The notes beneath the pieces are model-generated. The model was not told the DNA's origin and did not search any database. It saw only the letters and a list, made by a program, of their open reading frames with translations. This document shows positions 1-64,000 of a stretch of 64,000 nucleotides of DNA, piece after piece. The translations under genes were made by a program, and so were the position numbers. Location: NCBI GenBank assembly GCA_000091205.1, contig AP006486.2; one strand, given 5' to 3'. Position 1 is the first letter of the stretch. Each line of letters begins with the position of its first letter. The stretch comes from Cyanidioschyzon merolae. Taxonomy: Eukaryota.

Positions 1-30
1 ACAGGCGCAACCCGCGCTCTAAGTTTTGAG

Positions 31-381
31 ATGCTCAATCGACAGCTTGTCTGGGAGGGCTTCACGGAACTTGCGATATCGGTGATACCCATCTTGCAGT
101 CACCGCTTCTGCATCGAATCCTGAGGAAGGCCGTTTTCCATGGCCGTTTTGGAGCAGCATCGCGTGAAGTTGTGTCTCAAGAGCACTCGGGCAAAATCCG
201 ATGCCGACTTTGCGGAAAATCGAGACCTCTTATGCCGCACATTCTCATCCCATGCCGACATCTTTTCTGCTACGTCTGCATGGCTATGAAAATACGTACC
301 AATGGCTCGGAGGGATGTCCGTATTGTGGGTCTGAGTTTGAGCGGGCTGAAAGCGTGATTCCATCTCAGATGGTCATGTGA
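31..381 (+). CDS. Small RING-finger (C3HC4-type) protein. The reading frame is open to the window edge, so the ORF may be 5'-truncated.
   Basis: The translation contains CRLC-x13-CRHLFCYVC-x12-CPYC, which fits the RING-HC spacing Cx2C...CxHx2Cx2C...Cx2C. There is no in-frame stop between position 1 and the ATG at 31. Confidence 0.5.
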   Translation: MLNRQLVWEGFTELAISVIPILQSPLLHRILRKAVFHGRFGAASREVVSQEHSGKIRCRLCGKSRPLMPHILIPCRHLFCYVCMAMKIRTNGSEGCPYCGSEFERAESVIPSQMVM

Positions 382-791
382 AAAACTGGATCCAGCGGGC
401 GTTAGACATCCGCAAAACGGCGCGTCTGCACTGTGCGATCTATTTACCTCCTAAATTTTAACTTTTCTTTGTGGATCTGTTGGAGTACTCAGAAATCTGC
501 GTTGCTGTCGGATTGCGCTAAGAGGTCTGATCACGATTGTTTCCAAGAATGTACACGAAATTGTGATTTTTAGCACTTCATCGGAGTCACACTGCTGCTT
601 GCGTATACTGGATATTTGGAAAGCAGCTGAAGGCTGAAAGCCCCAAAAGCAATTTCATGCGCACGATGCTCCGCTAGACTCTAGGAGGGGAACTTCAAAA
701 TGGTGGAAAGAGCCAGACAGATCCCTTCTAGGAAATTACGCAACACCGGTGCAAACTTATGCCGGCAAAACGGACTAGGTCATGTGTCGTT

Positions 792-3329
792 TCAGGCGGT
801 CTTCAAAGTGGAATCTTGTGAATGTACGGGGTTCGGATGGGAAACCTGAGCACCAACGAGCATACGGCTATGTACTGGCGAAGCGATGTCGATGCGTGTC
901 CTTTGACGCTGCTGAGGCTGAGCTTCTCTATTCGAGCAATGGTCGCTAGGTGCGTCCGCGCCGGTGTGCTGCGCTGACCCCGGCGCAAGGCAACTTGACG
1001 TCCACGAATAGTGGGAGCGAAATGCCTCTCTCTCTTGAAGCTCATTCAGTACTGTTCGCCAGCTGGCGCTCGGTGCTGCAAAGCGTAACGCGTATAGTGC
1101 ATAGCCTTTCCAGAAGCTCGCGATTGGTTCATCTGCAGCGTCGTTAGCCTCGGTACCACTAACGCCTTTTGGTATGTCAGAAAACTGCTGCTCAAGTGTT
1201 GCCGGTCGGTCCCGCAACGCCGTGGCGACCTCTGCTACGCCACGGAGCCATACCTCAAGCATGGCGCGCGCTGCCTGGAAAAGCCATTCAGTTATCTCCT
1301 TGTCTAGCGCTCCAAGGTCTTCCTGGTCATAAAACAGCCGCAGGCTATCCACTATGTGACAAAAAGCATATGCCAAAAGAAGTGGAACCCAGCGCAGCCC
1401 ACGCTCGAACAGCTGCACCAGGCTTGTCACACTGCAAATGCGGCCGGAAGCAATATCTGTAGTGAATCCACGAATCCGCTCCTTGAGCTGCCGCAGGAAA
1501 TGCTTTTTCATGTTTGGAAATGCACGACATATCAAGCTAAATTCCTTCATTATGCGCTGTGTGCAGCTCTCGATTTCATTCCAGGTACAGGTCGCATACC
1601 AGAGCGGGGATTCCGCCTCAGGCATGCCCACCGTATAAGCAACAGACTGATTAGGTTCGCATGAGTACGCCGCCTGGACCAGTTGACAGTCAAGCAAAGG
1701 TCCCGACTTTGGGCTGATGCGCTCCAACGAAATATGTAGCGTTTCCGGTATTGATGTGGAGAACACCGAGCGGAATCGGGACGGACGCATTTTCCTTGCA
1801 ACTGACGAGAAGTCCGCGAGTTTCGGTATGCAAAGAGCAGTACTCACCTGTTCTTCATGCAGCAAAGCTCTTCCATCTCGAACACACTCGCCAATGAGTC
1901 GATGCAAAATCTGTGTATAGCCGTCTACCAGATCTTCCGCATGCTGCGACAGCACGGCGGGAACCAGTTTTTCTAGCGGCCTCATCAACATAGTGAGAAT
2001 CTCTGCTTGTAAAGCGGCGAAAAACCCCGGCGCTGCGGGGCCTTTCGCTGTTCGTGATCGCCCCAAGCGACAAGCGCTATCAAGTTCCTGAAGCAAGCCA
2101 GTGAGTGAGGCGGCGGTTGCCTTGTTCGCTCCGTGGTCCGCCAGCTTCTCGACGACTGTGTCTAGCATCTGCCAAATCTGTTTTGTATATGCATCAAGCA
2201 GAGACTCTTGTTTTGGTGCCGGTGTGGATACAATAGTCGGTCGCAGCCGGAGGGGTTCGCAGTCCGGGGAGCGCTCCGGGTGGTCACCATACCCGTCGAC
2301 CAGATCCAGCGGCTGGGCAGACCAAATAGAGAGCGTGACTGCCTCGTGATTTGCAGATTGCTCCTCGAGGCTCGCAAATGCCCCAAGGAATGAAATGACT
2401 GCACAAAAAGCCTGTCGCACCAATGTAAGCGTGACTTCAGGTCCACGGCTGCGCATCCGTTCGCAAACAATCCGACTGTGACTCTGAAACAGAGTATGCA
2501 GCATCTCGCCTAAATCCATGCCGAGGTCGATCTGGAGCCAGAGGAGCGCAGCAAAGCGCTTTCGCCGTTCAGACATTGGATACTCTATCGAAGAACTATC
2601 AAAGCACATGCTACATGCCGTCATTCTAGCTCGCTCTACGATCTCTTCTCGGAGCAGTGCACATTGTTCATGCAGCCTCACTCGTAGCTCGTGAATGAGA
2701 CTTTCAGAACGCAGTGTTGCGGTTTTCGTATCCTCCACAGGATTCCCCAGGGCGGCCTTGCTGCGTACGTATAGGGCATGCGCCTTCACAAGTTCTAGCC
2801 ACGAGCCATCCTCCAGCGCAGAGCAGGCACGCTCGAGAAGGCGCCGAGCCAAGCGGAGGCATTGCACTTGGGCCAGCAGGTCCAAGGGCGCTGCTGAGGG
2901 GTTTCGCGTTGCCGCTAGGTGGCAAGGTTGGACGTCCAGAGACTTCCACGTTGCGTCCCGGCGAAGTCGGTAAGAGAAAGGTGCAACGCTTCCTTCAGCT
3001 GACCCGCGAGAGCGCGCTTCGAGTTGCTCGTTTTCCCTCGATCCGTATCCCGCAAGCGACTCGTCCGACTTGGTTCCCAGCGGCGTACCCTGCTGAGAGA
3101 CCGCTTCCGATGAAGGACAACGCACACGAGAAGAGGTTTGGGCTGCAGCTCCGCGATCGCTTTCCTGCAAGGTCTCCAAGGTTCCGCACAACAAGTGCGC
3201 CCGCCTTGCAACAAATTCTAACGCGCTTGCAGCTTTTACAACAGAGGGATACACCAGCAAGAGGTTAGGCACCTCCTGTTGCATACCCCGAGCACCAGCG
3301 GAGTTGGAGCTATGAGGTTCCATCAACAA
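792..3329 (-). CDS. Large hypothetical protein (845-aa ORF, Leu/Ala/Arg-rich, probably helical). I recognise no family.
   Basis: It is the longest uninterrupted ORF in this part of the window. The antisense and overlapping ORFs inside it are short and low-complexity. The N-terminal Met is not determined. Confidence 0.4.
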   Translation of the reverse strand: MLMEPHSSNSAGARGMQQEVPNLLLVYPSVVKAASALEFVARRAHLLCGTLETLQESDRGAAAQTSSRVRCPSSEAVSQQGTPLGTKSDESLAGYGSRENEQLEARSRGSAEGSVAPFSYRLRRDATWKSLDVQPCHLAATRNPSAAPLDLLAQVQCLRLARRLLERACSALEDGSWLELVKAHALYVRSKAALGNPVEDTKTATLRSESLIHELRVRLHEQCALLREEIVERARMTACSMCFDSSSIEYPMSERRKRFAALLWLQIDLGMDLGEMLHTLFQSHSRIVCERMRSRGPEVTLTLVRQAFCAVISFLGAFASLEEQSANHEAVTLSIWSAQPLDLVDGYGDHPERSPDCEPLRLRPTIVSTPAPKQESLLDAYTKQIWQMLDTVVEKLADHGANKATAASLTGLLQELDSACRLGRSRTAKGPAAPGFFAALQAEILTMLMRPLEKLVPAVLSQHAEDLVDGYTQILHRLIGECVRDGRALLHEEQVSTALCIPKLADFSSVARKMRPSRFRSVFSTSIPETLHISLERISPKSGPLLDCQLVQAAYSCEPNQSVAYTVGMPEAESPLWYATCTWNEIESCTQRIMKEFSLICRAFPNMKKHFLRQLKERIRGFTTDIASGRICSVTSLVQLFERGLRWVPLLLAYAFCHIVDSLRLFYDQEDLGALDKEITEWLFQAARAMLEVWLRGVAEVATALRDRPATLEQQFSDIPKGVSGTEANDAADEPIASFWKGYALYALRFAAPSASWRTVLNELQEREAFRSHYSWTSSCLAPGSAQHTGADAPSDHCSNREAQPQQRQRTRIDIASPVHSRMLVGAQVSHPNPVHSQDSTLKTA

Positions 3330-4651
3330 AAAGGGCCACAGCGTTCGGCACCCTGGCGCAAGCTTGCCTTAAGCAGTTACGTCACACGCATTCACTGAAG
3401 CACCTTCCAGTGGAGTCCAGCGGTAAACGACGCAAGTGTGCCGAACTCAACCCGGTGGACAAACAAAGTCAATCTACCATCATCAGTCGACGTCCTGGTT
3501 AGCGTTTTCAATTGGTAGGTTCGCTAAACCCCTTCAAGATTATCCCCGATCTGCAGATGCTCGAATCGCTCTGCATGCCGGTGCACGCTGCCAGCTGCAT
3601 CATGTGTTCTTGTCCTATGTTACCTGCATTCGCTGCCGACGGTCTTGCCGTCCACGCATCTATCGTACATCATCCAAACAGGTCACGCAGGCGCCCCTAC
3701 CCACTTGCGCGGAGAACCGCGGATCCGAAACTTACCACGATTTCAGGCCTCTTTTGCTTGATCCACTTGGCTCCGTTGTGCACCATCCGTCCTATGGAGA
3801 AGCTCATCACTGAGGGCTTCAAAGGTGTGCGACGAGCACCTGTGATACTCATAGCCGTTCAGCTGGGCTATTCCTATGTGGCAAGCTAGTAGATTAGCCT
3901 AGACCAGGCATTTAGTGTGTGTTAAAGAATAATATCTGTAGCGCGAACTTATTTGCGAGACGTGATATGCGCCATTGCCCATCCCTTGACTCTGCGCTGC
4001 CCTTGCGTTGGGGAGAATTGCTGTCTCTTCCAGAATGCCGCGGTTTCGAATCGCAACGAGTATATTTGTTGAGATGTGTCAATCGCGTCTGGGAGCGACG
4101 CACACAGCGCCCTGGCGCGAACGCAGCACACGCAGCGTGGCAGCTTCTGAGTCGAGCGATCGACTTCTATTCGATTGTTTAGTATGCAGTGTGGGTATTG
4201 TGCTGGAATGCTGCGGACTCTCGATGAAAAACATCATGTATCATCAGAGCGGCGATTAAGTCCCCGCTTGGGGCAAGCCACTTGTATGGTACGGTCTGCA
4301 CTGTATCAAGGCTGGACTGCCATATACTTTCGCCACGAACAATGTTCGTGGGTAACTGTTAAACTATAATTGTGTTTCATTCATCAACATGACGGAGAAT
4401 AAATCCACCAATCACATAACATGTACAAAACGTACAGACCGATTGGGCTGCAATCACCTCGGCAGGTGCGGAACGGGCACCGCATCCCCGAGGTGAGCCT
4501 GGCTCTCTGGAGCGGGCGCGCTGAGAACACCGGCCAGTAACGGGATCACTCCCACGCGAAGCGCTTCGAAATATCAAAGAACATTCTTCGTTTCGTTGAG
4601 CGTTTAACGGCATTGCCACGTGAAATTCCTCTCGTTTGGAAGTAGACGTTT

Positions 4652-5824
4652 TTGACTGTTATGGCTTTCGTGTGCTATCCGCTGTTTACAAGTGCAAAGT
4701 TTCGTGTCATACCCGCACACGGTCTGCATTCGAGGAGCAGCACGCTGTGGAAGGGCACTACTGCGGGACGGCATGCGGCTGGTAGGGCTCTTGTCGCCTC
4801 TTCAACAGCCCGCGGCGCTCTCACACTTCGAGGCAACGCGGCGGGCGCTCCTCGACGCCCTTTGCAACCGCTGCTTGCGAAAGGTGCGGCCGTGCTCGCG
4901 GCTTTAGCTGTTGCAATCTCTCCGTTGCTTGGTGACCCAGAAGCCGCACTTGCAGCACAGGGAGGCGGTCGGGTCGGTGGCTCGTCTTTTCGGGCACCGG
5001 CGACTCGGAGCGCACCGCCTCGGAGCTATCGCGCTCCTTCCGGGGGTATTGGAGGATATTATTATAGCCCGGCACCAGTTTTGCCTTTCACGCCCTTCTA
5101 CTTCGGGCCAGTGGTTGTGCCGTTTGGTTTCACCGGAATAGGGACTTTTCTTCTTGCGGCGGCATTCTTCGCGTTTGCCACACGTGCTCTAAGCTCGAAT
5201 CTATCCGGTCTTGGAGTTTCTGCTGCCGCAGAGGATAGTGAACTGGCCGCAGAACAGACGACGCTGGTGAAGCTTAAGGTGGGTTTGCTCAGTACAGCTC
5301 GCGAGCTGCAACAGGAACTGGAAGAAATTGCGCTCCGCAGTAAGACAGATTCTATTGTCGGCCTGCAGCAGGTCTTACAGGAGACAACGCTTGCGTTGTA
5401 CCGAAACCCTGACTATTGGAGCTTCGGGAGCGTAAACGTGAAGCGCACGTCGCTCTCAGAGGCAGAGGCTGCATTCAACAACGAGTCTTTCGCTGAACGC
5501 GGGAAACTTGAGAAAGAGACACTATCAAATTTTGGTGGACAGATTGATATTCGGAAGCGGGAGGTTGCAGAACGCGACTCCACCGACATGCGAGTACCCG
5601 AGTTTATTGTGGTCACACTGATTGTTGCTGCGTCTGGCCGAGTTCCAGGCGTTCCTACAGAGATTCGAAGAAGCAGTGACATCGAGGCGGCGCTTCGGGC
5701 ACTTAGCAGCATCCCGCGGGAAGCACTCCAGGGCGTGGAGGTCATCTGGTCACCTCAGTCGCGCGAGGATGCGCTTACTGAGAGCGAAATGCTCGCTGAC
5801 CATCCGGAGCTGGTGCGAATATAG
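4652..5824 (+). CDS. DUF1517-family protein (glycine-rich N-region followed by a conserved C-terminal domain; plant/cyanobacterial FLAP1-like), probably organelle-targeted.
   Basis: The N-terminus is Ser/Ala/Arg-rich, followed by a Gly-rich stretch (GGGRVGGSSFRAP...GGIGGYYYSPAP) and a hydrophobic segment. The C-terminal blocks LVKLKVGLLSTAREL, ETTLALYRNPDYW, ERGKLEKETLSNF, EFIVVTLIVAASG and VEVIWSPQSREDALTESEMLADHPEL match my recollection of DUF1517 architecture. Confidence 0.5.
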   Translation: MTVMAFVCYPLFTSAKFRVIPAHGLHSRSSTLWKGTTAGRHAAGRALVASSTARGALTLRGNAAGAPRRPLQPLLAKGAAVLAALAVAISPLLGDPEAALAAQGGGRVGGSSFRAPATRSAPPRSYRAPSGGIGGYYYSPAPVLPFTPFYFGPVVVPFGFTGIGTFLLAAAFFAFATRALSSNLSGLGVSAAAEDSELAAEQTTLVKLKVGLLSTARELQQELEEIALRSKTDSIVGLQQVLQETTLALYRNPDYWSFGSVNVKRTSLSEAEAAFNNESFAERGKLEKETLSNFGGQIDIRKREVAERDSTDMRVPEFIVVTLIVAASGRVPGVPTEIRRSSDIEAALRALSSIPREALQGVEVIWSPQSREDALTESEMLADHPELVRI

Positions 5825-6735
5825 AGTGATGCGGAGTCCACCGAATACCAGAAACGGAGGTTCGCTCTCGGAAGGCGAAATCGTTAGGAACACGAGATCC
5901 AGCGTGGATATCGATGTGGATTTGGTTCGTCGCATATAGCAAGGTCGATACGGCGGCCCGCATCAGCAGGTCTCCTGCAACGTCATCCGTTCCATGCGCT
6001 CCGTGACATCAATGCTGTCACCTCCAGTGTCATTCCTAACTCATCGAAAGCGATACTTTAAAGCGGAAGCGCGGACCCCACAGAGTGGACGCATCTCGCT
6101 GAAACCCAGAATAGAATCGTGGGTTTGGTGCTCTGTGCATGTGGCCCACGCCCAGCGCTGAACTACGGAAATCTGGCTTGTGGACTGGTACGCAAGACCT
6201 GCGTGGCAATACGAGCGGGGCACCCATATGAAGTATCCATGTGCGTCTTGCACAGAATGCGATGTGCGACCCAAAAAGCGAGCACTCGATGGCGGCGACA
6301 TATCTCCCCAGGAATTGCCCCTCTTGCCGCTCTCGATTGTTGGGTTCGCGAGAAACACCGGAACTTTTATATTCTTTGGAAAGAGGCAAACAGTGCGCGA
6401 GAACTGAGCAGCGTTGCAAGTCTGTAGTCCATAGCTGCTGATTCAGTGCGTTGACAGAGGGTAATATGCTGGAAGTGGGGCGCAACGTGTTTCAGAAAGT
6501 TGTACAGAAATGCCCAACCGGTTGCGGCAGCATGCATGCGCCGCCCCAGCACCTCCAAGGCTATGGTGGCGGTTTGCTGCGGGCGTTCTGCGGATCTCAA
6601 GCCGGATCTTCGGGTTTGCGGGCAAGGCGCTTCATGTTCGTTGCAGGTAGAGTCGAGAGCGCGTTTTTCTCGCGAAAAACAACAAGGGTTTTGTCTAGAT
6701 ATAAGACTTCGAAAAGTAGAATTTCCAGGTGTAAA

Positions 6736-7239
6736 ATGAGCTTTAACGGGGGGTTTCTCGGAAAGAACGCCGTGTTCGCACAGACGATGCTTCGAATCAA
6801 GGACCCCTCAAAGTCGCGGCAGTTTTACGAGGCGCTGGGTATGAACTTTCTGACGCGCTTCGACTTTCCGGAACTGTCATTCTCCCTCTATTTCTTCGCA
6901 CTGGAGAAGGATCCAACAGTGCCGGCGGAAGATGCTCCACAACCAGAGCGGGCAAAGTGGCTTTTCTCGCGTCAGTACCCGACTCTTGAGCTTACACATA
7001 ACTGGGGAACTGAGAAGGATCCGAATTTCAAGTACGCAAACGGGAATACGGAGCCGGGTAAGGGCTACGGTCACATCGGCTTTCTCGTGGATGATCTCTA
7101 CGCGAGCTGTGCCGCCGTAGAGAAAGCGGGTTATGTCGTGTCGCGGAAACCGGGACCCTTCCAGAACGTGGGCGAAATTGCTTTCGTACGGGACCCGGAC
7201 GACTACTGGATTGAGTTAATCCAAAAACCCAAGTCTTGA
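6736..7239 (+). CDS. GLO1: Lactoylglutathione lyase (glyoxalase I).
   Basis: AQTMLRIKDPSKSRQFYEALGMNFLTRFDFPELSFSLYFFALE...LELTHNWGTEKDP...GYGHIGFLVDD...FVRDPDDYWIELIQ is near-colinear with animal and plant GLO1. The ORF is open back to 6451, but the Met at 6736 gives the canonical ~168-aa protein. Confidence 0.9.
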   Translation: MSFNGGFLGKNAVFAQTMLRIKDPSKSRQFYEALGMNFLTRFDFPELSFSLYFFALEKDPTVPAEDAPQPERAKWLFSRQYPTLELTHNWGTEKDPNFKYANGNTEPGKGYGHIGFLVDDLYASCAAVEKAGYVVSRKPGPFQNVGEIAFVRDPDDYWIELIQKPKS

Positions 7240-8452
7240 GCAGAACGTGCGCATGGATTTTAGAAGCAGGCGATGCGGACGAATGTCTGGGAGTCTCCGA
7301 AAGAGTCACTGTTTCGTCGGTGCAATGATAAGCAGCCCGTTTCAAGGTTGCCCGTATCCGGTGATTTCGGGAAAAACGCGAGTTTCCTGTCGAACTCGTC
7401 GGCATAACGATAGAGCGGGGGAATTTTACAGGCAAACTTGGGGCCACTGTGCTTCGGATGTAGAAGCCACGACAGCGCCAAAAAGGTCACCTCACTTGCG
7501 CTTCCACGCGGAGGCTCCTGCTTAGAAAGATGCTCGGCGCGAAGCGTTGGCATTTGGATTACGAGACTGTTTGTACCTGCTCGCCGGTTCTGGCCGGATT
7601 AAACACAAATCTTAGAGAGCACTGCACAGCTATGATTCTGGTTCACAGCTGGAGAAGAAGCAGCTGCCAGTTAGGGCGCATAGACTGGTGGCAGCGCTCA
7701 CAAATTTGGGTGAGATGTGGACGGATATCGCCGGGAGTTCTCTAAGGGGCTAGCATGAACGGATTGCATCTACGGCCTGGAAGTCTGGCGCATCTGGAGC
7801 GATCTGGAACCGTAAACTTCTTGCCGACACGGCAAATCAGCTTTCGTTGCTGCTATTGAGTATCCTGCATCCGCATTTTCTTGAAACTTTCACGCTTTGC
7901 AATTGCGTCGAATCCAACTTACTGGTCGAAAACAGCTCAAAACTGGGACCAACACTCGCCAAGTAGCTGCTCGGCATACATATTTGGGAAGCGAATCCAT
8001 CCGCGTCGATATAGGGTTCTGATGCTGTTGCATACCAGCAACACAAGCACCTTGGCAGATGCACACGTCGCTTCGGCATCTGTTGCGTGCCACAGAGAAG
8101 TGCATATCGCCGTATGCGCATCGATTTCCAAAGATGAACGCTGAAAGACGACCGGGACTTCGGCGCGATTCACCGCACCGGAGGCTGTACAATTGTAGGG
8201 CGCTTTATTATTTGACATTCTACTTTCACATAAGTTTCAAACCGAGTGGTGTTCCGGGACAAGACGGGTGTTACTGGATATCGTGTTGTCCAGTTGTCAA
8301 CGGATTGGTGTAAAATTTTTCTGTTACAACACAGCTGAGGCCTTTTTGCTATGCAACTGGGCGAGTAGACCGGATACGTGGCCCAATCTAAGGCTTCCTT
8401 ACTCGACCCTCCGGCACTGAAAGTAAGCTGAATCCGATAAGCATCTCACAAC

Positions 8453-9555
8453 ATGAGCTGCAAAGGTGCAGCTTTTGGGTTCGCCACTCTAAATGGCTTG
8501 TCAGTTCGGAGGCATTTGTTTTGTAGGAGTTCGGCAAATCTTCGAGTCTGCGGGAAGCTTTTTACTGGTTCACAATATCCACGTGCTCCAAGGTATTTTT
8601 TGGTGCACACTGACAAGAGTGCCGGCAACACTCCAAGTACACGAGGTTGGGAGGAATATGCGGGAAACTTTACTTTCAGGCCTCCGCACGTTATCGCAAG
8701 GCCCTCACAGCGCATAGCCTACAGGATTGGAAACGGTACACCGCTGCCTCCCAAAGCCCTCGTTCATTTTCTCGGGGGCGCCTTCATTGGCGCCGCGCCG
8801 CAGGTTGCGTATCGATGGTTTCTCGAGCAGTTGGCTTTAAAGGGCTTCGTAGTAGCCGCGACGCCGTATCGACTTTCCTTCGATCACCTTTGGACGATGG
8901 ATGACGTGCTCACCAGGTTTTCAGCAGCAGCGGGAATGCTCGCTCTAGATTATGATCCTATCCCTGTTGATGGGATCGGTCGCTCCTTGGGCGCTCTCCT
9001 GCACACCCTTGGAGGCAGCTTGTTTTGCAACGCGGATGGGTACAAGGCTGCCGATGTACTGATTGCATTTAATAATCGCCGCGCGGAAGATGCGATACCT
9101 TTATTCAGAGAGCTTATCGCGCCCGTAATTAAGACAGTTGCCGGACTGGTGAACTCTCTGATGTGATCCAGCGACTCGTTATCGATGGGCCTGAGACCTC
9201 TGACACTCTGTTCGACACTGTTACAGATGATGTGTTCCCTGGTTCTCGGGATAGTGAGCTTTTCGCCTTGGTGCGACAGTCAAGGGCGCTTGCGCAGCAG
9301 ATTCCACCTTTATTTGCTGAGGTCGCTGATGGAGCTTTTGCATTCAACCCTGATCCTATCGAGGTCATGGAGGCAATTCGCACACTATACAAAGTTCGTC
9401 AAACGCTTATTGTGAGCTTCGAAAACGATATCCTCGATGACTCGCGTTCGCTCCAGAAAGCACTAGACCCTGAGCGAGGCGGTACAGTAATCCGTCACGG
9501 GGGAACTCATTTAACCCACTGCGCACAGGATTTCCTGACCCACGGCTCCGAATAA
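8453..9555 (+). CDS. DUF1350-family protein (plant/cyanobacterial alpha/beta-fold family). The reading frame switches between ~9133 and 9171, which implies a tiny intron, a 1-nt indel or a pseudogene.
   Basis: VHFLGGAFIGAAPQVAYRWFLEQLALKGFVVAATPYRLSFDHL matches the DUF1350 core as I remember it (GGAFxGAxPQxxYRxxLExLA...ATPY..FDH). ORF 8453-9166 (frame 2) and ORF 9163-9555 (frame 1) together give ~367 aa, the right length for one protein. Confidence 0.55.
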
Positions 9556-12500
9556 GAGACTTTTTCTCCTCAGTTTCTCGAGAAGGGGATAACGATATGG
9601 CCTATATGCTCAGCGAAGCTATGTGTCGACTTGTACTTTGCGAAGCAATGCAGACGGAAAACAGTATTGTGGAGTATCTGGGCCGTGCTCCCTGACTGCA
9701 GCAACGCTCTCCATATAACTCCACGCGACTGCGTTTAAATTGAAATCGCTTGTGCGAATCCGCACGCGGCGCACTGATGAATTGCATTCAGAAATCGAAT
9801 TTATCGCCATAGCGAGAACCCTTGTTTTTGTTGGAAAACCAAAACCTGCCTCATCTTTTTTCGACGTGTATGAACGAATGAATTTGTTACACACGCCGGG
9901 TGTCAGGATAGCCACATATATAAATTTTTCACATGCTAAAGTATCTCCCTCTCGTTATGATCTTCGACGTGACTGATGAACACGCTACCGGTCTACATCC
10001 GCCTGATTCGAAACCCATCTTTAATTCCAATGTTTATCGCGCAGCGTTCAATAGATATTAAATACCTATTAGCCATTTGATAGAACTATTAATTGGTATT
10101 TATAGCGAGGCATACGCGGAGTGTTTATAGTACGTCATTTCACGACTATTTCCGTTGAGATGAATTTTTTGCAAAACGCTCCCTCGTAATCCGCGTTAGG
10201 CAAGGAGCGTGTCTTGCACCTGGCATCCAAAGAGCAGGTTCTTACATGCCAGAGAAGTCGTTATTCCGAGCCTGCACCCACTGAAACCGCCGAACCCAGA
10301 ACTATGTTCATCATAGCTACAATCGATTCGAACTAGAAAGTGATATACGAACCTTATTGACGATATGTTTGTTCTTGCTGTGTACTGCGGCATGCATGCT
10401 ACATGTGGAAAATCCTTCATGGGATTTTTACGGTTAGAGATATCGTCCTCTCTGCAATAACTGAAGAAATGTTTCGAATTTCTTCAATAAGAGCTCGGGT
10501 TCAGAGTCCCATGCCGCGCGTGTTTGACAAATAGTTTTAACAGCTACGATATCTCTCGGGGAGACTATTCGCTTGTTGTCGCCTGCTTTTGTTCGGGTTT
10601 CTCGGGTTGGAAGCAATATACAGCCCATTCTCAGCGGCAGCTCAAGCTAAGTCGATTTTTCTTATAGTGTGGCAAATTCTCAGGGAACTGAATTACATAA
10701 CAGCTATGCTACTTTGGGATCAAAAAAAGTTTGTATGCCTAGTCAAGGAACGCTTCATAGCCCTCCAGGCAATAAGAACAAACAGCGGAGCAGCGCTGAG
10801 GAAGTGAGTTTCGCACTAAGTGACGAACCTTCTCACTCACTGCTCGACTACACAGTTTACCTGGTTAACTGCGAGCACGGCCCTGAACCGTGTCGTCAAG
10901 TCGTGAAAGTGTTTCGCTGCTTTGGAGCTGGCGAGCTAAACAGGGATCCATGGAAGAAGCGTCCGTTTCCCTGAAAATGACTTTTTTTCCGAGCTTCACA
11001 GATGCCACGAGCGACGGGAGGGGATGTCGAGCATCTCCCTGAGGCGCGCGTATCGAACGCGATTGCATATGCGTTGGCGCTCGTTTGCAAAACAATCCAC
11101 CGGCGGGCCAATGCATTTCAGTGCATTGTTTACGGGGTTGCTCGAGCGCGCGCAGATTTTGACAGTGGCAGCACGTGCGCGACGCGAAAGCGATGAATGA
11201 AACATGGATGATTATTTTCTCTGTAACGAATGCCATCTTGTGCCGCCAAGGTTTTTCTATGCACTGAAGTGCGTTCGTTTTTGAAAACATGTCGAAACAA
11301 AACGTCTTGGATGGCGATCTCGGAAATACTAAGAGCGAAAGCGGTCCGGACGCGTGTACAGCAGCCTTCCCCCTCGGTGCTCTAGCGGTTCTACGACTAA
11401 CGGAAATTGAGCAGTGCGCATATGACTGGGAAGGAAGTCTATGTGAAACTACAGAGAAAGGACCGGAAACAGAGGACCAGAAGGACACCATACAAACGCA
11501 GAGCCCGGGACAAAGATTTCTTCTGGGCTTTGGCTCGCCAGAGCACCGGGCCGAGCTACGAGCGCTGCTCGTGGCCGCACACGCTGGTTGTGACACGCGC
11601 ACAGTATCAGGTATTCTCTCGCCACCTAGAAGCGCTGACCTTGAAAAAGAAAAGAACTCGCTTCAGTAGTTACAGCTGGCGAAAGGAAAGCTGTCCGATG
11701 CTATACTCTGGGGTCGGGCGCTCGCCCTCTATTTTCCTCTCATTCGTATTTGTTTTCAAGTACAATTGTTTGCCGTCTATTTAGCTTCAAGAGCCGGAGT
11801 GCCAAGATTCGTATCCATTTCGCCATGTTCATGTTTGCTGGCATATGCCGTCACGGTTTGAGCAGAGGCGTACTTCGCCCCGTCGTGAACATACCTGAAG
11901 TAACGGACTAAGATATTTTCGTATAAGAACACTGCTGGCAGTCATCTATTTTGGCGATCATGACAGTGAAAGCGACTACCGTCATGCTGATGCTCGGAGG
12001 ATTCTAAGTTGCTGCCGTTCTTTGAAGTTTTCGCAAGCTATGGGCCAAAAGACTGACAAAGTCCACTTCGTACTCCGAGTTCCTTGACGACCTGTCCATG
12101 TACAGCAAGCTGGCAACGTGTACCATACGCTTACGGCTTTCAGCAATACGTAAACCAGAGGCCAAATAGAAACTTCGCAAACTCTTGAGCCCTTTGTGTC
12201 CGGCGCTGCTCAAGAGAGCTAAATCGGATGACTTTCCGCATGCTTCGATGCTGAGTCGCAAAGTCCTTCGCAGCCAATTGGAAGCCTACTCCAGAAGTTC
12301 AATGACTTCCGGGCTTCTATCCCTTGTTGCTCTTGCGTTCGATGCGCTGCACCTTAACTATGTTATAGTAGCATCGTGTTTCATGGATGCCATGCACATC
12401 TTTCTGCAGCAGAGTGTGCTCGCTGCTGCTTGTGCACTTATTCGCGTCGCCGATCAGCTGGGCGATCTGCCTTAATTTCTCTTCAATCGATGCGATTGCA

Positions 12501-13220
12501 GCGAAGAGGAAACAACGATCAGCAGACTGGTTTTCTCTCTTGGAAAGGCATATGTGCGCTGCACCCGCATCAGGTGTGAGCCCCAGCGAGGCGGCAATGA
12601 TGCACCCCAAAGAGATGGCATTCTGCGCTTTTCGGAACTCTTTCAGAGTGGCGTGCTGCACTTGAAAAAGATAATTTCCCACGGTGTTCATGACGAATCT
12701 TTTACCCGACTAAATGAATTTTTTTTATTTCTATAAAGTCGCGCTCTCAGAAATGCTGTACTCTTTGATGTGCAGAATCTGGGGCTGACCAGTAATTCCG
12801 CGATTGAGCTTGCTCGGAGAACTGGAGGTCAGGGAATTGAGCACGATACCGTTCCAGACACCACCAAGTAGAATGGAGCCTAGACAAGTCCTCTCGTGCC
12901 GAAACATGGTCAGAACGTTTCAGCGATCCATCAGATGCCATGTGTACTATCCCTGATGGCTCGCTCCATGCGCGGAAGTGGTCCTCGCCAGGTGGCCGAC
13001 GGCCAAACGCGGTTCCGGTCTCGCCATTAGAATATTTTGTACGCAATGCTTTGTTGACGTTCTCCTTGCCTTGTGCCGCGGCAACCGACATACTTCTGCA
13101 GGCGGAACTTTCATCTTTCGCGTGAGCAGTTATTGTCGTCTCGTTGTTTGGGAAATTCTCGATGGTAAGCTGCTCTCACTTCTCTCGCGTAGGGCCTCGT
13201 AACGGACTATCGTTGACCAC

Positions 13221-16067
13221 ATGTTCGGAAAGCCTCTTCCAGAGTGGCTAGCGGCAACGTACCCGCCAGAACCTGGAGCCTCGCTCTGTGACTCGAGAGC
13301 TTACTGGAGGTCTCACATTTTGAACTACTTTCAAAGTGTGGGATGCCCTTTGCAAGATTGGCATCTCGGTGACCGGCCTATCACGTCAGCTCGTTCGCTT
13401 CTCGACTGGATAGATGGAATTCGCGTAGGCCAGGATCCTCAGCACCGTGAGCGCTTGCGCTGGCGACCTGCTCTGAATACGCTGATGGAAGCTGATGTGC
13501 CAGTGTCAAGGTCTCAAGAGGAGCTACTCAGAACTGCTCTTGATCTTCTTCGCGGTGACGATCGGTACGTATTGATCCGAGGTCACTCGGACTCCCGCTA
13601 TGCTGGGCCGAACGCATCAGTTGCAAGACTTCTGGCTCCAGAATGGGTAGCGCTCACGCGTGCACTGGGCGACTGCGTCGCTCTCCGGCTGATCACCGAC
13701 TTCGTCTTGCTGGAAAGAGTTGGTCCCTCCTGTTACATACAACTGAGCGGACGGGTCGGACTAGAAAGGCTCTCTGCGAAGTCAGCGAAAGCACCCCAGA
13801 CTCATCGTGAAATCCCATGCGATATGCGCGGCGCTAGTCACAGACTGCATATCAACGCAGATCCGCATAGAACTGAATGTCCAACGAAAGCACGCATTGA
13901 AACATCCAAGGCACATGCTCTCCCGATTTCGACGAAAAGCATCGCGCTCGGCCCCTACGGCATAACGACAAGGAACCCGTATCTTGCCATGCATCCCTCA
14001 AAATCTAACGCCAAACGTTTGCTTGCGCTCGCTGCGGCAGGGCTGTGCTCACGCGAAGAGTATCATGGAGGGGTGTGTCTCCCTCTTCGCTGCTCCTCCT
14101 GTATTCGTTTCCTTGACGCTTTTCGCTGCATACTGGTGCGAGCGTGGGATATTCCTCTGAAGGGAATGCTCAACCATTACTGCCCATCGAAAGCAACCAC
14201 TGTGGACCAGTCTCAACCAGTTATGAAAAAATATGCCTCTTCACGCCGCTCTGTTTTCCATTTCCTCTTTGCGATATTCAGATCGATTGTTCCCACTTGT
14301 GTGTTTGAGTCCTTTACATTTGAAATCTGGGTACGGAAGGCGATATCCTCCTTCCTTCTGAGCAAAATATCTTCCACGCCTTACGATGTACGACTTCATG
14401 TCGCTCAGCTGATGGAAACGGTACAATTTCAGCAGCATCAGCCTATGTCTTTTGGCGACGCTGGAGTATGCCGCAACCATCCGCTGCACATTCAGCATAT
14501 TTTCAGCTTTCTTTTCAACGCCATCGTCATACACGTCTTCGATGAATGTTTTGTTCTCAGCGCAGCCGATCGCGCTGAGATGCGGAGATTGATATTACGT
14601 CGAGACTCGCTCTTCGTTTTCCGCACGCAAGCCATTGCTCACCTTGTACGCAGTGGCGACTTTGAACGCATGCGGAAGAATCTCGGTAAGCGAACTGGTC
14701 ACTGGACAAGTGTTCGTATTTTGCCGAAAGCGAACAGCTTTCGACTTGTTCAAAAAATGAGCCCTGACACACAGGGGAAGGAGACAACCCTAATACACGC
14801 TGTTTGCCTGTACGAGCGCTTGTCTCGACCTGAGGCGTTCGGCGCGAGCATTCGTTCTCTAACTGAAATGCACCAGCGTTGGGCCGCCTTCGTCCAGAGA
14901 TGGCGACGGTTTGGGCGACCGCCTCTTTTTGCACTATGCTTCGATATCCGCCAGGCTTTCGATTCTATACCTTTGAAGCGTTTTCTCTGGCGAGAGCTTT
15001 CGGATTTCTTTCACTCAGAGGCCTACGCGCTTCGAAGGTTCATTGTCACAGACAAACAATTTCGATTTCCACAACGAAAGTGGTTTGCCTGCCCTATTGC
15101 TGATGTCACTAGAGGTTACGACGCTTTTGCTCTGCAGTACTTGCAGTCAGCCCGCAGCAAAATTATTGCCGACGAGGGCGTGATTTGTTCGCTGCATACC
15201 GCCGATATCATTTCGCATTTACGTCGAATTATCGGAAGCAATCAAGTTCATTTTGGCGATCATTCTTCAGCGTTAATCCAGCGCCGGGGCATTCCCCAAG
15301 GTTTACCAATATCGAGCATCCTATGCGATTTTCACCTCGGATGCTTTGAGCGAAAATGTCTGAAGGATTTCCTTCGCGTTAATAGTACAAAGGATCCGCC
15401 TTCCTTATTGATGCGTTACGTAGATGATGTGTTTTTCGTAACGAGTGAAGTTTCCATCTTCCGTGCGTTTTGCAACAGGGTTCAGCAGTGCTCAAAAGCG
15501 CTTGGCGTGATGCCATCTCCCGGGAAGACTCGAAAATGCGTCGCAGGCGGTAGGAAACCCCGTATCGAATGGTGTGGCATGATTTTCGATCTGCAGAGTG
15601 CCCAAGTTCTACTACGGATGCCGCGGTCTATCCCATCGGAGGCACCGGACGCTGCTGTCTTTTTCTCGAAATGCAAAACCGCAAGCCATCCTCGAATCCT
15701 CCGACGGTTTATTTCCATTTTCGCCTCCCAGATGCAGTCAGTATTCCTTGATCTCTCCATTAACGGCCCTGAAACTGTGAAACGGAATATCTGCACTGCA
15801 TTACGCCTAGCCCTTAACCGCATCGGTGAGGATGATCTGAGAAGTTCGCTGCGAGAGAAACCAGCTCAACGCATCCTGTTGCGATGGCTACGTCAAACGA
15901 CCATGAATCGATGCTGCCGCTGGGAGCCGTTGTCGGAACAAACGCCACAAACGTACCGCAGTGAACTGAACCGAATCCTCTGCGAAGGATTTAGGATAAT
16001 CTTACACAAATGCATTCACAACGAAGATTGTTTTCAAGGCTGTCGTGCTGCTTCAAGCTGTGCGTGA
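13221..16067 (+). CDS. TERT: Telomerase reverse transcriptase (TERT), 948 aa.
   Basis: The RT motifs are in TERT order and spacing: motif 1/2 VRILPKANSFRLV; motif A LCFDIRQAFDSIP; ~113 aa from motif A to B' (an IFD-sized insertion); B' RRGIPQGLPISSILCDF; C LLMRYVDDVFFVTS; E KTRKCV...IEWCGMIFD. A C-terminal extension follows. Confidence 0.85.
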   Translation: MFGKPLPEWLAATYPPEPGASLCDSRAYWRSHILNYFQSVGCPLQDWHLGDRPITSARSLLDWIDGIRVGQDPQHRERLRWRPALNTLMEADVPVSRSQEELLRTALDLLRGDDRYVLIRGHSDSRYAGPNASVARLLAPEWVALTRALGDCVALRLITDFVLLERVGPSCYIQLSGRVGLERLSAKSAKAPQTHREIPCDMRGASHRLHINADPHRTECPTKARIETSKAHALPISTKSIALGPYGITTRNPYLAMHPSKSNAKRLLALAAAGLCSREEYHGGVCLPLRCSSCIRFLDAFRCILVRAWDIPLKGMLNHYCPSKATTVDQSQPVMKKYASSRRSVFHFLFAIFRSIVPTCVFESFTFEIWVRKAISSFLLSKISSTPYDVRLHVAQLMETVQFQQHQPMSFGDAGVCRNHPLHIQHIFSFLFNAIVIHVFDECFVLSAADRAEMRRLILRRDSLFVFRTQAIAHLVRSGDFERMRKNLGKRTGHWTSVRILPKANSFRLVQKMSPDTQGKETTLIHAVCLYERLSRPEAFGASIRSLTEMHQRWAAFVQRWRRFGRPPLFALCFDIRQAFDSIPLKRFLWRELSDFFHSEAYALRRFIVTDKQFRFPQRKWFACPIADVTRGYDAFALQYLQSARSKIIADEGVICSLHTADIISHLRRIIGSNQVHFGDHSSALIQRRGIPQGLPISSILCDFHLGCFERKCLKDFLRVNSTKDPPSLLMRYVDDVFFVTSEVSIFRAFCNRVQQCSKALGVMPSPGKTRKCVAGGRKPRIEWCGMIFDLQSAQVLLRMPRSIPSEAPDAAVFFSKCKTASHPRILRRFISIFASQMQSVFLDLSINGPETVKRNICTALRLALNRIGEDDLRSSLREKPAQRILLRWLRQTTMNRCCRWEPLSEQTPQTYRSELNRILCEGFRIILHKCIHNEDCFQGCRAASSCA

Positions 16068-17209
16068 ATCACTCAGTCGCTCGGAGAGTGGTCACGCGTC
16101 TAGAGTCGTGCCTCCGTACGAGAACCGACGATGCGTTTCAGCCACGCTTAGCGTGGGGTTATATGAGGATGCGTCAGGATTAGTCCAGTGAGTCTGGCGA
16201 GGCCCCAATTTCATGGGACATTCCGTTTCTCTCCAACGCGTTCCAGCGCCTTAGACCGCGCGATAGATATTCCTGTGGTTCTCTGGTTGGATCATTGATG
16301 CGTCGTTGAGCCGAGCACGATGAAACGCTTCTAGGTGACGCTTATAAACATGGCGTATCTCGAACATATATACCATTTAGCGAATCGTGCTGCGAAGAAT
16401 CGAGGCAATATGAGATGGATCTTGTGCAGGCTCACCATTCAAAGAAGAATTCAATGCAATACACATAGGGCGCCAGCGTTTTCTTTACAAATATGACAAA
16501 GGAGCTTCCAGTTCATCTCGGCATCTTATGCCTAGCCAGAGACTCGGGAAACTATTCTCCGGAAGACACATTTGCACAAGGTTTGCAGAATTGCACTGGA
16601 GACAGAGGCTCTTTCTCTCGTTTTCCTGAATACCATAATGCGGACTTGCAGGTCTGGTTCATCCGGAATAAACTCGGAAACAGGACGGATCCCAAAGTCT
16701 GTTTCTTCCGTACGAACTTGAGCATGCATTGGCAGTAAATGGGCGGAAGAACTCAACGTCAAGTGTAGCTGAGGAACGCAAGTGCGTTCAGTTCTGATAT
16801 TCTAAGCCCGCTGCATGAGACCAGATGCAGTCGGCGAAGCTCTTATTGACGGTTTCCACAAAGGCGAGAGCCGCCCCCTTTGTGATAGTGCTTCGTATAA
16901 TAGCATTTCTGACCACGGATGCACCTTACACACAGGTGCCACAAATCTGCAGTCTGGCAGCGACTACGCCGTTCTCTGAAGGCCGCTTCCACGCCCTACA
17001 ATGCTCAAGGCATTTTTCACGATAGGAATAGAAGTTAGATTGATTCAGCGTTAGAGATTGCACTGCTGCCGAGCGCACCGCACATCCCCTTGGTGCAGCA
17101 CTGGAGGCTGTGGCAGCAGCAGCTACGACACTGGCACCATACGAAGGCAGCCTTGCTTGGCGTTGCATTTGCAAGCGTCCCTTCGAGACCTGCGTCCGTT
17201 ATACTCTGA

Positions 17210-20200
17210 GCAGTGAATCCCGGAACAAGTGCATCAGCTCGCACTTTCCTTCTTGTTCCATTTGTCACAAGTACTCATCAAAAGAAATGTATATTTTAGA
17301 TCGGAGAAAGGTCCCGAAAACATTAGATTTCGTCACTGCTAGCTTCCCCGGAAAACGAGCTTGCTTCTTCCAGCCTGTTATTCGTCGGTCAGCAGGCGGA
17401 TACATCCCCGCCCTTCACGTATTGCTTATCCTGAACGTTGTGCTTCCACAACAGAACTTATCAAACCCGCTGGACGCGACGGTCGCCTCGTCAATCCGTT
17501 CCTCCCCATACGTTCTCGGTGAGATACCACCAAAGAAGTCACAGCATGCGCAGTTTCCCCATCGGTGATACAGGCGGAGAAAAATACGCCCGGATGCAAG
17601 AGCAAAACGAACATGCTTCTTCGGGAGACCGTCGCGCATTGAATGAAGCACCCCTCGTTTCGCACTGGAGCGCGAAGGCCTCGCACTCGACGGATGTTCG
17701 TCTCGATATCCTGAACCTTATGCCCGACAAATGGTAGACATGTGCACGGCGACTCGAGCAGGGTCAAACCGCTGTTCGTGCAGCAGAGACAAGAGAGCAT
17801 GATGACAATATCGGCCCTAGCGACGGTGCTATCCTGTGGTCGCCTACGTATCGCGATTCGGACAGGATTGGTCAACGCCTTAGCCTTCGTCGAGGAACGC
17901 TTCGCGGCTTCTCCTCCACCATGTCATTCTATGCTGTTCTTCGTAGACTTCGCTTTCCGTGTCTTAGACGCTGTCAAAGAGTACGCAGGTGGAACTAGCG
18001 CTGAGCCGCCCTTCACGTCAGACTATTCTTCCTGGTTCAATGCGTCGAATGCATCTTGTCTGTTATCAGACACCATCTCTGTGCTCACTCACCTATAGAC
18101 GAGTCATTCGCATCCGTAAAATTATTCTTCAACGAGTACGTCTTCGAGAACAGGTCCTGTACTTTCACTGGGCCTGAATTGCTGCGTTCCTCCTGCGCTC
18201 TTTCTGCTGAGGGAGCGCAGAGGCGCGCTCCGTGCCGCGAGCGTACTCGCCACGGAGAAGTCTGTAATGAGGCACTTGAGCAATCGTGGTTGCTTGCGTA
18301 CACAGAAAAGCACGAATGTCAGCGCCGTCGTCCGCACCGTGTGCCTGAGTCCCAGGAAAAAAGGATTTGGATTATAGCGACAACATCCACACTACTCCGC
18401 CAGCGAGACGACGGGGCGACGGAGAAAGACAGGAAAATGCCGGACAAACAGGAAGTGAATGATCCTCCCAGAAAGAGGACGAAGAAGAACCAGAAGGGAA
18501 AGCGGCCGGGGCAGACATATCAGCGAGAAACAGTTGCCGAAGCCTCTCTACGGAAACACATCAATGGGGGCAAGCCTCCAAGATGTGGGGTTCAGGACAC
18601 CATTCGGGATTTCGAGGCTTCTCACTCGAGGAAGTCTCCACGGGCTTCTCTCGCCGAGGCGCCCGTCGTCAAACACATGTTCGCGTGAGTGCTGGACGCA
18701 GAGCTCCCCGCGCTCCAGGCTCCTCTGGATTTTGCCAAGTAAATCTTCGACCGGCAACGCAGCTGATGCTCGCGACGGTGGATGCAGCACGGCCTGATCG
18801 AAGAATCAGGGACTTGTATGAATGCCTCTGAGCGTACGATGACTCGTCGGCGCGCCGCGTCGGCAACAGGAACGTCTACAACGCAGGTGCCACAGATGAA
18901 ATGAACCACCAAAAATTCAAGTTCCTTGGCGGGTCATTGTTGAGCACCTCACCGGGCATACCCAGTCAGCGTTGTACGCTTGTGCACTCACACCAGTGGT
19001 CCGGAGCGTGAGCACTGATGGAAGGGGTTCATAGGGGTGCCCATGGAGGCAAGTGACGAGCTGGAGGCTACGGAGGAGCGCGAGATGGCAGCGAGTTTCG
19101 AGAAGATGCCGCAGCAAGAGCGGTGGGCGCTTCAGATCGTTCAAGTTTATGGTGCTGCTGAGGGCTATTGGACCGCCGAACGTCGTTCCTGAGTATGTTT
19201 GAAGCGCGACGCCTGCCATGCTTGCATGTTGCGCTACTTCGGTTTCCTGAACAAAACCTCCACTGTAGAGCACCCTCCCTGGCCGAGTCCGAACTCCCTG
19301 GCCTACTCAAGCGCTTCTTGGACGCGGTCCATGCACGCGACTTCTAGGGCCACGATATTACTGTACTGTACTGCACTGCAGTGTACTGGACTGCACTGGA
19401 CTGCACTGCACTGTACTGCACTGTACTGTACTGCTCTGTACTGCACTGCTCTGTACTGCACTGCACTGTACTGCTCTGTACTCCTCTGTACTGCACTGCA
19501 GTGTACTGGACTGGACTGGACTGCACTGCACTGGACTGCACTGTGCTGTGCTGTGCTGTGCTGTGCTGTGCTGTGCTGTGCTGTGCTGTGCTGTGCTGTG
19601 CTGCACTTGACCGCACTGCCCCGTCCTATCCTATACTGTACTACCTGCTCAATGAGCTACAACTGGTCTTTGCGAGCACATATGAAGCACTCGAGCATCT
19701 TTACGAAGAGCATTGGCGGGGGCCGTTCAAGGTTGTTTCTTGACGCAGAGTCCAAGGAAGGAACTGGACAGGTGCAGTGCAGACCGACGGAATATCCCTC
19801 TGGTTGCACTCTGTTCAGTCGATACCCGAGTCCCGCAAAGAGGCTCGTTTCAATCGCTCATCGTCGATGAAATCTAAAATTTCGCGGCGGGTGTAGGTCC
19901 CGGGTTGCAGGACGTCATAGCTGTCGCCGTGCTCCCAGGTCAGGACGACGAAGCCAAGGGCCTGAACTGAAAGCAGCTGGAGAAGCTAAATGTTTCCAGA
20001 GCTCCGTCTTATTGAGGGTCGCGCATGACAGGTGTCAGAAGGCATACCGACAGATGGAATGGACGCGGCAGGACCCAGATAGACGCCCTGAATACCGTGC
20101 GGAGCAGAGGTGGTCCTTCGAACGCTTCAGCCGAAGATTGCGTGAGCGTCTGAATGGCTCGTGCGGAAGGCGTCTCTGGCAGGCGTACCCGAGGCCGCGC

Positions 20201-20935
20201 TGAGGTCGCCAACTTTTTCGGTTGCACGGAGACAAGAAACGTCCATTGACCGTCCACTTCCATATATTGGAGAAGGAAATGACCGACAAGTCGCTTCGTT
20301 CGAAGGCAGCGTAGGGTTCTTGATGTGTTGCGGCGTGCAGTGGCTCCACTCTTGCTCGTCGAATGCGAGCGCACGACAAGTGCAGGAATCGACTCTTCAG
20401 GAATCCCATCGGTGAGTTCGGGACGACAAACACTCCTTGCGGACACGGGTGTGCGCTGAAACCGATTGAGAAGAAGCGAGTGAAGCGCAGACAGCTGTAT
20501 GAGATGGTGTACGGCAGGGTGACCAAACCTCAGATACCGGTGCATTCGAAGGCGAGCGGCTTTGTATAGTGCGATTCTACCAGCAAGCTTGTGCGCAGGC
20601 GCTTTCTGCAGCGAGACTTGAACGTCCCGCTCAACGTTCGGAAATGTCACGTGCCTCCGGAGCGCTCAGCGGCTTTGCATCGAGCGGGTTGTCGGGGAAG
20701 AATCGTTCGCTTCTCAGCGTAGGCATTGTGCTGGAGCGCTGAGGACTCCCGATGCAGAACAAATCAGTAGCCGGGATCGAGGATCGTGGATTTCCGCCTG
20801 GAGCAAGACACTGGTATGGAACGGTGTATCAGTTCGGAATAGGCTGGAGTGCCGCTTATCTAGATCGGGAAAGACTTTCGTAGGCAACTGATGAGTGATT
20901 ATGGTGTAGGATTACTCAATAAGATGGGCAAAGTT
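17210..20935. repeat. Copy A of a ~3.6-3.7 kb direct segmental repeat. It is ~98% identical to 29773-33355 and has no recognisable coding content.
   Basis: The ORF-track translations are near-identical between copies: 17426-17875 vs 29991-30440, 18056-18688 vs 30621-31253, 20009-20650 vs 32434-33075. Nucleotide alignment starts at ~17210/29773 and ends at ~20935/33355. Confidence 0.9.
19358..19612. repeat. Pentanucleotide minisatellite: degenerate (ACTGC/ACTGT/ACTGG)n followed by (CTGTG)14.
   Basis: I read this directly from the sequence. The ORFs over it (Cys/Thr/Leu/Ala-rich, 19199-19870 and 19344-19616) are translation artefacts of the repeat. Confidence 0.9.
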
Positions 20936-21341
20936 GAGCGAGCCCTGTCGTCAACGCCGTGCCTGCGTTAGCGACGGCTTTCGCAGCTGTATGCCAGGCT
21001 TCCTGACACCAGCGGATTCGGCGAACGAAAATATTTCGAAGTTCAAAAAATTCCTGACGACCTCGATTATTCTGAGATGTACATAGACGAAATTCGTGGA
21101 TTCCTGACAACGCATCTGGCTCGAGAATTGTACGCACCACAGACTGGATCCTAATCGCAGATCTGTTCATTCCTGTGGAAGAGATAAATGCGGGTCGTTC
21201 GCTCGTCGACCTTGACACCTCTAAATCGCAACATCATCCGTTGTTCATCGATGTGGAGGAGCCTCAAAGCAACAGCTCAGCTAGTGTCTCGCAAAATGCG
21301 ACTCGTGCGAGCCTGCTGAGCGCAAATCCTCAGAGAGGCTT

Positions 21342-22148
21342 TCACGAACTTTTGTTAGATTGTCGCTCCGAGCATCGCATTCGTCGAGCAACTGCTGCAA
21401 CAAATGGAAGCAGAATCTTCCCAGTAAGGTCATCGATCAAAAGGATATTGTACAGGGCCGAGGCCGCCCAGACGACTTTTCGAAGGCCTGCTCCAGGTGG
21501 CGAGGCCGGTTGCCCTCGTTTGCATGATAGTTCGTGCCAGAGGATGATTCTTCGCACGACCTCCACTCTTGCAGGTGGTACACATATCAGGGTAAATACA
21601 GACGGCGGAGAATCATTGGCTCCCTCCACAACAAGCTGATAAACGAAGCAGTCCGCTTCGAGGTGCTCTTTGGACTGAGACACCAGAGATAGACCGTCGA
21701 GAATCGAGTTGAGCTCTACTGCACCAGTTTCCCGCTGCAATAGATTCATTGAACGTTTCATGGTTTCTGCAATGAGATCCTTTTGAATAGGCGTGTCGCT
21801 ATCGGTGTTGTAGAGTGCGACAGCAACAAAGTCGACAACCAAAGGACCAAAGTTCGGAAACTGCGAGAGCATATAGTCCAGGATAACGCGCTCTGCCCAT
21901 GACGAGCGACCTTTCGCTCCAAACACTAGAGCGCATACCGTCGCCTGCGGGGAAGTGGACTGTCCGAAGTGGGGAAAGACCTTCTCCGACAAAAAACCAT
22001 AGATTCCTTCTGTTGCTGGTGCAGCCGCTACAGATACCCCTTGCGACAAGGGCAGACCCAAAAGACTGGAACCTGATAGGTCTCCACGGCTTGAACTGGT
22101 ACCCGGCTCCCAAAACGAACTTGGTTCTGTAACTATGAGAGTTTCCAT
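21342..22148 (-). CDS. Hypothetical protein (268-aa ORF). I recognise no family.
   Basis: It is a moderately long ORF with non-repetitive composition. An overlapping ORF at 21799-22242 (-) in another frame leaves the 5' end unclear. Confidence 0.3.
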   Translation of the reverse strand: METLIVTEPSSFWEPGTSSSRGDLSGSSLLGLPLSQGVSVAAAPATEGIYGFLSEKVFPHFGQSTSPQATVCALVFGAKGRSSWAERVILDYMLSQFPNFGPLVVDFVAVALYNTDSDTPIQKDLIAETMKRSMNLLQRETGAVELNSILDGLSLVSQSKEHLEADCFVYQLVVEGANDSPPSVFTLICVPPARVEVVRRIILWHELSCKRGQPASPPGAGLRKVVWAASALYNILLIDDLTGKILLPFVAAVARRMRCSERQSNKSS

Positions 22149-25100
22149 ACCTTGTCTGCGGAAACCTGTTCGAAGCAGAAACCGGCTCGACGAATTGCTC
22201 TGTTTGCACTTTTGCGAAATCCGCGAACAATCTCGTTGGCAACCGTCGCTCAGTGCCGATGCATTTCGAGAGCGCTCTGTTGATGTACTTCCCCTAAACC
22301 TATTTCAGATTCCATTGAAACACTCAGCAGCCTATTCAGTTCATGCTTTTCGAAGTTTTTCGAAATTTGTTGCCCGATATCCAGCCTCGACAATGGTGGG
22401 ACAGCAATAAAGCTACACAGTTTCAAACGTGATTTTAGGGTTCTCAGTCGTCTTTCTGGAAAAGCTACATCTAACCAATGCCGCTGGAATTCGTTACGTC
22501 TCGGGTATCAAAATGATTCGCGATGCAATGGAGCAAGACTTCAACTTAGCCGATATCATCATCAAAATCGTACAAAGAAGGTTCCAATATTCTCCATTAC
22601 CTTTCGCGTTGTGTGGTTAAATAATGTTTCCTTCAAGTTTGTAATGTTTCTATTTCAAGGCAACTCATGAATGCAGGAATTCGCGGAGCAGAATTGAAGA
22701 TAAAAAATCTCGACGTCGCCCATTGACGGTTAATTTACAAGCTCACTCAGTATAGTCACTAAATTTGTCACGTCAGGTAATCGGTATCGTTCGAATGACA
22801 AATGCTACTCTCTATCCAGTGAAGAAATAAGATTCGACACAAGACTGGTGACTTTCACAGGGGATGATGCCAGAGACTCTCGTCTGTTATGTGTCCATAG
22901 AAATGGATCTTCGACTCGGACTTCAGTTCTCGCACAATCTACGTCCAGTGGAAAGGTACATAATCGCTTTTCAGGAGCGAAGCTTCGATGGACCGAAATT
23001 CCGCATCTTATTATCAAGCCTGGGTGTTCCCTCTGTCTCTGGTACATTCACGGATAACACCGTGTTTCTCAAATGCTCTTCGGTTCGGAAAATAGCATAG
23101 AACAGAGAATGGGACATCTCACACAAAACTACTTATTCTGCTTCGATTACACCGATCGATAACGTCTTTTGAGCTTCGAAGAACAGGTTCAGTGAAGCAA
23201 ATACAGGTATCGATGACTCAGATCGTCCTCGGCACGAGCCAGTGATCGATGCCCTCGGCGACGCGCCTGAGGCCGACAGGCTCGTCGGAGCTCTTCCCGG
23301 AAAAGCCCTTGACACTGGAAAATGGCGGCTTTGCGAAGAGGCATATAGAAAAGAGACGAACAAGGTCCAAACAATAAATACATATTGCTTGTTTATCGAT
23401 GGATACACACACTCAAGCACAGCAGGTTTGCCGGGGGAACAACAGTATTACTGCAACAAAAGAATCCGGGAACGTTCCGAAAAAATGTGCGTACCGCTCA
23501 AAGAGAGCTCGCTCATTCTCCGGCGGGACGCCTTCCTGCACGGAGCTCGCCGCCTGGGCTTTCGCTCGAACGGAAAGCACTGCACATCGCTAGTCTACGA
23601 TACAGCGGTCGTTGCGGGATCCCTTGGAATGCACTTTTTCCCCGCCGGAACACAGAGGCCGCGTACGAGAATACGCGATCCTTCACAATGTGCCCGGCAC
23701 GGCGCTTAGCTCGTACTTAAGACGGTGTACCTCGAGTGCATCGGGGACCTCGAAAAAAGCATTTCGTAGTGGCACAGTCGGCACTGATGGCCATTTCTCT
23801 CCCCAGCTCCTCGCGTACACACACACACGACGCGCCACAGCCGATGCCCAGATATGCAGTTTGGCCGATGCCAAGGGCGTCGCTCGCTTCGTGTCTCATA
23901 TCCGCCAGGCCTCCAAGAAGGAGCACGTGGGCGAAGAATATGCATGGTCACGCTGGACCTAGCCGGCATTCACCTACAGGGTCGCGTGATGGAATCGATA
24001 ATGCAGAGACGAACGGGAGAGGACACAGTCACTAGGCTGTACCGCACGACAGAGCTCTTCATGACCGGCGCTTCGTCGAAGCCCATCTGCTCAGAGGATA
24101 GACAGAAAGAGATCGACCTCTGAAGAATACTCCTGGAAGGCGGAGAAGCCAGGGAGCAGATCGACCTGCCGCCAATGAGCAGCTTGCCCTCAGAAGCGAT
24201 GCTGCTTCTGCATTCGGCGTGGGGCTCAGAGCCCCTAGAGGGACCAGACCCTCGGCTTTTCCACGGGCACCGTGCTGACGCTCACATCAGCCCCGCGATG
24301 CGCGCCTGTCTCGCTTCGTTGTGGAGTGGGTGTCTCTGCGACAGATGCGAAAATGCGACTGATGGAGGACTGAAGCACCAACGAAGAGGAGGGGTTGATC
24401 AACGACATGGAGTTCATAAAGCGAAGTAGGCGCCATTTCTCCAAAGATTGAAACAATGCACGAACCGCTGGAGGAAGAAAAGCGAAAGGATTGTAAGAAT
24501 GCTTCGAAAGAAATGCAAAACATGAGGAGCAGAAGTTTCTCACAACGACGAGTGGACCTATTGGCTTCTATCAGGGCCGATGGTATAGGTATTTCGATCG
24601 CCATCAACAGCAAGCTTCCGGGACGCTTCACGAGCCCCTCTGAGCTCGACCACACCCCATGCACAGAAATGGACTACGCGTAGGAACAAAACGCAACACA
24701 GATGCGCGGCCACGCGAAGTTGCTCCGCAATACGACACCCGTCAGCCCGGACCCAGGAAGAGCAAACCCATACACCTGCGCTCCTATGAGACGTAACGAG
24801 AGGTCAGACACGCAGGTGGCAACCGACGCCAATTGGAAGGCTTAAGATCCGAAGTATCCGACTCTAACCTGAAGGCGTAGGCTCTAGGCGCACGTACATC
24901 ATGTTCTTCTCAGCGGAACCGAGCAAATGAAGGAATGGTCCGATAAGCGAGCGAGCGAGCGAGCCAGCGAAACTGATTCTAGTTACGGAAGCGTTCGCAG
25001 CATTGCGTCAAGCTCGTGGGATCTATAGGAACGATGGTCACCAGAAGGTAAGGTTCGTCGATGTCCATCACGGTCATTGGCTCGTGTTGTGGAGTATGTT

Positions 25101-27211
25101 GGCAGCAGACGAGGAGCGTGCCTCGAAGCGGACGGTGAGTTATCGAATCGAACGCTTTGCTCTTGCTCCTGCAGCAGTCATGGTGGTTTTCTAGGGAATC
25201 GCTTAGCAGAGGTCCGTGATCGTCGGGAGCGTCACAGCGTGCGGCAACAGGGCAGAGAGTCGGGGCAGGCCATGTATACCCTCCAAGGCCGTTTGCCGAG
25301 CGATGCAACATGAGTTCACGAGCCGCAGCGTGACGCTCGAGAAGGACGTGTGGCGGACATAAGGGAACACCTGACCGCAACCTAACATCACTGCCGCGCC
25401 GGGAGCACCGACGCTGTACACAAAGAATACGAATGCGGCGAGCGAAGCGTGGATTACAAACTTCAACTATGCTTCGGATGCCAAGAAAGCATCGGGAGGC
25501 GGCGAGATCAGGGTGTGAACGCTACCGTCAGCATCGTTTGACTGCTGACAAAGGGGCCAGAGGGAAAAGAGATACCGGCGCCTTTGAAACCAAAGAGAAA
25601 AGAGAGGGAACGGTCGCAGTCACCGAGTAAGCCGGCGAACCTGGTATTGATGAGAATAGAAAAAGAACCAAAACTGTGGTGTATATGCCCGTGTCAGTGG
25701 AACCGTTTCGTTGTATTTTGACGTAGGTGTAGCTCCTGTACTGGTGGTCAGCAGGCTTCGGCCAAAGCTTGACGAGTCTTTCCGATAGCATAGGAGCATT
25801 AGCGTTTCTGAGACATGCGCCGGACCTAGCGTTCAAGCTTCCGCTCTGTCTCGGTCGGCATCTGAGGCCTCGGCATGAATACATCACGTGGAAAGTTCTT
25901 CTCGGGTACCGTTGCATTTCATACATATCATGCAGTGTCAGTTCGTTATAAGCAAGCAGAGATTCCAGCCCGTGTAGTTATCACGTGCCAAGTTGAGAGA
26001 GCACTTCGGCGAGGGAGACCGAGGTAATAGGCAACGGGTAGAGCCCTCAGAAGAAAAAGTAGAGCAACGAGCATCTGCGACGATCGCGTTCACCAGCTGC
26101 ACTTTGGCGCCTACTATGCGAAGGCAATGGCGCTTGGGGTGTTCGATGAGAGAAAATCTATCTACGTTGGCATAGGGACACACGTTAGTGCAGCGTGCAC
26201 TGCATTCCTCAACGGATAGACATCCAAGGATGGAACAGGCCGAAACGTGTGGAATACTAGCTTCCGAGAGCAGATATTGCGAGGGATGCTGCAAGTGTCC
26301 GCCTCGTTCCGTCGAAGTGGACAGCAGTCTCGAACGAGACCGTAAAGCAGGTAGTCGATGAGCCCGAGCAACACGACGCTTGCACTGCCGTGGGTATCTG
26401 ACATTTGCCTATCGCTGACATGCTACAGAGTCTTCTTCGAAAGGGGCCCATCCCAGACCGCGAAGACTCGGCGCTCTAGTGGGCATTGCGCGCAACCTCG
26501 AACAGGCTCACTCGCCGCAGGACATAGGCAGACACAGAATATGGTGGTCCAGAGTTCGCGGCGCTTCGAAAACCAAAGTGGCGTCTTTACACATGCTCAG
26601 GAACGTGAGGCGCCACAAAGAACCAAATCTTCGACTTTTCATGAAAACCTGCTTTCTCGCGGACATGTTATGGCCTCAAGATAATCATGCATCAATTGTG
26701 AATCTGGATGGATGGCTTGTACGTCAACATCCTCACTTTACGCAGACGTCCTGATGTCAGACGACTTCCATCTGCAAGAATCAAATATCACAGTTTCCAA
26801 TGATTTGCTGCTAGCGCACACCATCTTTGGCCTCTGAAGGTCACGACGGTGCATATGTGCTCGAAACCTGGCGTGAAACACATTCCTGACTCTCGTTATC
26901 CGAACTCATATAAACCTCCACGCAGCGATTATCTTTTGACACCTGTAAAGTCTTGTATGTGCGACTCCCACGGGCTGCACTGGTCTCTCGCAAGGCCCCG
27001 CCCATGCGATTGCAGCAACCAGCTCAACCCGAATGGAGCCGAATGTAGAAGATGACCGCTGGATAGAGCAGGGCCCAACATGAAGAAACTCAGGCTTGTC
27101 AATGAGCTGGCGGTTCAGAGCGCGACCATACAGCATAACGGATTTCGGAAATAAAACTGGACTCAGGGTCAGCGAAACTTCCGCAGTTAACACAGCAATG
27201 GGAACGGCGCT

Positions 27212-27760
27212 TCAATGTCGTTGCCGCTGCTGCAACAAGAAGCTGCAGATCTCCCGAAGCTTCTCATGCTGAATTCCATTGCAAGCCTCAAAAAATTCGG
27301 TCAATTCCATGTTTTCTTGCGTGTTTTCGTAAGTAAGAGCCTGCAAGACCATATCAAGTTTGTCTAACTGGTGAACAAAAACGGCCGCTGGGGTATTTGC
27401 TTCCTCGTACTCGCGAAAGAGTGCGTACAGTTCGCAACCCGCTTCAGAGCCAGAGAGGACGTCGTCCCGGATTTTCCGAAAAGCCTCATCCTCGAGGACT
27501 GCCTTTTCCCGTGGCGAAATCCCACACTTTGGCGTTATGTCTCCAACGAGGGATTCCGCCAGATCATGCACCAAGGCAAGTTTCAGTACCTGAGCATCCC
27601 CGTCACCAAGCAAAAGCGCGAGCATCGCCACACCGTACGAGTGACTAGCGACTGTCTCGGGCACACACACACCCGAGCGCACCCATCCTGTTCGTTGCAG
27701 CGCCTTGAGTCGCGCGACAAGTTCGAAGAACTGAACGACCTGCGAAGGCCTCATATCCAA
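27212..27760 (-). CDS. HD-domain phosphohydrolase, HDDC2/YfbR-like 5'-deoxynucleotidase family.
   Basis: RTGWVRSGVCVPETVASHSYGVAMLALLL...LALVHDLAESLVGDITP...FVHQLDKLDMVLQA carries the H...HD...D metal-binding motifs and is colinear with HDDC2. Confidence 0.75.
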   Translation of the reverse strand: MDMRPSQVVQFFELVARLKALQRTGWVRSGVCVPETVASHSYGVAMLALLLGDGDAQVLKLALVHDLAESLVGDITPKCGISPREKAVLEDEAFRKIRDDVLSGSEAGCELYALFREYEEANTPAAVFVHQLDKLDMVLQALTYENTQENMELTEFFEACNGIQHEKLREICSFLLQQRQRH

Positions 27761-28339
27761 CGCTATTAAGCGTTCGTGCGCTCATGCGCGCACGACCCAC
27801 GAAGCGCCGCGCTGCGAGCACAACAAGCTAGCATCGCTGCAACAATACAGCGGAAGTGCCAAGCTGTGCAAAACACCGCATGGTACCCTGTCCAAACATC
27901 CTTTCAGAAGCTGCTCGTTTTGGTTGGTCACATCATCGCCACACAGGTACCAGGGATCCTCGATTGCGCATTTGATACTAGTGCGTAGTGCAGCCTACAT
28001 CGTTGCACGCCGCACTTCCTACTTCCACGACCCATTCGTACCCTCATACGTCCTGGGTGCCGCTAGAGATCGCAGGCAGGCGCAGGTCATCGCCAACCGC
28101 TCATCATCAACGCAGCGCCTATGTGCCCGGCTACCTGACTATCTGGATACCTGGCTATCTGGATGTGTGCTTTGCAATGCGTCGCAATAGCTGCATCACG
28201 CGATTCCACAAATGGCGTGGCAGCATTGCCGCTGGCGCAGCGCGCGGCAGCTGTCTCGCGATAATGTACGGTGGGGGTTTGCAGTTGGCGCGCGCAGTTC
28301 AGCGAGCGTTTAGTGATATCTTTTGAGCAAGAGTGGCTG

Positions 28340-29413
28340 ATGACGGAGAAACATAAGGTTGCTATACTTGGATCAGGTAACTGGGGCAGCACGGTGGCGA
28401 AGATCGTGGGATCGAACGTCAAAACGAAGACAGAATCGTTTGATCCGGAGGTTCGCGTGTGGGTATACGAGGAGCTTGTCGACGGACGGAAACTTACCGA
28501 GATTATCAATAGCGATCACGAGAATGTCAAGTACCTTCCAGGTAAGAAGCTTCCAGAGAACGTGGTTGCCGTTCCGGACCCGATCGAGGCTGTCGCTGGG
28601 GCCGATATTCTCGTCTTTGTGCTGCCTCACCAGTTTGTGCGAGGCCTCTGTGCCAAGCTCCGAGGGAACGTTCGCGAGGGCGCTTTCGCAGTTTCGTTGA
28701 TTAAAGGCGTGGAGTTTGATGAAAACGGTATTGTGCTGATTAGCGACGTGATTTCGAAGGAACTTGGTGTGGAGTGTTCCGTTCTGATGGGCGCAAATAT
28801 TGCCAATGAGATAGCAGATGAGCAGTTCAGTGAGGCCACCATCGGGTACAAGAATGCCGCGCACGCGAAACTATTGCAAATCATTTTCCAGAAGCCCTAC
28901 TTTCGGATCGCAGGTGCACCAGATATCCCAGGCGTAGAGATCTGTGGGGCCCTAAAAAACGTGGTTGCTCTTGGAGCCGGTTTCTGTGATGGCCTCGGTT
29001 ACGGAAACAACACGAAGGCGGCAGTTATTCGTTTTGGACTCCTGGAAATGGTTCGTTTTGCGAAAAAGTTTTTCAAGAATGTCCAGTATACAACGTTCTT
29101 GCAGTCTAGTGGTGTGGCGGATCTCATAACGACTTGCTACGGTGGCCGAAATCGTAAATGCGCGGAGGCATTTGCGCGGGCTGGTGGCCGGAAGAGTTTC
29201 GAAGAACTGGAGGTGGAACTGCTCAATGGCCAAAAGCTCCAAGGTACGCTCACAGCGAAAGAAGTACATGAGGTACTCCAGCGCCAAAAACTTATGAAAG
29301 AGTTTCCATTTTTTGAAGTGATATATGATATCGTTTACGAAGGTAGACCGGTTGAGCAGTTCCTGCAGGAGCTGAGCGAGAAAGAGCTCTCGCTTGAAGG
29401 AAACATTGAGTGA
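28340..29413 (+). CDS. GPD1: NAD+-dependent glycerol-3-phosphate dehydrogenase.
   Basis: KVAILGSGNWGSTVAKIVG (NAD-binding GxGxxG), VFVLPHQF, GALKNVVALGAGFCDGLGYGNNTKAA and LITTCYGGRNRKCAEAF are colinear with eukaryotic GPD1. The ORF is open from 28271; I chose the Met at 28340 because the homology starts there. Confidence 0.9.
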   Translation: MTEKHKVAILGSGNWGSTVAKIVGSNVKTKTESFDPEVRVWVYEELVDGRKLTEIINSDHENVKYLPGKKLPENVVAVPDPIEAVAGADILVFVLPHQFVRGLCAKLRGNVREGAFAVSLIKGVEFDENGIVLISDVISKELGVECSVLMGANIANEIADEQFSEATIGYKNAAHAKLLQIIFQKPYFRIAGAPDIPGVEICGALKNVVALGAGFCDGLGYGNNTKAAVIRFGLLEMVRFAKKFFKNVQYTTFLQSSGVADLITTCYGGRNRKCAEAFARAGGRKSFEELEVELLNGQKLQGTLTAKEVHEVLQRQKLMKEFPFFEVIYDIVYEGRPVEQFLQELSEKELSLEGNIE

Positions 29414-29772
29414 AGCTGTTTCATGAATGTTCGTGTCACCGTAGTTCGCGGGCTCGTCAAGCTTAATTTTAGCTGATGCGTAAATGCTTTCGTTTATCTA
29501 TTCGGGTGTACTGAGGATATGTCTGCGGCTCTCGTGTGGCGGGGTATTCAAGCACATGCACATTCCGACACCTTTGCACAAAAGCGAAATCTCTTGAAAG
29601 ATACAGCATCAATCGCTAAGGTGCGGTGCCTAGCCTGGATTGGAAGTGTCCCTTTATACGCGCAAATAGACTCTGCGGACAATGCGCATTTGTCCGCTAT
29701 GTGCTCAAGCAGAAGCCTTTCCACACTTCCAACCTGCAAACGATGAAAGTCGGATTGGTGGGAGCATAATTA

Positions 29773-32700
29773 GAGCAGTGAATCCTGGAACAAGTGCATC
29801 AGCTCGCACTTTCCTTCTTGTTCCTTTTGTCACAAGTACTCATCAAAAGAAATGTATATTTTAGATCGGAGAAAGGTCCCGAAAACATCAGATTTCGTCA
29901 CTGCTAGCTTCCCCGGAAAACGAGCTTGCTTCTTCAAGTCTGTTATTCGTCGGCCAGCAGGCGGATACATCCCCGCCCTTCACGTATTGCTTATCCTGAA
30001 CGTTGTGCTCCCACAACAGAACTTATCAAACCCGCTGGACGCGACGGTCGCCTCGTCAATCCATTCCTCCCCATACGTTCTCGGTGAGATACCACCAAAG
30101 AAGTCACAGCATGCGCAGCTTCCCCATCGGTGATACAGGCGGAGAAAAATACGCCCGGATGCAAGAGCAAAACGAACATGCTTCTTCGGGAGACCGTCGC
30201 GCATTGCATGAAGCACCCCTCGTTTCGCACTGGAGCGCGAAGGCCTCGCACTCGACGGATGTTCGTCTCGATATCCTGAACCTTATGCCCGACAAATGGT
30301 AGACATGTGCACGGCGACTCGAGCAGGGTCAAACCGCTGTTCGTGCAGCAGAGACAAGAGAGCATGATGACAATATCGGCCCTAGCGACGGTGCTATCCT
30401 GTGGTCGCCTACGTATCGCGATTCGGACAGGATTGGTCAACGCCTTAGCCTTCGTCGAGGAACGCTTCGCGGCTTCTCCTCCACCATGTCATTCTATGCT
30501 GTTCTTCGTAGACTTCGCTTTCCGTGTCTTAGACGCTGTCAAAGAGTACGCAGGTGGAACTAGCGCTGAGCCGCCCTTCACGTCAGACTATTCTTCCTGG
30601 TTCAATGCGTCGAATGCATCTTGTCTGTTATCAGACACCATCTCTGTGCTCACTCACCTATAGACGAGTCATTCGCATCCGTAAAATTATTCTTCAACGA
30701 GTACGTCTTCGAGAACAGGTCCTGTACTTTCACTGGGCCTGAATTGCTGCGTTCCTCCTGCGCTCTTTCTGCTGGGGGAGCGCAGAGGCGCGCTCCGTGC
30801 CGCGAGCGTACTCGCCACGGAGAAGTCTGTAATGAGGCACTTGAGCAATCGTGGTTGCTTGCGTACACAGAAAAGCACGAATGTCAGCGCCGTCGTCCGC
30901 ACCGTGTGCCTGAGTCCCAGGAAAAAAGGATTTGGATTATAGCGACAACATCCACACTACTCCGCCAGCGAGACGACGGGGCGACGGAGAAAGACAGGAA
31001 AATGCCGGACAAACGGGAAGTGAATGATCCTCCCAGAAAGAGGACCAAGAAGAACCAGAAGGGAAAGCGGCCGGGGCAGACATATCAGCGAGAAACAGTT
31101 GCCGAAGCCTCTCTACGGAAACACATCAATGGGGGCAAGCCTCCAAGATGTGGGGTTCAGGACACCATTCGGGATTTCGAGGCTTCTCACTCGATGAAGT
31201 CTCGACGGGCTTCTCTCGCCGAGGCGCCCGTCGTCAAACACATGTTCGCGTGAGTGCTGGACACAGAGCTCCCCGCGCTCCAGGCTCCTCTGGATTTTGC
31301 CAAGTAAATCTTCGACCGGCAACGCAGCTGATGCTCGCGACGGTGGATGCAGCACGGCCTGATCGAAGAATCAGGGACTTGTATGAATGCCTCTGAGCGT
31401 ACGATGACTCGTCGGCGCGCCGCGTCGGCAACAGGAACGTCTACAACGCAGGTGCCACAGATGAAATGAACCACCAAAAATTCAAGTTCCTTGGCGGGTC
31501 ATTGTTGAGCACCTCACCGGGCATACCCAGTCAGCGTTGTACGCTTGTGCACTCACACCAGTGGTCCGGAGCGTGAGCACTGATGGAAGGGGTTCATAGG
31601 GGTGCCCATGGAGGCAAGTGACGAGCTGGAGGCTACGGAGGAGCGCGAGATGGCAGCGAGTTTCGAGAAGATGCCGCAGCAAGAGCGGTGGGCGCTTCAG
31701 ATCGTTCAAGCTTATGGTGCTGCTGAGGGCTATTGGACCGCCGAACGTCGTTCCTGAGTATGTTTGAAGCGCGACGCCTGCCATGCTTGCATGTTGCGCT
31801 ACTTCGGTTTCCTGAACAAAACCTCCACTGTAGAGCACCCTCCCTGGCCGAGTCCGAACTACCTGGCCTACTCAAGCGCTTCTTGGACGCGGTCCAAGCA
31901 CGCGACTTCGAGGCCCACGATATTACTGTACTGCACTGCACTGCAGTGTACTGGACTGGACTGGACTGCACTGCACTGGACTGCACTGTGCTGTGCTGTG
32001 CTGTGCTGTGCTGTGCTGTGCTGTGCTGCACTTGACCGCACTGCCCCGTCCTATCCTATACTGTACTACCTGCTCAATGAGCTACAACTGGTCTTTGCGA
32101 GCACGTATGAAGCACTCGAGCATCTTTACGAAGAGCATTGGCGGGGGCCGTTCAAGGTTGTTTCTTGACGCAGAGTCCAAGGAAGGAACTGGACAGGTGC
32201 AGTGGAGACCGACGGAGTATCCCTCTGGTTGCACTCTGCTCAGTCGATACCCGAGTCCCGCAAAGAGGCTCGTTTCAATCGCTCATCGTCGCTGAAATCT
32301 AAAATTTCGCGGCGGGTGCAGGTCCCGGGTTGCAGGACGTCATAGCTGTCGCCGTGCTCCCAGGTCAGGACGACGAAGCCAAGGGCCTGAACTGAAAGCA
32401 GCTGGAGAAGCTAAATGTTTCCAGAGCTCCGTCTTATTGAGGGTCGCGCATGACAGGTGTCAGAAGGCATACCGACAGATGGAATGGACGCGGCAGGACC
32501 CAGATAGACGCCCTGAATACCGTGCGGAGCAGAGGTGGTCCTTCGAACGCTTCAGCCGAAGATTGCGTGAGCGTCTGAATGGCTCGTGCGGAAGGCGTCT
32601 CTGGCAGGCGTACCCGAGGCCGCGCTGAGGTCGCCAACTTTTTCGGTTGCACGGAGACAAGAAACGTCCATTGACCATCCACTTCTATAAATTGGAGAAG

Positions 32701-33355
32701 GAAATGACCGACAAGTCGCTTCGTTCGAAGGCAGCGTAGGGTTCTTGATGTGTTGCGGCGTGCAGTGGCTCCACTCTTGCTCGTCGAATGCGAGCGCACG
32801 ACAAGTGCAGGAATCGACTCTTCAGGAATCCCATCGGTGAGTGCGGGACGACAAACACTCCTTGCGGACACGGGTGTGCGCTGAAACTGATTGAGAAGAA
32901 GCGAGTGAAGCGCAGACGGCTGTATAAGATGGTGTACGGCAGGGTGACCAAACCTCAGATACCGGTGCATTCGAAGGCGAGCGGCTTTGTATAGTGCGAT
33001 TCTACCAGCAAGCTTGTGCGCAGGCGCTTTCTGCATCGAGACTTGAACGTCCCGCTCAACGTTCGGAAATGTCACGTGCCTCCGGAGCGCTCAGCGGCTT
33101 TGCATCGTGCGGGTTGTCGGGGAAGAATCGTTCGCTTCTCAGCGTAGGCATTGTGCTGGAGCGCTGAGGACTCCCGATGCAGAACAAATCAGTAGCCGGG
33201 ATCGAGGATCGTGGATTTCCGCCTGGAGCAAGACACTGGTATGGAACGGTGTATCAGTTCGGAATAGGCTGGAGTGCCGCTTGTCTACATCGGGAAAGAC
33301 TTTCGTAGGCAACTGATGAGTGATTATGGTGTAGGATTACCCAATAAAATGGGCA
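29773..33355. repeat. Copy B of the direct repeat, in the same orientation as copy A. It is ~140 bp shorter because its internal minisatellite is contracted.
   Basis: Same evidence as copy A. It begins ~360 bp after the GPD stop codon. Confidence 0.9.
31924..32026. repeat. The same minisatellite in repeat copy B, contracted: the ACTGN block is ~60 bp instead of ~180 bp, and (CTGTG)8 instead of 14.
   Basis: I read this directly from the sequence. Confidence 0.9.
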
Positions 33356-34507
33356 GAAGAGCACCATAATATCGGTTCCTGAAATTAACCGATACGGCGA
33401 TACTTGCGAATACTGGGATCGTTTCATGAAGCTCATGAGCTAAAATGTATCGAGACAGGACTCGAGCGCTTCCGGCAGGATAACAGAACCCCATGTAAGG
33501 TAGTGTAGTGTTTTTCTTCCGTTCCGGCCCGTGAGATGCTTGAAGACGCCTTGTTGAGTGGTACACAATGTTTCTCAGTGGCGTCCGATCACACTTTGCG
33601 CATCGATTGTCGTTCTAACTGGCTGCTCCAGACTCCAGATATTTCGAGGATCTTGCACGAACAACGGCGCCTAGATTGCTTGCTTCTTGACAAGTATGGT
33701 TCCTTGTTTATGCGCCCCGGGTGAACTTAGATCTTGCTCGGTCTCAGCGCGTATCTACGAGACTGTGATTGCCGCAAAACACGTCAATTAGATCATGACC
33801 AGATATCTATTCCGGCTTATTCTTCGCTGTGCAGCTCGTACCTTGACAATATCTTGACAGCGTCCCTATTAGCGTTCTATATGGGAATCCAGCAACCTGT
33901 ACGCCCATACATGATAGTCTGAAAGTTTCCGCTAGTCACTGCTCCATGCGGTGCAGTTCATACGAGAATGCTCAGAATATTTTTGCCAGATTTTTCGCTG
34001 AAGCTCCCAATAGCCAGCGGAACTTGCTGTCTATAAAGCCGGAAAACGTGTTCGGCCCCTGGGGGAGGCAACTTGTAACCGAGGCGCGGCGCTTCGCCTC
34101 AAGAGTCTGTGGCCTGCGCCGCCTCCTTCGGGCCAAGACTGGAAACACCGGAAAATAACTAAAAGTCAGTTGCGTCGCCAGCGAATGCTCGACAAAGCAT
34201 CGCCAGTACAAGTCAGAGCAGGTGGACGGGTACGCTAGGCATGCAAGACACTGCCCAACCGAGCCGAATTCCACAAAGGAAAAGAATATCCGTCCCGATT
34301 CTATACGAATTCCGCAACAGCTGGAAAAGCGCGCGAGGTAGCATCCGCAGCCCGAGGTCTTTTCGAACCGACGATCTACATGCTCAGTGGAGCGAAAAGG
34401 CATCGCTTCCATAGAGAATGTAAATACACTCACTCTCAGACGCCCTCAGCCGTTTTCGACAGGCCCACTTTCATCGGCTTCAGCTTCGTCCTGCACACTT
34501 CGAGCTT

Positions 34508-35477
34508 GAGGGGCTGCCCCATGGAGCTGGATCGCGTCAGATCCTCGAGTCTCTTCTCCGGCACCGCACATCTCCTGATATTGATGGCAGCACTCAAGTC
34601 TCGATTCCCGAACTCTATAGGCTCATTGCCACTAATGGAACGCATCACTTCACGGATTCCTAAGCTTCTTGCTCTCAGTGCCAACCGATGCTCCGTGAGC
34701 GCCCCGTGCTTTTCTATCGCCGAAGCGCTCCGCGGCCTGCTCGCCATCACGACCTTCTGAAGTTTAAACCCAAGCTCATCCACTGGATTTTCATTTCTTG
34801 AAATGAACGCACTTCTTCTTGCACTTAGGTGGGACCTTCCCGATGATAAAGAAGAACTTACGGAAGAAAGACGGGATGCATATCAGCGTTACCGTGTACT
34901 GAACATTTCAGCAATGCGCCCAGTGGAGCGATCATTACGTTTCTCGACGGGAAGCACTCCATGGATGGGGTCGAACCACGGAGAGTACGGAGGAGTGAAA
35001 ACCACTTCTACCCCGACAGAATTAGCAAAAGCTGGAACGCGACGTGAATGATGAAGTGCAACTTTATGCAATAGAGGGGTATTATCAGACGTGGGGAGAA
35101 GGCTTCAATAGTTGGACATACTGAATGCTGTTGTATGAACCCTCTCTACGAGCGAAACCAACGGCGCCAAACGAATCCTCTTGAACTAGAACAGATGAAG
35201 ATGTCCTCGTTCCCTACCAGCTCGATCGTACATACAGCGGGCTTGCTCTGAGCCAATACGCATATTCGTGCCGACTGTTTCATCTGAAGCAAGTCACATC
35301 GACCGAAAAAACATACCGACATCTCTGTTCTTCACAACCATGGCGACTTTCGAGGAACTCTGTAGTTGTGATGTTGGTGGAAGATGGCTGTGCATGAAAT
35401 TTGACTGCTTTTTTTGCGAATGTATCCCAGTGTATTCAGTAGCATACGAACAAGCTGTTGGGAAACAGAGACGCCCG
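34508..35477. repeat. Left arm of a ~1 kb inverted repeat. Its partner is 41185-42160. Similarity continues beyond both ends at lower identity.
   Basis: ORF translations from one arm reappear on the opposite strand of the other: 34803-35051(+) equals 41614-41862(-), 35268-35480(+) equals 41176-41397(-), and 34436-34783(-) equals 41882-42418(+). I confirmed the reverse-complement match of the edges by eye. Confidence 0.85.
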
Positions 35478-36854
35478 TAACTGCTATTATCTTCTCCTTT
35501 GTTTTGCGTGAGATGATCGAGGAGTCCTTTTTGTACCATTCACCGCAAGTGGGTCGTGATAATGTCGGGTTTTGGCACCTTGCGCGTATACGTGTTTCTT
35601 TCAGTGTTCCTGAATTATCAGAGGAATGTGGCATGACTGACCTGAAGGAGTTTGTCATCCGCTTGCACTGTTCTGTAAAGACTATATCCTACAGGCAATT
35701 ATTCTACAATTTATAAGGTGCACTGCATCATGATTTCGATCTCTTGCTAAAGACTGCACCGGCTGTGGAACGAAACTGAGTTGTAAGACTATAATGGATG
35801 GTGAATGGTGGATCCTGAGGTCATGGTGCAGAATGATGAACACCCTCACGGACGCGAATAGTATTCGCGCTCAATCGAAGATAACTCTGTTCGTGTACAC
35901 GATCCGTCAATCATCATAAAGAAACTATCCGGTTGCTACATCCTATGGACCATTGAACAATAGCAGTGACACTTACCATCGAATCGGTGCATTTTTACCG
36001 AAAAGAACAAAAACTAACCTCTTACTAGCAACTCTACAGCAGCTTCTTTCTTCTCTACGCTGAGCGATAGAAGGGGGAGGAGTTTTCCGTAGTTTCCGAC
36101 GTTTACGTTCTGGGCGGAAGGTCCGGCGGGCCGGACAAGTCTGCAACGCAAGAACGTCATGCTCCTCCCTGTGGCGGGTGCTGCGGTTCGACCTTTAGCA
36201 GCTTGTCCGCAGCCCAGTTTATTCGGGCACTGGGCGTGGCCCTGGTCCCGGTGATCCCCTAGCTATCGCTTCGCATTGCCGCATGCAGTAGGTCTGTCTG
36301 CGCAGTTTGCAGGCTTCCGGAAGGATGATGTTATCCGATCCCGTGTCGGATGAACCACGCCTCGAGTCGACATGCCGATTGGTATGGCAACGCGGATCTG
36401 TCTCCGCGCTTCATCCGCACCAGCGGTATAGACGCTTTTGCGGGTGCTTACAACAGGCTCGGGGCACGGTAGAATATACGAAACGATCAGTATATCCGAG
36501 AGCAAATATGGGTAATGGAACTGGGACGTGTTGCGCAGCATGATGAACGCTTTCTCGATTACCAACGTCGATCACGCAATCTGGGATCCATGTACAACGT
36601 AAACGCTTCGTCGAAGAAAAAACATATAGAACTGAGCAGCGCGCTGGACCCGCCGCAGTTCGCAGCGACCCAGGTCACCAGATCCATACACTTGCCACAG
36701 GCAATAGCGTTCTGCACGCAATGAGCGCCTCACAGAAAAGGGTCACTTTAGTCGACAATTTTGAGGAGCTCTTTTTCGTTCGCGGAAGGAACGCCAAGGC
36801 GTAGAGAGGGCCGTTAGTCACCTGTGGGAAGCTATTTGTGGCTGTGTATTCTAG

Positions 36855-37550
36855 ATGGCAGCACTGGAGTCTGTGCCGTCTGGCGACGCGGAGCCGCGTC
36901 AAACGCTGCCACGGTCCCCGAGAGGTCGGCGCTCCTTCACAGAAGCACAACGAAAGGCTGCTTGGGAGCGAGCAAAGCCCGTTCCGGGGCGCGATCCCGA
37001 GCGATGGCGATATGATGTGTACGGAAATCCAGTTTTGCGGCCCTTGCACGGCTGTTTAGGCTGCTTTTGCTATGAGTTTGACCACCGAGTACCCTACTCG
37101 CTCGGAGGCGCGACAAGTCTTGACAATTGTGACATTCTTCAAACGCGCATAAACCGTCTCAAATCGAACGCTCTAGAAGGAGTGAATATATCCAGGGAAC
37201 AAATCCGCCAGTATGCATGTGAAGACGTGTCAAATGTCATTGACATGGACGCCATAGAGTTCGCGGTTTACGGCGACGTGCGCCGCGAGGGGCTTCACTG
37301 CCGTGCATACAGCTTGTTCGAGAAGGTCGCTTCCGAAATGCTGGTTTCCACCGGGCGAGTATCCAGGTTTGAAAGCGGATCTCCAGCAGTAACGGAACAT
37401 TCACCCATGAAGATATCTCGTCAAAGCAACATCCCATCATGCACCGAAGCGTTGAACCGTACTCCACAGCAGCAAGGCATGAAACCAGTACCGAGTCATC
37501 CTGAAATACCGATTCCACCCGCTTGGCTCTTTCTTCCATCCTTCTCGTGA
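36855..37550 (+). CDS. HNH-nuclease-domain protein (231 aa).
   Basis: The stretch ...RDPERWRYDVYGNPVL...CLGCFCYEFDHRVPYSLGGATSLDNCDILQTRINRLKSN has the HNH signature (Cys pair, DH, ...N...L....N..K). The C-terminal half is Ser/Pro-rich and low-complexity. Confidence 0.5.
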   Translation: MAALESVPSGDAEPRQTLPRSPRGRRSFTEAQRKAAWERAKPVPGRDPERWRYDVYGNPVLRPLHGCLGCFCYEFDHRVPYSLGGATSLDNCDILQTRINRLKSNALEGVNISREQIRQYACEDVSNVIDMDAIEFAVYGDVRREGLHCRAYSLFEKVASEMLVSTGRVSRFESGSPAVTEHSPMKISRQSNIPSCTEALNRTPQQQGMKPVPSHPEIPIPPAWLFLPSFS

Positions 37551-38224
37551 AATGAAGTGGTATCTGGCTGCTGGTATAGAACCTGCTAAACCACTACCCA
37601 CTAAAATGCATTCGAGTGTATATATATGCCGGTGCACAAGTGAGCTAATTTCTCATCGCCATTACGATCCAGCGTTAATATTGCCATCGAGATCCAGAAT
37701 ATGTGCAGGAGTTGCGACCGTTTCATGCAGCAATCAGTCTGATAATTACGTCCAAACTCTGAAAAGTGCAATCGATCCCAAATCCGTCTGGTCTGCTGTA
37801 ACTGCACCTTCTGAGCAATAAAGTGCCGCAGCGTTTCACGTTCTGGGTTAAAGCTTGCATTCTCGATTGGTGATCAAGCATGCAAACATGCGGCTGAGCT
37901 ATAAAAGTGAGAATCTGCGATATGCCGAAACTGATGTATGCAACCTCCTCGAGGAGATCGTGCACAGATGGGGCAGCCTGCACTAGAGCTGCAGTTGCCC
38001 AGTCGGCATCTAACATCGGCTGAGCTCGATGACAGCGCGTCCCGGCACACAGCAGAAACTACAGTCCTGTGCGAACTACCTCACAGGCGCACCTTCGAGA
38101 AGCAGAGAACCATCATCGTTAAGACGCGACTCACCTCTCCCACGCCGAGCTCGTTCCACCTCGCATGAAGACATCAAATGCCGCAAACATTGGCGTTGCT
38201 ACATCAGAATCGCTTCCACCGCCG

Positions 38225-39094
38225 TTATCTACTAGACGAGCGTGAACCGGCCGTGAGTTCAAGGGCGCGCTCTACGCTCCGCCATTGCTCTGCGCTTAGT
38301 GCCTCGTCGGGCTCAGCGAATTGCAGCCTCGATAGCCAGAGTTTCGCTGATTCTAATGAAAAGCCATACTTGTTCTGCAGAATATCCAAGCCTTCACCTG
38401 TGCAAAACTTTCTCTGTAAGGGCTCAATCTCACGCTTTAGTTCCGATACGGCGGCTCTTACATGTGCATCATCTCGACAAACAAGCACAAAAGCCGGCCA
38501 TGAAGGCGCATATTCGCCGACAAGGCGAATCAGACCCTGTCGTGTAGCTGCACACTCCTTTGTGAAACACGTTTCCCAGAGGAACATGTCGATGTCACCG
38601 GCAACTGCGGCCTGTATCAGACCATCGAAACTTCCGCATTCGAAGCTCTTTAGTATATCATTTTGAATACCTGTAGAGATCCAGCCACGATCACTAGCGA
38701 AAACAGAAAGAAGTAGATGGCTTCCGGAGCCCCTTCGGGAGAATCCCGCTCGGATGCTTTCTCCGCGAAGCACGGCCGCATCCAAGCTATTCAGATCAGT
38801 CCAGTCGGTTTTCTTGGAACTCACTGCGACTCCCCAGGCTAGAGGAGAAGCAACGTATACAGAGTGCACAGCGAGCCCAGAGGCAGCTGCTTTTGTGCGT
38901 GCCACAGCGCTCTCGGTAAGTGTAACCGCTACGTCTAACTCGCACTTCGCCAACATTTCGAGCGCGGCACCGCTGCCACCTGCAACCCCCAGAAACTCAA
39001 CCTGTAACTTCGTGGACGGGAGAGCGCCCTCCTGGGCTTGCATAAAAATCTCGTTGAAAGGCTCGGGCACGCCGCCAACTCGTAGTAAAGTCAT
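38225..39094 (-). CDS. Periplasmic-binding-protein-type-II-fold protein, NMT1/THI5-SsuA-like domain. The assignment is tentative.
   Basis: The N-terminal LLRVGGVPEPFNEIF...LQVEFLGVAGGSGAALEMLAKCELDVAVTLTES resembles the VEF...G...LE.L..GE.D core of the SsuA/NMT1 family. I have no stronger signature. Confidence 0.3.
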   Translation of the reverse strand: MTLLRVGGVPEPFNEIFMQAQEGALPSTKLQVEFLGVAGGSGAALEMLAKCELDVAVTLTESAVARTKAAASGLAVHSVYVASPLAWGVAVSSKKTDWTDLNSLDAAVLRGESIRAGFSRRGSGSHLLLSVFASDRGWISTGIQNDILKSFECGSFDGLIQAAVAGDIDMFLWETCFTKECAATRQGLIRLVGEYAPSWPAFVLVCRDDAHVRAAVSELKREIEPLQRKFCTGEGLDILQNKYGFSLESAKLWLSRLQFAEPDEALSAEQWRSVERALELTAGSRSSSR

Positions 39095-39896
39095 TATGAA
39101 AAAAGCACGTCCTCACAGGAAGAAAAGCCAGTACTCAATATACCTCTTCGTGCGCATCGTTGTAGCAGGACGGGCAGTTCTCCATGGGACTGTTTCAATG
39201 CATTGAAAAGAGTGTCCTTGGATCCAGAGAGCTAAAAAGATATGAAGCAAAACGAAACCTTCAAGGTAGGTAGGAGCCATTGCTGTTGTCCATGGACCGG
39301 CTTTGACGCGTTTAGGTGGATGTAAACGTACCCCGCAGCATGACCACGTAAGGGAACCAGAGGCGTCCCGATAGGCGATAGCCGTTGTGATGGCTTCTGG
39401 AGATAGAACGCGCTGACTTACATTCAGGCCGCACGCTGGGTCGTATACGTGAACGTGCTGACTGAGAGAGCCGGCTTCGTTCAAGGACAAGGTGCCCAGA
39501 GCTGCATTCCAGTGTGCCAAAGGCGTATGTGCCATGCTCTGAGCATCCGCGGGAAAACGAGAAGACTCGAGGATGCACGAGGACTTTGTCCAAGCTTTCG
39601 ATCTCGATTCCTATCGAGCTGCAACTTATGCGATGATCGAGTTGGGCCTGCAAGCTGGTCTGGAGTCGGACATGGAAACTTGTCTTTTCATGAAGACGTC
39701 ATGAATCAAGATCCAACCGCTTAAAGTAGGAAAGCTACATATATTTTGCTCCTACGCAAAACTGGAGCGCGAAATTTGCAGCCCACGTAAAGCTGTCTCC
39801 ATGAAGCTGCCTTCCCGAAAAAATTCTCCCCGAAGCCATCAGTTTTCAGCACAGAGGACCATGCTCCGCCGAGATCCATGCTTGTCCGCGTACCTG

Positions 39897-40691
39897 TCAC
39901 ATGAGATGCTGGTATCGCCACAATTTGATGCCCAGAAAAGTAGACGCAATATACGCCACCGTCCACCCTATACTCTCAATGATGGTCATCGCTCGCCAAT
40001 ACGTCCGCAAATTTTTGGCATTATTCTGAATCCATCCGAGACGTGTCCAACCGTTGAATGGAAACGGGAAGCTGACGATGCTCATCACAATGCAGAGCGC
40101 CGTGATGATACCGAGTATGCAGTACGATGCCTTATAATAAGTCGAGTCATCTTCCGCGCATGCTCTGAAAACTGTGAAATAACCGGCAGACAAGACAAAA
40201 AACCCCAAAAATACGTTAAGCAAAGAGACCACCCACTGGGCCCACGGATTTGAGGCTGCACCACGGGCTGCGAGAACAGTCCATGTTACCCAGTTCAAAA
40301 CCAACAACACCATAGCGTACCAAAAGAACCAACTGTACAACGCTGGGTTTGCTCGGACTAGAGGCACCAGCTCCGACAAATCTATGTGCACAACGTGGAA
40401 TATAGCCGGCCAGTTCGGTTTGTCCCACTCGATCCCTTTTCCAGTTACGGTGTTCGCGTTTCGAATAGGTACCGGGGGTGGCACCCGGCTGGCCCCTTCT
40501 GTGGCGTCCTCACCCATTTGAAACTCTTCCGGAAACCCAGCACCATGACGTTCTAGGGTGATCTTGCCACCAACTTTTTGGATCCAGCTCATGCCTCTCT
40601 GTAAAGACCCGTTGTGCTTGTAGGAAGTCCAAAAAAAACTCAGCCAAGCGAAGTGGATAAAAGTACAGCGGCGCGGCTCGCGCGCTTCCAT
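39897..40691 (-). CDS. Secretory carrier membrane protein (SCAMP)-like protein with four transmembrane segments.
   Basis: A KPNWPAIF motif (compare the SCAMP NWPP motif) is followed by four hydrophobic segments spaced as in SCAMPs, with an amphipathic segment after TM2. Confidence 0.5.
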   Translation of the reverse strand: MEAREPRRCTFIHFAWLSFFWTSYKHNGSLQRGMSWIQKVGGKITLERHGAGFPEEFQMGEDATEGASRVPPPVPIRNANTVTGKGIEWDKPNWPAIFHVVHIDLSELVPLVRANPALYSWFFWYAMVLLVLNWVTWTVLAARGAASNPWAQWVVSLLNVFLGFFVLSAGYFTVFRACAEDDSTYYKASYCILGIITALCIVMSIVSFPFPFNGWTRLGWIQNNAKNLRTYWRAMTIIESIGWTVAYIASTFLGIKLWRYQHLM

Positions 40692-41184
40692 TCTGAACGC
40701 ACAATCGTAGAGCCGTTACGCGTTCATCGATAGTGTGGGATATCGATGAGGGGATAGCGGGATCCCCCATATGCACAATGATGATGGATGTCCAGGTAAG
40801 AAGCCACCATCCGACCTGGGCCCGCTCAGTTCCAGTCTCCGCTAACAATACCTCCGTTCAGAGATGGTACAGTCTTTCAACTCGAATGTGTTTTAGCCTC
40901 GCTGCGGTGCATAGCTTGAGATCGAATTCAGTATGCAGTGTAACCAATAGATCGGGGACGAATTGACTGCAGCTATGCATTCTTCAATGACCGGCGCACG
41001 GAGGACTGCATTCCTCCTCCTTCAGTTCAGACATACTACAGTACACAGATGGTGTAGGAGCACTGACAGAAAGAAGTAAGTGCGCTCCGCGCCAAAAACC
41101 GATATTCTCAAAGACTGGTTGAGGTCAATTGTAGAAAACGACCGATTGGTCATCTTGCGGAAAGCAAAAGCGACGTTAGAATCC

Positions 41185-42160
41185 ATCCGGGCGTCTCTGT
41201 TTCCCAACAGCTTGTTCGTATGCTACTGAATACACTGGGATACATTCGCAAAAAAAGCAGTCAAATTTCATGCACAGCCATCTTCCACCAACATCACAAC
41301 TACAGAGTTCCTCGAAAGTCGCCATGGTTGTGAAGAACAGAGATGTCGGTATGTTTTTTCCGTCGATGTGACTTGCTTCAGATGAAACAGTCGGCACGAA
41401 TATGCGTATTGGCTCAGAGCAAACCCGCTGTACGTACGATCGAGCTGGTAGGGAACGAGGACATCTTCATCTGTTCTAGTTCAAGAGGATTCGTTTGGCG
41501 CCGTTGGTTTCGCTCGTAGAGAGGGTCCATACAACGGCATTCAGTATGTCCAACTATTGAAGCCTTCTCCCCACGTCTGATAACGCCCCTCTATTGCATA
41601 AAGTTGCACTTCATCATTCACGTCGCGTTCCAGCTTTTGCTAATTCTGTCGGGGTAGAAGTGGTTTTCACTCCTCCGTACTCTCCGTGGTTCGACCCCAT
41701 CCATGGAGTGCTTCCCGTCGAGAAACGTAATGATCGCTCCACTGGGCGCATTGCTGAAATGTTCAGTACACGGTAACGCTGATATGCATCCCGTCTTTCT
41801 TCCGTAAGTTCTTCTTTATCATCGGGAAGGTCCCACCTAAGTGCAAGAAGAAGTGCGTTCATTTCAAGAAATGAAAATCCAGTGGATGAGCTTGGGTTTA
41901 AACTTCAGAAGGTCGTGATGGCGAGCAGGCAGCGGAGCGCTTCGGCGATAGAAAAGCACGGGGCGCTCACGGAGCATCGGTTGGCACTGAGAGCAAGAAG
42001 CTTAGGAATCCGTGAAGTGATGCGTTCCATTAGTGGCAATGAGCCTATAGAGTTCGGGAATCGAGACTTGAGTGCTGCCATCAATATCAGGAGATGTGCG
42101 GTGCCGGAGAAGAGACTCGAGGATCTGACGCGATCCAGCTCCATGGGGCAGCCTCTCAGG
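41185..42160. repeat. Right arm of the inverted repeat.
   Basis: As for the left arm. Confidence 0.85.
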
Positions 42161-43466
42161 ATCGAAGCGTTCCTGCGTAAACTGGAAGCGATAGAATGCA
42201 ACCGGCCAAAAAGGCTAGCTGGCGTCCGTGCGTCGGTATTAGTTGCCCCGATATGGTCGTGGGGCATTTTTGGTTCCATTGACCGTATAATGGACAGGAG
42301 CGGAGGTTCTCGAACGGATCGATTCTCCGATTTGTCAGCGGAGCGCCCGTGTAGAGGTGCATACGGTGGTGCGAAAAGTGTTCACTGTAGGGTCGGCCCA
42401 GACGAGTCGTTGGAGTGAACTTGCCTCTCTTCTGATGATGACTATCGGTCTGGAGCTCTAGGCGCGCTAACGCTTTCGAAGGGTTTCAGCGCTGGCTTCC
42501 GTAGAGCTAGGCAGCACTCATGTTTTGCGGGGCATCCGATTTGCTTCATAGAATCTGGCTAATGAGTAACTGGGAACGGGAGAGGCTAGTACTAAGCGTT
42601 TCTCGTCGGTTCGAGTCCCCCTGAAATTAGCCACACTTATATCGAATTACGGGCTTCCACACAGACGGATAGCATGCTTCACCAAATGGACTGAACTGCA
42701 AGTTGCCGAAAGCGAGCTGCACCTCAAGGCCATGTTCTTCATGAGGTACGGGAATCAGGAGCTGTGTCGCGTTGCTGCAGAGCAGATCCACCTATAGTAG
42801 ACAGCTCGGTTCGAGAGCGAGTCCAACCGCTACGCAGAGCTCGCTGTATTCTATGATGCACCTTGAGGCGATCGGTTGCACCCCGAACGATGAGACTTCT
42901 CAGCAGTTTACCGTGTATCATCCGAGACGACCACAAAATGGATGTGGAGCAGCGTTCAGACTGAGGCTTAGTTGCGCCTCTCAAGCAAGTGACGATACCA
43001 GTAATGGAGGAGAAGTTGTCGGTGGCCCTGCTCAGAGCAACGAGCCTATTCATGCATGTTCGTTGAGGTTCGTGCAGGTCCGTCGAACGCGCTCAAAGCG
43101 GTCGTTGCATCATCCGTTTGACCTGGCTTCGTATGCTCGCGTGCATGTCTTATTTGATGCCAACCAAACAGTTGCTTGTACTCTTGCGCTGGTTTCGGCG
43201 CTAGTGCTCGACCAGTTTTGTATTCCCTGCGTGGTCGAATAGCGCCTGAACACACGCACTAATCTTGATAGGCACAATGAAACCTCCGCTAACTTCCCGA
43301 ATAAGGGCTGTGGCGAGTTTCTCTTGTTTCCACAGCGGGTCTGGAGGACTACTTGTTGTTGACCGAGGCAGAGGCTTCAGTCAAACGTCAGCTGCGTTTA
43401 GACTTTAGTGCAGCTTCTTTTGTAGGACCCAAGTCAATTTTCGATACCCCTCTACGGGCAGAAGCG

Positions 43467-45386
43467 CTACTGCTTTGCATCAAGAGATGCCGTTTTGTGC
43501 ACGGACTCTGCAGTGGGCGGGGCACTATGCTTCAGCCGCTTAGGCCAAGGGCGTTGCCATTCTCTGCTGCTCCAGGCGTCTAATTTTGCCGGCGACTCGC
43601 TCGCTGACAGCTTATCGGTTTCTCGCCTAATAGTGATGCGATCAAGATAGATCGCATCATCACATCCTATGCGAGCGCGTACGAGCGTTGGTCGAAAACT
43701 AGTTCTAACCATTGTACTCTGGTCACAAAGTGGAGTCGAGTCTGGGAAACACATGAGCCGCTTCGGGCCAACAGCTGGCGTGTCCGCGATCCGCTTCATG
43801 CCATCGGAGCTCATCCTGGACGCGCTCACCACAAGAGAGGTTTGCTCCTCGGGATGATTCTTGGACGCTGCAGCGTCGAGGATAGCGTATGCCATTGGCG
43901 TCGTCAGACGCGCGATCAGCGTGGATGCGCAGCGTAGCGGCTTTCGTAAGCGCGACGCCTCAAGCTCCATTGATGGTGCAGGACGCGCACCCTGAGGGAT
44001 ACTGCGTTCGGCAGTGATGTTTCCAAGCTGCGAACGCTCTTGTACGGAATGCGATAGACTTGGATCGGCCCACAACGGAATTCCGTGCACCCTCCAGTCA
44101 AATGGATTGATACCGTCACGAAAGAAACCCCCTGAGAAGTACCGAAGTCTTCGGAACGCTTGAAAGCCTTTCTCATCAAAGCCGTAGAGATCTCGTTTCG
44201 GAGCTGCAACAACAGAACCAGCGCTGCCGCTATCAGGGGGTTTCGCGGCGCTCGTTGCTCGAATCTTTGTGACGGAGGTTCCCGAGTGATCGCTAGATGC
44301 TTTCTCTTCGCTGCGCCTTCTGTGTGCACTGTTCCATTTCAAAACCCCTTTTCGGGCTAGTTCCGCGATGTTCGTCAAATGGCGATAGAGATCGGCCCCA
44401 ATCGGCGTTTTCAGTGGCAGGATCTTGGCAGCTTTTTGAATGAGCTCAAGATGCGGGTAGCGTAACTGCAGCGTGGCCAATTGACTCGAAATTGTGAAGA
44501 GAACGAGGTCGAGTTTGATCCGCTCTCGTTTCATGACCTGTTCCATGATCGTTCTAACTCTCTCCATGTCTTGCCTGATCCTGCGTAATCGTTTGTAATT
44601 GTCGAACGTGTTTGATCGAGCTCGCCTTTTCTGTTCTTCATCGTTACGTGGCCTGAAAGCTACCGACGGGTCTGGATTGTTCACATCGGGCGGATCTCGA
44701 AGATAACGTAGAATCGGTTGACCGCCACGCTGCTCACGTTTCCGTCTCCAGTGCATGTATAGTGCATCTATATGCTGCTCATTTAAGCCGAGAGTGGCGT
44801 CTTTCATTAGCTGGGATTTGGCGCTGTTCGGCGACATGAGCGTCCGAGCGGTACCCTGCTCTTTTTCCAGAGCGTCCATTGCACGCTCGAAGGTGTCAAG
44901 ATCGATACATAGTTCATTTTGCGCGAAACGCTTGTCCCCATCATCAGCCTCGTAGTCGATCTCTCGCTCGAGTAGGGCCCTGTCGTCGGCGCGTGCATCT
45001 ACGTAGGTGTCGCTCAGCTGGAAACGGTTCCGCACTTGCTCCAACAGAGCCTCGGTGTAACACGGAATCTCCCGAATGACGGGTACGGGTATGATAACTG
45101 TGCGCCTTCCGTCTATATGATCGCATGATGCGCTCTCCGCATCCTCCTCTTGTGCGGTGGATTTTGTCTCTGCGCGTTTTATGCGCAGATTCATAGATGC
45201 TAAGAGCGCTTCTTGAAGATGGCGTTCTCCAAGCTCACCTTCTTCGACTCCAGTGCCATATTCTGGCAAGGCCCGCTGAGCGGAGACCACTTCGACATCG
45301 GACTTGAGGTCCGCATCTGAGCGGATGATGAGCAGAGGGCGTTGCAGGTCAATGGCCCTCGGCCGGAAGAGCGCGCGGCGTGACAT
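43467..45386 (-). CDS. EPC1: Enhancer of polycomb-like protein (EPL1/EPC, a NuA4-type HAT complex subunit).
   Basis: The N-terminus MSRRALFRPRAIDLQRPLLIIRSDADL parallels the EPC1 start (FRARALDASKPLPVFR.EDL). Further blocks VIIPVPVIREIPCYTE, HIDALYMHWRRKRE, DPSVAFRPRNDEEQKRRARSN and RLRRIRQDMERVRTIMEQVMKRERIK follow the EPcA domain order. Confidence 0.8.
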   Translation of the reverse strand: MSRRALFRPRAIDLQRPLLIIRSDADLKSDVEVVSAQRALPEYGTGVEEGELGERHLQEALLASMNLRIKRAETKSTAQEEDAESASCDHIDGRRTVIIPVPVIREIPCYTEALLEQVRNRFQLSDTYVDARADDRALLEREIDYEADDGDKRFAQNELCIDLDTFERAMDALEKEQGTARTLMSPNSAKSQLMKDATLGLNEQHIDALYMHWRRKREQRGGQPILRYLRDPPDVNNPDPSVAFRPRNDEEQKRRARSNTFDNYKRLRRIRQDMERVRTIMEQVMKRERIKLDLVLFTISSQLATLQLRYPHLELIQKAAKILPLKTPIGADLYRHLTNIAELARKGVLKWNSAHRRRSEEKASSDHSGTSVTKIRATSAAKPPDSGSAGSVVAAPKRDLYGFDEKGFQAFRRLRYFSGGFFRDGINPFDWRVHGIPLWADPSLSHSVQERSQLGNITAERSIPQGARPAPSMELEASRLRKPLRCASTLIARLTTPMAYAILDAAASKNHPEEQTSLVVSASRMSSDGMKRIADTPAVGPKRLMCFPDSTPLCDQSTMVRTSFRPTLVRARIGCDDAIYLDRITIRRETDKLSASESPAKLDAWSSREWQRPWPKRLKHSAPPTAESVHKTASLDAKQ

Positions 45387-47743
45387 GGTAACTAGAAGAA
45401 GCTATATCAACTAGTACAAAACAGTACCAGGAGTCAACGCTCCCGAGCCTCACTGAGCGCCAGCCCCCCGGTACTGCGGGAAGCGAAGTTTTGCAGAGCT
45501 GTAGCTTCAGACAGTCCAGATCAAGAGCCTTTTTCCAGGATATTGTATAGTCCTGTTTGCGCTCAGGGGTTTTTCTGCCGACAAAAACCCGAAAAACGCC
45601 TCTCCCACAGGGTCTCCAAAGAACGTGACGTTTCAGAGTGTCACGCGGTTACCGTACCGCACCCATGGGTATGCTGCCCCCGCCAACCTCTGTCGCCGGT
45701 TGGCTCTTAATGACTATAAGAGTCAACCAGAGCGACCGTTCCAATCAGAACCAAGATTTCAAAAGAACTCAACGATAAGCTTAAGTAGACACGCAGCTGT
45801 GGCGTTGTAAGACGGATTAAAATTGCATGACTCAACTGCGCGCTCTGCTCTAGCCTTTCGATTTTTTCAAAGTTTTTGAAGATATGCAGCATCGACATTC
45901 CAAGAGCAACAGAAAAGGTACACGGGTTCATAAGCAATTCTCGGATTCTCGGACGCCTCTTCAGAGTGGCCCTTTCTACTCCCTGCAGCTGTGATTCGTT
46001 GCGTCACCGTCATGAGCATGACTCGCGACGCACTCTGAAATAGTTGCGTCCAAAAACCGATGCTGTTATCCATTTATTGAGTGCAAACCTCCATTCTACC
46101 CCTTTACTTATGTGTATCATGTCGAAATCGCACATTGTCCAAATTTTAGGTCTTCCTGCTTCAAGGCAACTCGTGGGCGCAGCAATTCGCGCCGCGGGAT
46201 ACACAAGGAATACGTCTCGACATCGTTCTTGAACGACAGTTGACGAGCTTCTGTGAGAAGCTACGTGCACTTTTCATGTCAAATTGTCGGTTCCACTCTA
46301 AAGACCAGTTCGCCTCAGTTCAAGGACATCCACGAGACAAGCATTCTGAAACAGCATGATAGCTTTCACGGTGCATGCACCGAGAAGCGTCCCGCTCTTT
46401 AGTTTGCATGAAAAAAAGAGTCTTGGTTTCGGAATTAAATCACCGCATCGATCGCTTCTGATGAAGAGCGTGTCACCGCTTTGCAAGAAGAAAACCCAGA
46501 CGGATTTAAGTAGCTCGATTGCTTGTTCAGTCTGGGTTTTCGTCACGGCATTTGTTTCATCGAGGACTGCATCGGGCTCCACAAACCCGATATCGGATGT
46601 GACAGTGTGCGCTTGCACGAGCAGCGCACAGCGCACTCCCCGGGAGGATCGCTGCTAATAAACCCATGATCATAGGGTACTGCATCGGGTGCGGGTACGG
46701 AGGAGTGCATTGCGGAGAGCCACGTGTCCGAATCAAGCGCATAAAACGAGCCCTGACGCAAGCGCTCTCGCGCCACAGCGCAGCGCTTAGAGCAGGTGAT
46801 GTTGTGGACATAAAGGAAAACCTGGGCATGTTCAACAGTCACCGTCGCGAAGCGCGCACCGAGGCTGTATGCAAGGAAAATGAAGAGAGCGAGCGAAGCA
46901 TAGATCGGAAGAAACTTCTGTGCATGAAACGCTCGTACGATAGACGGAGGCTGCTAAATCGAGAGTTGAATGCTACTATAACAGCCTTCGACTGCTGACA
47001 AGATAGCTGTAAGAACGAGAGAGATCGTCGTTTCAAAGATGGATATAAGAGAAAGGAAATCTAGTCATAGCAGAAAGAAAAGCCCGCTGAGGCTAGTGTT
47101 GATGATAGTGGTAAGTGTCCGAAACTTTAGCTCGTGTGCCCGAATTAGTGGAACCGCTCCACTCCAGTCTAATATTCCTGTAGTCTGTACGAAAAAACGC
47201 TGTCCGGATGATCTGGAAGCATAACGCCGCAACGGCCATGTAAGCAAAAACGCTGATTGACGAAGGTGCTTGCAAGCACCGTGAACTAGCTACCAGTCAA
47301 AATTGCTCTGTGCTTAGAACATGGGCGAGAGAGGCAGACCATCAACGCTTCGCCTCGGGTCGAGTGCTCAGGTACGCTCAGTCGCTCAGGGGAGACACGT
47401 ACACACAAGTCAGCATTCCGTGAACCAGATGTTGCTTTTGGGACATGATCGTCGCCGTCATCCGTGACGCTTCGACTTTCGTGCGTCCGTGCCACAGCTC
47501 TCGTGGAATGCACGTTTTCAGATATTCGATAGGCCATCGCGAAGGTTACAGTGCATGGCGCACTCACGAAAACATATTCAAGGGTGAGCGATCCGCAGGC
47601 AACAGAGTCGGAATGCGATCACATTCTAGGACGATCCGCGAGTCGATCCGGTATGATGGAGAACGGACTCTGGTGTGTAATTACGATTTCTCTGGCTTCA
47701 TATTTGGCTGCAGTGACATATAATTATTTATTAAAGCCTATGC

Positions 47744-49393
47744 CTACGTTCCCACGGCTTCAGCAGCTACCTCACGTTCCGAAATATTGCGCAAGCATTT
47801 CCAGACAGCAGAGTTGCACTTGAAGCCGCTCCCGAAAGCAATTTGCCAGGTTCTGTCTCCCCGGCGCATCTTTCCTGAACGCTCGATGAATTGGAGTTCA
47901 TACCATATAGATGCGGATGATGTGTTCCCGAAACGATACAGCGCGTACCGACTGGGTTCTACATCCTCTGGAGTCAGTCTGAGAGACGCCTCGATCGTAT
48001 CGATGACAGCTCGACCGCCAGTGTGAATGCAAAAGTGTTCGAATGCTCTGTGAAAGTCCGGAACGTACGACTTGACGTGCTTCTGACCCAAATACCTTCG
48101 GCGCGCTAAATTCACAAAGAATCGAATGTGGACGTCTAGCGGGAAAACAAGCGGCCCCAACCGAAAGATGTTCTCTCGCAGCGTCTCGCCGGCGATCTCC
48201 ATGATGTGTTTGGATAATCGGACGCCCCGAATCCCCTTCTCATCTTCCTCCTGGAAGATACAACGGTATGCTAGATCATCGGCGCCCCGGTGCGTCCGGA
48301 CAGTGTGCAAAAGGGCATACTTGGCTCGCCTAGAATCACTGAGCCGATTACTTAGGAGCACGGCCGCTCCGCCGAGCCGAAACAGCGTATTTGTTATGAG
48401 CATGCTGCGCTCCTGTCCCAAATACCAATTCTGTGTTATATTCTCAGTACTCACGACCAAACAGAGAGCATTCCGGTGGCATTGGAGCAAGTCCTTGGCG
48501 AGATCGATGGAAATCAAGCCAGCGCTGCACCCCATTCCTGAAAGATTGTATGTCAGAATACTGGACTTCATTTTGAAATGGTTCACAATCATGGACGTTA
48601 GAGACGGCGTGGGGTTGAAAAGGGAGCAGTTCACGATGAGTATGTCAATGGCTTTTGGATTTGTTTTGGTGCTGCGGAGCAGTTCCCCAACAGTAGTGAA
48701 AAGGACCATTTCCGCCTCTCTGCGAGCGCTAGCCATATTGAGAACGCGATCACCGCGACCGCCATTTGCTCCAATCTCTTTCGCCCGGAACATGGCTTCG
48801 GGGAAGTAGGTACAGTCGCCAACGCTAGCTCGCTCCAGAAGCCTTTTCTGGAACTCGATTGATTCTGGGGTGAAGCAGTTGGCCTCCTCAGTAAGCCGCA
48901 GGAAAGTCTCCTTGGAGACTTTGAGTCGCTCAGGCGGAATGAACGTCGCAAAATCAAGCAGGTAGACGGGCTTTCTGCGCCATGTGAGATATACCACGCC
49001 ACTCAAAATGAGAAACAGGAACGTTATCGCCAGTTCGATGACGTTGTACTGGTACTTACCGCCGAGAAGACTCAGCGCTGGGGCCGAATAGTACGCTTCA
49101 TAGATTGTTGCAAACGAGACCACCACGAAAACGCCTAAGAAAAAGTGCGAAAGGTTCTGGAAGAACTCCGAAGACCTATACCCTGAAAAAATGTAGGAGA
49201 GGTTAACCCAGGCACCTGTTTCGCGCTCTTGCAAATACTGCAGCTGCACCCGCTGCCAGAGCGCCCGCGTCGAAAGCGACAGTGCAGTCAGCGGGTTTGA
49301 AGGTCGCCCACTGTGGGCGGCTGACTCTCCATTCGGGACCGCGTCAACGATGTCGGCGTTGCCCTGCCCGAGACTCGGATCTGGAGAAGCCAT
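47744..49393 (-). CDS. KCS: FAE1-type 3-ketoacyl-CoA synthase (very-long-chain fatty acid condensing enzyme, KCS).
   Basis: VNHFKMKSSILTYNLSGMGCSAGLISIDLAKDLLQCHRNALCLVVSTENITQNWYLGQERSMLITNTLFRLGGAAVLLSNR is almost identical in pattern to the plant KCS active-site region, and the C-terminal ACP-synthase III-like domain is present. The ORF is open from 49555; the Met at 49393 gives the canonical ~550 aa. Confidence 0.85.
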   Translation of the reverse strand: MASPDPSLGQGNADIVDAVPNGESAAHSGRPSNPLTALSLSTRALWQRVQLQYLQERETGAWVNLSYIFSGYRSSEFFQNLSHFFLGVFVVVSFATIYEAYYSAPALSLLGGKYQYNVIELAITFLFLILSGVVYLTWRRKPVYLLDFATFIPPERLKVSKETFLRLTEEANCFTPESIEFQKRLLERASVGDCTYFPEAMFRAKEIGANGGRGDRVLNMASARREAEMVLFTTVGELLRSTKTNPKAIDILIVNCSLFNPTPSLTSMIVNHFKMKSSILTYNLSGMGCSAGLISIDLAKDLLQCHRNALCLVVSTENITQNWYLGQERSMLITNTLFRLGGAAVLLSNRLSDSRRAKYALLHTVRTHRGADDLAYRCIFQEEDEKGIRGVRLSKHIMEIAGETLRENIFRLGPLVFPLDVHIRFFVNLARRRYLGQKHVKSYVPDFHRAFEHFCIHTGGRAVIDTIEASLRLTPEDVEPSRYALYRFGNTSSASIWYELQFIERSGKMRRGDRTWQIAFGSGFKCNSAVWKCLRNISEREVAAEAVGT

Positions 49394-52300
49394 TCTATTT
49401 TCGGCCCTAAATCTTCTCTCACCGATACCTGTTAAAACAAGAGTCCTACCTGCTCGTTGTGGTGCAGGGCAAAAGCGTGGAGGCACCGGGAATCGATCGG
49501 TTGGCGCTCTGTCCAGAACCCGGGGCGAGGCAATGCGAATGCCTCGAGTTACCACTATGCTGGTTGACTAATCTCCATGCCCCCTACGCTGAGGCTGTGC
49601 GCAGAAAGTGTATATAAAGACGTGCGACGTGACGCGGGCCGGGACGCATGTGTGCTCAAATCGCCGGAGCTTGGCGGACGAATCGCGATCGCCGCGCAGA
49701 TGGGGTCGGTGCTGCGTCGAGTCGCCGACGAGGTCGCTGATGGGCAGCTCTACGAGAATTCTCTTTTGTGGTGCAGGATCGCAGACATGACCAGTTATCT
49801 CCGGTGCGCAATTGACATAGACATCGAGAGCCGCATGCGTCATTCCGTATGAGAATTCCAGGCTCTGCCAACAACCAGTAATCAAACCGTCTCCTCCTTG
49901 GGTATCATGGTAAGCTCACAGAACGATTTCCCATCGTGCCGAGCCTACCATCCGTGCGGCTGGGGCGTCTGCAGCGCGGCTGCGGACGCCACACGGACAC
50001 ATAGTTGCTCTATCATATTCTTGCGGGTTCCGACTCGAGGTATTCGTCGGGGAGTAGGCTATGAATGACCCGCAGATGCCAGCGCACTGAATTGTGGGTA
50101 CACGGCGATGAGCTTGTGCAACGGGACGCTGTGCTGCTGTCAGGTCTCGCGTTTGGCGACGTGTTTTGCACCTCGGAACAAGAGGTCCAGTTTGGTACAT
50201 GATGCAGGTTCTCCAGTGCTCGGCGAACGGAGAGGATACGTGCCATTTGGAACATATCCCATCGAGAGAAATGAGAGGGGCGTGAGCATGCGGGCCTTCC
50301 TACCTGAACCTGTCGCTGATGAGGTTTCCGTTTTGATGAAAGCCTCAGATGGGGAGTGATATACGCTGTAGATCCATATCTCAGCCTGTTCGAATGCTTA
50401 TTCGCCGGGAAAGCTCAGCGGGTTGTATAGCAGCCCCTGCCGCTGCTGCGTTCCGTCTCCGCAGCCTGCTCAGGCCAACGTACACCGAGGCTAAACGAGC
50501 GGATTCGGTTACCAGAATGACCTGCATGGGTTGAGTCTGGAAAGGATTTTTTGATGTTGCCAGCACAGCTAAATTTTTTATGTTTCTGACGCAGCATTTT
50601 TTTGATGGAGCTCGACGTGCCGGGCCGCAGTGCCATGTCGCGGTGGGCTCGCCCAATCCTGCTGATGAAACTGCTATACTAGCCCGCAACGCAAAAACCG
50701 AGCGATATTCCAGCATTGAGAACGCTTCGAACACACCTTTCATCGGCGTTGCGCAAAGCTATGTCTCGGGGTGCCGCTGCTCGATCTTGTACAGGTGTCG
50801 CTGAGCGCTGCTGATCAATCAGTTTGATATACCTTCATTGAAAAAACGGCAACTTTCCAGCGCTGCTCATGCATGGCACGGGGCTTTGCATGCTCTATGT
50901 GGAAAGGTTTGTATCGGATTTCTCTATTCTGTAGCTGTAAACGTACATCCAAACATCGGGTTGCCTTCGCCAATTGAAAGACCCGCCAGGCTGCGGACGG
51001 ACGTCAGTTTGCCGTGTGTGTATTTCATCTGTATTCGCTTCGCAGTGTCGACTAGTACACGCAGACGCGGTTGCTCTGAAGGCCTTTGTTGCACTCGCAA
51101 CTTCTATGACATGCGATTTTCGCATCGGTGCCGCAAGGAAGCTCGCTGCCGCTGTACGATGGGCGCTGCCTCGCGAAACTCACGAAGCGCACTATGCCGC
51201 AGAAGACCGCGGATCTTGGTCCCGGTCAGAATTCCTGCGACAAGCCGGGCATTTAATATATGACATCAGTTTATGACTGGCCGCTGCGTGAGAACGGCGC
51301 GTTGACAAATAGCGCGGGCCACAAACTCCGCGGCATATGCAGAGGGTCCTCAGTCTTGCAATCGTTACACATTGGGTGTTCTGCGTGGACCGTATCATGG
51401 CTTGTGGCGGATAAACCGGACCTATTCTGCCATCCATGCATCGTGGGTGCAAAGGTCTGCCATTAGCAACCATTAAACTTCAATATAGCAGCGGAAAGCT
51501 TGTCTGCTGCTTCCATACGCATTACCGTGTCGAACATGTTTTCCACATGGACATAGCGCAAACGCGTCCAGCGGCAAGACGATCGAGGGCTTCCTGTCGT
51601 CCAGGGGGTCGCTCTGGAGCTCATGGAGCATATTAGCATCTGGAGAAGCACGGCAGTCTATTCTCTATGTATCGGGGGCGTCTACGCTACTCGGAGTTTG
51701 TAGTTTGAATTCATGATTCAACATCCTAAAGAAGAAATAAGGTGGGCGCTCTGCGCGCTTCTGATTCACTGAGAGCTACCTTCGACATAAACGACCAGTT
51801 TCTACAAAACTACAAGATGATGCCATGGTTCCTCCTGGGCTAGATAAAGCGGACAGCGTATAGCGAATGAAAATGCATAGCGCCGCAATTCTCGGCAGCT
51901 GCACCGAAGCCTTTCCGACTTGGTCCTTGCGTGAAAAGTGATTCCATTTCCAGCACTACGGTACAGAAGCCAGTACGAGTTCCTATGCGACGCACACAAA
52001 TGATCGCTCTGCAGTGCTGCTCATAGACACCACAACAGGATTGTGCAGCGGAATACGATAGCCATAAAGAAGCACAGCGAACTTCAAAGAAAACAGTTGC
52101 CTCCCACGAGATGACTTTTCGGCGATTCACGCCCAGTTCGGATCTACACTCAGAAAAAGACTTGCTACGATTGGCTCCATCCTCATAGCAGTATGGACGA
52201 TCAAACATCGCTGAGCTGCAACATTGAAGTCCGCACGAGCTGAGACTTTTCTCCAGGCGAATCGCCAATACTCTCTCTAAAGCCCCTATTTAACGCCTAG

Positions 52301-53997
52301 ATGGGCATCTCTTTCCAGTTTTAGCTTCAAAATAGAACATTGAGCAGTTCGCTATTTTGTGCTTTTCATTCTTATCCAGAACTTTGCCATAGGGTGTATA
52401 GCCTCGACATTCGAGGTGCTGCAATAATAGCCCGCGGATACATCAGCAGTATCAGGATTCTCGGTCGCATGTTCTGTGTGGCTCTAATGAATCTTTGCCG
52501 CTGGATATCGTTACTTTGCTAAAACGAGGATGATTGGCGACTCTTCCCTCGAGCACGGTCTCGTGCGATAATCGACATCACTATCCAGTATATCCGAAAA
52601 ATCCTCCGCTCTTCGTCTGTCCTTCTGGTTAGCATGGCCCAATCCCAGATGCTTCACGTTTTCGATCTTCCTTCCTGATGACGACTCATAAGCTCTGCAG
52701 CTCGCGCAGCTCGATAAACGAGGAAATGAATGTTCGACGTTATCCCATGACGACTTATATGTAAGCTCATGCGGAAAGGTAAATGAAATTGTTCCATCAA
52801 AAAAACGATTCCCTCCGAAAGAAAAATCATCTGAACTCTGTAGCGACCAACGAGATTGCATTGGGCAGCGACATGATGCCGTTCACCGGGTATGCTGCCA
52901 GAGGCTCCCGGCTCTCCTGTTTGCATGCGGGAGGGTTTTGGATTCGGACTTTCTGTCCCTGAATCGATCGATTCCTGTGAAGCGTGCATCATCGCATTGC
53001 TCGAAGGGCGCGTGGAAGGATCGGAATTATTCGACGTTCCGCAACGTGCATTTCCTTTCCGGTAAATGTTTCAGCATGAACAACATCGCGTTCCATAAAT
53101 CCACTACCGAATGGAACAGCGTGCATCAGCCCAAGCAGTGTTCAGGGTGCTCACCGAGGGGATCGCCCTACAGAAGCCGTTTATCGTCGGGTGCGGCATC
53201 AGGCGCGAAAACGGAGGAAGGCGTCAAGGAGACCCATCTGTAAGCGTCAAACATGTGAACCGAATGATGAAGCAAGCCTTTACGTGCCGTGAATTTGCCC
53301 TCTGAAGATAAAGTGCTGTGGACATATCGGAAAACCTGACCACGGTCATTTGTAACCGCTTTCTGTGTAAGGGACGCACTTGCGCAGTTTATGAAGAAGA
53401 TTACGCAGCAGGCAAACTGCAGATGCCAACATCATCTCCTGATGAAAAGCGTGGGAAACAACCGGAAGATGCCAAGTCGGGATCAAGGCCGCCATGAACA
53501 CCGTTCGACTCCTAAGAACAGAACCGGAGGTAACGGAGAAACCGGAGTATCATCAGTCTGAGATTAGATAGAAGAAAAGGGAAGCAGCCGTTGAAGAGCT
53601 CGCGTAGAATAACGATCAGGATAGCGGGCAGCTATCAAAGCTTTAGCACATATGCCAGAATTACCAAGGTGAAACTTTCCCATTAAGTCTGACATGAGTA
53701 TCGTTAGAAGTAACGTTCTGTCGACCGATGAATCTGACTCGGGTGATGGGGATGCCGCCGCCCCGGAGCCTCGCCCCAAACGCTCCTGCATTCTTGTTCT
53801 CGTCAGTGGCGAGGTGCTGCTGGCAGAACGTACCTCCCTCTGGTGGCGAACTCGAACCCAAGTAACATCTCTTGGTTCGTATTTCTCCGCTTGGTGCGAT
53901 ATGCTTTAGCGGAGACCATGCGATATCCCTGCAAGCCATGGTAAGCCTAAGCTCTTGCGTTCGGGCTGCTCTGCGTAGTCTCTACCCTGGGCTCCGT

Positions 53998-54981
53998 ATG
54001 CTGCAGTTTACACCGAGGCGCATATTCGGCCTTTTGCCGGTGCTCACCGTCTGCCTTCTGATAGCTCTGGGCTATATAGCAATCGTGGTGGTGACCCTCG
54101 TACCAATGCTGGCCGCGAAACCGTTCTGGGCGACAGTGCTACTCCTATTAGTTCACTGCATTCTTGTGCTGTTACTGTGGTCATACGCCGCGGTGGTGCT
54201 TGTTGACCCGGGGCACGTTCCAGCGACGTGGTCCTTCGCCCGCCTTGGGTGGCCTCTTGAGCTTCGAGGCTCACCGGAAGCACGGGATTTCGTGGCGAAA
54301 AGTGACCTGTCCGACGCAGCGGACGGTTCTGAACGTGGAATGCTCGTCGAAGGCCTACGATTCGTCCCTAATGACAAAGTCAAGCTTCCTGCGGTTGTGC
54401 TCATGCGAAATCGATTCAACAGATATCGATACTGCAGCAAGTGTCTGATCTACAAGCCTGACCGAGCGCATCATTGCAGTGCACTGGAACGCTGCGTTCT
54501 AAAGATGGACCACTTTTGTCCGTGGACGAATAACACTGTCGGCTTCTATAATCACAAGTTTTTCGTGCAGTTTCTTTACTATGGATTTATGGCATGCCTC
54601 GTCACAGCAGTTCTATCTTTTCCAGCGATTGTACAGCGCCTATCGATGGAGATCTCTGACGAGCAAACAAGAGAGTTCGTCATCGTCATTCTCGGACTTA
54701 TTGGCTGGATTGTTTGTGTAATTTTCGCGTTTGCCTTACTTTTTTTCGCTGCGTTTCATACGTACCTTGTGCTCAGAAATCGCACAACGATAGAGACATA
54801 TGAAGCAACAGATCCAACTACAGCATTGGTACTGGAGGCGTTTGATTTGGGGCCCAGAGCGAACTGGAAGAGTGTGTTTGGGGAGCACGTATGGGCGTGG
54901 ATCCTTCCGGTGTGGAGCAGACACCATCGCGGAGACGGCATCTCATGGGAAACCAGGGTTCACCGGGAAGCCTTCGTCTAA
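53998..54981 (+). CDS. DHHC-type protein S-acyltransferase (palmitoyltransferase).
   Basis: [44 protein letters not shown] is the DHHC-CRD zinc-finger signature, flanked by the four transmembrane helices typical of the family. The ORF is open from 53872; the Met at 53998 precedes TM1. Confidence 0.85.
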
Positions 54982-56312
54982 AACTGTTCCCGGAAGAGTG
55001 CTGTCGATCGACTTGACGAGCGCACAGCGGTGCATACTCGAAAACGATGCATGTGTTATCGAGGATTATGCTGCAGCGCCTATGAGCAGCCTGTGTTCTC
55101 GCGATAATCGCACTCTGAATGCTTCTTCATCTTGAAGGTGTATTTGGCAAAAAGGAAAACAGTCGGCGTTAAAACGCTCTATGAAGCGCACTTGTGCACC
55201 CGAGCTTGGCCCTGGGAGTTATCGTACGTCATCCTTATTTGTTGGCGTTGACAAGACGCCCACGAATATGTCAATTCGGGACCAGCGACGCACGACTTGA
55301 AACTTATCACGTTGAACGCCATTGCGTCCAAGGCGGCGATATGTTACGCGCCCAGCGACATTTTACGCTGTGCTGGAGGATGCTCGTGTCGATGGCCGCT
55401 CTAGGGCAAGCTTGTGATACATGCAACGTTCTACGCATTTTTTGTTCCACAAGTGTGGAACAGATGTTCAGTCTCATAAGCAGCTTCTCAACGACAATCA
55501 CGGTCGGTCTAGCTTTTCTGCACGTAGACTCGAGTTGTGTCAATGAAATGGAAATCTACTCCGATCCCTTGGAGTTCCAGTTCGTGTTCTCTGCAAGCGA
55601 ACGATGCGGGTTCCTCGTCAAACAACAGCGCTGTCGCCGAACAAGACGAGCGTTTGTTCGTTCGGTTGGAAGCGCTTTCTCGAACTCAAGCAATACTATG
55701 TTTCGATCGAAATGGTGCTCAGTCAGGAACGTTTCCCTGCTTGAATGCGAACGCTTTCAGTTGCGAAGCGTGTCTGTCAGAATGAGACGGTGATGCGCTA
55801 CTTGCAGCGCTCCAACATGCCAGAACAATGCGATATTCCAGCCGCTATCCGACAGAGTGCGCTTTTCGGGCATCCGATCGTCACCAAGCGAGAAATTATA
55901 GGCGAACTGGTCACCCAGGTTGCATCTTTCGTTGGAATCGGACCATTTGTCCGAGCGCGCCCTTCCATGAGCCAGGTTGCGAATATACCAGAATCAAGCA
56001 GCTCAAGTATCCACGCAGAAAAGCCCTATTTTTGCGGCTGTTGAGGAGCGGAAGACGGGCAGCGTGCACCATGGACTCGCGTCACAAGAAACAACGCTTT
56101 GGCGTCATATGCATGGTCGTCTAGCGAATCATGAATGTCGCCCGTCACCGACGAGCTTGCAGGGCATTGTATTGGAATGAGCGGAGCACTGCCCAAAAAT
56201 GCTGTCATGCCGTCAAACAGCGCAAGCGGTCCAACCGAGCGAGACGTTTTACTTTCTTTTACGCAGCCCGAGTGCACAGCGAAGCGTCGAGCTCATATGC
56301 TCTTTAGCTTCT

Positions 56313-57120
56313 TCAGGTATATGTACCTGAACATTTGCTGAGGCCCGCAAATGCATCGAATTCGACAGCATGTAGCAACTTAATGGAAACAGGATCTTTT
56401 TGGCTGTTGATCCATAGCAGATCCTGGAACTCCGGCGCTCTGCAGTGTTTCGGGAAGGCGAGACCCGCGCCATACTCTTGGAGGGTCGTAACCGGCGATA
56501 AGTTTTTTATGCTGCTGGCAATAGGCGTCCGCGCAGCTCCAAAGGTTCCGCCGCACTGTACATCGAAGCGCGCATCTGGGGCGACGTATTCCATGCAAGT
56601 GCCGTTCAAGAACACCTCACCGAACTGGCGCTCAGCTGTAGGTGCTCCGTGCAACGCAAGCCGCGTATGGGCTCTCGTCGCCGTTCGAGCTTAAGTATCC
56701 GACGAGCTTGCCGACACGAGTCCATGAAAACTGCGGATATGGCGCAAAGCTGGACGCCTTATGCACGCCGCAGAACGCACATGCAGGCACCACCCGTAAG
56801 GACTGTTTCGGAGCTTGCTCACAATCAGTTCACCCGAAGCGCTGTTAACAGCGAGCTCTTGTTGTTGCGCAATGCTGCCCGAGAAACAGCAGTCGAAAGG
56901 CAGAATCGTGGCGTGCTGGCGTTGTTCACATCCGAAAAAGCGCGCCTTCAGCTATCTTGGGGTGAGCGACCTGGGCACGTTTAGGCGTATCGTCAGCCTG
57001 GTGTGAACCGTATGCAGGCAGAGTTGCGAGTTTCTGATCGAATAATCGCTCGGATAGTGCCCTGTATTGGTTACGCACGGATTGAAGATGTCTGCTTTGA
57101 AAAGGAATCAAACAGCGCAT
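56313..57120 (-). other. Candidate downstream exons, or decayed remnant, of the CRY-DASH FAD-binding domain. The pieces lie in several frames.
   Basis: Minus-strand ORF pieces show weak photolyase-C-terminus-like strings. 56926-57120: VRNQYRALSERLF (compare NRGRQIVCSFLV). 56313-56654: AERQFGEVFLNGTCMEYVAPDARFDVQCGGTFGAARTP (compare [31 protein letters not shown]). 56380-56598: GYDPPRVWRGSRLPETL (compare YDPEGEYVAFWLQQL). The similarity is marginal. Confidence 0.3.
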
Positions 57121-57317
57121 GTCCTCACACGTATGAGGTTGTGAAACGCATCCGCGGAGACGCTTTCACCAAGAATATACAGGCGAAGAAACGAGGATCA
57201 ACGAAATTTGAATAGATCAGACTGAGTTTATACCTCGCCCGGGTTGATCACAAACACCAGATCCATCATAGAAACGCATTAACCTGAGGATGGCTCTTGC
57301 GCGCCGTCATCGGAGAC

Positions 57318-58778
57318 TCAGCTCGCCTGGGGCGCTGCAGCAGCCACAGACGCTTTGTGAGGCATTCCTGCGGCTCTTTCAGACTTGCGCAATCGGCTAG
57401 TGGAGTATTTGTAGGTTATGAGACGGAAAAAGTCACGCCATACGAGCTCGAAGAAAGTCGTCGATTTCTGGGCACCCTCGGCGCCGTTCAGCGCATGGTC
57501 TCTAATCTCGGCGAAAATGCGACGTGGCGACACGCACCCTAGGGCCAGCCATGGTGAAATTTTGCAGCTAAAGTCGGCACCGAGGTGCGCTGCAGCGCGC
57601 TCAACATCACCCCCGACAGAGAGCGCATGTTTGGCGTCTTGGACGTACTGCGCGAGCCGCTGCTGTGCCTCAGACTCACCCCCGCGGAAGTGATGCAGAC
57701 TGGAGCCCGCAGTGCTCGCAGACCCGTATTCCGGTGTCTTCGGGACTTGTCCCAGTCCGAGGTCCTCCAGCGTCGGCAGCGTGCCGTACTCGACATGTCG
57801 CGGGATGGCTCGGATTTCGTCCGGGGCGGCAAGAGGGTCACGAACGCGCGACTTGCTCTCCACAGCGAGGCGGTATTCAGTGTATACGTCGGGCGTCTCC
57901 TCAACAGGGAACGGCAGGTCCTCCACGGCATACAGTGTATTCGTCCAGAAGGGATGCACCTCTACCTTCATATCCTCCAGCTTCCTTGCTACAGCCTCTT
58001 CGCATTCGAGCTCCTCGTAGGTTACCTCCTGATGGTAAAATACCTTCTTAATCTCATACTTACGGCAAAGATCCGGAATAACTTCCTCGGGTTTTCCTAT
58101 GCGGATGAGCAAGTTGTTCCCTTTCTTCTTCAGTGCTTTGCGCAGGTCCGCTACGGACTCGATCAGGAACTTGGCGCGGTATCTTCCCGTTTTCTCAAAA
58201 CCAAACGAGGTTTTCCCAAACTGCCGCGGATCGAAACAGTATACCGGGAGCACGCTTGCACCCTCCTCTAGCGCAGCACACAGCGCGGGATTATCGTCTA
58301 AGCGCAGATCGGAGCGGAACCAAAGCAACACAGTGCCTCCGTTCTTCCCGCCGAATTCAGCGTTCCCTCCGTACTCCGAACCGATAAACTGGGGCGCTGG
58401 ATGCAAACTGAGCCTCTGCAAATTCCGCACTGCTGCGCCGCTTCCGAAATACTCGCTGCTGCGCTCGGCAACGCAGCCCCGCATGACCAACTGGTGCGTA
58501 CGCGAGGCCAGTTCCCAGTGCCGGTGCTCTCGAAAGTGCCTGCGAACGCGTCCACCAGCATGCCGGACCTGGTGCTGGCGCAACACCGTCAAAGCAGATG
58601 TTGTTGGTGAAACAAAAGCAAAGCCCAGAACCATAGTTTCAACAACGACGAAACTGTGTTTACCGACAGCACAGACCGGTAACCTCGACGCGTACTCGCG
58701 AACTTTCCGGTAGCGTAGCCCGTTGCAAGACGGCAAGTACGCACGACAGTGTCGCGAGGGGCGGCGTTCGCGCTGCAA
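57318..58778 (-). CDS. CRYD: Cryptochrome DASH / class-I photolyase. Only the N-terminal alpha/beta photolyase domain and linker are in this ORF; the FAD-binding domain is not in frame.
   Basis: LLWFRSDLRLDDNPAL...LPVYCFDPRQF...LLIRIGKPEEVIP...SPWLALGCVSPRRIFAEI...FFELVWRDFFRL is colinear with plant CRY3 up to the start of the FAD domain. The ORF then runs about 33 residues beyond WRDFFRL without FAD-domain similarity before stopping. Confidence 0.8.
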   Translation of the reverse strand: MQRERRPSRHCRAYLPSCNGLRYRKVREYASRLPVCAVGKHSFVVVETMVLGFAFVSPTTSALTVLRQHQVRHAGGRVRRHFREHRHWELASRTHQLVMRGCVAERSSEYFGSGAAVRNLQRLSLHPAPQFIGSEYGGNAEFGGKNGGTVLLWFRSDLRLDDNPALCAALEEGASVLPVYCFDPRQFGKTSFGFEKTGRYRAKFLIESVADLRKALKKKGNNLLIRIGKPEEVIPDLCRKYEIKKVFYHQEVTYEELECEEAVARKLEDMKVEVHPFWTNTLYAVEDLPFPVEETPDVYTEYRLAVESKSRVRDPLAAPDEIRAIPRHVEYGTLPTLEDLGLGQVPKTPEYGSASTAGSSLHHFRGGESEAQQRLAQYVQDAKHALSVGGDVERAAAHLGADFSCKISPWLALGCVSPRRIFAEIRDHALNGAEGAQKSTTFFELVWRDFFRLITYKYSTSRLRKSERAAGMPHKASVAAAAPQAS

Positions 58779-59688
58779 TCTCTACCAGCATCATCTGCTC
58801 GACGGCGACGCCATCGCGGAGCGCGCGCGCGCCCCTGCGCAAATGTGGACATACGCATACCTTAGGATTCCTGAGGATTCGCGGGCTGCAACCGATCCCT
58901 GGAGCGATATTCGATGCCTGGCGCAGCGTAGCAAAGCGTACGAGCGCAGCATCATTTCAGCAGTGGCCAGCCATCGACAGTACAGCATCGGCGAACTCGG
59001 GTGCATGCTACGCCTCCGTTTACCTGCCCGGGGCTCGGGCGCTTGGCTTTACTCGAATACACGCAAGCAGCGATGCGCCTCTGTGGGCAACTTCACTGCG
59101 TTTACGTGTCCCACAACGCGACTCAGTCAGTGAAACAGCGCTCATGGAATGCTGCATTTGGACGGGGGCATGATCGCTGTCGTGCACAGTGGTTGCTCGT
59201 GCCTTCCGCGGTGCTATCTCGTGGATGTCAGGGTGCTGTAGAGAGAGAGAGGCCCCCTGTCAGGCGAGGTTCACATTCGGATCGAGCGTTTGCATGACAC
59301 GCCGATGGAGATTGCGCAAGAACGTGTGTCCCGTGTCTGGAGACCGAAAGCAACCGTGCGCCCTGGAATACTGACGCGGTGCATCAATCCTTCACCACAA
59401 AAATGCACTGGCTCCGGTCGCATGCGTCAAACAGCAAACACTGTCGCTAAGTACTCTACTCTGCAGCGCATGCAAACTACATCCAGTATCGATCGTGGAG
59501 TGCATCCTGTCCTACACGGACATCCAGACGTAATGCGTCTGCATTGCCCTGCCAGGTACATAACCTCTGAGTGGTGCTGCCAGAGAGCCGCGGCCGCGAT
59601 GCCCACCGTGCGCGCGATGCACGCCACATAGAGGGTCGATCTAGCATTCGACTATATGAAGCGCATTGATTTTACAGAGACTTGCCCG

Positions 59689-60462
59689 CTAGCCAGAGGG
59701 ATTTCGTGCTCGCCGCCTCTCGAGCATTTGCTGTCGCAGACAATAGTCGCGAAAGCGATTCAGATCCATGCGGATCGCCGTCTCGACAAAGTTCCGAACA
59801 ACGCCCGTTCGGAGAACCGCCGCTGCCAGCGGCGACATGGCATCGTACCGAATGTGCATGGTCAGTCTGGTGCATGGTGTTGATTCGATGTTCATAAAGG
59901 TGTTATCCTTCGCATCGTCGAAGAGTGCTGCGCCATAGTGCTCGAGGCCGGAGATGCTCCGCCACTCTATTCGTTGATTCGGAATGATGCGCGTATCGCG
60001 AGTCTTCCATTCCAGCTCCACGCTCTGCCATGAAAACTTCCACTCCACGACCCCAGGCTCCGACTCCGACCGCTGGCACTGGGCCAGCGAAGCCGACCAA
60101 TCCTTGACCCGATCGAGGTCAGCAAACAGCCGGTACACCAGCGAACGCGGTGATTCAATGACGATGGCCGCTTTCACAGCCACCCATGTAGCCTGTTGCG
60201 CCTCTCCGGGTGCAGGCTTCCCTGAAGCTTCCCCTTCGGCGGCGCTGCGCAGGCGTCTCTGCAGGGTGTTCGAGGCACGCTGGTTCGCGACTCGGGCTGC
60301 GGGCCTCGCCGCTCCCCTAGTCAGTGCGCACCAGCCGGGTGTTGTCGCTGGTGCGTAACCGCCAACAAAGCAGGCGTCCCTGTGCACTCTGAAAAGCTGT
60401 TTCGGTAAACAAACTGTGAACATGAATATGTAAGTCTTGGGATGAGAAAGATGCGCTCGCAA
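59689..60462 (-). CDS. SRPBCC-superfamily protein (Coq10 / polyketide cyclase-dehydrase-like START fold) with an N-terminal Ala/Arg-rich presequence.
   Basis: ATWVAVKAAIVIESPRSLVYRLFADLDRVKDWSASL...WKFSWQSVELEWKTRDTRIIPNQRIEWRSISGLEHYGAALFDD has the alternating beta-strand pattern and W/F spacing of plant polyketide_cyc2/COQ10-like proteins. Confidence 0.4.
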   Translation of the reverse strand: MRAHLSHPKTYIFMFTVCLPKQLFRVHRDACFVGGYAPATTPGWCALTRGAARPAARVANQRASNTLQRRLRSAAEGEASGKPAPGEAQQATWVAVKAAIVIESPRSLVYRLFADLDRVKDWSASLAQCQRSESEPGVVEWKFSWQSVELEWKTRDTRIIPNQRIEWRSISGLEHYGAALFDDAKDNTFMNIESTPCTRLTMHIRYDAMSPLAAAVLRTGVVRNFVETAIRMDLNRFRDYCLRQQMLERRRARNPSG

Positions 60463-63400
60463 GCGCCCCGTCGCAACGAACGCAACAAAGTCGTAACCGT
60501 GGCGCTCGACGATAGCGGCAGCAACTTGAAAGCGCCGCCATTTAGCAGCTGAGGCAACATTTCGCCATTGGCGTCGACGGCGCTAGCGCGGAGTGGCTGC
60601 TACAGCCGTGACAGAGGAACATGGACTGTTGAGGTGCTCGTGCTGTTTCTGCCTAGATATTTTTTGCGAATTCTTCGATGTGCATCCGAGGCATTTAAAG
60701 CGCAGAAAGCATTGCTTATGGGATCATGCTCATTTTTAGGGTTCCGGGTGCTGTGTCGAGGTTGACGCATTCGGCGCTGTGCCGCAAGCACTCGCGACGT
60801 TACCGGAGTCAGGATGATGCGCGATACGCTCGAACTAGGGTTCGTAACGTAACTGATATGATAGAGGAATATCTACATAGAAAAGCGTCTGTTGTTCTCT
60901 CTTCCTGACGTGCAGTGTGCTCAGTGCATGCATTCTTCGCGTCTTCGATCACTGTATTTCAAGGCAACAGTGGGAGCTGTGATTCGCGGCGATCAATAAA
61001 ACATGTCGATCATTGACGAATTGTTCACAATTTTATGCCGAAATTTCACTCAATCTGTATCGTTAACCAATAAAATCTCTTCATAAAACAAATTTTCCTC
61101 TGTTTTTTCGGCATCCGCGAAATGGCGATCGACAGCAGCATGATCCCTCTCACGGGACATGCCTCCAGAGGTTCCCTTCTTTTCTCTGCGCACGAAACGC
61201 GTCTCCGACTCGGACCTGAGTCATCGCAGCAATCATTCCAAATGCAGGATTTGTCGCGGTTTTGCACGAACGGAACCGAGACAGATCCAGAGAGCTCAAC
61301 TTGTTATTCAGCCGTGATTGCATTTCGGGAAACGTTTCCTCACAAGAACATCGCGCTCGCCAAATCCTCTACCGAATGGAGCAGCGTCTGCTTGCACGTG
61401 CAGCGGACAGGGTACTCGACAAGGGGCCGAACAGAGGATGCCCATTATCTTTTTGTTCGGCACCGGGCATGGAAATGGCCGAGGATATCGAGGCAAGACA
61501 CGTGTACCTGTCAACGGCATGTATGGCGTGATTCAGGAAGCCTTCGCATGCCACATGGCAGTACTCGGAGGATAAGGCATGAAGGACGTATCGAAACACG
61601 AGACAACAGTCTCGTGTCATCGACTCGAAGAGTGCACCGAGCCTACGCGCGAGGAAGATGACGAGTGGCGCCTGAGACGTTGATTCTAGCTACATTTTGC
61701 GCGAGCAATGCGTCGAAGACAGACGGATGCCGGGAAGTCGGCACGTTGAACGCTGCTATCCACATCAATCAACTGCCGACGACGGAAGTCAATTTAGGAA
61801 AATGACCGACGTTTTAAAGTCCGGAGATAAGAGAAAAGAAAATAGGGCATTCGCGGACGAAGCCAGCAAAGAGTGGTATTCTTGATTGCACGAGAACACT
61901 TCAACTCGGGCGTGTACGTCCGATACATCCAAAAGCACTCTTTTCTTTCCATGCAAACATATGTGTAGGAATGTTAATCACTGATCCAAGGCGTTCGCGT
62001 CGCCATCGATGTGAGGTCCATGCACTGAATGGGATGTTTCTCTCGGCTGTACAGTAGGTCTGCCAAAGTGCACGCCTGTGCATCGCAACGAGGTGCGTTT
62101 CTGAGGTCACCAAAGCAAGGCGATTTACGAGCTTGCTGCGCATCTAGTCCTGTACGAATACGTCCCTGTGGCCTGTCACATATCTGGAGCGATAAAGCGA
62201 TAAATCTGGCGTGTGCGACTTGTCCATATTTTACGCCAGTGCGAGCGGTGAGAGTCGTCGTCTCCATTTTGCTTTCTGATTACGTGCATGAGACGACGGC
62301 CGCAAACGCCTCTGCAACATTTACTCGGTGTTGTCGGGCACCGAAAGATTCTAACAGACAACGTCTGCTTCTCAGAGCGTGACAGGAAACGAGTTCGGAT
62401 GTTTTGAGTTATCAATATAATCGCAGACCTTGAGAGCTCTTCCGATGAGGCTTCTCGCAGGGCCTCCCAGAAGGCATGATGCATGGTTCAGAAAATACGT
62501 CATCTACGGAAAGCGCCGGCCTCAGATCGAAGCGTCCGTCAATTATTCCAAATCAGCCGCATCCTTTGGAAAGAGTCCACGATATGCATGTTTGTGTTCA
62601 GGATCGAGTGGAGGAGGTCATTTCCAAACACACACCAGACAAAGTTCACATCATCGACTGATGAGCCTGGAAAGTAAATCAGCGTGTACGCAGTAATATC
62701 AAAAGATGAAAGGACACTAACCTTCAACTATTTACCAGGAGAACCGTTCGCGGAATGTATGCAAAAGTCTGCCCAAGTGAGACAACTGGACGTTCATGTA
62801 CTCCCTTACTAAGTCGAAACAAGCATGACCCTCTGCTCTACGCGATGCGCGTGACATCGATAAGGACCACGACGCCGTCGTCCGACTTGTCGAAATGGCT
62901 GCTTGCATCCATAAGGCTGTCTTCGGATGCTATGGAGCCCGACACAGATTGAGCAGCTTCATCTGCTTTGCTTTCTGGTCTTCGGCCTTGCCCTCTGGGT
63001 GCAGAGTCACGGCAGCGGCGAAGACGACCGTCACCTGGGCATCCATGCCATCCATGAAGTATTTCTCTTCTTCTATTTTGAATGGTCGAAAATATGTCTC
63101 GTTACATAACACAGACCTAGGTTTCACTAAGTTTGCTCCAACTGAAATTCCGCCCGTATTCGTTGTCTCTGTGAGCTCCTTTCCGGTTCCTTCCCGAAAA
63201 CAAGAAATCATGAATTTGCTTCATGAATACTGTTCATGAAAATTGTTCACATGATCCATACTCGCTTGTGGAAACCAGTCTTAGCTCGCTGAGGAGACCA
63301 TGCAGTATGGAAGTGTCGATCCAGATGTTATCGGTCTTGAACTGATACATGGGGACAACATCGAATAGACACTTGAAGAGACGATGGCGCTCGCATTCAG

Positions 63401-64000
63401 TGCTGCAATCTGCTTTGTTCCGAAGAGTGCTGTGCAGTTAAACGCAGTCGCGAGCAATGCTAGGAAGGCAGACACCACAACTCAAACATCCTGTAAATAC
63501 AACGTCCATAGGCCCGAGGCTGAGTCCAACACAAGAAGCGCGGACTCGGACCAGCAGCGACGATCGCGTTCGTTAGGACTCTTCTTCCGATCCTGCTACC
63601 ATCTCGAGATCATCCAGTAACTGCCCTCCATTTGGCTTCATCGGCACGTCAGTTCCCTTCCCCAATTCTTCGCTTCTCTGGGCCGGTGAAAAGAGTTCAC
63701 AACGCCCACAAACTGCGCTTCAAGACGAGCACGAGATTGACTAGCATTTGGTATATCAGGTTTCATTGGTGCTCTCTGGAATCTGCGCTGAGCATGGAAC
63801 TGTCGCCGCTGTGGCGGGGCGGCAAGTCCAGGTATCCTGGTAGGCGTTTGTACGAACCTTGGATACGACGATCAGGACGAATTGCATTTTTAGTCCAGCG
63901 CATCAACTGTGCAGCAGCCTGATGATCTTATCAAATGGTTCCAAGGGAATGCGGGCAGCGAGCACCACAGCGTCCAGAACGCGGACGAACCGTTGCTTGA

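Follow-up and report, generated by a model that had tools for sequence, protein, structure and literature searches.

Helitrons, which insert between A and T, are recognised by a 5'-TC end, a 3'-CTRR end and a subterminal hairpin on the 3' side, and LTR retrotransposons by TG...CA termini, a target-site duplication of 4-6 bp, a primer-binding site, a polypurine tract and internal gag/pol. The red alga Cyanidioschyzon merolae is prized as a model organism because its genome is very simple and completely finished. A repeat described from it is the 'novel interspersed repetitive element', also called the 'WSV repeat' (Matsuzaki 2004; Nozaki 2007, PMC1955436; Mikulski 2017, PMC5405695).

Abundant unclassified interspersed repeats have been described in this genome (PMC1955436; PMC9812998; PMC11050394). 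The WSV repeat occurs in 253 copies of ~3.2 kb on average, is found on all chromosomes and carries a truncated ORF that by BLASTX is weakly similar to the WSSV protein WSV486 (PMC1955436). It is transcribed, and about half of its copies are marked by H3K27me3 (PMC5405695). Furthermore, the genome harbors 26 non-LTR retrotransposons, three of which contain an intact RT ORF (PMC1955436).

Here, a repeat unit present as two near-identical copies (A and B) on C. merolae chromosome 4 was analysed. Compared by published description only, the unit resembles the WSV repeat in its host organism, in its length (3.4-3.7 kb versus an average of 3.2 kb), in being interspersed in intergenic DNA with no recognised transposon class, and in its truncated, meaningless ORFs. 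It is unlike the WSV repeat in being seen as 3-4 copies in ~80 kb, with none elsewhere in a low-power metagenome scan. Membership in the WSV repeat would, by this indirect argument, fit poorly: A/B and an older copy, C, share no ORF, yet all WSV copies reportedly have one.

Extent and divergence of copies A and B

The window, i.e., the whole 64,000-nt stretch of DNA under analysis, contained exact protein matches to TERT, GPD (BAM79186.1), BAM79187 and BAM79188 of C. merolae 10D, the chromosome being 513,455 bp long. TERT corresponds to CMD110C on a chromosome of 513 kb with 140 genes (PMC1955436). No telomere repeats were found in the window, and the tag number of TERT indicates that the A/B locus is probably chromosome-internal; both observations speak against the earlier suggestion of a subtelomere-associated unit.

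Self-BLASTN yielded two collinear direct blocks, 17208-19467 versus 29773-32032 (98.4%, 2260 nt) and 19502-20933 versus 31927-33359 (97.6%, 1433 nt), which were separated by a pentanucleotide minisatellite (Table 1). The original prediction of two direct repeats of ~3.6 kb, ~98% identical and in the same orientation, was thereby confirmed, and its copy boundaries were off by only 2-4 nt. In the boundary alignment, A/B similarity fell from ~99% to random exactly at either end. Copy A starts 1141 nt past the TERT stop codon (16067) and copy B 360 nt past the GPD stop codon (29413), in line with the ~1.1 kb and ~360 bp first reported. The enclosed segment, estimated earlier at ~8.8 kb, contains the same three genes as predicted, namely the 268-aa ORF, the HDDC2-like gene and GPD, as judged from the ORF list and from the Pfam families of genes called in the metagenomes. 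The segment also carries pieces of a second, likewise old, repeat family (family-2 map).

A global alignment of A and B contained 43 substitutions (24 transitions and 19 transversions) and 141 gap columns, of which 140 fell within the minisatellite, whose contraction accounts for the shorter length of copy B. Outside the minisatellite, 38 substitutions were counted over 3405 nt (1.12%). These values agree with the recent origin proposed earlier from a few substitutions and a minisatellite contraction, the copies being ~1% diverged with a 140-nt length change. Across 12 copies or strains, the minisatellite tract between fixed anchors ranged from 145 to 325 nt, and copy C is devoid of it. The AATAAG/AATAAA hexamer close to the 3' ends of A and B may, by its sequence, represent a poly(A)-signal-like motif.

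Table 1 Positions of the repeat copies, their internal motifs and the enclosed genes
Feature	Coordinates	Strand	Description	Evidence
Window			Cyanidioschyzon merolae 10D chromosome 4	exact protein matches
Fragment D	4173..4396	+	old copy of the element's last 230 nt	nhmmer, E = 2e-16
9-13 nt stretch (..TTATACTCT)	17195..17207	+	common to A and C, absent from B	
Copy A	17208..20933	+	non-coding repeat element, 3726 nt	self-BLASTN, boundary alignment, global alignment
Minisatellite (TACTG/ACTGC)n, copy A	19359..19607	+	pentanucleotide, ~50 units	TRF
AATAAG hexamer, copy A	20918..20923	+	10 nt before 3' end	read from sequence
Single-copy segment between A and B	20934..29772	.	8839 nt	
268-aa ORF	21342-22148	minus	in A-B enclosed segment	ORF list
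HDDC2-like HD-domain gene	27212-27754	minus	in A-B enclosed segment	ORF list
Glycerol-3-phosphate dehydrogenase (GPD)	28340-29413	plus	in A-B enclosed segment	ORF list
Copy B	29773..33359	+	same element as A, 3587 nt	self-BLASTN, boundary and global alignment
Minisatellite, copy B	31925..32028	+	pentanucleotide, contracted, ~21 units	TRF, alignment
AATAAA hexamer, copy B	33343-33348	+	counterpart of AATAAG in A	read from sequence
Copy C	62774..64000	-	old diverged copy, cut by window end	nhmmer

Older relatives and the ends of the element

Copy C is located 30 kb from the A/B pair and runs on for ~1.4 kb past the window end. Its portion within the window was detected by nhmmer with E values of 9e-32 and 5e-24, and its complete 5' part was seen in two orthologous contigs, L025 and L031 (both with E ~1e-124). 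Copy C covers unit positions 1-2124 and 2416-2958 with ~57% identity overall, and the identity between A and C is flat along the whole unit (51-64%). The repeat family is old and low-copy, and its copy C has diverged uniformly in the manner of neutral DNA. No homology to the final 770 nt of the unit was detectable at copy C, a loss that is unexplained by simple 5'-truncating retroposition. Fragment D corresponds to positions 3494-3721 of the 3726-nt unit and was also recovered with a family profile (E = 5e-18); no homology to the unit was detectable upstream of it. When ~80 kb of accessible sequence was searched with this profile, D was the sole further member. Scanning of IMG/VR with the 5' motif of the unit gave no match, and the same scan of JGI metagenomes, which has little power for old copies, returned only orthologues of the A, B and C loci. 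The three long copies and the one fragment all lie in ~66 kb, an arrangement that counts against a mobile element, as it may reflect local duplication instead of genome-wide mobility.

The ends of the unit were compared among these relatives. The alignment of copy C begins at unit position 2 (L025 position 7808; E = 8e-124), and extended queries against L025 in nhmmer prolonged the A-C homology by just 13 nt to the left, including a 9-nt exact run adjoining the boundary. The 5' flanks read GTTATACTCT before GAGCAG in A, TTTATACTCA before GAGTGG in C and GCATAATTA before GAGCAG in B, and on this alignment the ancestral element probably began with the stretch at 17195..17207. A/B and C agree at 20 of the first 27 nt, whereas their overall identity is 57%. 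At the other end, fragment D stops ~5 nt short of the A/B 3' boundary. The flanks past the A/B and A/C ends showed no significant homology, and a z score of only 2.6 for the 120 nt upstream of B and C was taken as chance. Because its 5' end is shared with C and its 3' end with D, the unit is better described as a discrete element than as an arbitrary segmental duplication. The original prediction had considered a dispersed repeat family, which is supported by the shared ends of these two relatives; that the A/B boundaries are set by the element and are not arbitrary is a point it did not contain. Copies A and B are thus best explained as two recent copies of an interspersed repeat element of C. 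merolae that is discrete, non-coding and non-autonomous (probability of roughly 0.65) and consists of about 3.4 kb plus the variable minisatellite.

Element class and mode of copying

No terminal inverted repeats were found, the end alignment scoring 9 where shuffled sequences averaged 8.2 and reached 13 at most, and no target-site duplication was found, the longest k-mers shared by the flanks being 5-6 nt and not adjoining the ends. A TIR DNA transposon or MITE was rejected on both grounds. A Helitron was rejected as well, the ends being GAGC...AAAG (reverse complement CTTT...GCTC) and not 5'-TC/3'-CTRR, with flanks other than A and T. No poly(A) or simple-repeat tail was seen at the 3' end of the unit.

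The unit shares several features with retroposed sequences mobilised by non-LTR elements (processed transcripts and SINE/SVA-like sequences), including a fixed 5' start, a 3' end that comes after an AATAAA-like hexamer, a solo fragment (D) that resembles a 5'-truncated copy, and a daughter copy (B) whose 5' end is 9-13 nt shorter. In contrast to them, the unit contains neither a poly(A)/simple-repeat tail nor a target-site duplication, and copy C is missing the 3' part rather than the 5' part. The event behind the second copy thus duplicated the complete element, since A/B identity starts at most 13 nt from the 5' end of C and stops ~5 nt from the 3' end of D. Copy B most likely derived from an A-like copy, because it does not contain the 9-13 nt common to A and C. 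The favored route would be retroposition of a unit-spanning transcript, aided by the few non-LTR retrotransposons of the genome, with another copy-and-paste or recombination route as the second choice.

An unlikely alternative is a segmental duplication without any discrete element, in which replication template switching or ectopic repair placed a single copy of a 3.6-kb intergenic piece 12.5 kb from the original. It would account for the near-identical copies numbering only two, for the confinement of all known relatives to ~66 kb, for the missing transposon hallmarks and for junction microhomology (GAGCA/GAGCG after both 3' ends equals the first bases of the element), and wild strains do show other rearrangements of the same region. 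However, its breakpoints would have fallen within 13 nt and ~5 nt of the C and D ends by chance, for which the joint probability is ~1e-5 to 1e-4 by rough estimate.

Coding and RNA potential

None of the nine ORFs of the unit matched a Pfam family, and a search of ORF 18005-18688 against 5.8 billion proteins returned its own cluster only, with no viral match. Variants in unit ORFs were distributed over codon positions 1/2/3 as 3/6/4 and 2/8/3, a nonsynonymous excess, whereas the control genes had 7 synonymous versus 3 nonsynonymous variants (TERT) and 9 versus 1 (GPD); the substitution pattern of the unit ORFs is non-coding. A and C have no open reading frame in common in any frame, and tblastx between them gave similar scores in all six frames. 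ORF 17742-18098, with 3-4 synonymous versus 1 nonsynonymous variants among close copies, weakly hints at a small lineage-specific ORF, although its frame is broken in C. The codon-usage log-likelihood of the unit was weak, in a genome where this measure is uninformative. Population diversity was discarded as a measure of constraint, as several loci had been retrieved through exact identity of their proteins, so that the query genes look artificially invariant. A protein-coding unit was rejected given the lack of Pfam matches and homologues, the non-coding substitutions and the absence of a frame kept in C, in accordance with the original view that the repeat has no recognisable protein; population variants in the unit did not favor third codon positions.

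Rfam gave no match to the unit, whether at the gathering threshold or at permissive ones, and a search for tRNA was likewise negative. Copies A and B were also scanned with the strings CCCATTCCCC and CCCCCCATTCC, allowing one mismatch, and neither contained a telomerase-RNA template complementary to the telomere repeat AATGGGGGG. Published telomerase RNA candidates are located on chromosomes 13 and 16 (PMC1955436), and a telomerase RNA gene beside TERT was rejected on both counts. RNAalifold of A, B and C, representing two effective lineages only, gave covariation terms of +7.0 (plus strand) and only -4.7 (minus strand); in copy C, ~40% of the pairs were broken. A conserved RNA structure was therefore rejected as unconvincing on both strands, and the ncRNA-bearing unit considered originally gained nothing from any of these searches.

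A functional role as a transcription unit (a lncRNA or small-protein gene), with A, B and C as paralogues and the unit ends as transcript ends, is accordingly improbable: in addition to the lack of an Rfam match, of covariation and of ORF conservation, the A-C identity is near saturation without a conserved core. Some features would nevertheless suit a transcript, among them the sharp and conserved 5' end, the hexamer 10 nt ahead of the 3' end, and a 520-nt stretch (18747-19264) in which 13 close copies vary at only 2 sites. Each of A, B and C follows a gene of the same orientation at a distance of 0.36-1.1 kb, although this pattern has a chance probability of P = 0.125, and C. merolae repeats have been reported to be transcribed (PMC1955436).

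Possible recombination and arrangement in wild populations

Both A and B were present in every wild strain sampled, so the pair predates the divergence of these strains. The 13 close copies showed star-like divergence with no sorting by A or B context, and the longest identical A-B run was 568 nt (permutation P = 0.04); A/B similarity may partly be maintained by gene conversion. This signal is possibly an assembly mosaic, because a 3.7-kb repeat present in two copies cannot be phased in metagenome assemblies.

Metagenome contigs placed the GPD-unit module beside the 268-aa ORF, beside an Img2 locus and beside a cupin gene. One of them, L024, contains the junction GPD-unit-268-aa ORF exactly as unequal recombination predicts, but it may be chimeric, as a short-read path through the 3.7-kb repeat looks identical. 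The proposal that the repeats are substrates for unequal recombination is hence plausible, with the junction in its favor and the possible chimerism against it. As in low-copy repeats and segmental duplications that undergo NAHR, two kilobase-scale direct repeats with >98% identity surround unique genes and show patchy identity tracts together with a candidate recombinant junction. Unlike NAHR segmental duplications, the A/B block appears to be a pre-existing discrete element and not an arbitrary segment. No evidence of a cellular role of the unit was seen, and its main effect would be to provide 3.6 kb of direct homology around HDDC2 and GPD.

In both copies, the 3' end is followed by a repeat of the unit's own first 5 nt, GAGC(A/G). 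It is very doubtful, though, that the unit is a still-active, unclassified non-autonomous mobile element integrating at a GAGC(A/G) core, with an A-B recombination cassette that moves or amplifies GPD/HDDC2 in wild Cyanidioschyzon populations. Less probable by far are A and B as terminal repeats of a composite element (an LTR retroelement or an IS-flanked transposon) carrying HDDC2 and GPD. Such an element could explain why direct repeats bracket an 8.8-kb segment and why the GPD-unit module occurs in other metagenome contexts (L001, L005 and L024), but it is effectively refuted by termini of GAGCAG...GCAAAG and not TG...CA, by outer flanks (TACTCT versus AGCACC) without a target-site duplication around the pair, by the absence of any ORF for a reverse transcriptase, an integrase or a transposase, both within the unit and between the copies, and by the occurrence of C and D as solo elements. 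LTR retrotransposons were also not found in this genome by Nozaki et al. (PMC1955436). The original prediction had likewise argued against an LTR retroelement, and the GA...AG termini, the missing target-site duplication and the conserved host genes inside agree with it.

The junctions of the pair were checked in independently assembled hot-spring metagenome contigs from several samples. The junction from the TERT side into A was present in L016, L019, L028 and L032, that from A to the 268-aa ORF in L007-L014, that from GPD into B in L001, L003-L006, L020-L024, L030 and L033, and that from B to the right flank in L017 and L020. Since 4/4 junctions recur in independent contigs, the A/B pair is not an assembly artefact, and the mis-join or collapse raised as a concern in the original prediction is excluded. 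An error of the reference, whether a duplicated copy or a mis-join, for which nothing speaks beyond the general risk that repeats carry, has a negligible probability given these junctions, the 43 sites and the minisatellite length at which A and B differ, and a C. merolae reference finished to 100% (PMC1955436).

Discussion

The interpretation originally given to this locus is supported in part. The repeats are real and young, encode no recognisable protein, are not LTRs and belong to a family, whereas the subtelomeric and ncRNA-bearing roles are not upheld. The finding is largely ordinary, because the C. merolae genome is already known for many such unclassified repeats, and alone it raises no new biological question. 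Nevertheless, unclassified repeat DNA makes up 13-28% of this genome, and the young pair, the old copy and the fragment together fix both ends of one unclassified element, which helps repeat annotation. The locus further presents one such element as non-coding and neutrally evolving. Homologous recombination is efficient in C. merolae and forms the basis of its gene targeting. The 12.5-kb interval with GPD and HDDC2 would accordingly be open to duplication or deletion by homologous recombination.

The repeat pair and its locus

Self-BLASTN of the window confirmed two long direct repeats, copies A and B of a 3.6-3.7 kb unit, as two collinear blocks (98.4% and 97.6% identity) with a pentanucleotide minisatellite between them. 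In a global alignment the copies differed by 43 substitutions; of the 141 gap columns, the minisatellite accounted for 140. Without this tract, 38 of 3405 positions differed (1.12%). Similarity fell from ~99% to random precisely at 17208/29773 and 20933/33359. The spacings in the original prediction were all correct: copies A and B started 1.14 kb and 360 nt beyond the stop codons of TERT and GPD, respectively, and the 8839-nt interval between the copies contained an ORF of 268 aa, an HD-domain (HDDC2/YfbR-like) gene and GPD.

The TERT, GPD, 231-aa HNH-like and 289-aa SsuA/THI5-like sequences matched proteins of the C. merolae reference strain 10D exactly, and all four sit on one 513,455-bp record, chromosome 4 (chromosome size, and TERT as CMD110C, from Nozaki et al. 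2007, PMC1955436). Junctions were checked in hot-spring metagenome and SRA-derived contigs (prefixed L) that were 98-99.6% identical to the window. All four repeat/flank junctions recurred there, so wild populations have both copies, as does the finished reference, and an assembly artefact was excluded.

Features of the window and contigs supporting the repeat/flank junctions
Feature	Coordinates	Strand	Details
Copy A	17208-20933	+	
Copy B	29773-33359	+	
First A/B block	17208-19467 and 29773-32032		2260 nt
Second A/B block	19502-20933 and 31927-33359		1433 nt
Minisatellite in A	19359-19607		~50 units TACTG/ACTGC (TRF)
Minisatellite in B	31925-32028		~21 units (TRF)
Copy C	62774-64000	-	unit 1463-2124 (E = 9e-32) and 2422-2958 (E = 5e-24)
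Fragment D	4173-4396	+	unit 3494-3721 (E = 2e-16)
268-aa ORF	21342-22148	-	
Second-family copies	22300-23093 with 24977-25733; 45801-47203; 52316-53719; 60610-61968	+	
Insertion in second-family copy	23094-24976		1.9 kb
Inverted repeat arms	34377-35795 and 40866-42289		1.4 kb, 96-99% identical
HNH-like gene	36855-37550		
SsuA/THI5-like gene	38225-39094		
SCAMP gene	39897-40691		
ORF in inverted repeat arm	41594-41776		contains VVFTPPYSPWFDPIHG
Junction TERT flank to A			L016, L019, L028, L032
Junction A to 268-aa ORF			L007-L014
Junction GPD to B			L001, L003-L006, L020-L024, L030, L033
Junction B to its right flank			L017, L020

Older relatives share the limits of the unit

A search of the rest of the window with nhmmer revealed two older relatives, copy C, which was without the minisatellite, and fragment D, in agreement with the suggestion that the unit belongs to a dispersed repeat family. 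In orthologous contigs extending past the right end of the window (L025 and L031), C reached back to unit position 2 (E ~1e-124). When flanking sequence was added to the query, A-C homology ended only 13 nt left of the A/B boundary and included a 9-nt exact run adjoining it (TTATACTC plus the next base); the B sequence was unrelated to A and C in those 13 nt, and the flanks further out had no significant similarity. At the other end, D stopped ~5 nt or less from the A/B 3' boundary. Both limits of A and B are thus limits of much older copies, which identifies the unit as a discrete element and not as arbitrary duplicated intergenic DNA. A random segmental duplication is considered unlikely, since both breakpoints coincided with ends of C and D, an agreement estimated at ~1e-5 to 1e-4 for random breakpoints. 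Because A, not B, has the extra 9-13 nt in common with C, B is most simply interpreted as derived from an A-like copy with a small loss at the 5' end.

All three long copies started 0.36-1.1 kb downstream of a same-orientation protein gene (starts at 17208, 29773 and L025 7808), namely TERT for A, GPD for B and a DEAD-box helicase for C. With three cases, the chance probability of this pattern is 0.125.

Coding and RNA content

The earlier statement that the repeat has no recognisable protein held up. Nine unit ORFs gave nothing above noise in Pfam, and the ORF with the top codon-usage score in the unit (18005-18688), searched against 5.8 billion proteins, matched nothing beyond its own cluster. 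Across both 10D copies and their metagenome counterparts, variants at codon positions 1/2/3 numbered 3/6/4 in ORF 18056-18688 and 2/8/3 in ORF 32434-33075, with no bias to third positions. Genes of the same locus varied as coding sequences do (TERT, 7 synonymous/3 nonsynonymous; GPD, 9/1). The small ORF 17742-18098 had 3-4 synonymous versus 1 nonsynonymous changes, at 4-5 sites only, and its frame was disrupted by indels in C. As far as this evidence goes, the unit codes for nothing.

The proposal of an ncRNA-bearing unit was not borne out. At gathering thresholds Rfam matched nothing in the window, at E <= 1 it matched nothing in 16068-21341, and no tRNAs were found. As the unit adjoins TERT, a telomerase-RNA template was also sought, and none was found for the C. 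merolae telomere repeat AATGGGGGG; published telomerase-RNA candidates lie on chromosomes 13 and 16 (PMC1955436).

Mode of evolution and copying of the element

Over unit 1-2958, every 150-nt bin had an A-C identity of 51-64%, a flat profile; tblastx scored all six frames similarly, and none was open in both copies. For an ungapped 466-nt block, the RNAalifold covariation term was +7.0 (plus strand) and -4.7 (minus strand), and ~40% of the pairs were disrupted in C. No conserved core was found in the element. In ~80 kb of accessible sequence, an A/B/C profile recovered only D besides, and the conserved motif at the 5' end, with 20 specified bases, matched only A, B and C orthologues in JGI metagenomes and nothing in IMG/VR, in scans that would miss old copies. 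As far as can be seen, the family is low-copy. We regard A and B, at roughly two chances in three, as a young pair of copies of one discrete interspersed element that is non-coding and evolves neutrally.

Retroposition of a transcript is compatible as the copying route. The 5' start is fixed, a hexamer (AATAAG/AATAAA) lies 10 nt short of the 3' end, D is a solo 3'-terminal fragment and B is slightly shortened at its 5' end, four features that agree with such a route; however, there is neither a poly(A) tail nor a convincing target-site duplication, and C is without its 3' 770 nt. The C. merolae genome contains 26 non-LTR retrotransposons, three with an intact RT ORF (Nozaki et al., PMC1955436). 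The first five bases of the element were nearly repeated after each copy (GAGCG after A, GAGCA after B), which could reflect junctional microhomology or a recombination core, a post hoc observation from two cases. Terminal inverted repeats were absent (best score 9 versus a shuffle mean of 8.2). An LTR pair, already argued against in the original prediction, and a Helitron were rejected on their termini, and the suggested subtelomeric block found no support as the identity of A/B.

Age, exchange and recombination

Both copies were present in every sampled strain, so the duplication is older than the divergence of those strains, which was ~1% in the unit. The 10D A-B distance of 1.12% did not exceed the between-strain A-A or B-B distances (0.7-1.4%), the 13 close copies did not group by genomic context, and A-B differences were mildly patchy (longest identical run 568 nt, P = 0.04). 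These patterns are only suggestive of gene conversion between A and B, because a two-copy repeat of 3.7 kb cannot be phased in metagenome assemblies from short reads. Minisatellite length ranged over 145-325 nt among copies, likewise in short-read contigs unphased for the repeat.

Unequal recombination through the repeats, as originally proposed, is plausible. Contig L024 (JGI 3300050378, 111-6634) ran from GPD (369-aa variant) through a full unit into the 268-aa ORF, fusing B's left flank with the right flank of A. It may be the predicted product of B x A unequal crossing-over, that is, a tandem duplication, or an excised circle, but a chimeric assembly path would give the same junction. In L001 and L002, window homology began at 23009 (contig position 4674) and continued rightwards through HDDC2, GPD and the unit; the genes to the left were RHD3/Sey1, a clathrin-adaptor small chain and Img2, not the 268-aa ORF. 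The 10D-type junction at 23009 (L010, a short contig) occurred in the same sample as the Img2-type (L002), and this reflects either a rearrangement that distinguishes strains or a duplication of the segment in some of the genomes. In L005 (position 773), a cupin-domain gene adjoined GPD at 28290 in place of HDDC2, ending 27 nt ahead of the GPD start codon with the junction at GGCGCGC microhomology; this contig represents a GPD copy that has been rearranged or duplicated, or else a chimera.

Other features of the window

The enclosed 268-aa ORF is without an accession among the 10D proteins and has no Pfam match. Gene calls in many metagenome contigs recovered it intact, as a cluster of 5 variants; its codon-usage score is near that of TERT, and it may be an unannotated gene. 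A second old dispersed family of ~1.4 kb showed ~65% identity between copies and no prominent frame; its copy between A and B was interrupted by an insertion, and an inverted fragment lay at the L001 breakpoint. The inverted repeat, also seen in contig L017, enclosed 5.1 kb with the HNH-like, SsuA/THI5-like and SCAMP genes. One arm ORF carried a sequence akin to the DDE motif of Tc1/IS630-type transposases; arm ORFs matched nothing significant in Pfam and PDB. Both arms are probably copies of a class II transposon that have decayed.

Place among C. merolae repeats

C. merolae is already known for abundant, poorly classified interspersed repeats, estimated at 12.7% by RepeatModeler (PMC9812998) and ~28% in the Ensembl annotation (PMC11050394); half of the annotated repeats carry H3K27me3 (PMC5405695). 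The window, with ~27% repeat DNA from the unit family, the second family and the inverted pair, is in line with the Ensembl figure. Compared by size and nature alone, the unit agrees with the published WSV repeat, defined by a truncated ORF weakly similar to the WSSV protein WSV486; however, A/B and C have no ORF in common, which mildly disfavours membership. The original interpretation of the repeats, cautious as it was, is largely upheld and refined to a discrete non-coding element, without the subtelomeric block or RNA gene. A/B is a newly delimited element among a known sort of C. merolae repeat. Its modest value lies mainly in annotating the unclassified repeats of this alga, together with changes in copy number of the GPD/HDDC2 interval that recombination might drive.

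Follow-up and report, generated by a model that had tools for sequence, protein, structure and literature searches.

The closest described relatives of the locus analyzed here come from two areas, Fanzor-bearing transposons and inverted repeats. The genome of Cyanidioschyzon merolae carries approximately 150 to 253 copies of a ∼3.2-kb TnpB-like Fanzor1 element (PMC3627910, PMC1955436). The CMe-1 Fanzor1 family was described as lacking terminal inverted repeats and was left unclassified (Bao & Jurka 2013, PMC3627910); its member CMe-1A is very likely the 253-copy interspersed element related to WSV486 of WSSV (Nozaki et al. 2007, PMC1955436). In the PUl-1 Mariner/Tc1-Fanzor1 element of Pythium ultimum, a DDE_3 transposase is followed by Fanzor1 on the same strand (Bao & Jurka 2013). 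Among inverted repeats, the relevant examples are the yeast 2-micron FLP/FRT system, in which the repeats surround a segment able to form two isomers, and the Y-chromosome palindromes and plastid inverted repeats, with their near-identical interiors, abrupt loss of identity at the tract edge, and potential for spacer inversion. Homologous recombination is efficient in C. merolae, so gene targeting with ∼1-kb homology arms is routine in this organism. To our knowledge, its class II elements have been reported as related to bacterial transposases only.

The window, a stretch of 64,000 nucleotides from chromosome 4 of C. merolae 10D (positions are counted from its first nucleotide), contains an inverted repeat with a core of 980 bp that is 98.9% identical between the two arms (11 mismatches, no gaps). 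The arms are separated by 5710 bp, so that the whole unit spans ∼7.7 kb (Table 1). An inverted repeat this long and this identical cannot have arisen by chance, and metagenome contigs from close strains break exactly at 35477/35478 and 41187/41188, an independent sign of the repeat. The near-identical ∼1-kb inverted arms reported in the first-pass annotation were thereby borne out, with their exact limits corrected by 3 to 10 bp. Since the final 14 bp of the arm 2 core contain 3 of the 11 mismatches, its effective end is at ∼42153.

Table 1. Features of the inverted-repeat locus and the genes that it encloses
Feature	Position	Strand	Evidence and remarks
Ancient transposon relic copy 1 (extended arm 1)	34352..35793	-	Same architecture as copy 2, inverted
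Homogenized core, arm 1	34498..35477	-	Ungapped match to arm 2; stepped identity
CMe-1A Fanzor1 3' fragment, arm 1	34412..34784	-	Consensus 2732-3109, nhmmer E 2e-37
DDE_3 remnant, arm 1	34892..35104	-	Pfam DDE_3 E 2.1e-6; tblastn
TE-N2_CMe-like element (= 5' 635 bp of CMe-1A)	35996..36612	-	Consensus 5-642, E 4.5e-104, 75% identity
HNH-domain protein gene, BAM79187	36855..37550	+	Exact match to C. merolae 10D protein; host gene
SsuA/THI5 (NMT1)-like, Ca3427-like binding-protein gene, BAM79188	38225..39094	-	Pfam PF22384 E 1.1e-5; UniRef name; host gene
SCAMP gene	39897..40691	-	Pfam SCAMP E 1.9e-14; host gene
Ancient transposon relic copy 2 (extended arm 2)	40867..42318	+	5' DDE_3 remnant, 3' Fanzor1 (CMe-1A) end
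Homogenized core, arm 2	41188..42167	+	98.9% identical to arm 1, gapless; identity steps at both ends
Tc1/mariner-type DDE_3 transposase remnant	41561..41773	+	Pfam PF13358, E 1.8e-6
CMe-1A Fanzor1 3' fragment, pseudogene	41881..42252	+	Consensus 2732-3107, nhmmer E 3.8e-40

Each arm forms the center of a degenerate transposon relic of ∼1.45 kb, in which a DDE_3 remnant makes up the inner part and the 3' end of CMe-1A the outer part. The 3' ends of the relics point outward, that of copy 2 towards the EPL1 gene and that of copy 1 to the left. Homology between the copies begins at TA followed by CAGTCTTTCAACTC in copy 2 (position 40867) and at TA followed by TAGTCTTACAACTC in copy 1 (position 35793). 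The two-copy HMM alignment spans positions 40867-42299 of copy 2, and nhmmer aligned positions 35794-34377 of copy 1 to copy 2. The 3' limits of both copies are approximate: the last 60 bp of the CMe-1A consensus align poorly, and a TTCGAA(C/A)GG-like motif is arguable near 42303-42318 and 34352-34366. In copy 2, this motif (TTCTCGAACGGATCG) is like the terminal motif at the 3' end of intact CMe-1A copies.

The outer ∼370 to 430 bp of both arms are homologous to the CMe-1A consensus (taken from the supplement of PMC3627910) at the nucleotide level and encode the C-terminal RuvC-III region (…FGNRDLSAAINIRRCAV… in arm 2). In tblastn comparisons with the CMe-1 protein, the fragment in arm 2 matched aa 612-721 with 50% identity (E 6e-24) in a single frame through position 42167, and the one in arm 1 matched aa 612-734 (E 6e-22) in a single frame through position 34498. 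The remainder of the arm showed no similarity to the 734-aa Fanzor1 protein, and a complete split RuvC domain is absent. In contrast to CMe-1A itself, the arms hold only the final ∼14% of the element and no Fanzor ORF; they are fragments, not functional members of the CMe-1A/Fanzor1 family. Because the Fanzor part is ∼70% identical to the consensus, compared to ∼80% for typical copies, and has 43-45% amino acid identity with the real family proteins, it is an old copy, and yet the two arms are 99% alike.

On the 5' side, each Fanzor fragment adjoins a DDE_3 remnant that the published CMe-1A consensus does not contain. This remnant (…LLHKVALHH…VVFTPPYSPWFDPIHGV… in arm 2) scores 28.3 bits with PF13358, just under the gathering threshold of 28.6, covers only profile positions 87-135, and has its second catalytic Asp replaced. 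Weak collinear matches to the PUl-1 mariner transposase were found at 40999-41061, 41454-41504, and 41579-41704. The order of the two parts on the same strand is that of PUl-1, and the 5' onset of the relic, TA followed by CAGT (TAGT in the alternative form), is similar to Tc1/mariner ends. However, the relic is internally gapped between the tail of the transposase and Fanzor aa ∼611, and it differs from PUl-1-type elements in having no detectable terminal inverted repeats (no 3' counterpart of the onset scored above shuffles) or demonstrable TA target-site duplications and in being seen in two copies only, both at this locus. The juxtaposition of DDE_3 and Fanzor1 could equally represent a nested insertion. 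Given that both the Fanzor and the transposase frames are broken, the arms encode nothing functional. Their origin from transposons rules out a segmental duplication of host DNA, which had been the preferred source in the first-pass annotation; the nonmobile inverted repeat around host genes that the same interpretation implied does stand, and the odd edges of the arms, already noticed at that stage, proved to be the key clue.

Identity between the relics is 63-65% in the inner flank (40867-41187), 98-100% at positions 41188-42153, and ∼60% in the outer flank (42154-42300), with only noise further out. Similarity does extend past both arm boundaries, as had been noted before, but the profile is an abrupt step and not a gradual decrease. 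The inner flanks are significantly homologous by themselves (nhmmer E 7e-27 and 4e-28; alignment score of 163 versus -58 ± 13 in shuffles). The outer flanks are short; they score above all 1000 shuffles, and both match the CMe-1A consensus up to position ∼3107-3109. Since the Fanzor reading frame continues unbroken across the outer boundary in both arms, the core is not a separate insertion. This sharp step inside continuous homology, spanned by collinear coding relics, therefore points to the arms being a gene conversion tract within two ancient inverted copies. The differences at 42154, 42159, and 42161 are arm specific in all contigs whose assignment is reliable (10D, L031, L030, L001, and L002), so the tract boundary is stable.

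The favored interpretation, to which we assign a probability of approximately 0.78, is that two ancient inverted transposon relics surround three host genes and that their middle parts were later homogenized by gene conversion. Two degenerate ∼1.45-kb relics, each combining a Tc1/mariner-type DDE_3 remnant with the final ∼430 bp of a CMe-1-family Fanzor1 downstream on the same strand, would have diverged to ∼60-65% identity in their inverted positions. Nonreciprocal homologous recombination would then have replaced ∼966-980 bp in the middle of one relic with the corresponding sequence of its partner, probably when a broken relic was repaired with its partner as a template. The resulting arms would be 99% identical, with identity dropping abruptly to its earlier level on either side. 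We infer gene conversion as the homogenizing process, and likewise its direction and timing; the two old copies themselves may stem either from two insertions or from one old inverted duplication. A difficulty is that conversion is hard to initiate between sequences that are ∼64% identical, so that it would need either continuous homogenization, with edges that erode over time, or just one episode of break repair. The identical arms in contigs L003 and L004 reflect assembly collapse and not concerted evolution, and the presence of all four haplotypes at positions 41423/41433 among the arms and strains is only suggestive. The likeness to Y-chromosome palindromes and plastid inverted repeats in arm interiors, tract edges, and inversion potential has its limits: the arms in C. 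merolae are dead, gene-free transposon relics on a 1-kb scale, and the evidence is for at least one conversion event, as opposed to sustained concerted evolution.

All three genes between the arms belong to the host. For the HNH protein, 503 homologs were found at E ≤ 1e-3, and the named ones among those checked come from land plants, Closterium, and Chlorokybus. As to the nuclease domain assigned in the first-pass annotation, the match of the protein itself to the HNH domain is weak (E 0.04), but several of the homologs clear the Pfam HNH threshold. The gene is a conserved Archaeplastida host gene, from a small family that land plants and streptophyte algae share. The SCAMP gene was confirmed, while the "NMT1-like" gene can be described more precisely as encoding a Ca3427/SsuA/THI5-like periplasmic-binding-protein fold. 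The comparison with the syntenic locus in relatives, suggested earlier, was carried out: on a distant cyanidialean contig (L013), the SCAMP gene adjoins the HNH gene and an EPL1-like gene in the same EPL1-SCAMP-HNH order, with neither the repeat nor a transposon relic, and another relative (L014) retains the arrangement of the HNH and binding-protein genes.

These observations bear directly on the readings that involve mobility. Inverted arms that enclose a set of genes, one of them with a nuclease domain, do resemble a composite or giant DNA transposon with ∼1-kb terminal inverted repeats and a cargo of HNH and captured host genes, as was proposed in the first-pass annotation. However, such an origin, to which we give practically no credence, is contradicted by the relic structure of the arms, which are internal pieces of longer and older relics with outward 3' ends, and by the retention of the gene order in L013 in the absence of arms, and it is rejected. 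The ∼7.7-kb unit has no sharp termini, with homology running past both core edges at 60-65%; a search of this unit for terminal inverted repeats, target-site duplications (also not seen in the earlier inspection of the boundaries), and an intact transposase found none; no presence/absence variation was seen among ∼30 metagenome contigs inspected; and the HNH gene is a conserved host gene of the plant lineage. The structure is immobile, and the enclosed genes were not captured by the arms. It is also very improbable that the two arms were inserted recently and independently, as members of mosaic subfamilies of a single nonautonomous transposon with a near-identical 980-bp module in common but different end regions. 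Fanzor families are indeed modular, with shared 3' ends and differing 5' regions (Bao & Jurka, PMC3627910), and metagenomes contain identical Fanzor1 proteins encoded in two different genomic settings, which shows that this family continues to move. Nevertheless, the arm fragment, at ∼70% identity to the consensus, falls well below the 80-90% of active copies, the edge of the module falls midway through an uninterrupted coding relic, and among 5.8 billion clusters searched, the arm ORF had no further near-identical copy. Besides, 116 kb of other loci, mostly from C. merolae-like metagenome strains, yielded only a very diverged DDE_3 relic, a second one located elsewhere in the genome (L016-L018).

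Gene conversion implies physical recombination between the arms, and as a side effect, a 1-kb inverted repeat could support rare crossover inversion of the 5.7-kb segment. The arms, being 980 bp long, 99% identical, and inverted, would be suitable for a flip-flop in which reciprocal recombination maintains the HNH/binding-protein/SCAMP segment in both orientations in the population; the four haplotypes at 41423/41433 provide a weak hint of such exchange, and most assemblies from short reads are interrupted at the edges of the arms, although any repeat of this kind produces such breaks. We nevertheless consider a flip-flop improbable. All 4 assemblies that span an arm are in the reference orientation (10D, L003 and L004 with collapsed arms, and L031 across arm 1), and this orientation retains the ancestral EPL1-SCAMP-HNH order. 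No recombinase domain was detected in the ORFs tested within or beside the segment. Because the crossover would fall in dead transposon DNA, inversion would leave all coding sequences and obvious promoter junctions unchanged. The 2-micron system shares with this locus inverted repeats around a segment that could in principle form two isomers, but the locus in C. merolae is chromosomal and has neither a site-specific recombinase nor a target site for one, and the second isomer was not observed. Inversion can coexist with gene conversion as its passive by-product; a functional switch is a separate claim.

Under the gene conversion interpretation, two dead transposon copies and homologous recombination would have produced, as a by-product, what looks like a giant cargo transposon or a designed nuclease-bearing invertible cassette. 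The finding is ordinary in that the arms belong to an already-known red algal transposon (a CMe-1A Fanzor1 fragment with a mariner-type remnant), but it would offer a clear, datable case of ectopic gene conversion within a genome famed for its simplicity and efficient homologous recombination. The locus is also a place to look for inversion polymorphism in hot-spring populations. The presence in C. merolae of a Tc1/mariner-type DDE_3 remnant that abuts the 3' end of Fanzor1 may bear on the mobilization of the Fanzor family. A more speculative proposal, unlikely in our view, is that the relics are internally deleted copies of an undescribed Tc1/mariner-Fanzor1 element and that the arms may still be exchanging, occasionally inverting the three-gene segment in hot-spring populations. 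If so, a Tc1/mariner transposon would have been the original carrier of the red algal CMe-1 Fanzor1 family, as in oomycetes.

Other CMe-1A-related sequences are found close to the arms. A further partial TE-N2_CMe-like copy may lie at 35806-35908 (E 0.17, not significant). The clearly recognizable TE-N2_CMe-like element, which corresponds to the opposite end of the CMe-1A consensus, is located inside the apparent cassette, upstream of the HNH gene.

Self-comparison of the window revealed a single long inverted repeat, 34498-35477 versus 41188-42167, with gap-free arms of 980 bp that differ by 11 mismatches and are spaced 5710 bp apart. This bears out the repeat reported in the first-pass annotation, whose coordinates were within 10 bp. 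The inverted repeat is not an artefact of the window sequence, as dozens of metagenome assemblies from strains with ~99.2% identity to the window have contig ends precisely at 35477/35478 and 41187/41188. Several of the metagenome contigs consist of the internal segment alone, which measures 5712 bp in those strains and corresponds to 35478-41187 of the window. Exact protein matches, among them TERT (BAM79184), HNH (BAM79187), the SsuA/THI5-like protein (BAM79188), and EPL1-like (BAM79190), assign the window to C. merolae 10D, on a chromosome of 513,455 bp. TERT is CMD110C, which places the locus on chromosome 4 (PMC1955436). Neither Rfam nor a tRNA scan gave a match in the window.

The arms are the young, 966-980 bp cores of two older stretches of homology, ~1.45 kb each (copy 1, ~34352-35793; copy 2, ~40867-42318), which are relics of a transposon. 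With the relics aligned in transposon orientation, identity is 63-65% in 40867-41187, 98-100% in 41188-42153, and ~60% in 42154-42300, followed by noise. When the core is masked, the inner flanks still match each other (E values of 7e-27 and 4e-28), with an alignment score of 163 versus -58 +/- 13 in shuffles. The outer flanks score above 1000 of 1000 shuffles, and each of them separately matches the consensus of CMe-1A, the published Fanzor1 (TnpB-like) element of C. merolae, up to the Fanzor stop codon. The similarity beyond the arm boundaries that had been described as graded edges is thus real, but its profile consists of steps. In copy 2 the old homology sets in at TA/CAGTCTTTCAACTC, and in copy 1 at TA/TAGTCTTACAACTC.

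The outer part of each arm represents the 3' end of CMe-1A. Read outward, the arm translation (…AIEKHGALTE…FGNRDLSAAINIRRCAV…) resembled the RuvC-III motif of TnpB/Fanzor. One Fanzor1 family has been described from C. merolae, the unclassified CMe-1A of ~3169 bp, which lacks terminal inverted repeats (Bao & Jurka 2013, PMC3627910) and is present in ~150 copies with roughly 80% identity to the consensus (PMC3627910). Using the consensus DNA and the 734-aa protein from the supplement of PMC3627910 as queries, nhmmer aligned consensus positions 2732-3107 with 41881-42252 (+) at E = 3.8e-40 and positions 2732-3109 with 34784-34412 (-) at E = 2e-37. In tblastn, aa 612-721 of the CMe-1 protein aligned to arm 2 with 50% identity and aa 612-734 to arm 1 with 45% identity; natural CMe-1 proteins from the database were 39-50% identical to the arm frame. 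An indexed search with the arm reading frame as protein query returned its own ORF as the sole match. Local BLAST showed that this search misses real CMe-1 proteins, so it was counted solely against near-identical extra copies. We infer that the CMe-1A family is identical to the "253-copy, 3.2-kb interspersed element" described by Nozaki et al. in 2007, which makes up ~5% of the genome.

The remainder of the arm (41188-41880), taken together with the weakly similar sequence on its inner side (40867-41880 overall), was considered as diverged CMe-1A, which was ruled out by the lack of protein or DNA similarity. Instead, the frame at 41561-41773 matches the Pfam domain DDE_3, a Tc1/mariner-type transposase domain, at E = 1.8e-6 and 28.3 bits, just under the curated threshold of 28.6; for the equivalent frame in arm 1, E = 2.1e-6. 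Weak collinear matches to the mariner transposase of PUl-1, a mariner/Fanzor1 element of Pythium, cover the HTH (40999-41061), the first D region (41454-41504), and the second D and PPYSP region (41579-41704). Terminal inverted repeats were sought by matching the 5' onset of each copy against the 3' region of that copy and against the 3' end of CMe-1A; no match scored above shuffles. Although the transposon family (CMe-1A) has already been published, the present instance and its DDE_3-Fanzor1 juxtaposition are new. C. merolae transposases have been reported as bacterial-like only (Nozaki et al. 2007, PMC1955436). A second, very diverged DDE_3 relic (E = 0.005 in Pfam), reading …VMLVDDVVFHHSK…LMPAYSTELD…, is found at an unrelated locus in three contigs (L016-L018, ~9528-9949, minus strand).

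The first-pass annotation offered two readings of this arrangement, a composite transposon with captured host genes or an inverted segmental duplication able to flip. The features between the arms are listed in the table.

Features of the segment enclosed by the inverted repeat
Feature	Position in window	E value
Inner ends of the two relics	inside enclosed segment	
TE-N2_CMe-like element	35996-36612	4.5e-104
HNH gene	36855-37550	
Binding-protein gene (SsuA/THI5-like)	38225-39094	
SCAMP gene	39897-40691	

An indexed search found only cyanidialean relatives of the HNH protein. An exhaustive HMMER search yielded 503 homologs at E<=1e-3, including 184 with E<=1e-10. Among the homologs checked, the named ones are small proteins from land plants, Closterium, and Chlorokybus, and several score above the Pfam HNH threshold. 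Judging from these sequences, HNH is a conserved Archaeplastida host gene. A 59%-identical homolog lies on L013, a 108-kb contig with a GC content of 64%, in the order DHHC, photolyase, KCS, acetyltransferase, EPL1-like, SCAMP, HNH, SHMT; the 20.7 kb examined there contain neither an inverted repeat nor CMe-1A similarity. On L014, a contig with a 66%-identical homolog, HNH and the binding-protein gene are arranged as they are in the window. Since EPL1, SCAMP, and HNH are neighbors in the examined, arm-less part of L013 and the HNH-binding-protein pair is kept in L014, this neighborhood is older than the relics and its genes were not captured. We reject the composite-transposon reading. The reading as an inverted duplication is in part right, except that the arms are transposon relics that have been re-homogenized, most likely by gene conversion. 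The Fanzor part within the core is only ~70% identical to the CMe-1A consensus, compared to 80-90% for active copies; therefore, the arms are old copies and yet 99% alike. Nor is the core a separate young insertion, because in both arms the Fanzor C-terminal relic stays in a single frame as it passes the outer edge of the core. The simplest history would start from one composite relic present as two ancient copies in inverted orientation, the middle of both being later subject to gene conversion, at an age comparable to the 0.8% divergence of 10D from the metagenome strains. Compared to window positions 36-59 kb, L013 carries HNH, SCAMP, EPL1, KCS, and the DHHC-photolyase block in reversed order with strands kept except for SCAMP, which takes several small inversions or shifts of blocks to explain; the region thus seems rearrangement-prone.

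Three sites at the outer edge (42154/42159/42161) distinguish the two arms in 10D and in the same-locus contigs L031, L030, L001, and L002. At these sites, "arm 1" of L003 and L004 has the arm 2 state, which indicates that those assemblies collapsed the repeat. Concerted evolution, suggested by their identical arms and shared variants, was accordingly dropped and their arm sequence discarded, after which the tract boundary is stable across strains. All four haplotypes occur at the sites 41423 and 41433, which lie 10 bp from each other; this gives only a hint of further exchange between the arms. The L003/L004 arm sequence has three substitutions within 22 bp (41702, 41718, 41723) relative to both 10D arms and L031/L001; either a multi-nucleotide mutation or a short patch converted from a third copy could account for them.

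Homologous recombination is efficient in C. merolae, and a 1 kb inverted repeat could accordingly invert its spacer. No inverted isomer was found in the assemblies, which would still admit a minor one. The reference orientation is seen in 10D, in L003 and L004 (with collapsed arm sequence), and, across arm 1, in L031, a megahit contig; the remaining contigs all end ~115-192 bp into an arm. Those on the EPL1 side end 127 bp into arm 2, and a 31-mer from the arm-1 outer flank, used in one metagenome DNA scan, hit one contig, ending 115 bp into arm 1. A search with the exact arm-1 ORF for opposite-orientation contigs returned no record. No recombinase was found at the segment, and a crossover inside dead transposon DNA would change no gene.

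For the compact C. merolae genome, window positions 16-36 kb hold unusually many transposon relics and duplications. From TERT (13221-16067) to HNH (36855), the accession numbering of the proteins implies just two annotated ones in between, of which the glycerol-3-phosphate dehydrogenase ORF (28271-29413) is probably one. A 3.6-3.7 kb direct repeat (17208-20933 and 29773-33359; 97.6-98.4% identity, ~12.5 kb start to start) has sharp rather than stepped edges, and both copies begin with GAGCAGTGAATCC…. Each contains a broken Fanzor1-like relic (19633-20701; 31740-33126) with ~30% aa identity to CMe-1 and a pentanucleotide microsatellite of CTGTA/CTGCA/CTGTG units (19359-19619; 31924-32044) that differs in length between the copies. 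The repeat looks like a young pair of copies of a second Fanzor1-type element, so far undescribed, or else like a segmental duplication. Weak CMe-1A-like fragments were detected at 49789-50044 (+) (consensus 22-260; E = 7.6e-5 in nhmmer) and 63204-63536 (-) (aa 246-363; E = 0.002 in tblastn). Beyond the window, the same 449-aa Fanzor1 protein (P0073; 90% identity to the consensus) is encoded in contigs L016-L021, followed by an IF-2 gene, and in L022-L025, followed in L022 by a DAO-domain gene. These two contexts suggest recent CMe-1 transposition in natural populations. The 3' flanks of the P0073 loci diverge directly after …GAACGGCG TTGATG, possibly a shared 9-nt end or target motif.

Follow-up and report, generated by a model that had tools for sequence, protein, structure and literature searches.

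A stand-alone HNH gene between inverted repeats in Cyanidioschyzon merolae is probably a vertically inherited member of an old eukaryotic family

Introduction

The window analysed here is a 64-kb stretch of DNA (64,000 nucleotides) from the red alga Cyanidioschyzon merolae. Within it, a small stand-alone gene with an HNH nuclease domain lies between the two arms of a 1.25-kb inverted repeat. HNH domains are common in mobile elements, and a stand-alone eukaryotic HNH gene enclosed by inverted repeats looks selfish at first sight. An earlier note, made from the sequence alone, had considered a selfish, mobile or horizontally acquired origin worth testing. Is this gene a homing endonuclease or restriction-like element, a recent horizontal acquisition, or a gene of the host that happens to lie beside a repeat? 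We consider it about 85% probable that it is the C. merolae orthologue, present in one copy, of an old eukaryotic family of small stand-alone HNH (His-Me finger) proteins that includes rice WSL9, and that it is a vertically inherited host gene encoding a putative nuclease, to which the repeat is unrelated.

Results

An intron-less gene with the canonical HNH spacing

The open reading frame runs uninterrupted at exactly 36855..37550 on the plus strand, stop codon included; the gene is intron-less and single-copy in C. merolae. An exact-sequence look-up showed its product to be identical to BAM79187.1 / XP_005535473.1 / UniProt M1VAM0 of C. merolae 10D, whose gene is carried on a 513,455-bp contig. 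NCBI names this protein "hypothetical protein, conserved" and UniProt "HNH nuclease domain-containing protein". The gene is already annotated publicly, and its eukaryotic family is known, though uncharacterised in mechanism. It can be divided as follows:

36855..37550, plus strand: complete coding sequence of the HNH gene, 231 amino acids plus stop, ATG start (open reading frame list, exact-sequence look-up, orthologues)
36927..37349, plus strand: conserved family core, residues 25-165 (profile matches over about 20-170, invariant columns, pN/pS, pLDDT)
37053..37169, plus strand: beta-beta-alpha-metal (HNH) catalytic core, residues 67-105 (C67, C70, C72, D76-H77, N91-C92, N100, K103)
37350..37547, plus strand: Ser/Pro-rich tail, residues 166-231 (composition, dN/dS of 0.38-0.67, pLDDT, alignment of three orthologues)

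The family core consists of an N-terminal helix with a W37...R46-x-P48-x-R50-W51-R52-x-D54 motif, the HNH core, and a C-terminal module, D132...E135...Y139-G140...C149-R150. The HNH core reads GC67LGC70FC72-YEF-D76H77-RVPYSLGGATSLD-N91C92-DILQTRI-N100RLK103. The Cys pair and DH...N...N core described in the earlier note are present as C67/C70, D76-H77, N91 and N100. Their spacing, C67-x2-C70 and then D76-H77-x13-N91-x8-N100-x2-K103, is that of the Cas9 HNH domain, and all residues for one-metal-ion phosphodiester hydrolysis are retained in it. DH-x13-N-x8-N is found a single time when the window is translated in six frames, whereas residue shuffles predict 0.14 occurrences, and the full pattern C..C...DH-x13-N-x8-N..K was found in none of 200 shuffles.

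The last 66 residues contain 17% Pro and 15% Ser, and together Ser, Pro, Thr and Gln make up 44% of the tail versus 16% of the core. This composition bears out the Ser/Pro-rich, low-complexity tail described earlier, and the tail is probably disordered. Two islands in it are kept within the Cyanidiales in the alignment of three orthologues, P194-S195-C196 and P221-P222-x-W224-L-F-L-P228, so that a Cyanidiales-specific PSC motif and PPxWLFLP C-terminus are embedded in an otherwise fast-evolving segment.

HNH assignment at the level of the family

Taken on its own, the protein matches PF01844 at E=0.04 (14.5 bits, where the gathering score is 21.4) and HNH_4 at E=0.069, both below threshold, and a scan of NCBIfam gave no match. 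The Pfam scan revealed no second domain, and the gene has no intron, intein or homing DNA-binding module, which argues against a selfish element. Because the single-sequence Pfam match stays below threshold, HNH membership rests on evidence from the family as a whole.

We built a profile from the three cyanidialean orthologues and used it in an exhaustive search of 1.84 billion cluster representatives. At E<=1e-3 it returned 534 representatives, of which 221 also passed E<=1e-10 and 25 passed E<=1e-30; homology spans residues ~20-170. An earlier word-indexed homologue search had returned three cyanidialean clusters only and badly under-reported the family. When 62 aligned relatives were compared with Pfam individually, 58 matched PF01844 (best E=2e-6), 47 HNH_5 and 43 HNH_4; relatives matching HNH models fit the query profile at E values of 1e-36 to 1e-70. 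The Pfam check proposed in the earlier note thus gives a sub-threshold match for the protein alone and clear matches for its relatives, and the assignment as an HNH-nuclease-domain gene is supported by these family-level matches together with the canonical D-H...N...N spacing.

Alignments of 25 and of 62 diverged members show R46, R50, W51, R52, D54, D76, H77, P80, G85, N91, C92, N100 and K103 to be invariant. The family also has a set of seven cysteines (CW, GCxGCxC, NC, xC, CR), six of which are kept in C. merolae as C67, C70, C72, C92, C122 and C149. The seventh, the 'CW' cysteine, is present in 90% or more of the other members, but the three cyanidialean genera have Ala, Val and Ala in its place (A36 in C. 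merolae).

The AlphaFold model from the 62-sequence alignment reaches a mean pLDDT of 76.7, with values of 79-96 across most of residues 30-150, 72 at 101-110 and ~50-70 in the tail; a version built on three sequences gave a pLDDT of 36. The model places a strand at 73-77, a second strand at 92-96 and a helix at 97-105, which together form a beta-beta-alpha-metal element. Together with the family-level evidence, this predicted fold leads us to conclude that the HNH core is real. Sequence matches in the PDB were all weak and confined to the HNH domains of Cas9, ZRANB3 and McrA, and a Foldseek search of the model against the PDB returned nothing significant. The other ~100 conserved residues are without a close solved relative.

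Relatives are found in eukaryotes

Named relatives come from land plants, the streptophytes Chlorokybus, Closterium and Mesotaenium, the aphelid Amoeboaphelidium, the jakobid Andalucia godoyi and the euglenid Petalomonas, and the family is widespread but patchy in eukaryotes. The 25 closest relatives, examined in full, are all eukaryote-type, and every one named by a source is eukaryotic. No recognisably prokaryotic sequence was seen among the top 150 relatives of the profile search. The HNH protein has no match in PHROGs or PADLOC, and a scan of 185,579 prokaryotic genomes with two peptide patterns confirmed no relative. A phage database gave one weak match, a 112-aa open reading frame on the phage-like contig MT835934 (34% identity over residues 35-105, E=2e-4). 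The nearest relatives examined in full thus fall on the eukaryotic side of the comparison that the earlier note proposed (bacterial or phage versus eukaryotic), with one weak match in the phage and prokaryote searches.

Structural comparison with viral proteins gave a single significant match, the 82-aa BFVD entry A0A2H4UTT3 of Bodo saltans virus (E=1.5e-4, target TM-score 0.77). Bodo saltans virus is a giant virus of a kinetoplastid, a eukaryote, and this entry may be a captured fragment of the eukaryotic HNH family.

Among the plant sequences, many entries are first-exon fragments ending in ...YSKG, which implies a conserved intron. In several plant paralogues (P0017, P0160, P0162, and also P0015 and P0021), the HNH core is preceded by a fused HCF136-like N-terminus that has a twin-arginine signal. 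PF14870 is found in three of these fusions, and the named ones come from Lamiales (Primulina, Penstemon). Such proteins may represent a chimeric gene or a fusion of gene models.

Orthologues, neighbourhood and selection within the Cyanidiales

Orthologues are present in both other cyanidialean genera found: KAK4533431 of Cyanidiococcus yangmingshanensis (66% identity) and KAK4534992 of Cyanidium caldarium (59% identity). Two neighbours in the C. merolae window are of particular use for comparison:

38225..39094, minus strand: PBP2_Ca3427-like gene (Pfam), convergent with the HNH gene
39897..40691, minus strand: SCAMP gene (Pfam), also a neighbour of the HNH gene in Cyanidium caldarium

On the Cyanidiococcus contig (L008) the HNH gene is likewise convergent with a PBP2-like gene. 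An open reading frame upstream of it (L008 3-347) was considered and rejected as probably spurious; it is without homologue or domain. On the Cyanidium contig (L007), the gene table and tblastx place the DHHC, photolyase, FAE1, EPL1, SCAMP and HNH genes all within ~10 kb, the same gene set as at 36.8-58.8 kb of the window. Relative to the window, FAE1 and EPL1 have traded places, SCAMP points the other way, and the DHHC/photolyase pair is found at the other end of the cluster, where it adjoins FAE1 instead of lying beyond it. The content of the neighbourhood is kept while order and some orientations are scrambled, a sign that small rearrangements between cyanidialean genera are frequent.

For the core (residues 25-165), comparison of C. 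merolae with Cyanidiococcus yields a pN of 0.106 and a pS of 0.74 (saturated), giving a dN/dS of ~0.035; against Cyanidium, the core dN/dS is 0.11. In each of six metagenomic contigs from C. merolae-like populations in nature, the 696 positions of the open reading frame show 1-5 differences from the window. The downstream spacer of the same six contigs has 13-15 differences per 674 positions in five of them and 5/674 in the sixth.

The HNH gene has a GC content of 0.545, a GC3 of 0.534 and a leave-one-out CAI of 0.762. Neighbouring genes span 0.50-0.64 for GC3 and 0.755-0.842 for CAI, and the HNH gene falls inside both ranges; the foreign codon usage or GC3 that an immigrant gene might have is not seen. 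The RSCU correlation of the HNH gene with its neighbours is 0.32, compared with 0.375 for the PBP2-like neighbour and 0.565 for an out-of-frame control; we set this measure aside because it is too noisy for a gene of 231 codons. Overall, the HNH gene is inherited vertically within the Cyanidiales, is under strong purifying selection and has a host-like composition.

The inverted repeat and the surrounding window

The repeat reported earlier is real, and its arms lie on both sides of the HNH gene:

34495..35749: left arm, non-coding, inner edge 1.1 kb upstream of the HNH ATG
40912..42170: right arm, inner edge ~220 bp upstream of the SCAMP start codon

Aligned as 34495-35749 versus 42170-40912, the arms are 91% identical overall. 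They comprise a sharp-edged core of ~980 bp that is ~99% identical and an inner extension that is ~75% identical, a difference that suggests gene conversion. No convincing open reading frame was found in the arms. Between them lie four genes, namely HNH, PBP2-like, a 140-aa open reading frame and SCAMP, and no transposase. In an ENA contig and in a scan of a metagenome collection, a 27-mer from the arm occurred only in its two local contexts. Around the Cyanidium orthologue, no inverted repeat of >=40 nt was detected within 10 kb on either side. As a sign of mobility the association with the repeat therefore fails: host genes are enclosed, the repeat was seen in two local contexts only and the Cyanidium orthologue does without it. 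The most plausible reading is that a piece of intergenic DNA was recently duplicated locally in inverted orientation, possibly with gene conversion between the copies, and without a functional tie to the HNH gene.

The eukaryotic nuclear context given in the earlier note is borne out by the exact C. merolae match and by neighbours such as SCAMP, EPL1, DHHC, FAE1 and photolyase. In addition to HNH, the window contains DUF1517, glyoxalase, DUF1350, glycerol-3-phosphate dehydrogenase, HD-domain, PBP2_Ca3427-like and SCAMP genes, together with EPL1, a FAE1-type condensing enzyme, a DHHC palmitoyltransferase, a photolyase and a START-like gene, and is ordinary nuclear DNA. Scanning it for tRNAs and Rfam families gave no match.

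The inverted repeat borders a rearranged, repeat-rich region in the left half of the window. One feature there is a direct duplication of 3.7 kb (17208-20930 versus 29773-33355), 97-98% identical, whose copies are 12.5 kb apart; it holds tandem arrays of 10 and 15 nt (19299-19662 and 31889-32092) as well as open reading frames of 210-223 aa without Pfam match. At 13221-16067 on the plus strand, a 948-aa open reading frame contains a reverse-transcriptase domain (RVT_1, E=2.8e-11) and is presumably a retroelement.

Discussion

Relationship to WSL9 and its plant relatives

Full-text search found one genetic study of the HNH family, on rice WSL9 (Os03g0169800; PMC7354284). It found no mechanistic follow-up on WSL9, and nothing relevant on At2g23840 or on a Cyanidioschyzon HNH endonuclease. 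WSL9 is needed for chloroplast development in rice, and the wsl9 mutant, a Cys128Phe substitution, has temperature-sensitive white-striped or albino seedlings in which the rpl2 intron is spliced defectively, rpoB editing is raised and plastid rRNA is reduced (PMC7354284). This phenotype points to organelle gene expression.

The primers published for the WSL9 coding sequence translate to MVGRKP... and ...GCRIQ* (PMC7354284). These primer-encoded ends are the termini of Oryza members of the family, and WSL9 is therefore a member as well. In the profile search, the Oryza proteins scored E ~1e-55 (P0183) and ~1e-37 (P0224), and the C. merolae protein is 46% identical to the former over 119 residues (E=1e-37). 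The O. meridionalis cysteines lie at 73, 104, 107, 109 and 129, positions from which WSL9 Cys128 is most probably the 'ENC' cysteine. The residue mutated in wsl9 thus most likely corresponds to the invariant C92 of the C. merolae protein. To our knowledge, C. merolae plastid genes contain no introns, and for this reason the rpl2-splicing phenotype is not directly transferable to the alga.

WSL9-type plant proteins and the algal protein have in common F..x..W...GRDPERWR.D..GN.V, GC.GC.C, DH..PYS.GG....NC..LQ..NR.K and the D.D..E...YG..R module. They differ at both ends. The WSL9 type has an N-terminal extension of 60-100 residues, whereas the algal protein has ~24 residues before the domain, some of them acidic. 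The WSL9 type stops just past the conserved Cys-Arg (CRIQ), whereas the algal protein adds a helix and its 66-residue tail. Furthermore, the algal protein, unlike the WSL9 type, lacks the 'CW' cysteine. The Arabidopsis protein At3g47490 appears in PMC13533914 as a plastid 'HNH endonuclease' with CRIQ at its end, and its name and C-terminus give every indication that it is of the WSL9 type.

In an alignment with P0031, P0183 and P0172, the C-terminal CRIQ or CKIQ of WSL9-type proteins ('CaaX-like') falls on C149-R150, which is conserved throughout the family and internal in longer members. From this position, the cysteine looks structural and not an obvious prenylation site as discussed in PMC13533914.

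A second paralogue group of plants and streptophytes (Rhynchospora P0159, Chlorokybus P0010, Closterium P0012) provides the best overall matches, at 45% identity over 138 residues and E=1e-40. Its members share the G146..C149-R150 segment and the following helix, and many have a C-terminal LP.C or C.LP resembling the algal PSC. The group lacks the cyanidialean PPxWLFLP C-terminus and is wholly uncharacterised.

Comparison with other HNH systems

Cas9-type HNH domains (HNH_4; for example GeoCas9 HNH, PDB 8f43/7mpz) give a gap-free alignment over D-H-x13-N-x8-N-x2-K. However, this match is limited to a core of ~35 residues (E of 0.17-1.1). The algal protein is a stand-alone domain of ~140 residues that has further cysteines and, at both termini, elements of its own, and it has no RuvC or REC context. 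Human ZRANB3 HNH, bacterial Gme-HNH and McrA show no detectable homology to it past the core and differ in architecture; in McrA and Gme the zinc site is a canonical CxxC...CxxC.

HNH proteins of ~110 aa from prokaryotes or phages, represented by the MT835934 open reading frame, share W.KA..V.G.D...WR.D..G..I ... DH..P...GG....N...LQ..N..KSD with the algal protein. This extended motif could be taken to favour a mobile origin. In contrast to the algal protein, these proteins lack all the conserved cysteines and the C-terminal module, and they match phage HNH PHROGs.

A proposed mechanism

Judging from the retained residues, the protein may act as a divalent-metal-dependent nuclease or nickase on cellular nucleic acid. 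D76 and N100 would serve as metal ligands and H77 as the general base, with N91 as the structural Asn that braces the hairpin. The conserved cysteines would probably form one or two Cys-ligated zinc sites bracing the ββα-Me core, with C67, C70, C72 and C92, and possibly C122, C149 and C196, as candidate ligands. The N-terminal W/R-rich motif and the C-terminal helical module, judging from their conservation, would contact the substrate.

Alternative explanations

The protein might instead have an HNH fold without nuclease activity, acting as a nucleic-acid-binding or adaptor protein, for example in organellar RNA splicing or ribosome biogenesis, and using the site for binding only. In line with this, recombinant WSL9 expressed in E. 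coli had no detectable endonuclease activity, and the wsl9 mutant shows altered splicing and editing, not DNA damage (PMC7354284). However, the former is a single negative in vitro assay, which is weak evidence, and the WSL9 authors themselves note that the splicing defect may be secondary to plastid ribosome deficiency (PMC7354284). Moreover, D76, H77, N91, N100 and K103 have stayed invariant over very deep splits among eukaryotes, for which it is difficult to account if there is no catalysis. We therefore regard a binding-only role as unlikely, though it deserves serious consideration.

A second alternative concerns the repeat. The 5.2-kb segment between the arms could be invertible and flip-flop, switching the flanks of HNH and SCAMP, with the HNH protein as a passenger or conceivably as the nuclease that starts the exchange. 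The contrast between arm cores and inner extensions suggests ongoing gene conversion, and the arms lie on the 5' sides of both outermost genes. Two metagenome contigs (L002 and L010) stop exactly at the inner core edges (35477 and 41188), but assemblers normally break contigs at repeats. The sole contig that crosses an arm (L001) is in the reference orientation, no alternative junction was seen, and the HNH family is conserved in species without this repeat. Taken together, a flip-flop of this kind is very improbable.

A selfish or mobile gene, or a recent horizontal acquisition on an inverted-repeat cassette, has in its favour the flanking arms and the duplication and reverse-transcriptase gene nearby, but is extremely improbable for a single-copy gene under purifying selection with eukaryote-type relatives, host-like codons, orthologues in a conserved neighbourhood in other genera, no repeat at the Cyanidium locus, and SCAMP and two other genes enclosed with it. 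Thus, the origin proposed in the earlier note is not supported and largely contradicted by these observations, while its HNH assignment stands.

Implications for the family

We return to the reading of the gene as a conserved host member of the WSL9 family. Catalytic residues are invariant, WSL9 showed no activity in one in vitro assay and members occur in non-photosynthetic eukaryotes, which suggests that the function is not specific to plastids. The occurrence in non-photosynthetic eukaryotes, the missing N-terminal extension in the alga and its plastid genes without introns, as far as we know, point to a broader ancestral role in nucleic-acid processing or repair. Tentatively, and well short of an even chance, we hypothesise that the family is an ancient pan-eukaryotic nuclease in nucleic-acid metabolism, for example in organellar RNA/DNA processing or as a repair nickase, of which the wsl9 chloroplast phenotype would be a lineage-specific readout.

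For this locus, a false lead is removed, and what looked selfish is a conserved, housekeeping-type host gene. An unstudied red-algal protein is now tied to WSL9, the sole genetically characterised member of its family. C. merolae offers efficient homologous-recombination genetics. If the family is indeed a pan-eukaryotic nuclease, the C. merolae gene, intron-less and present in a single copy, would offer the simplest system for finding its substrate.
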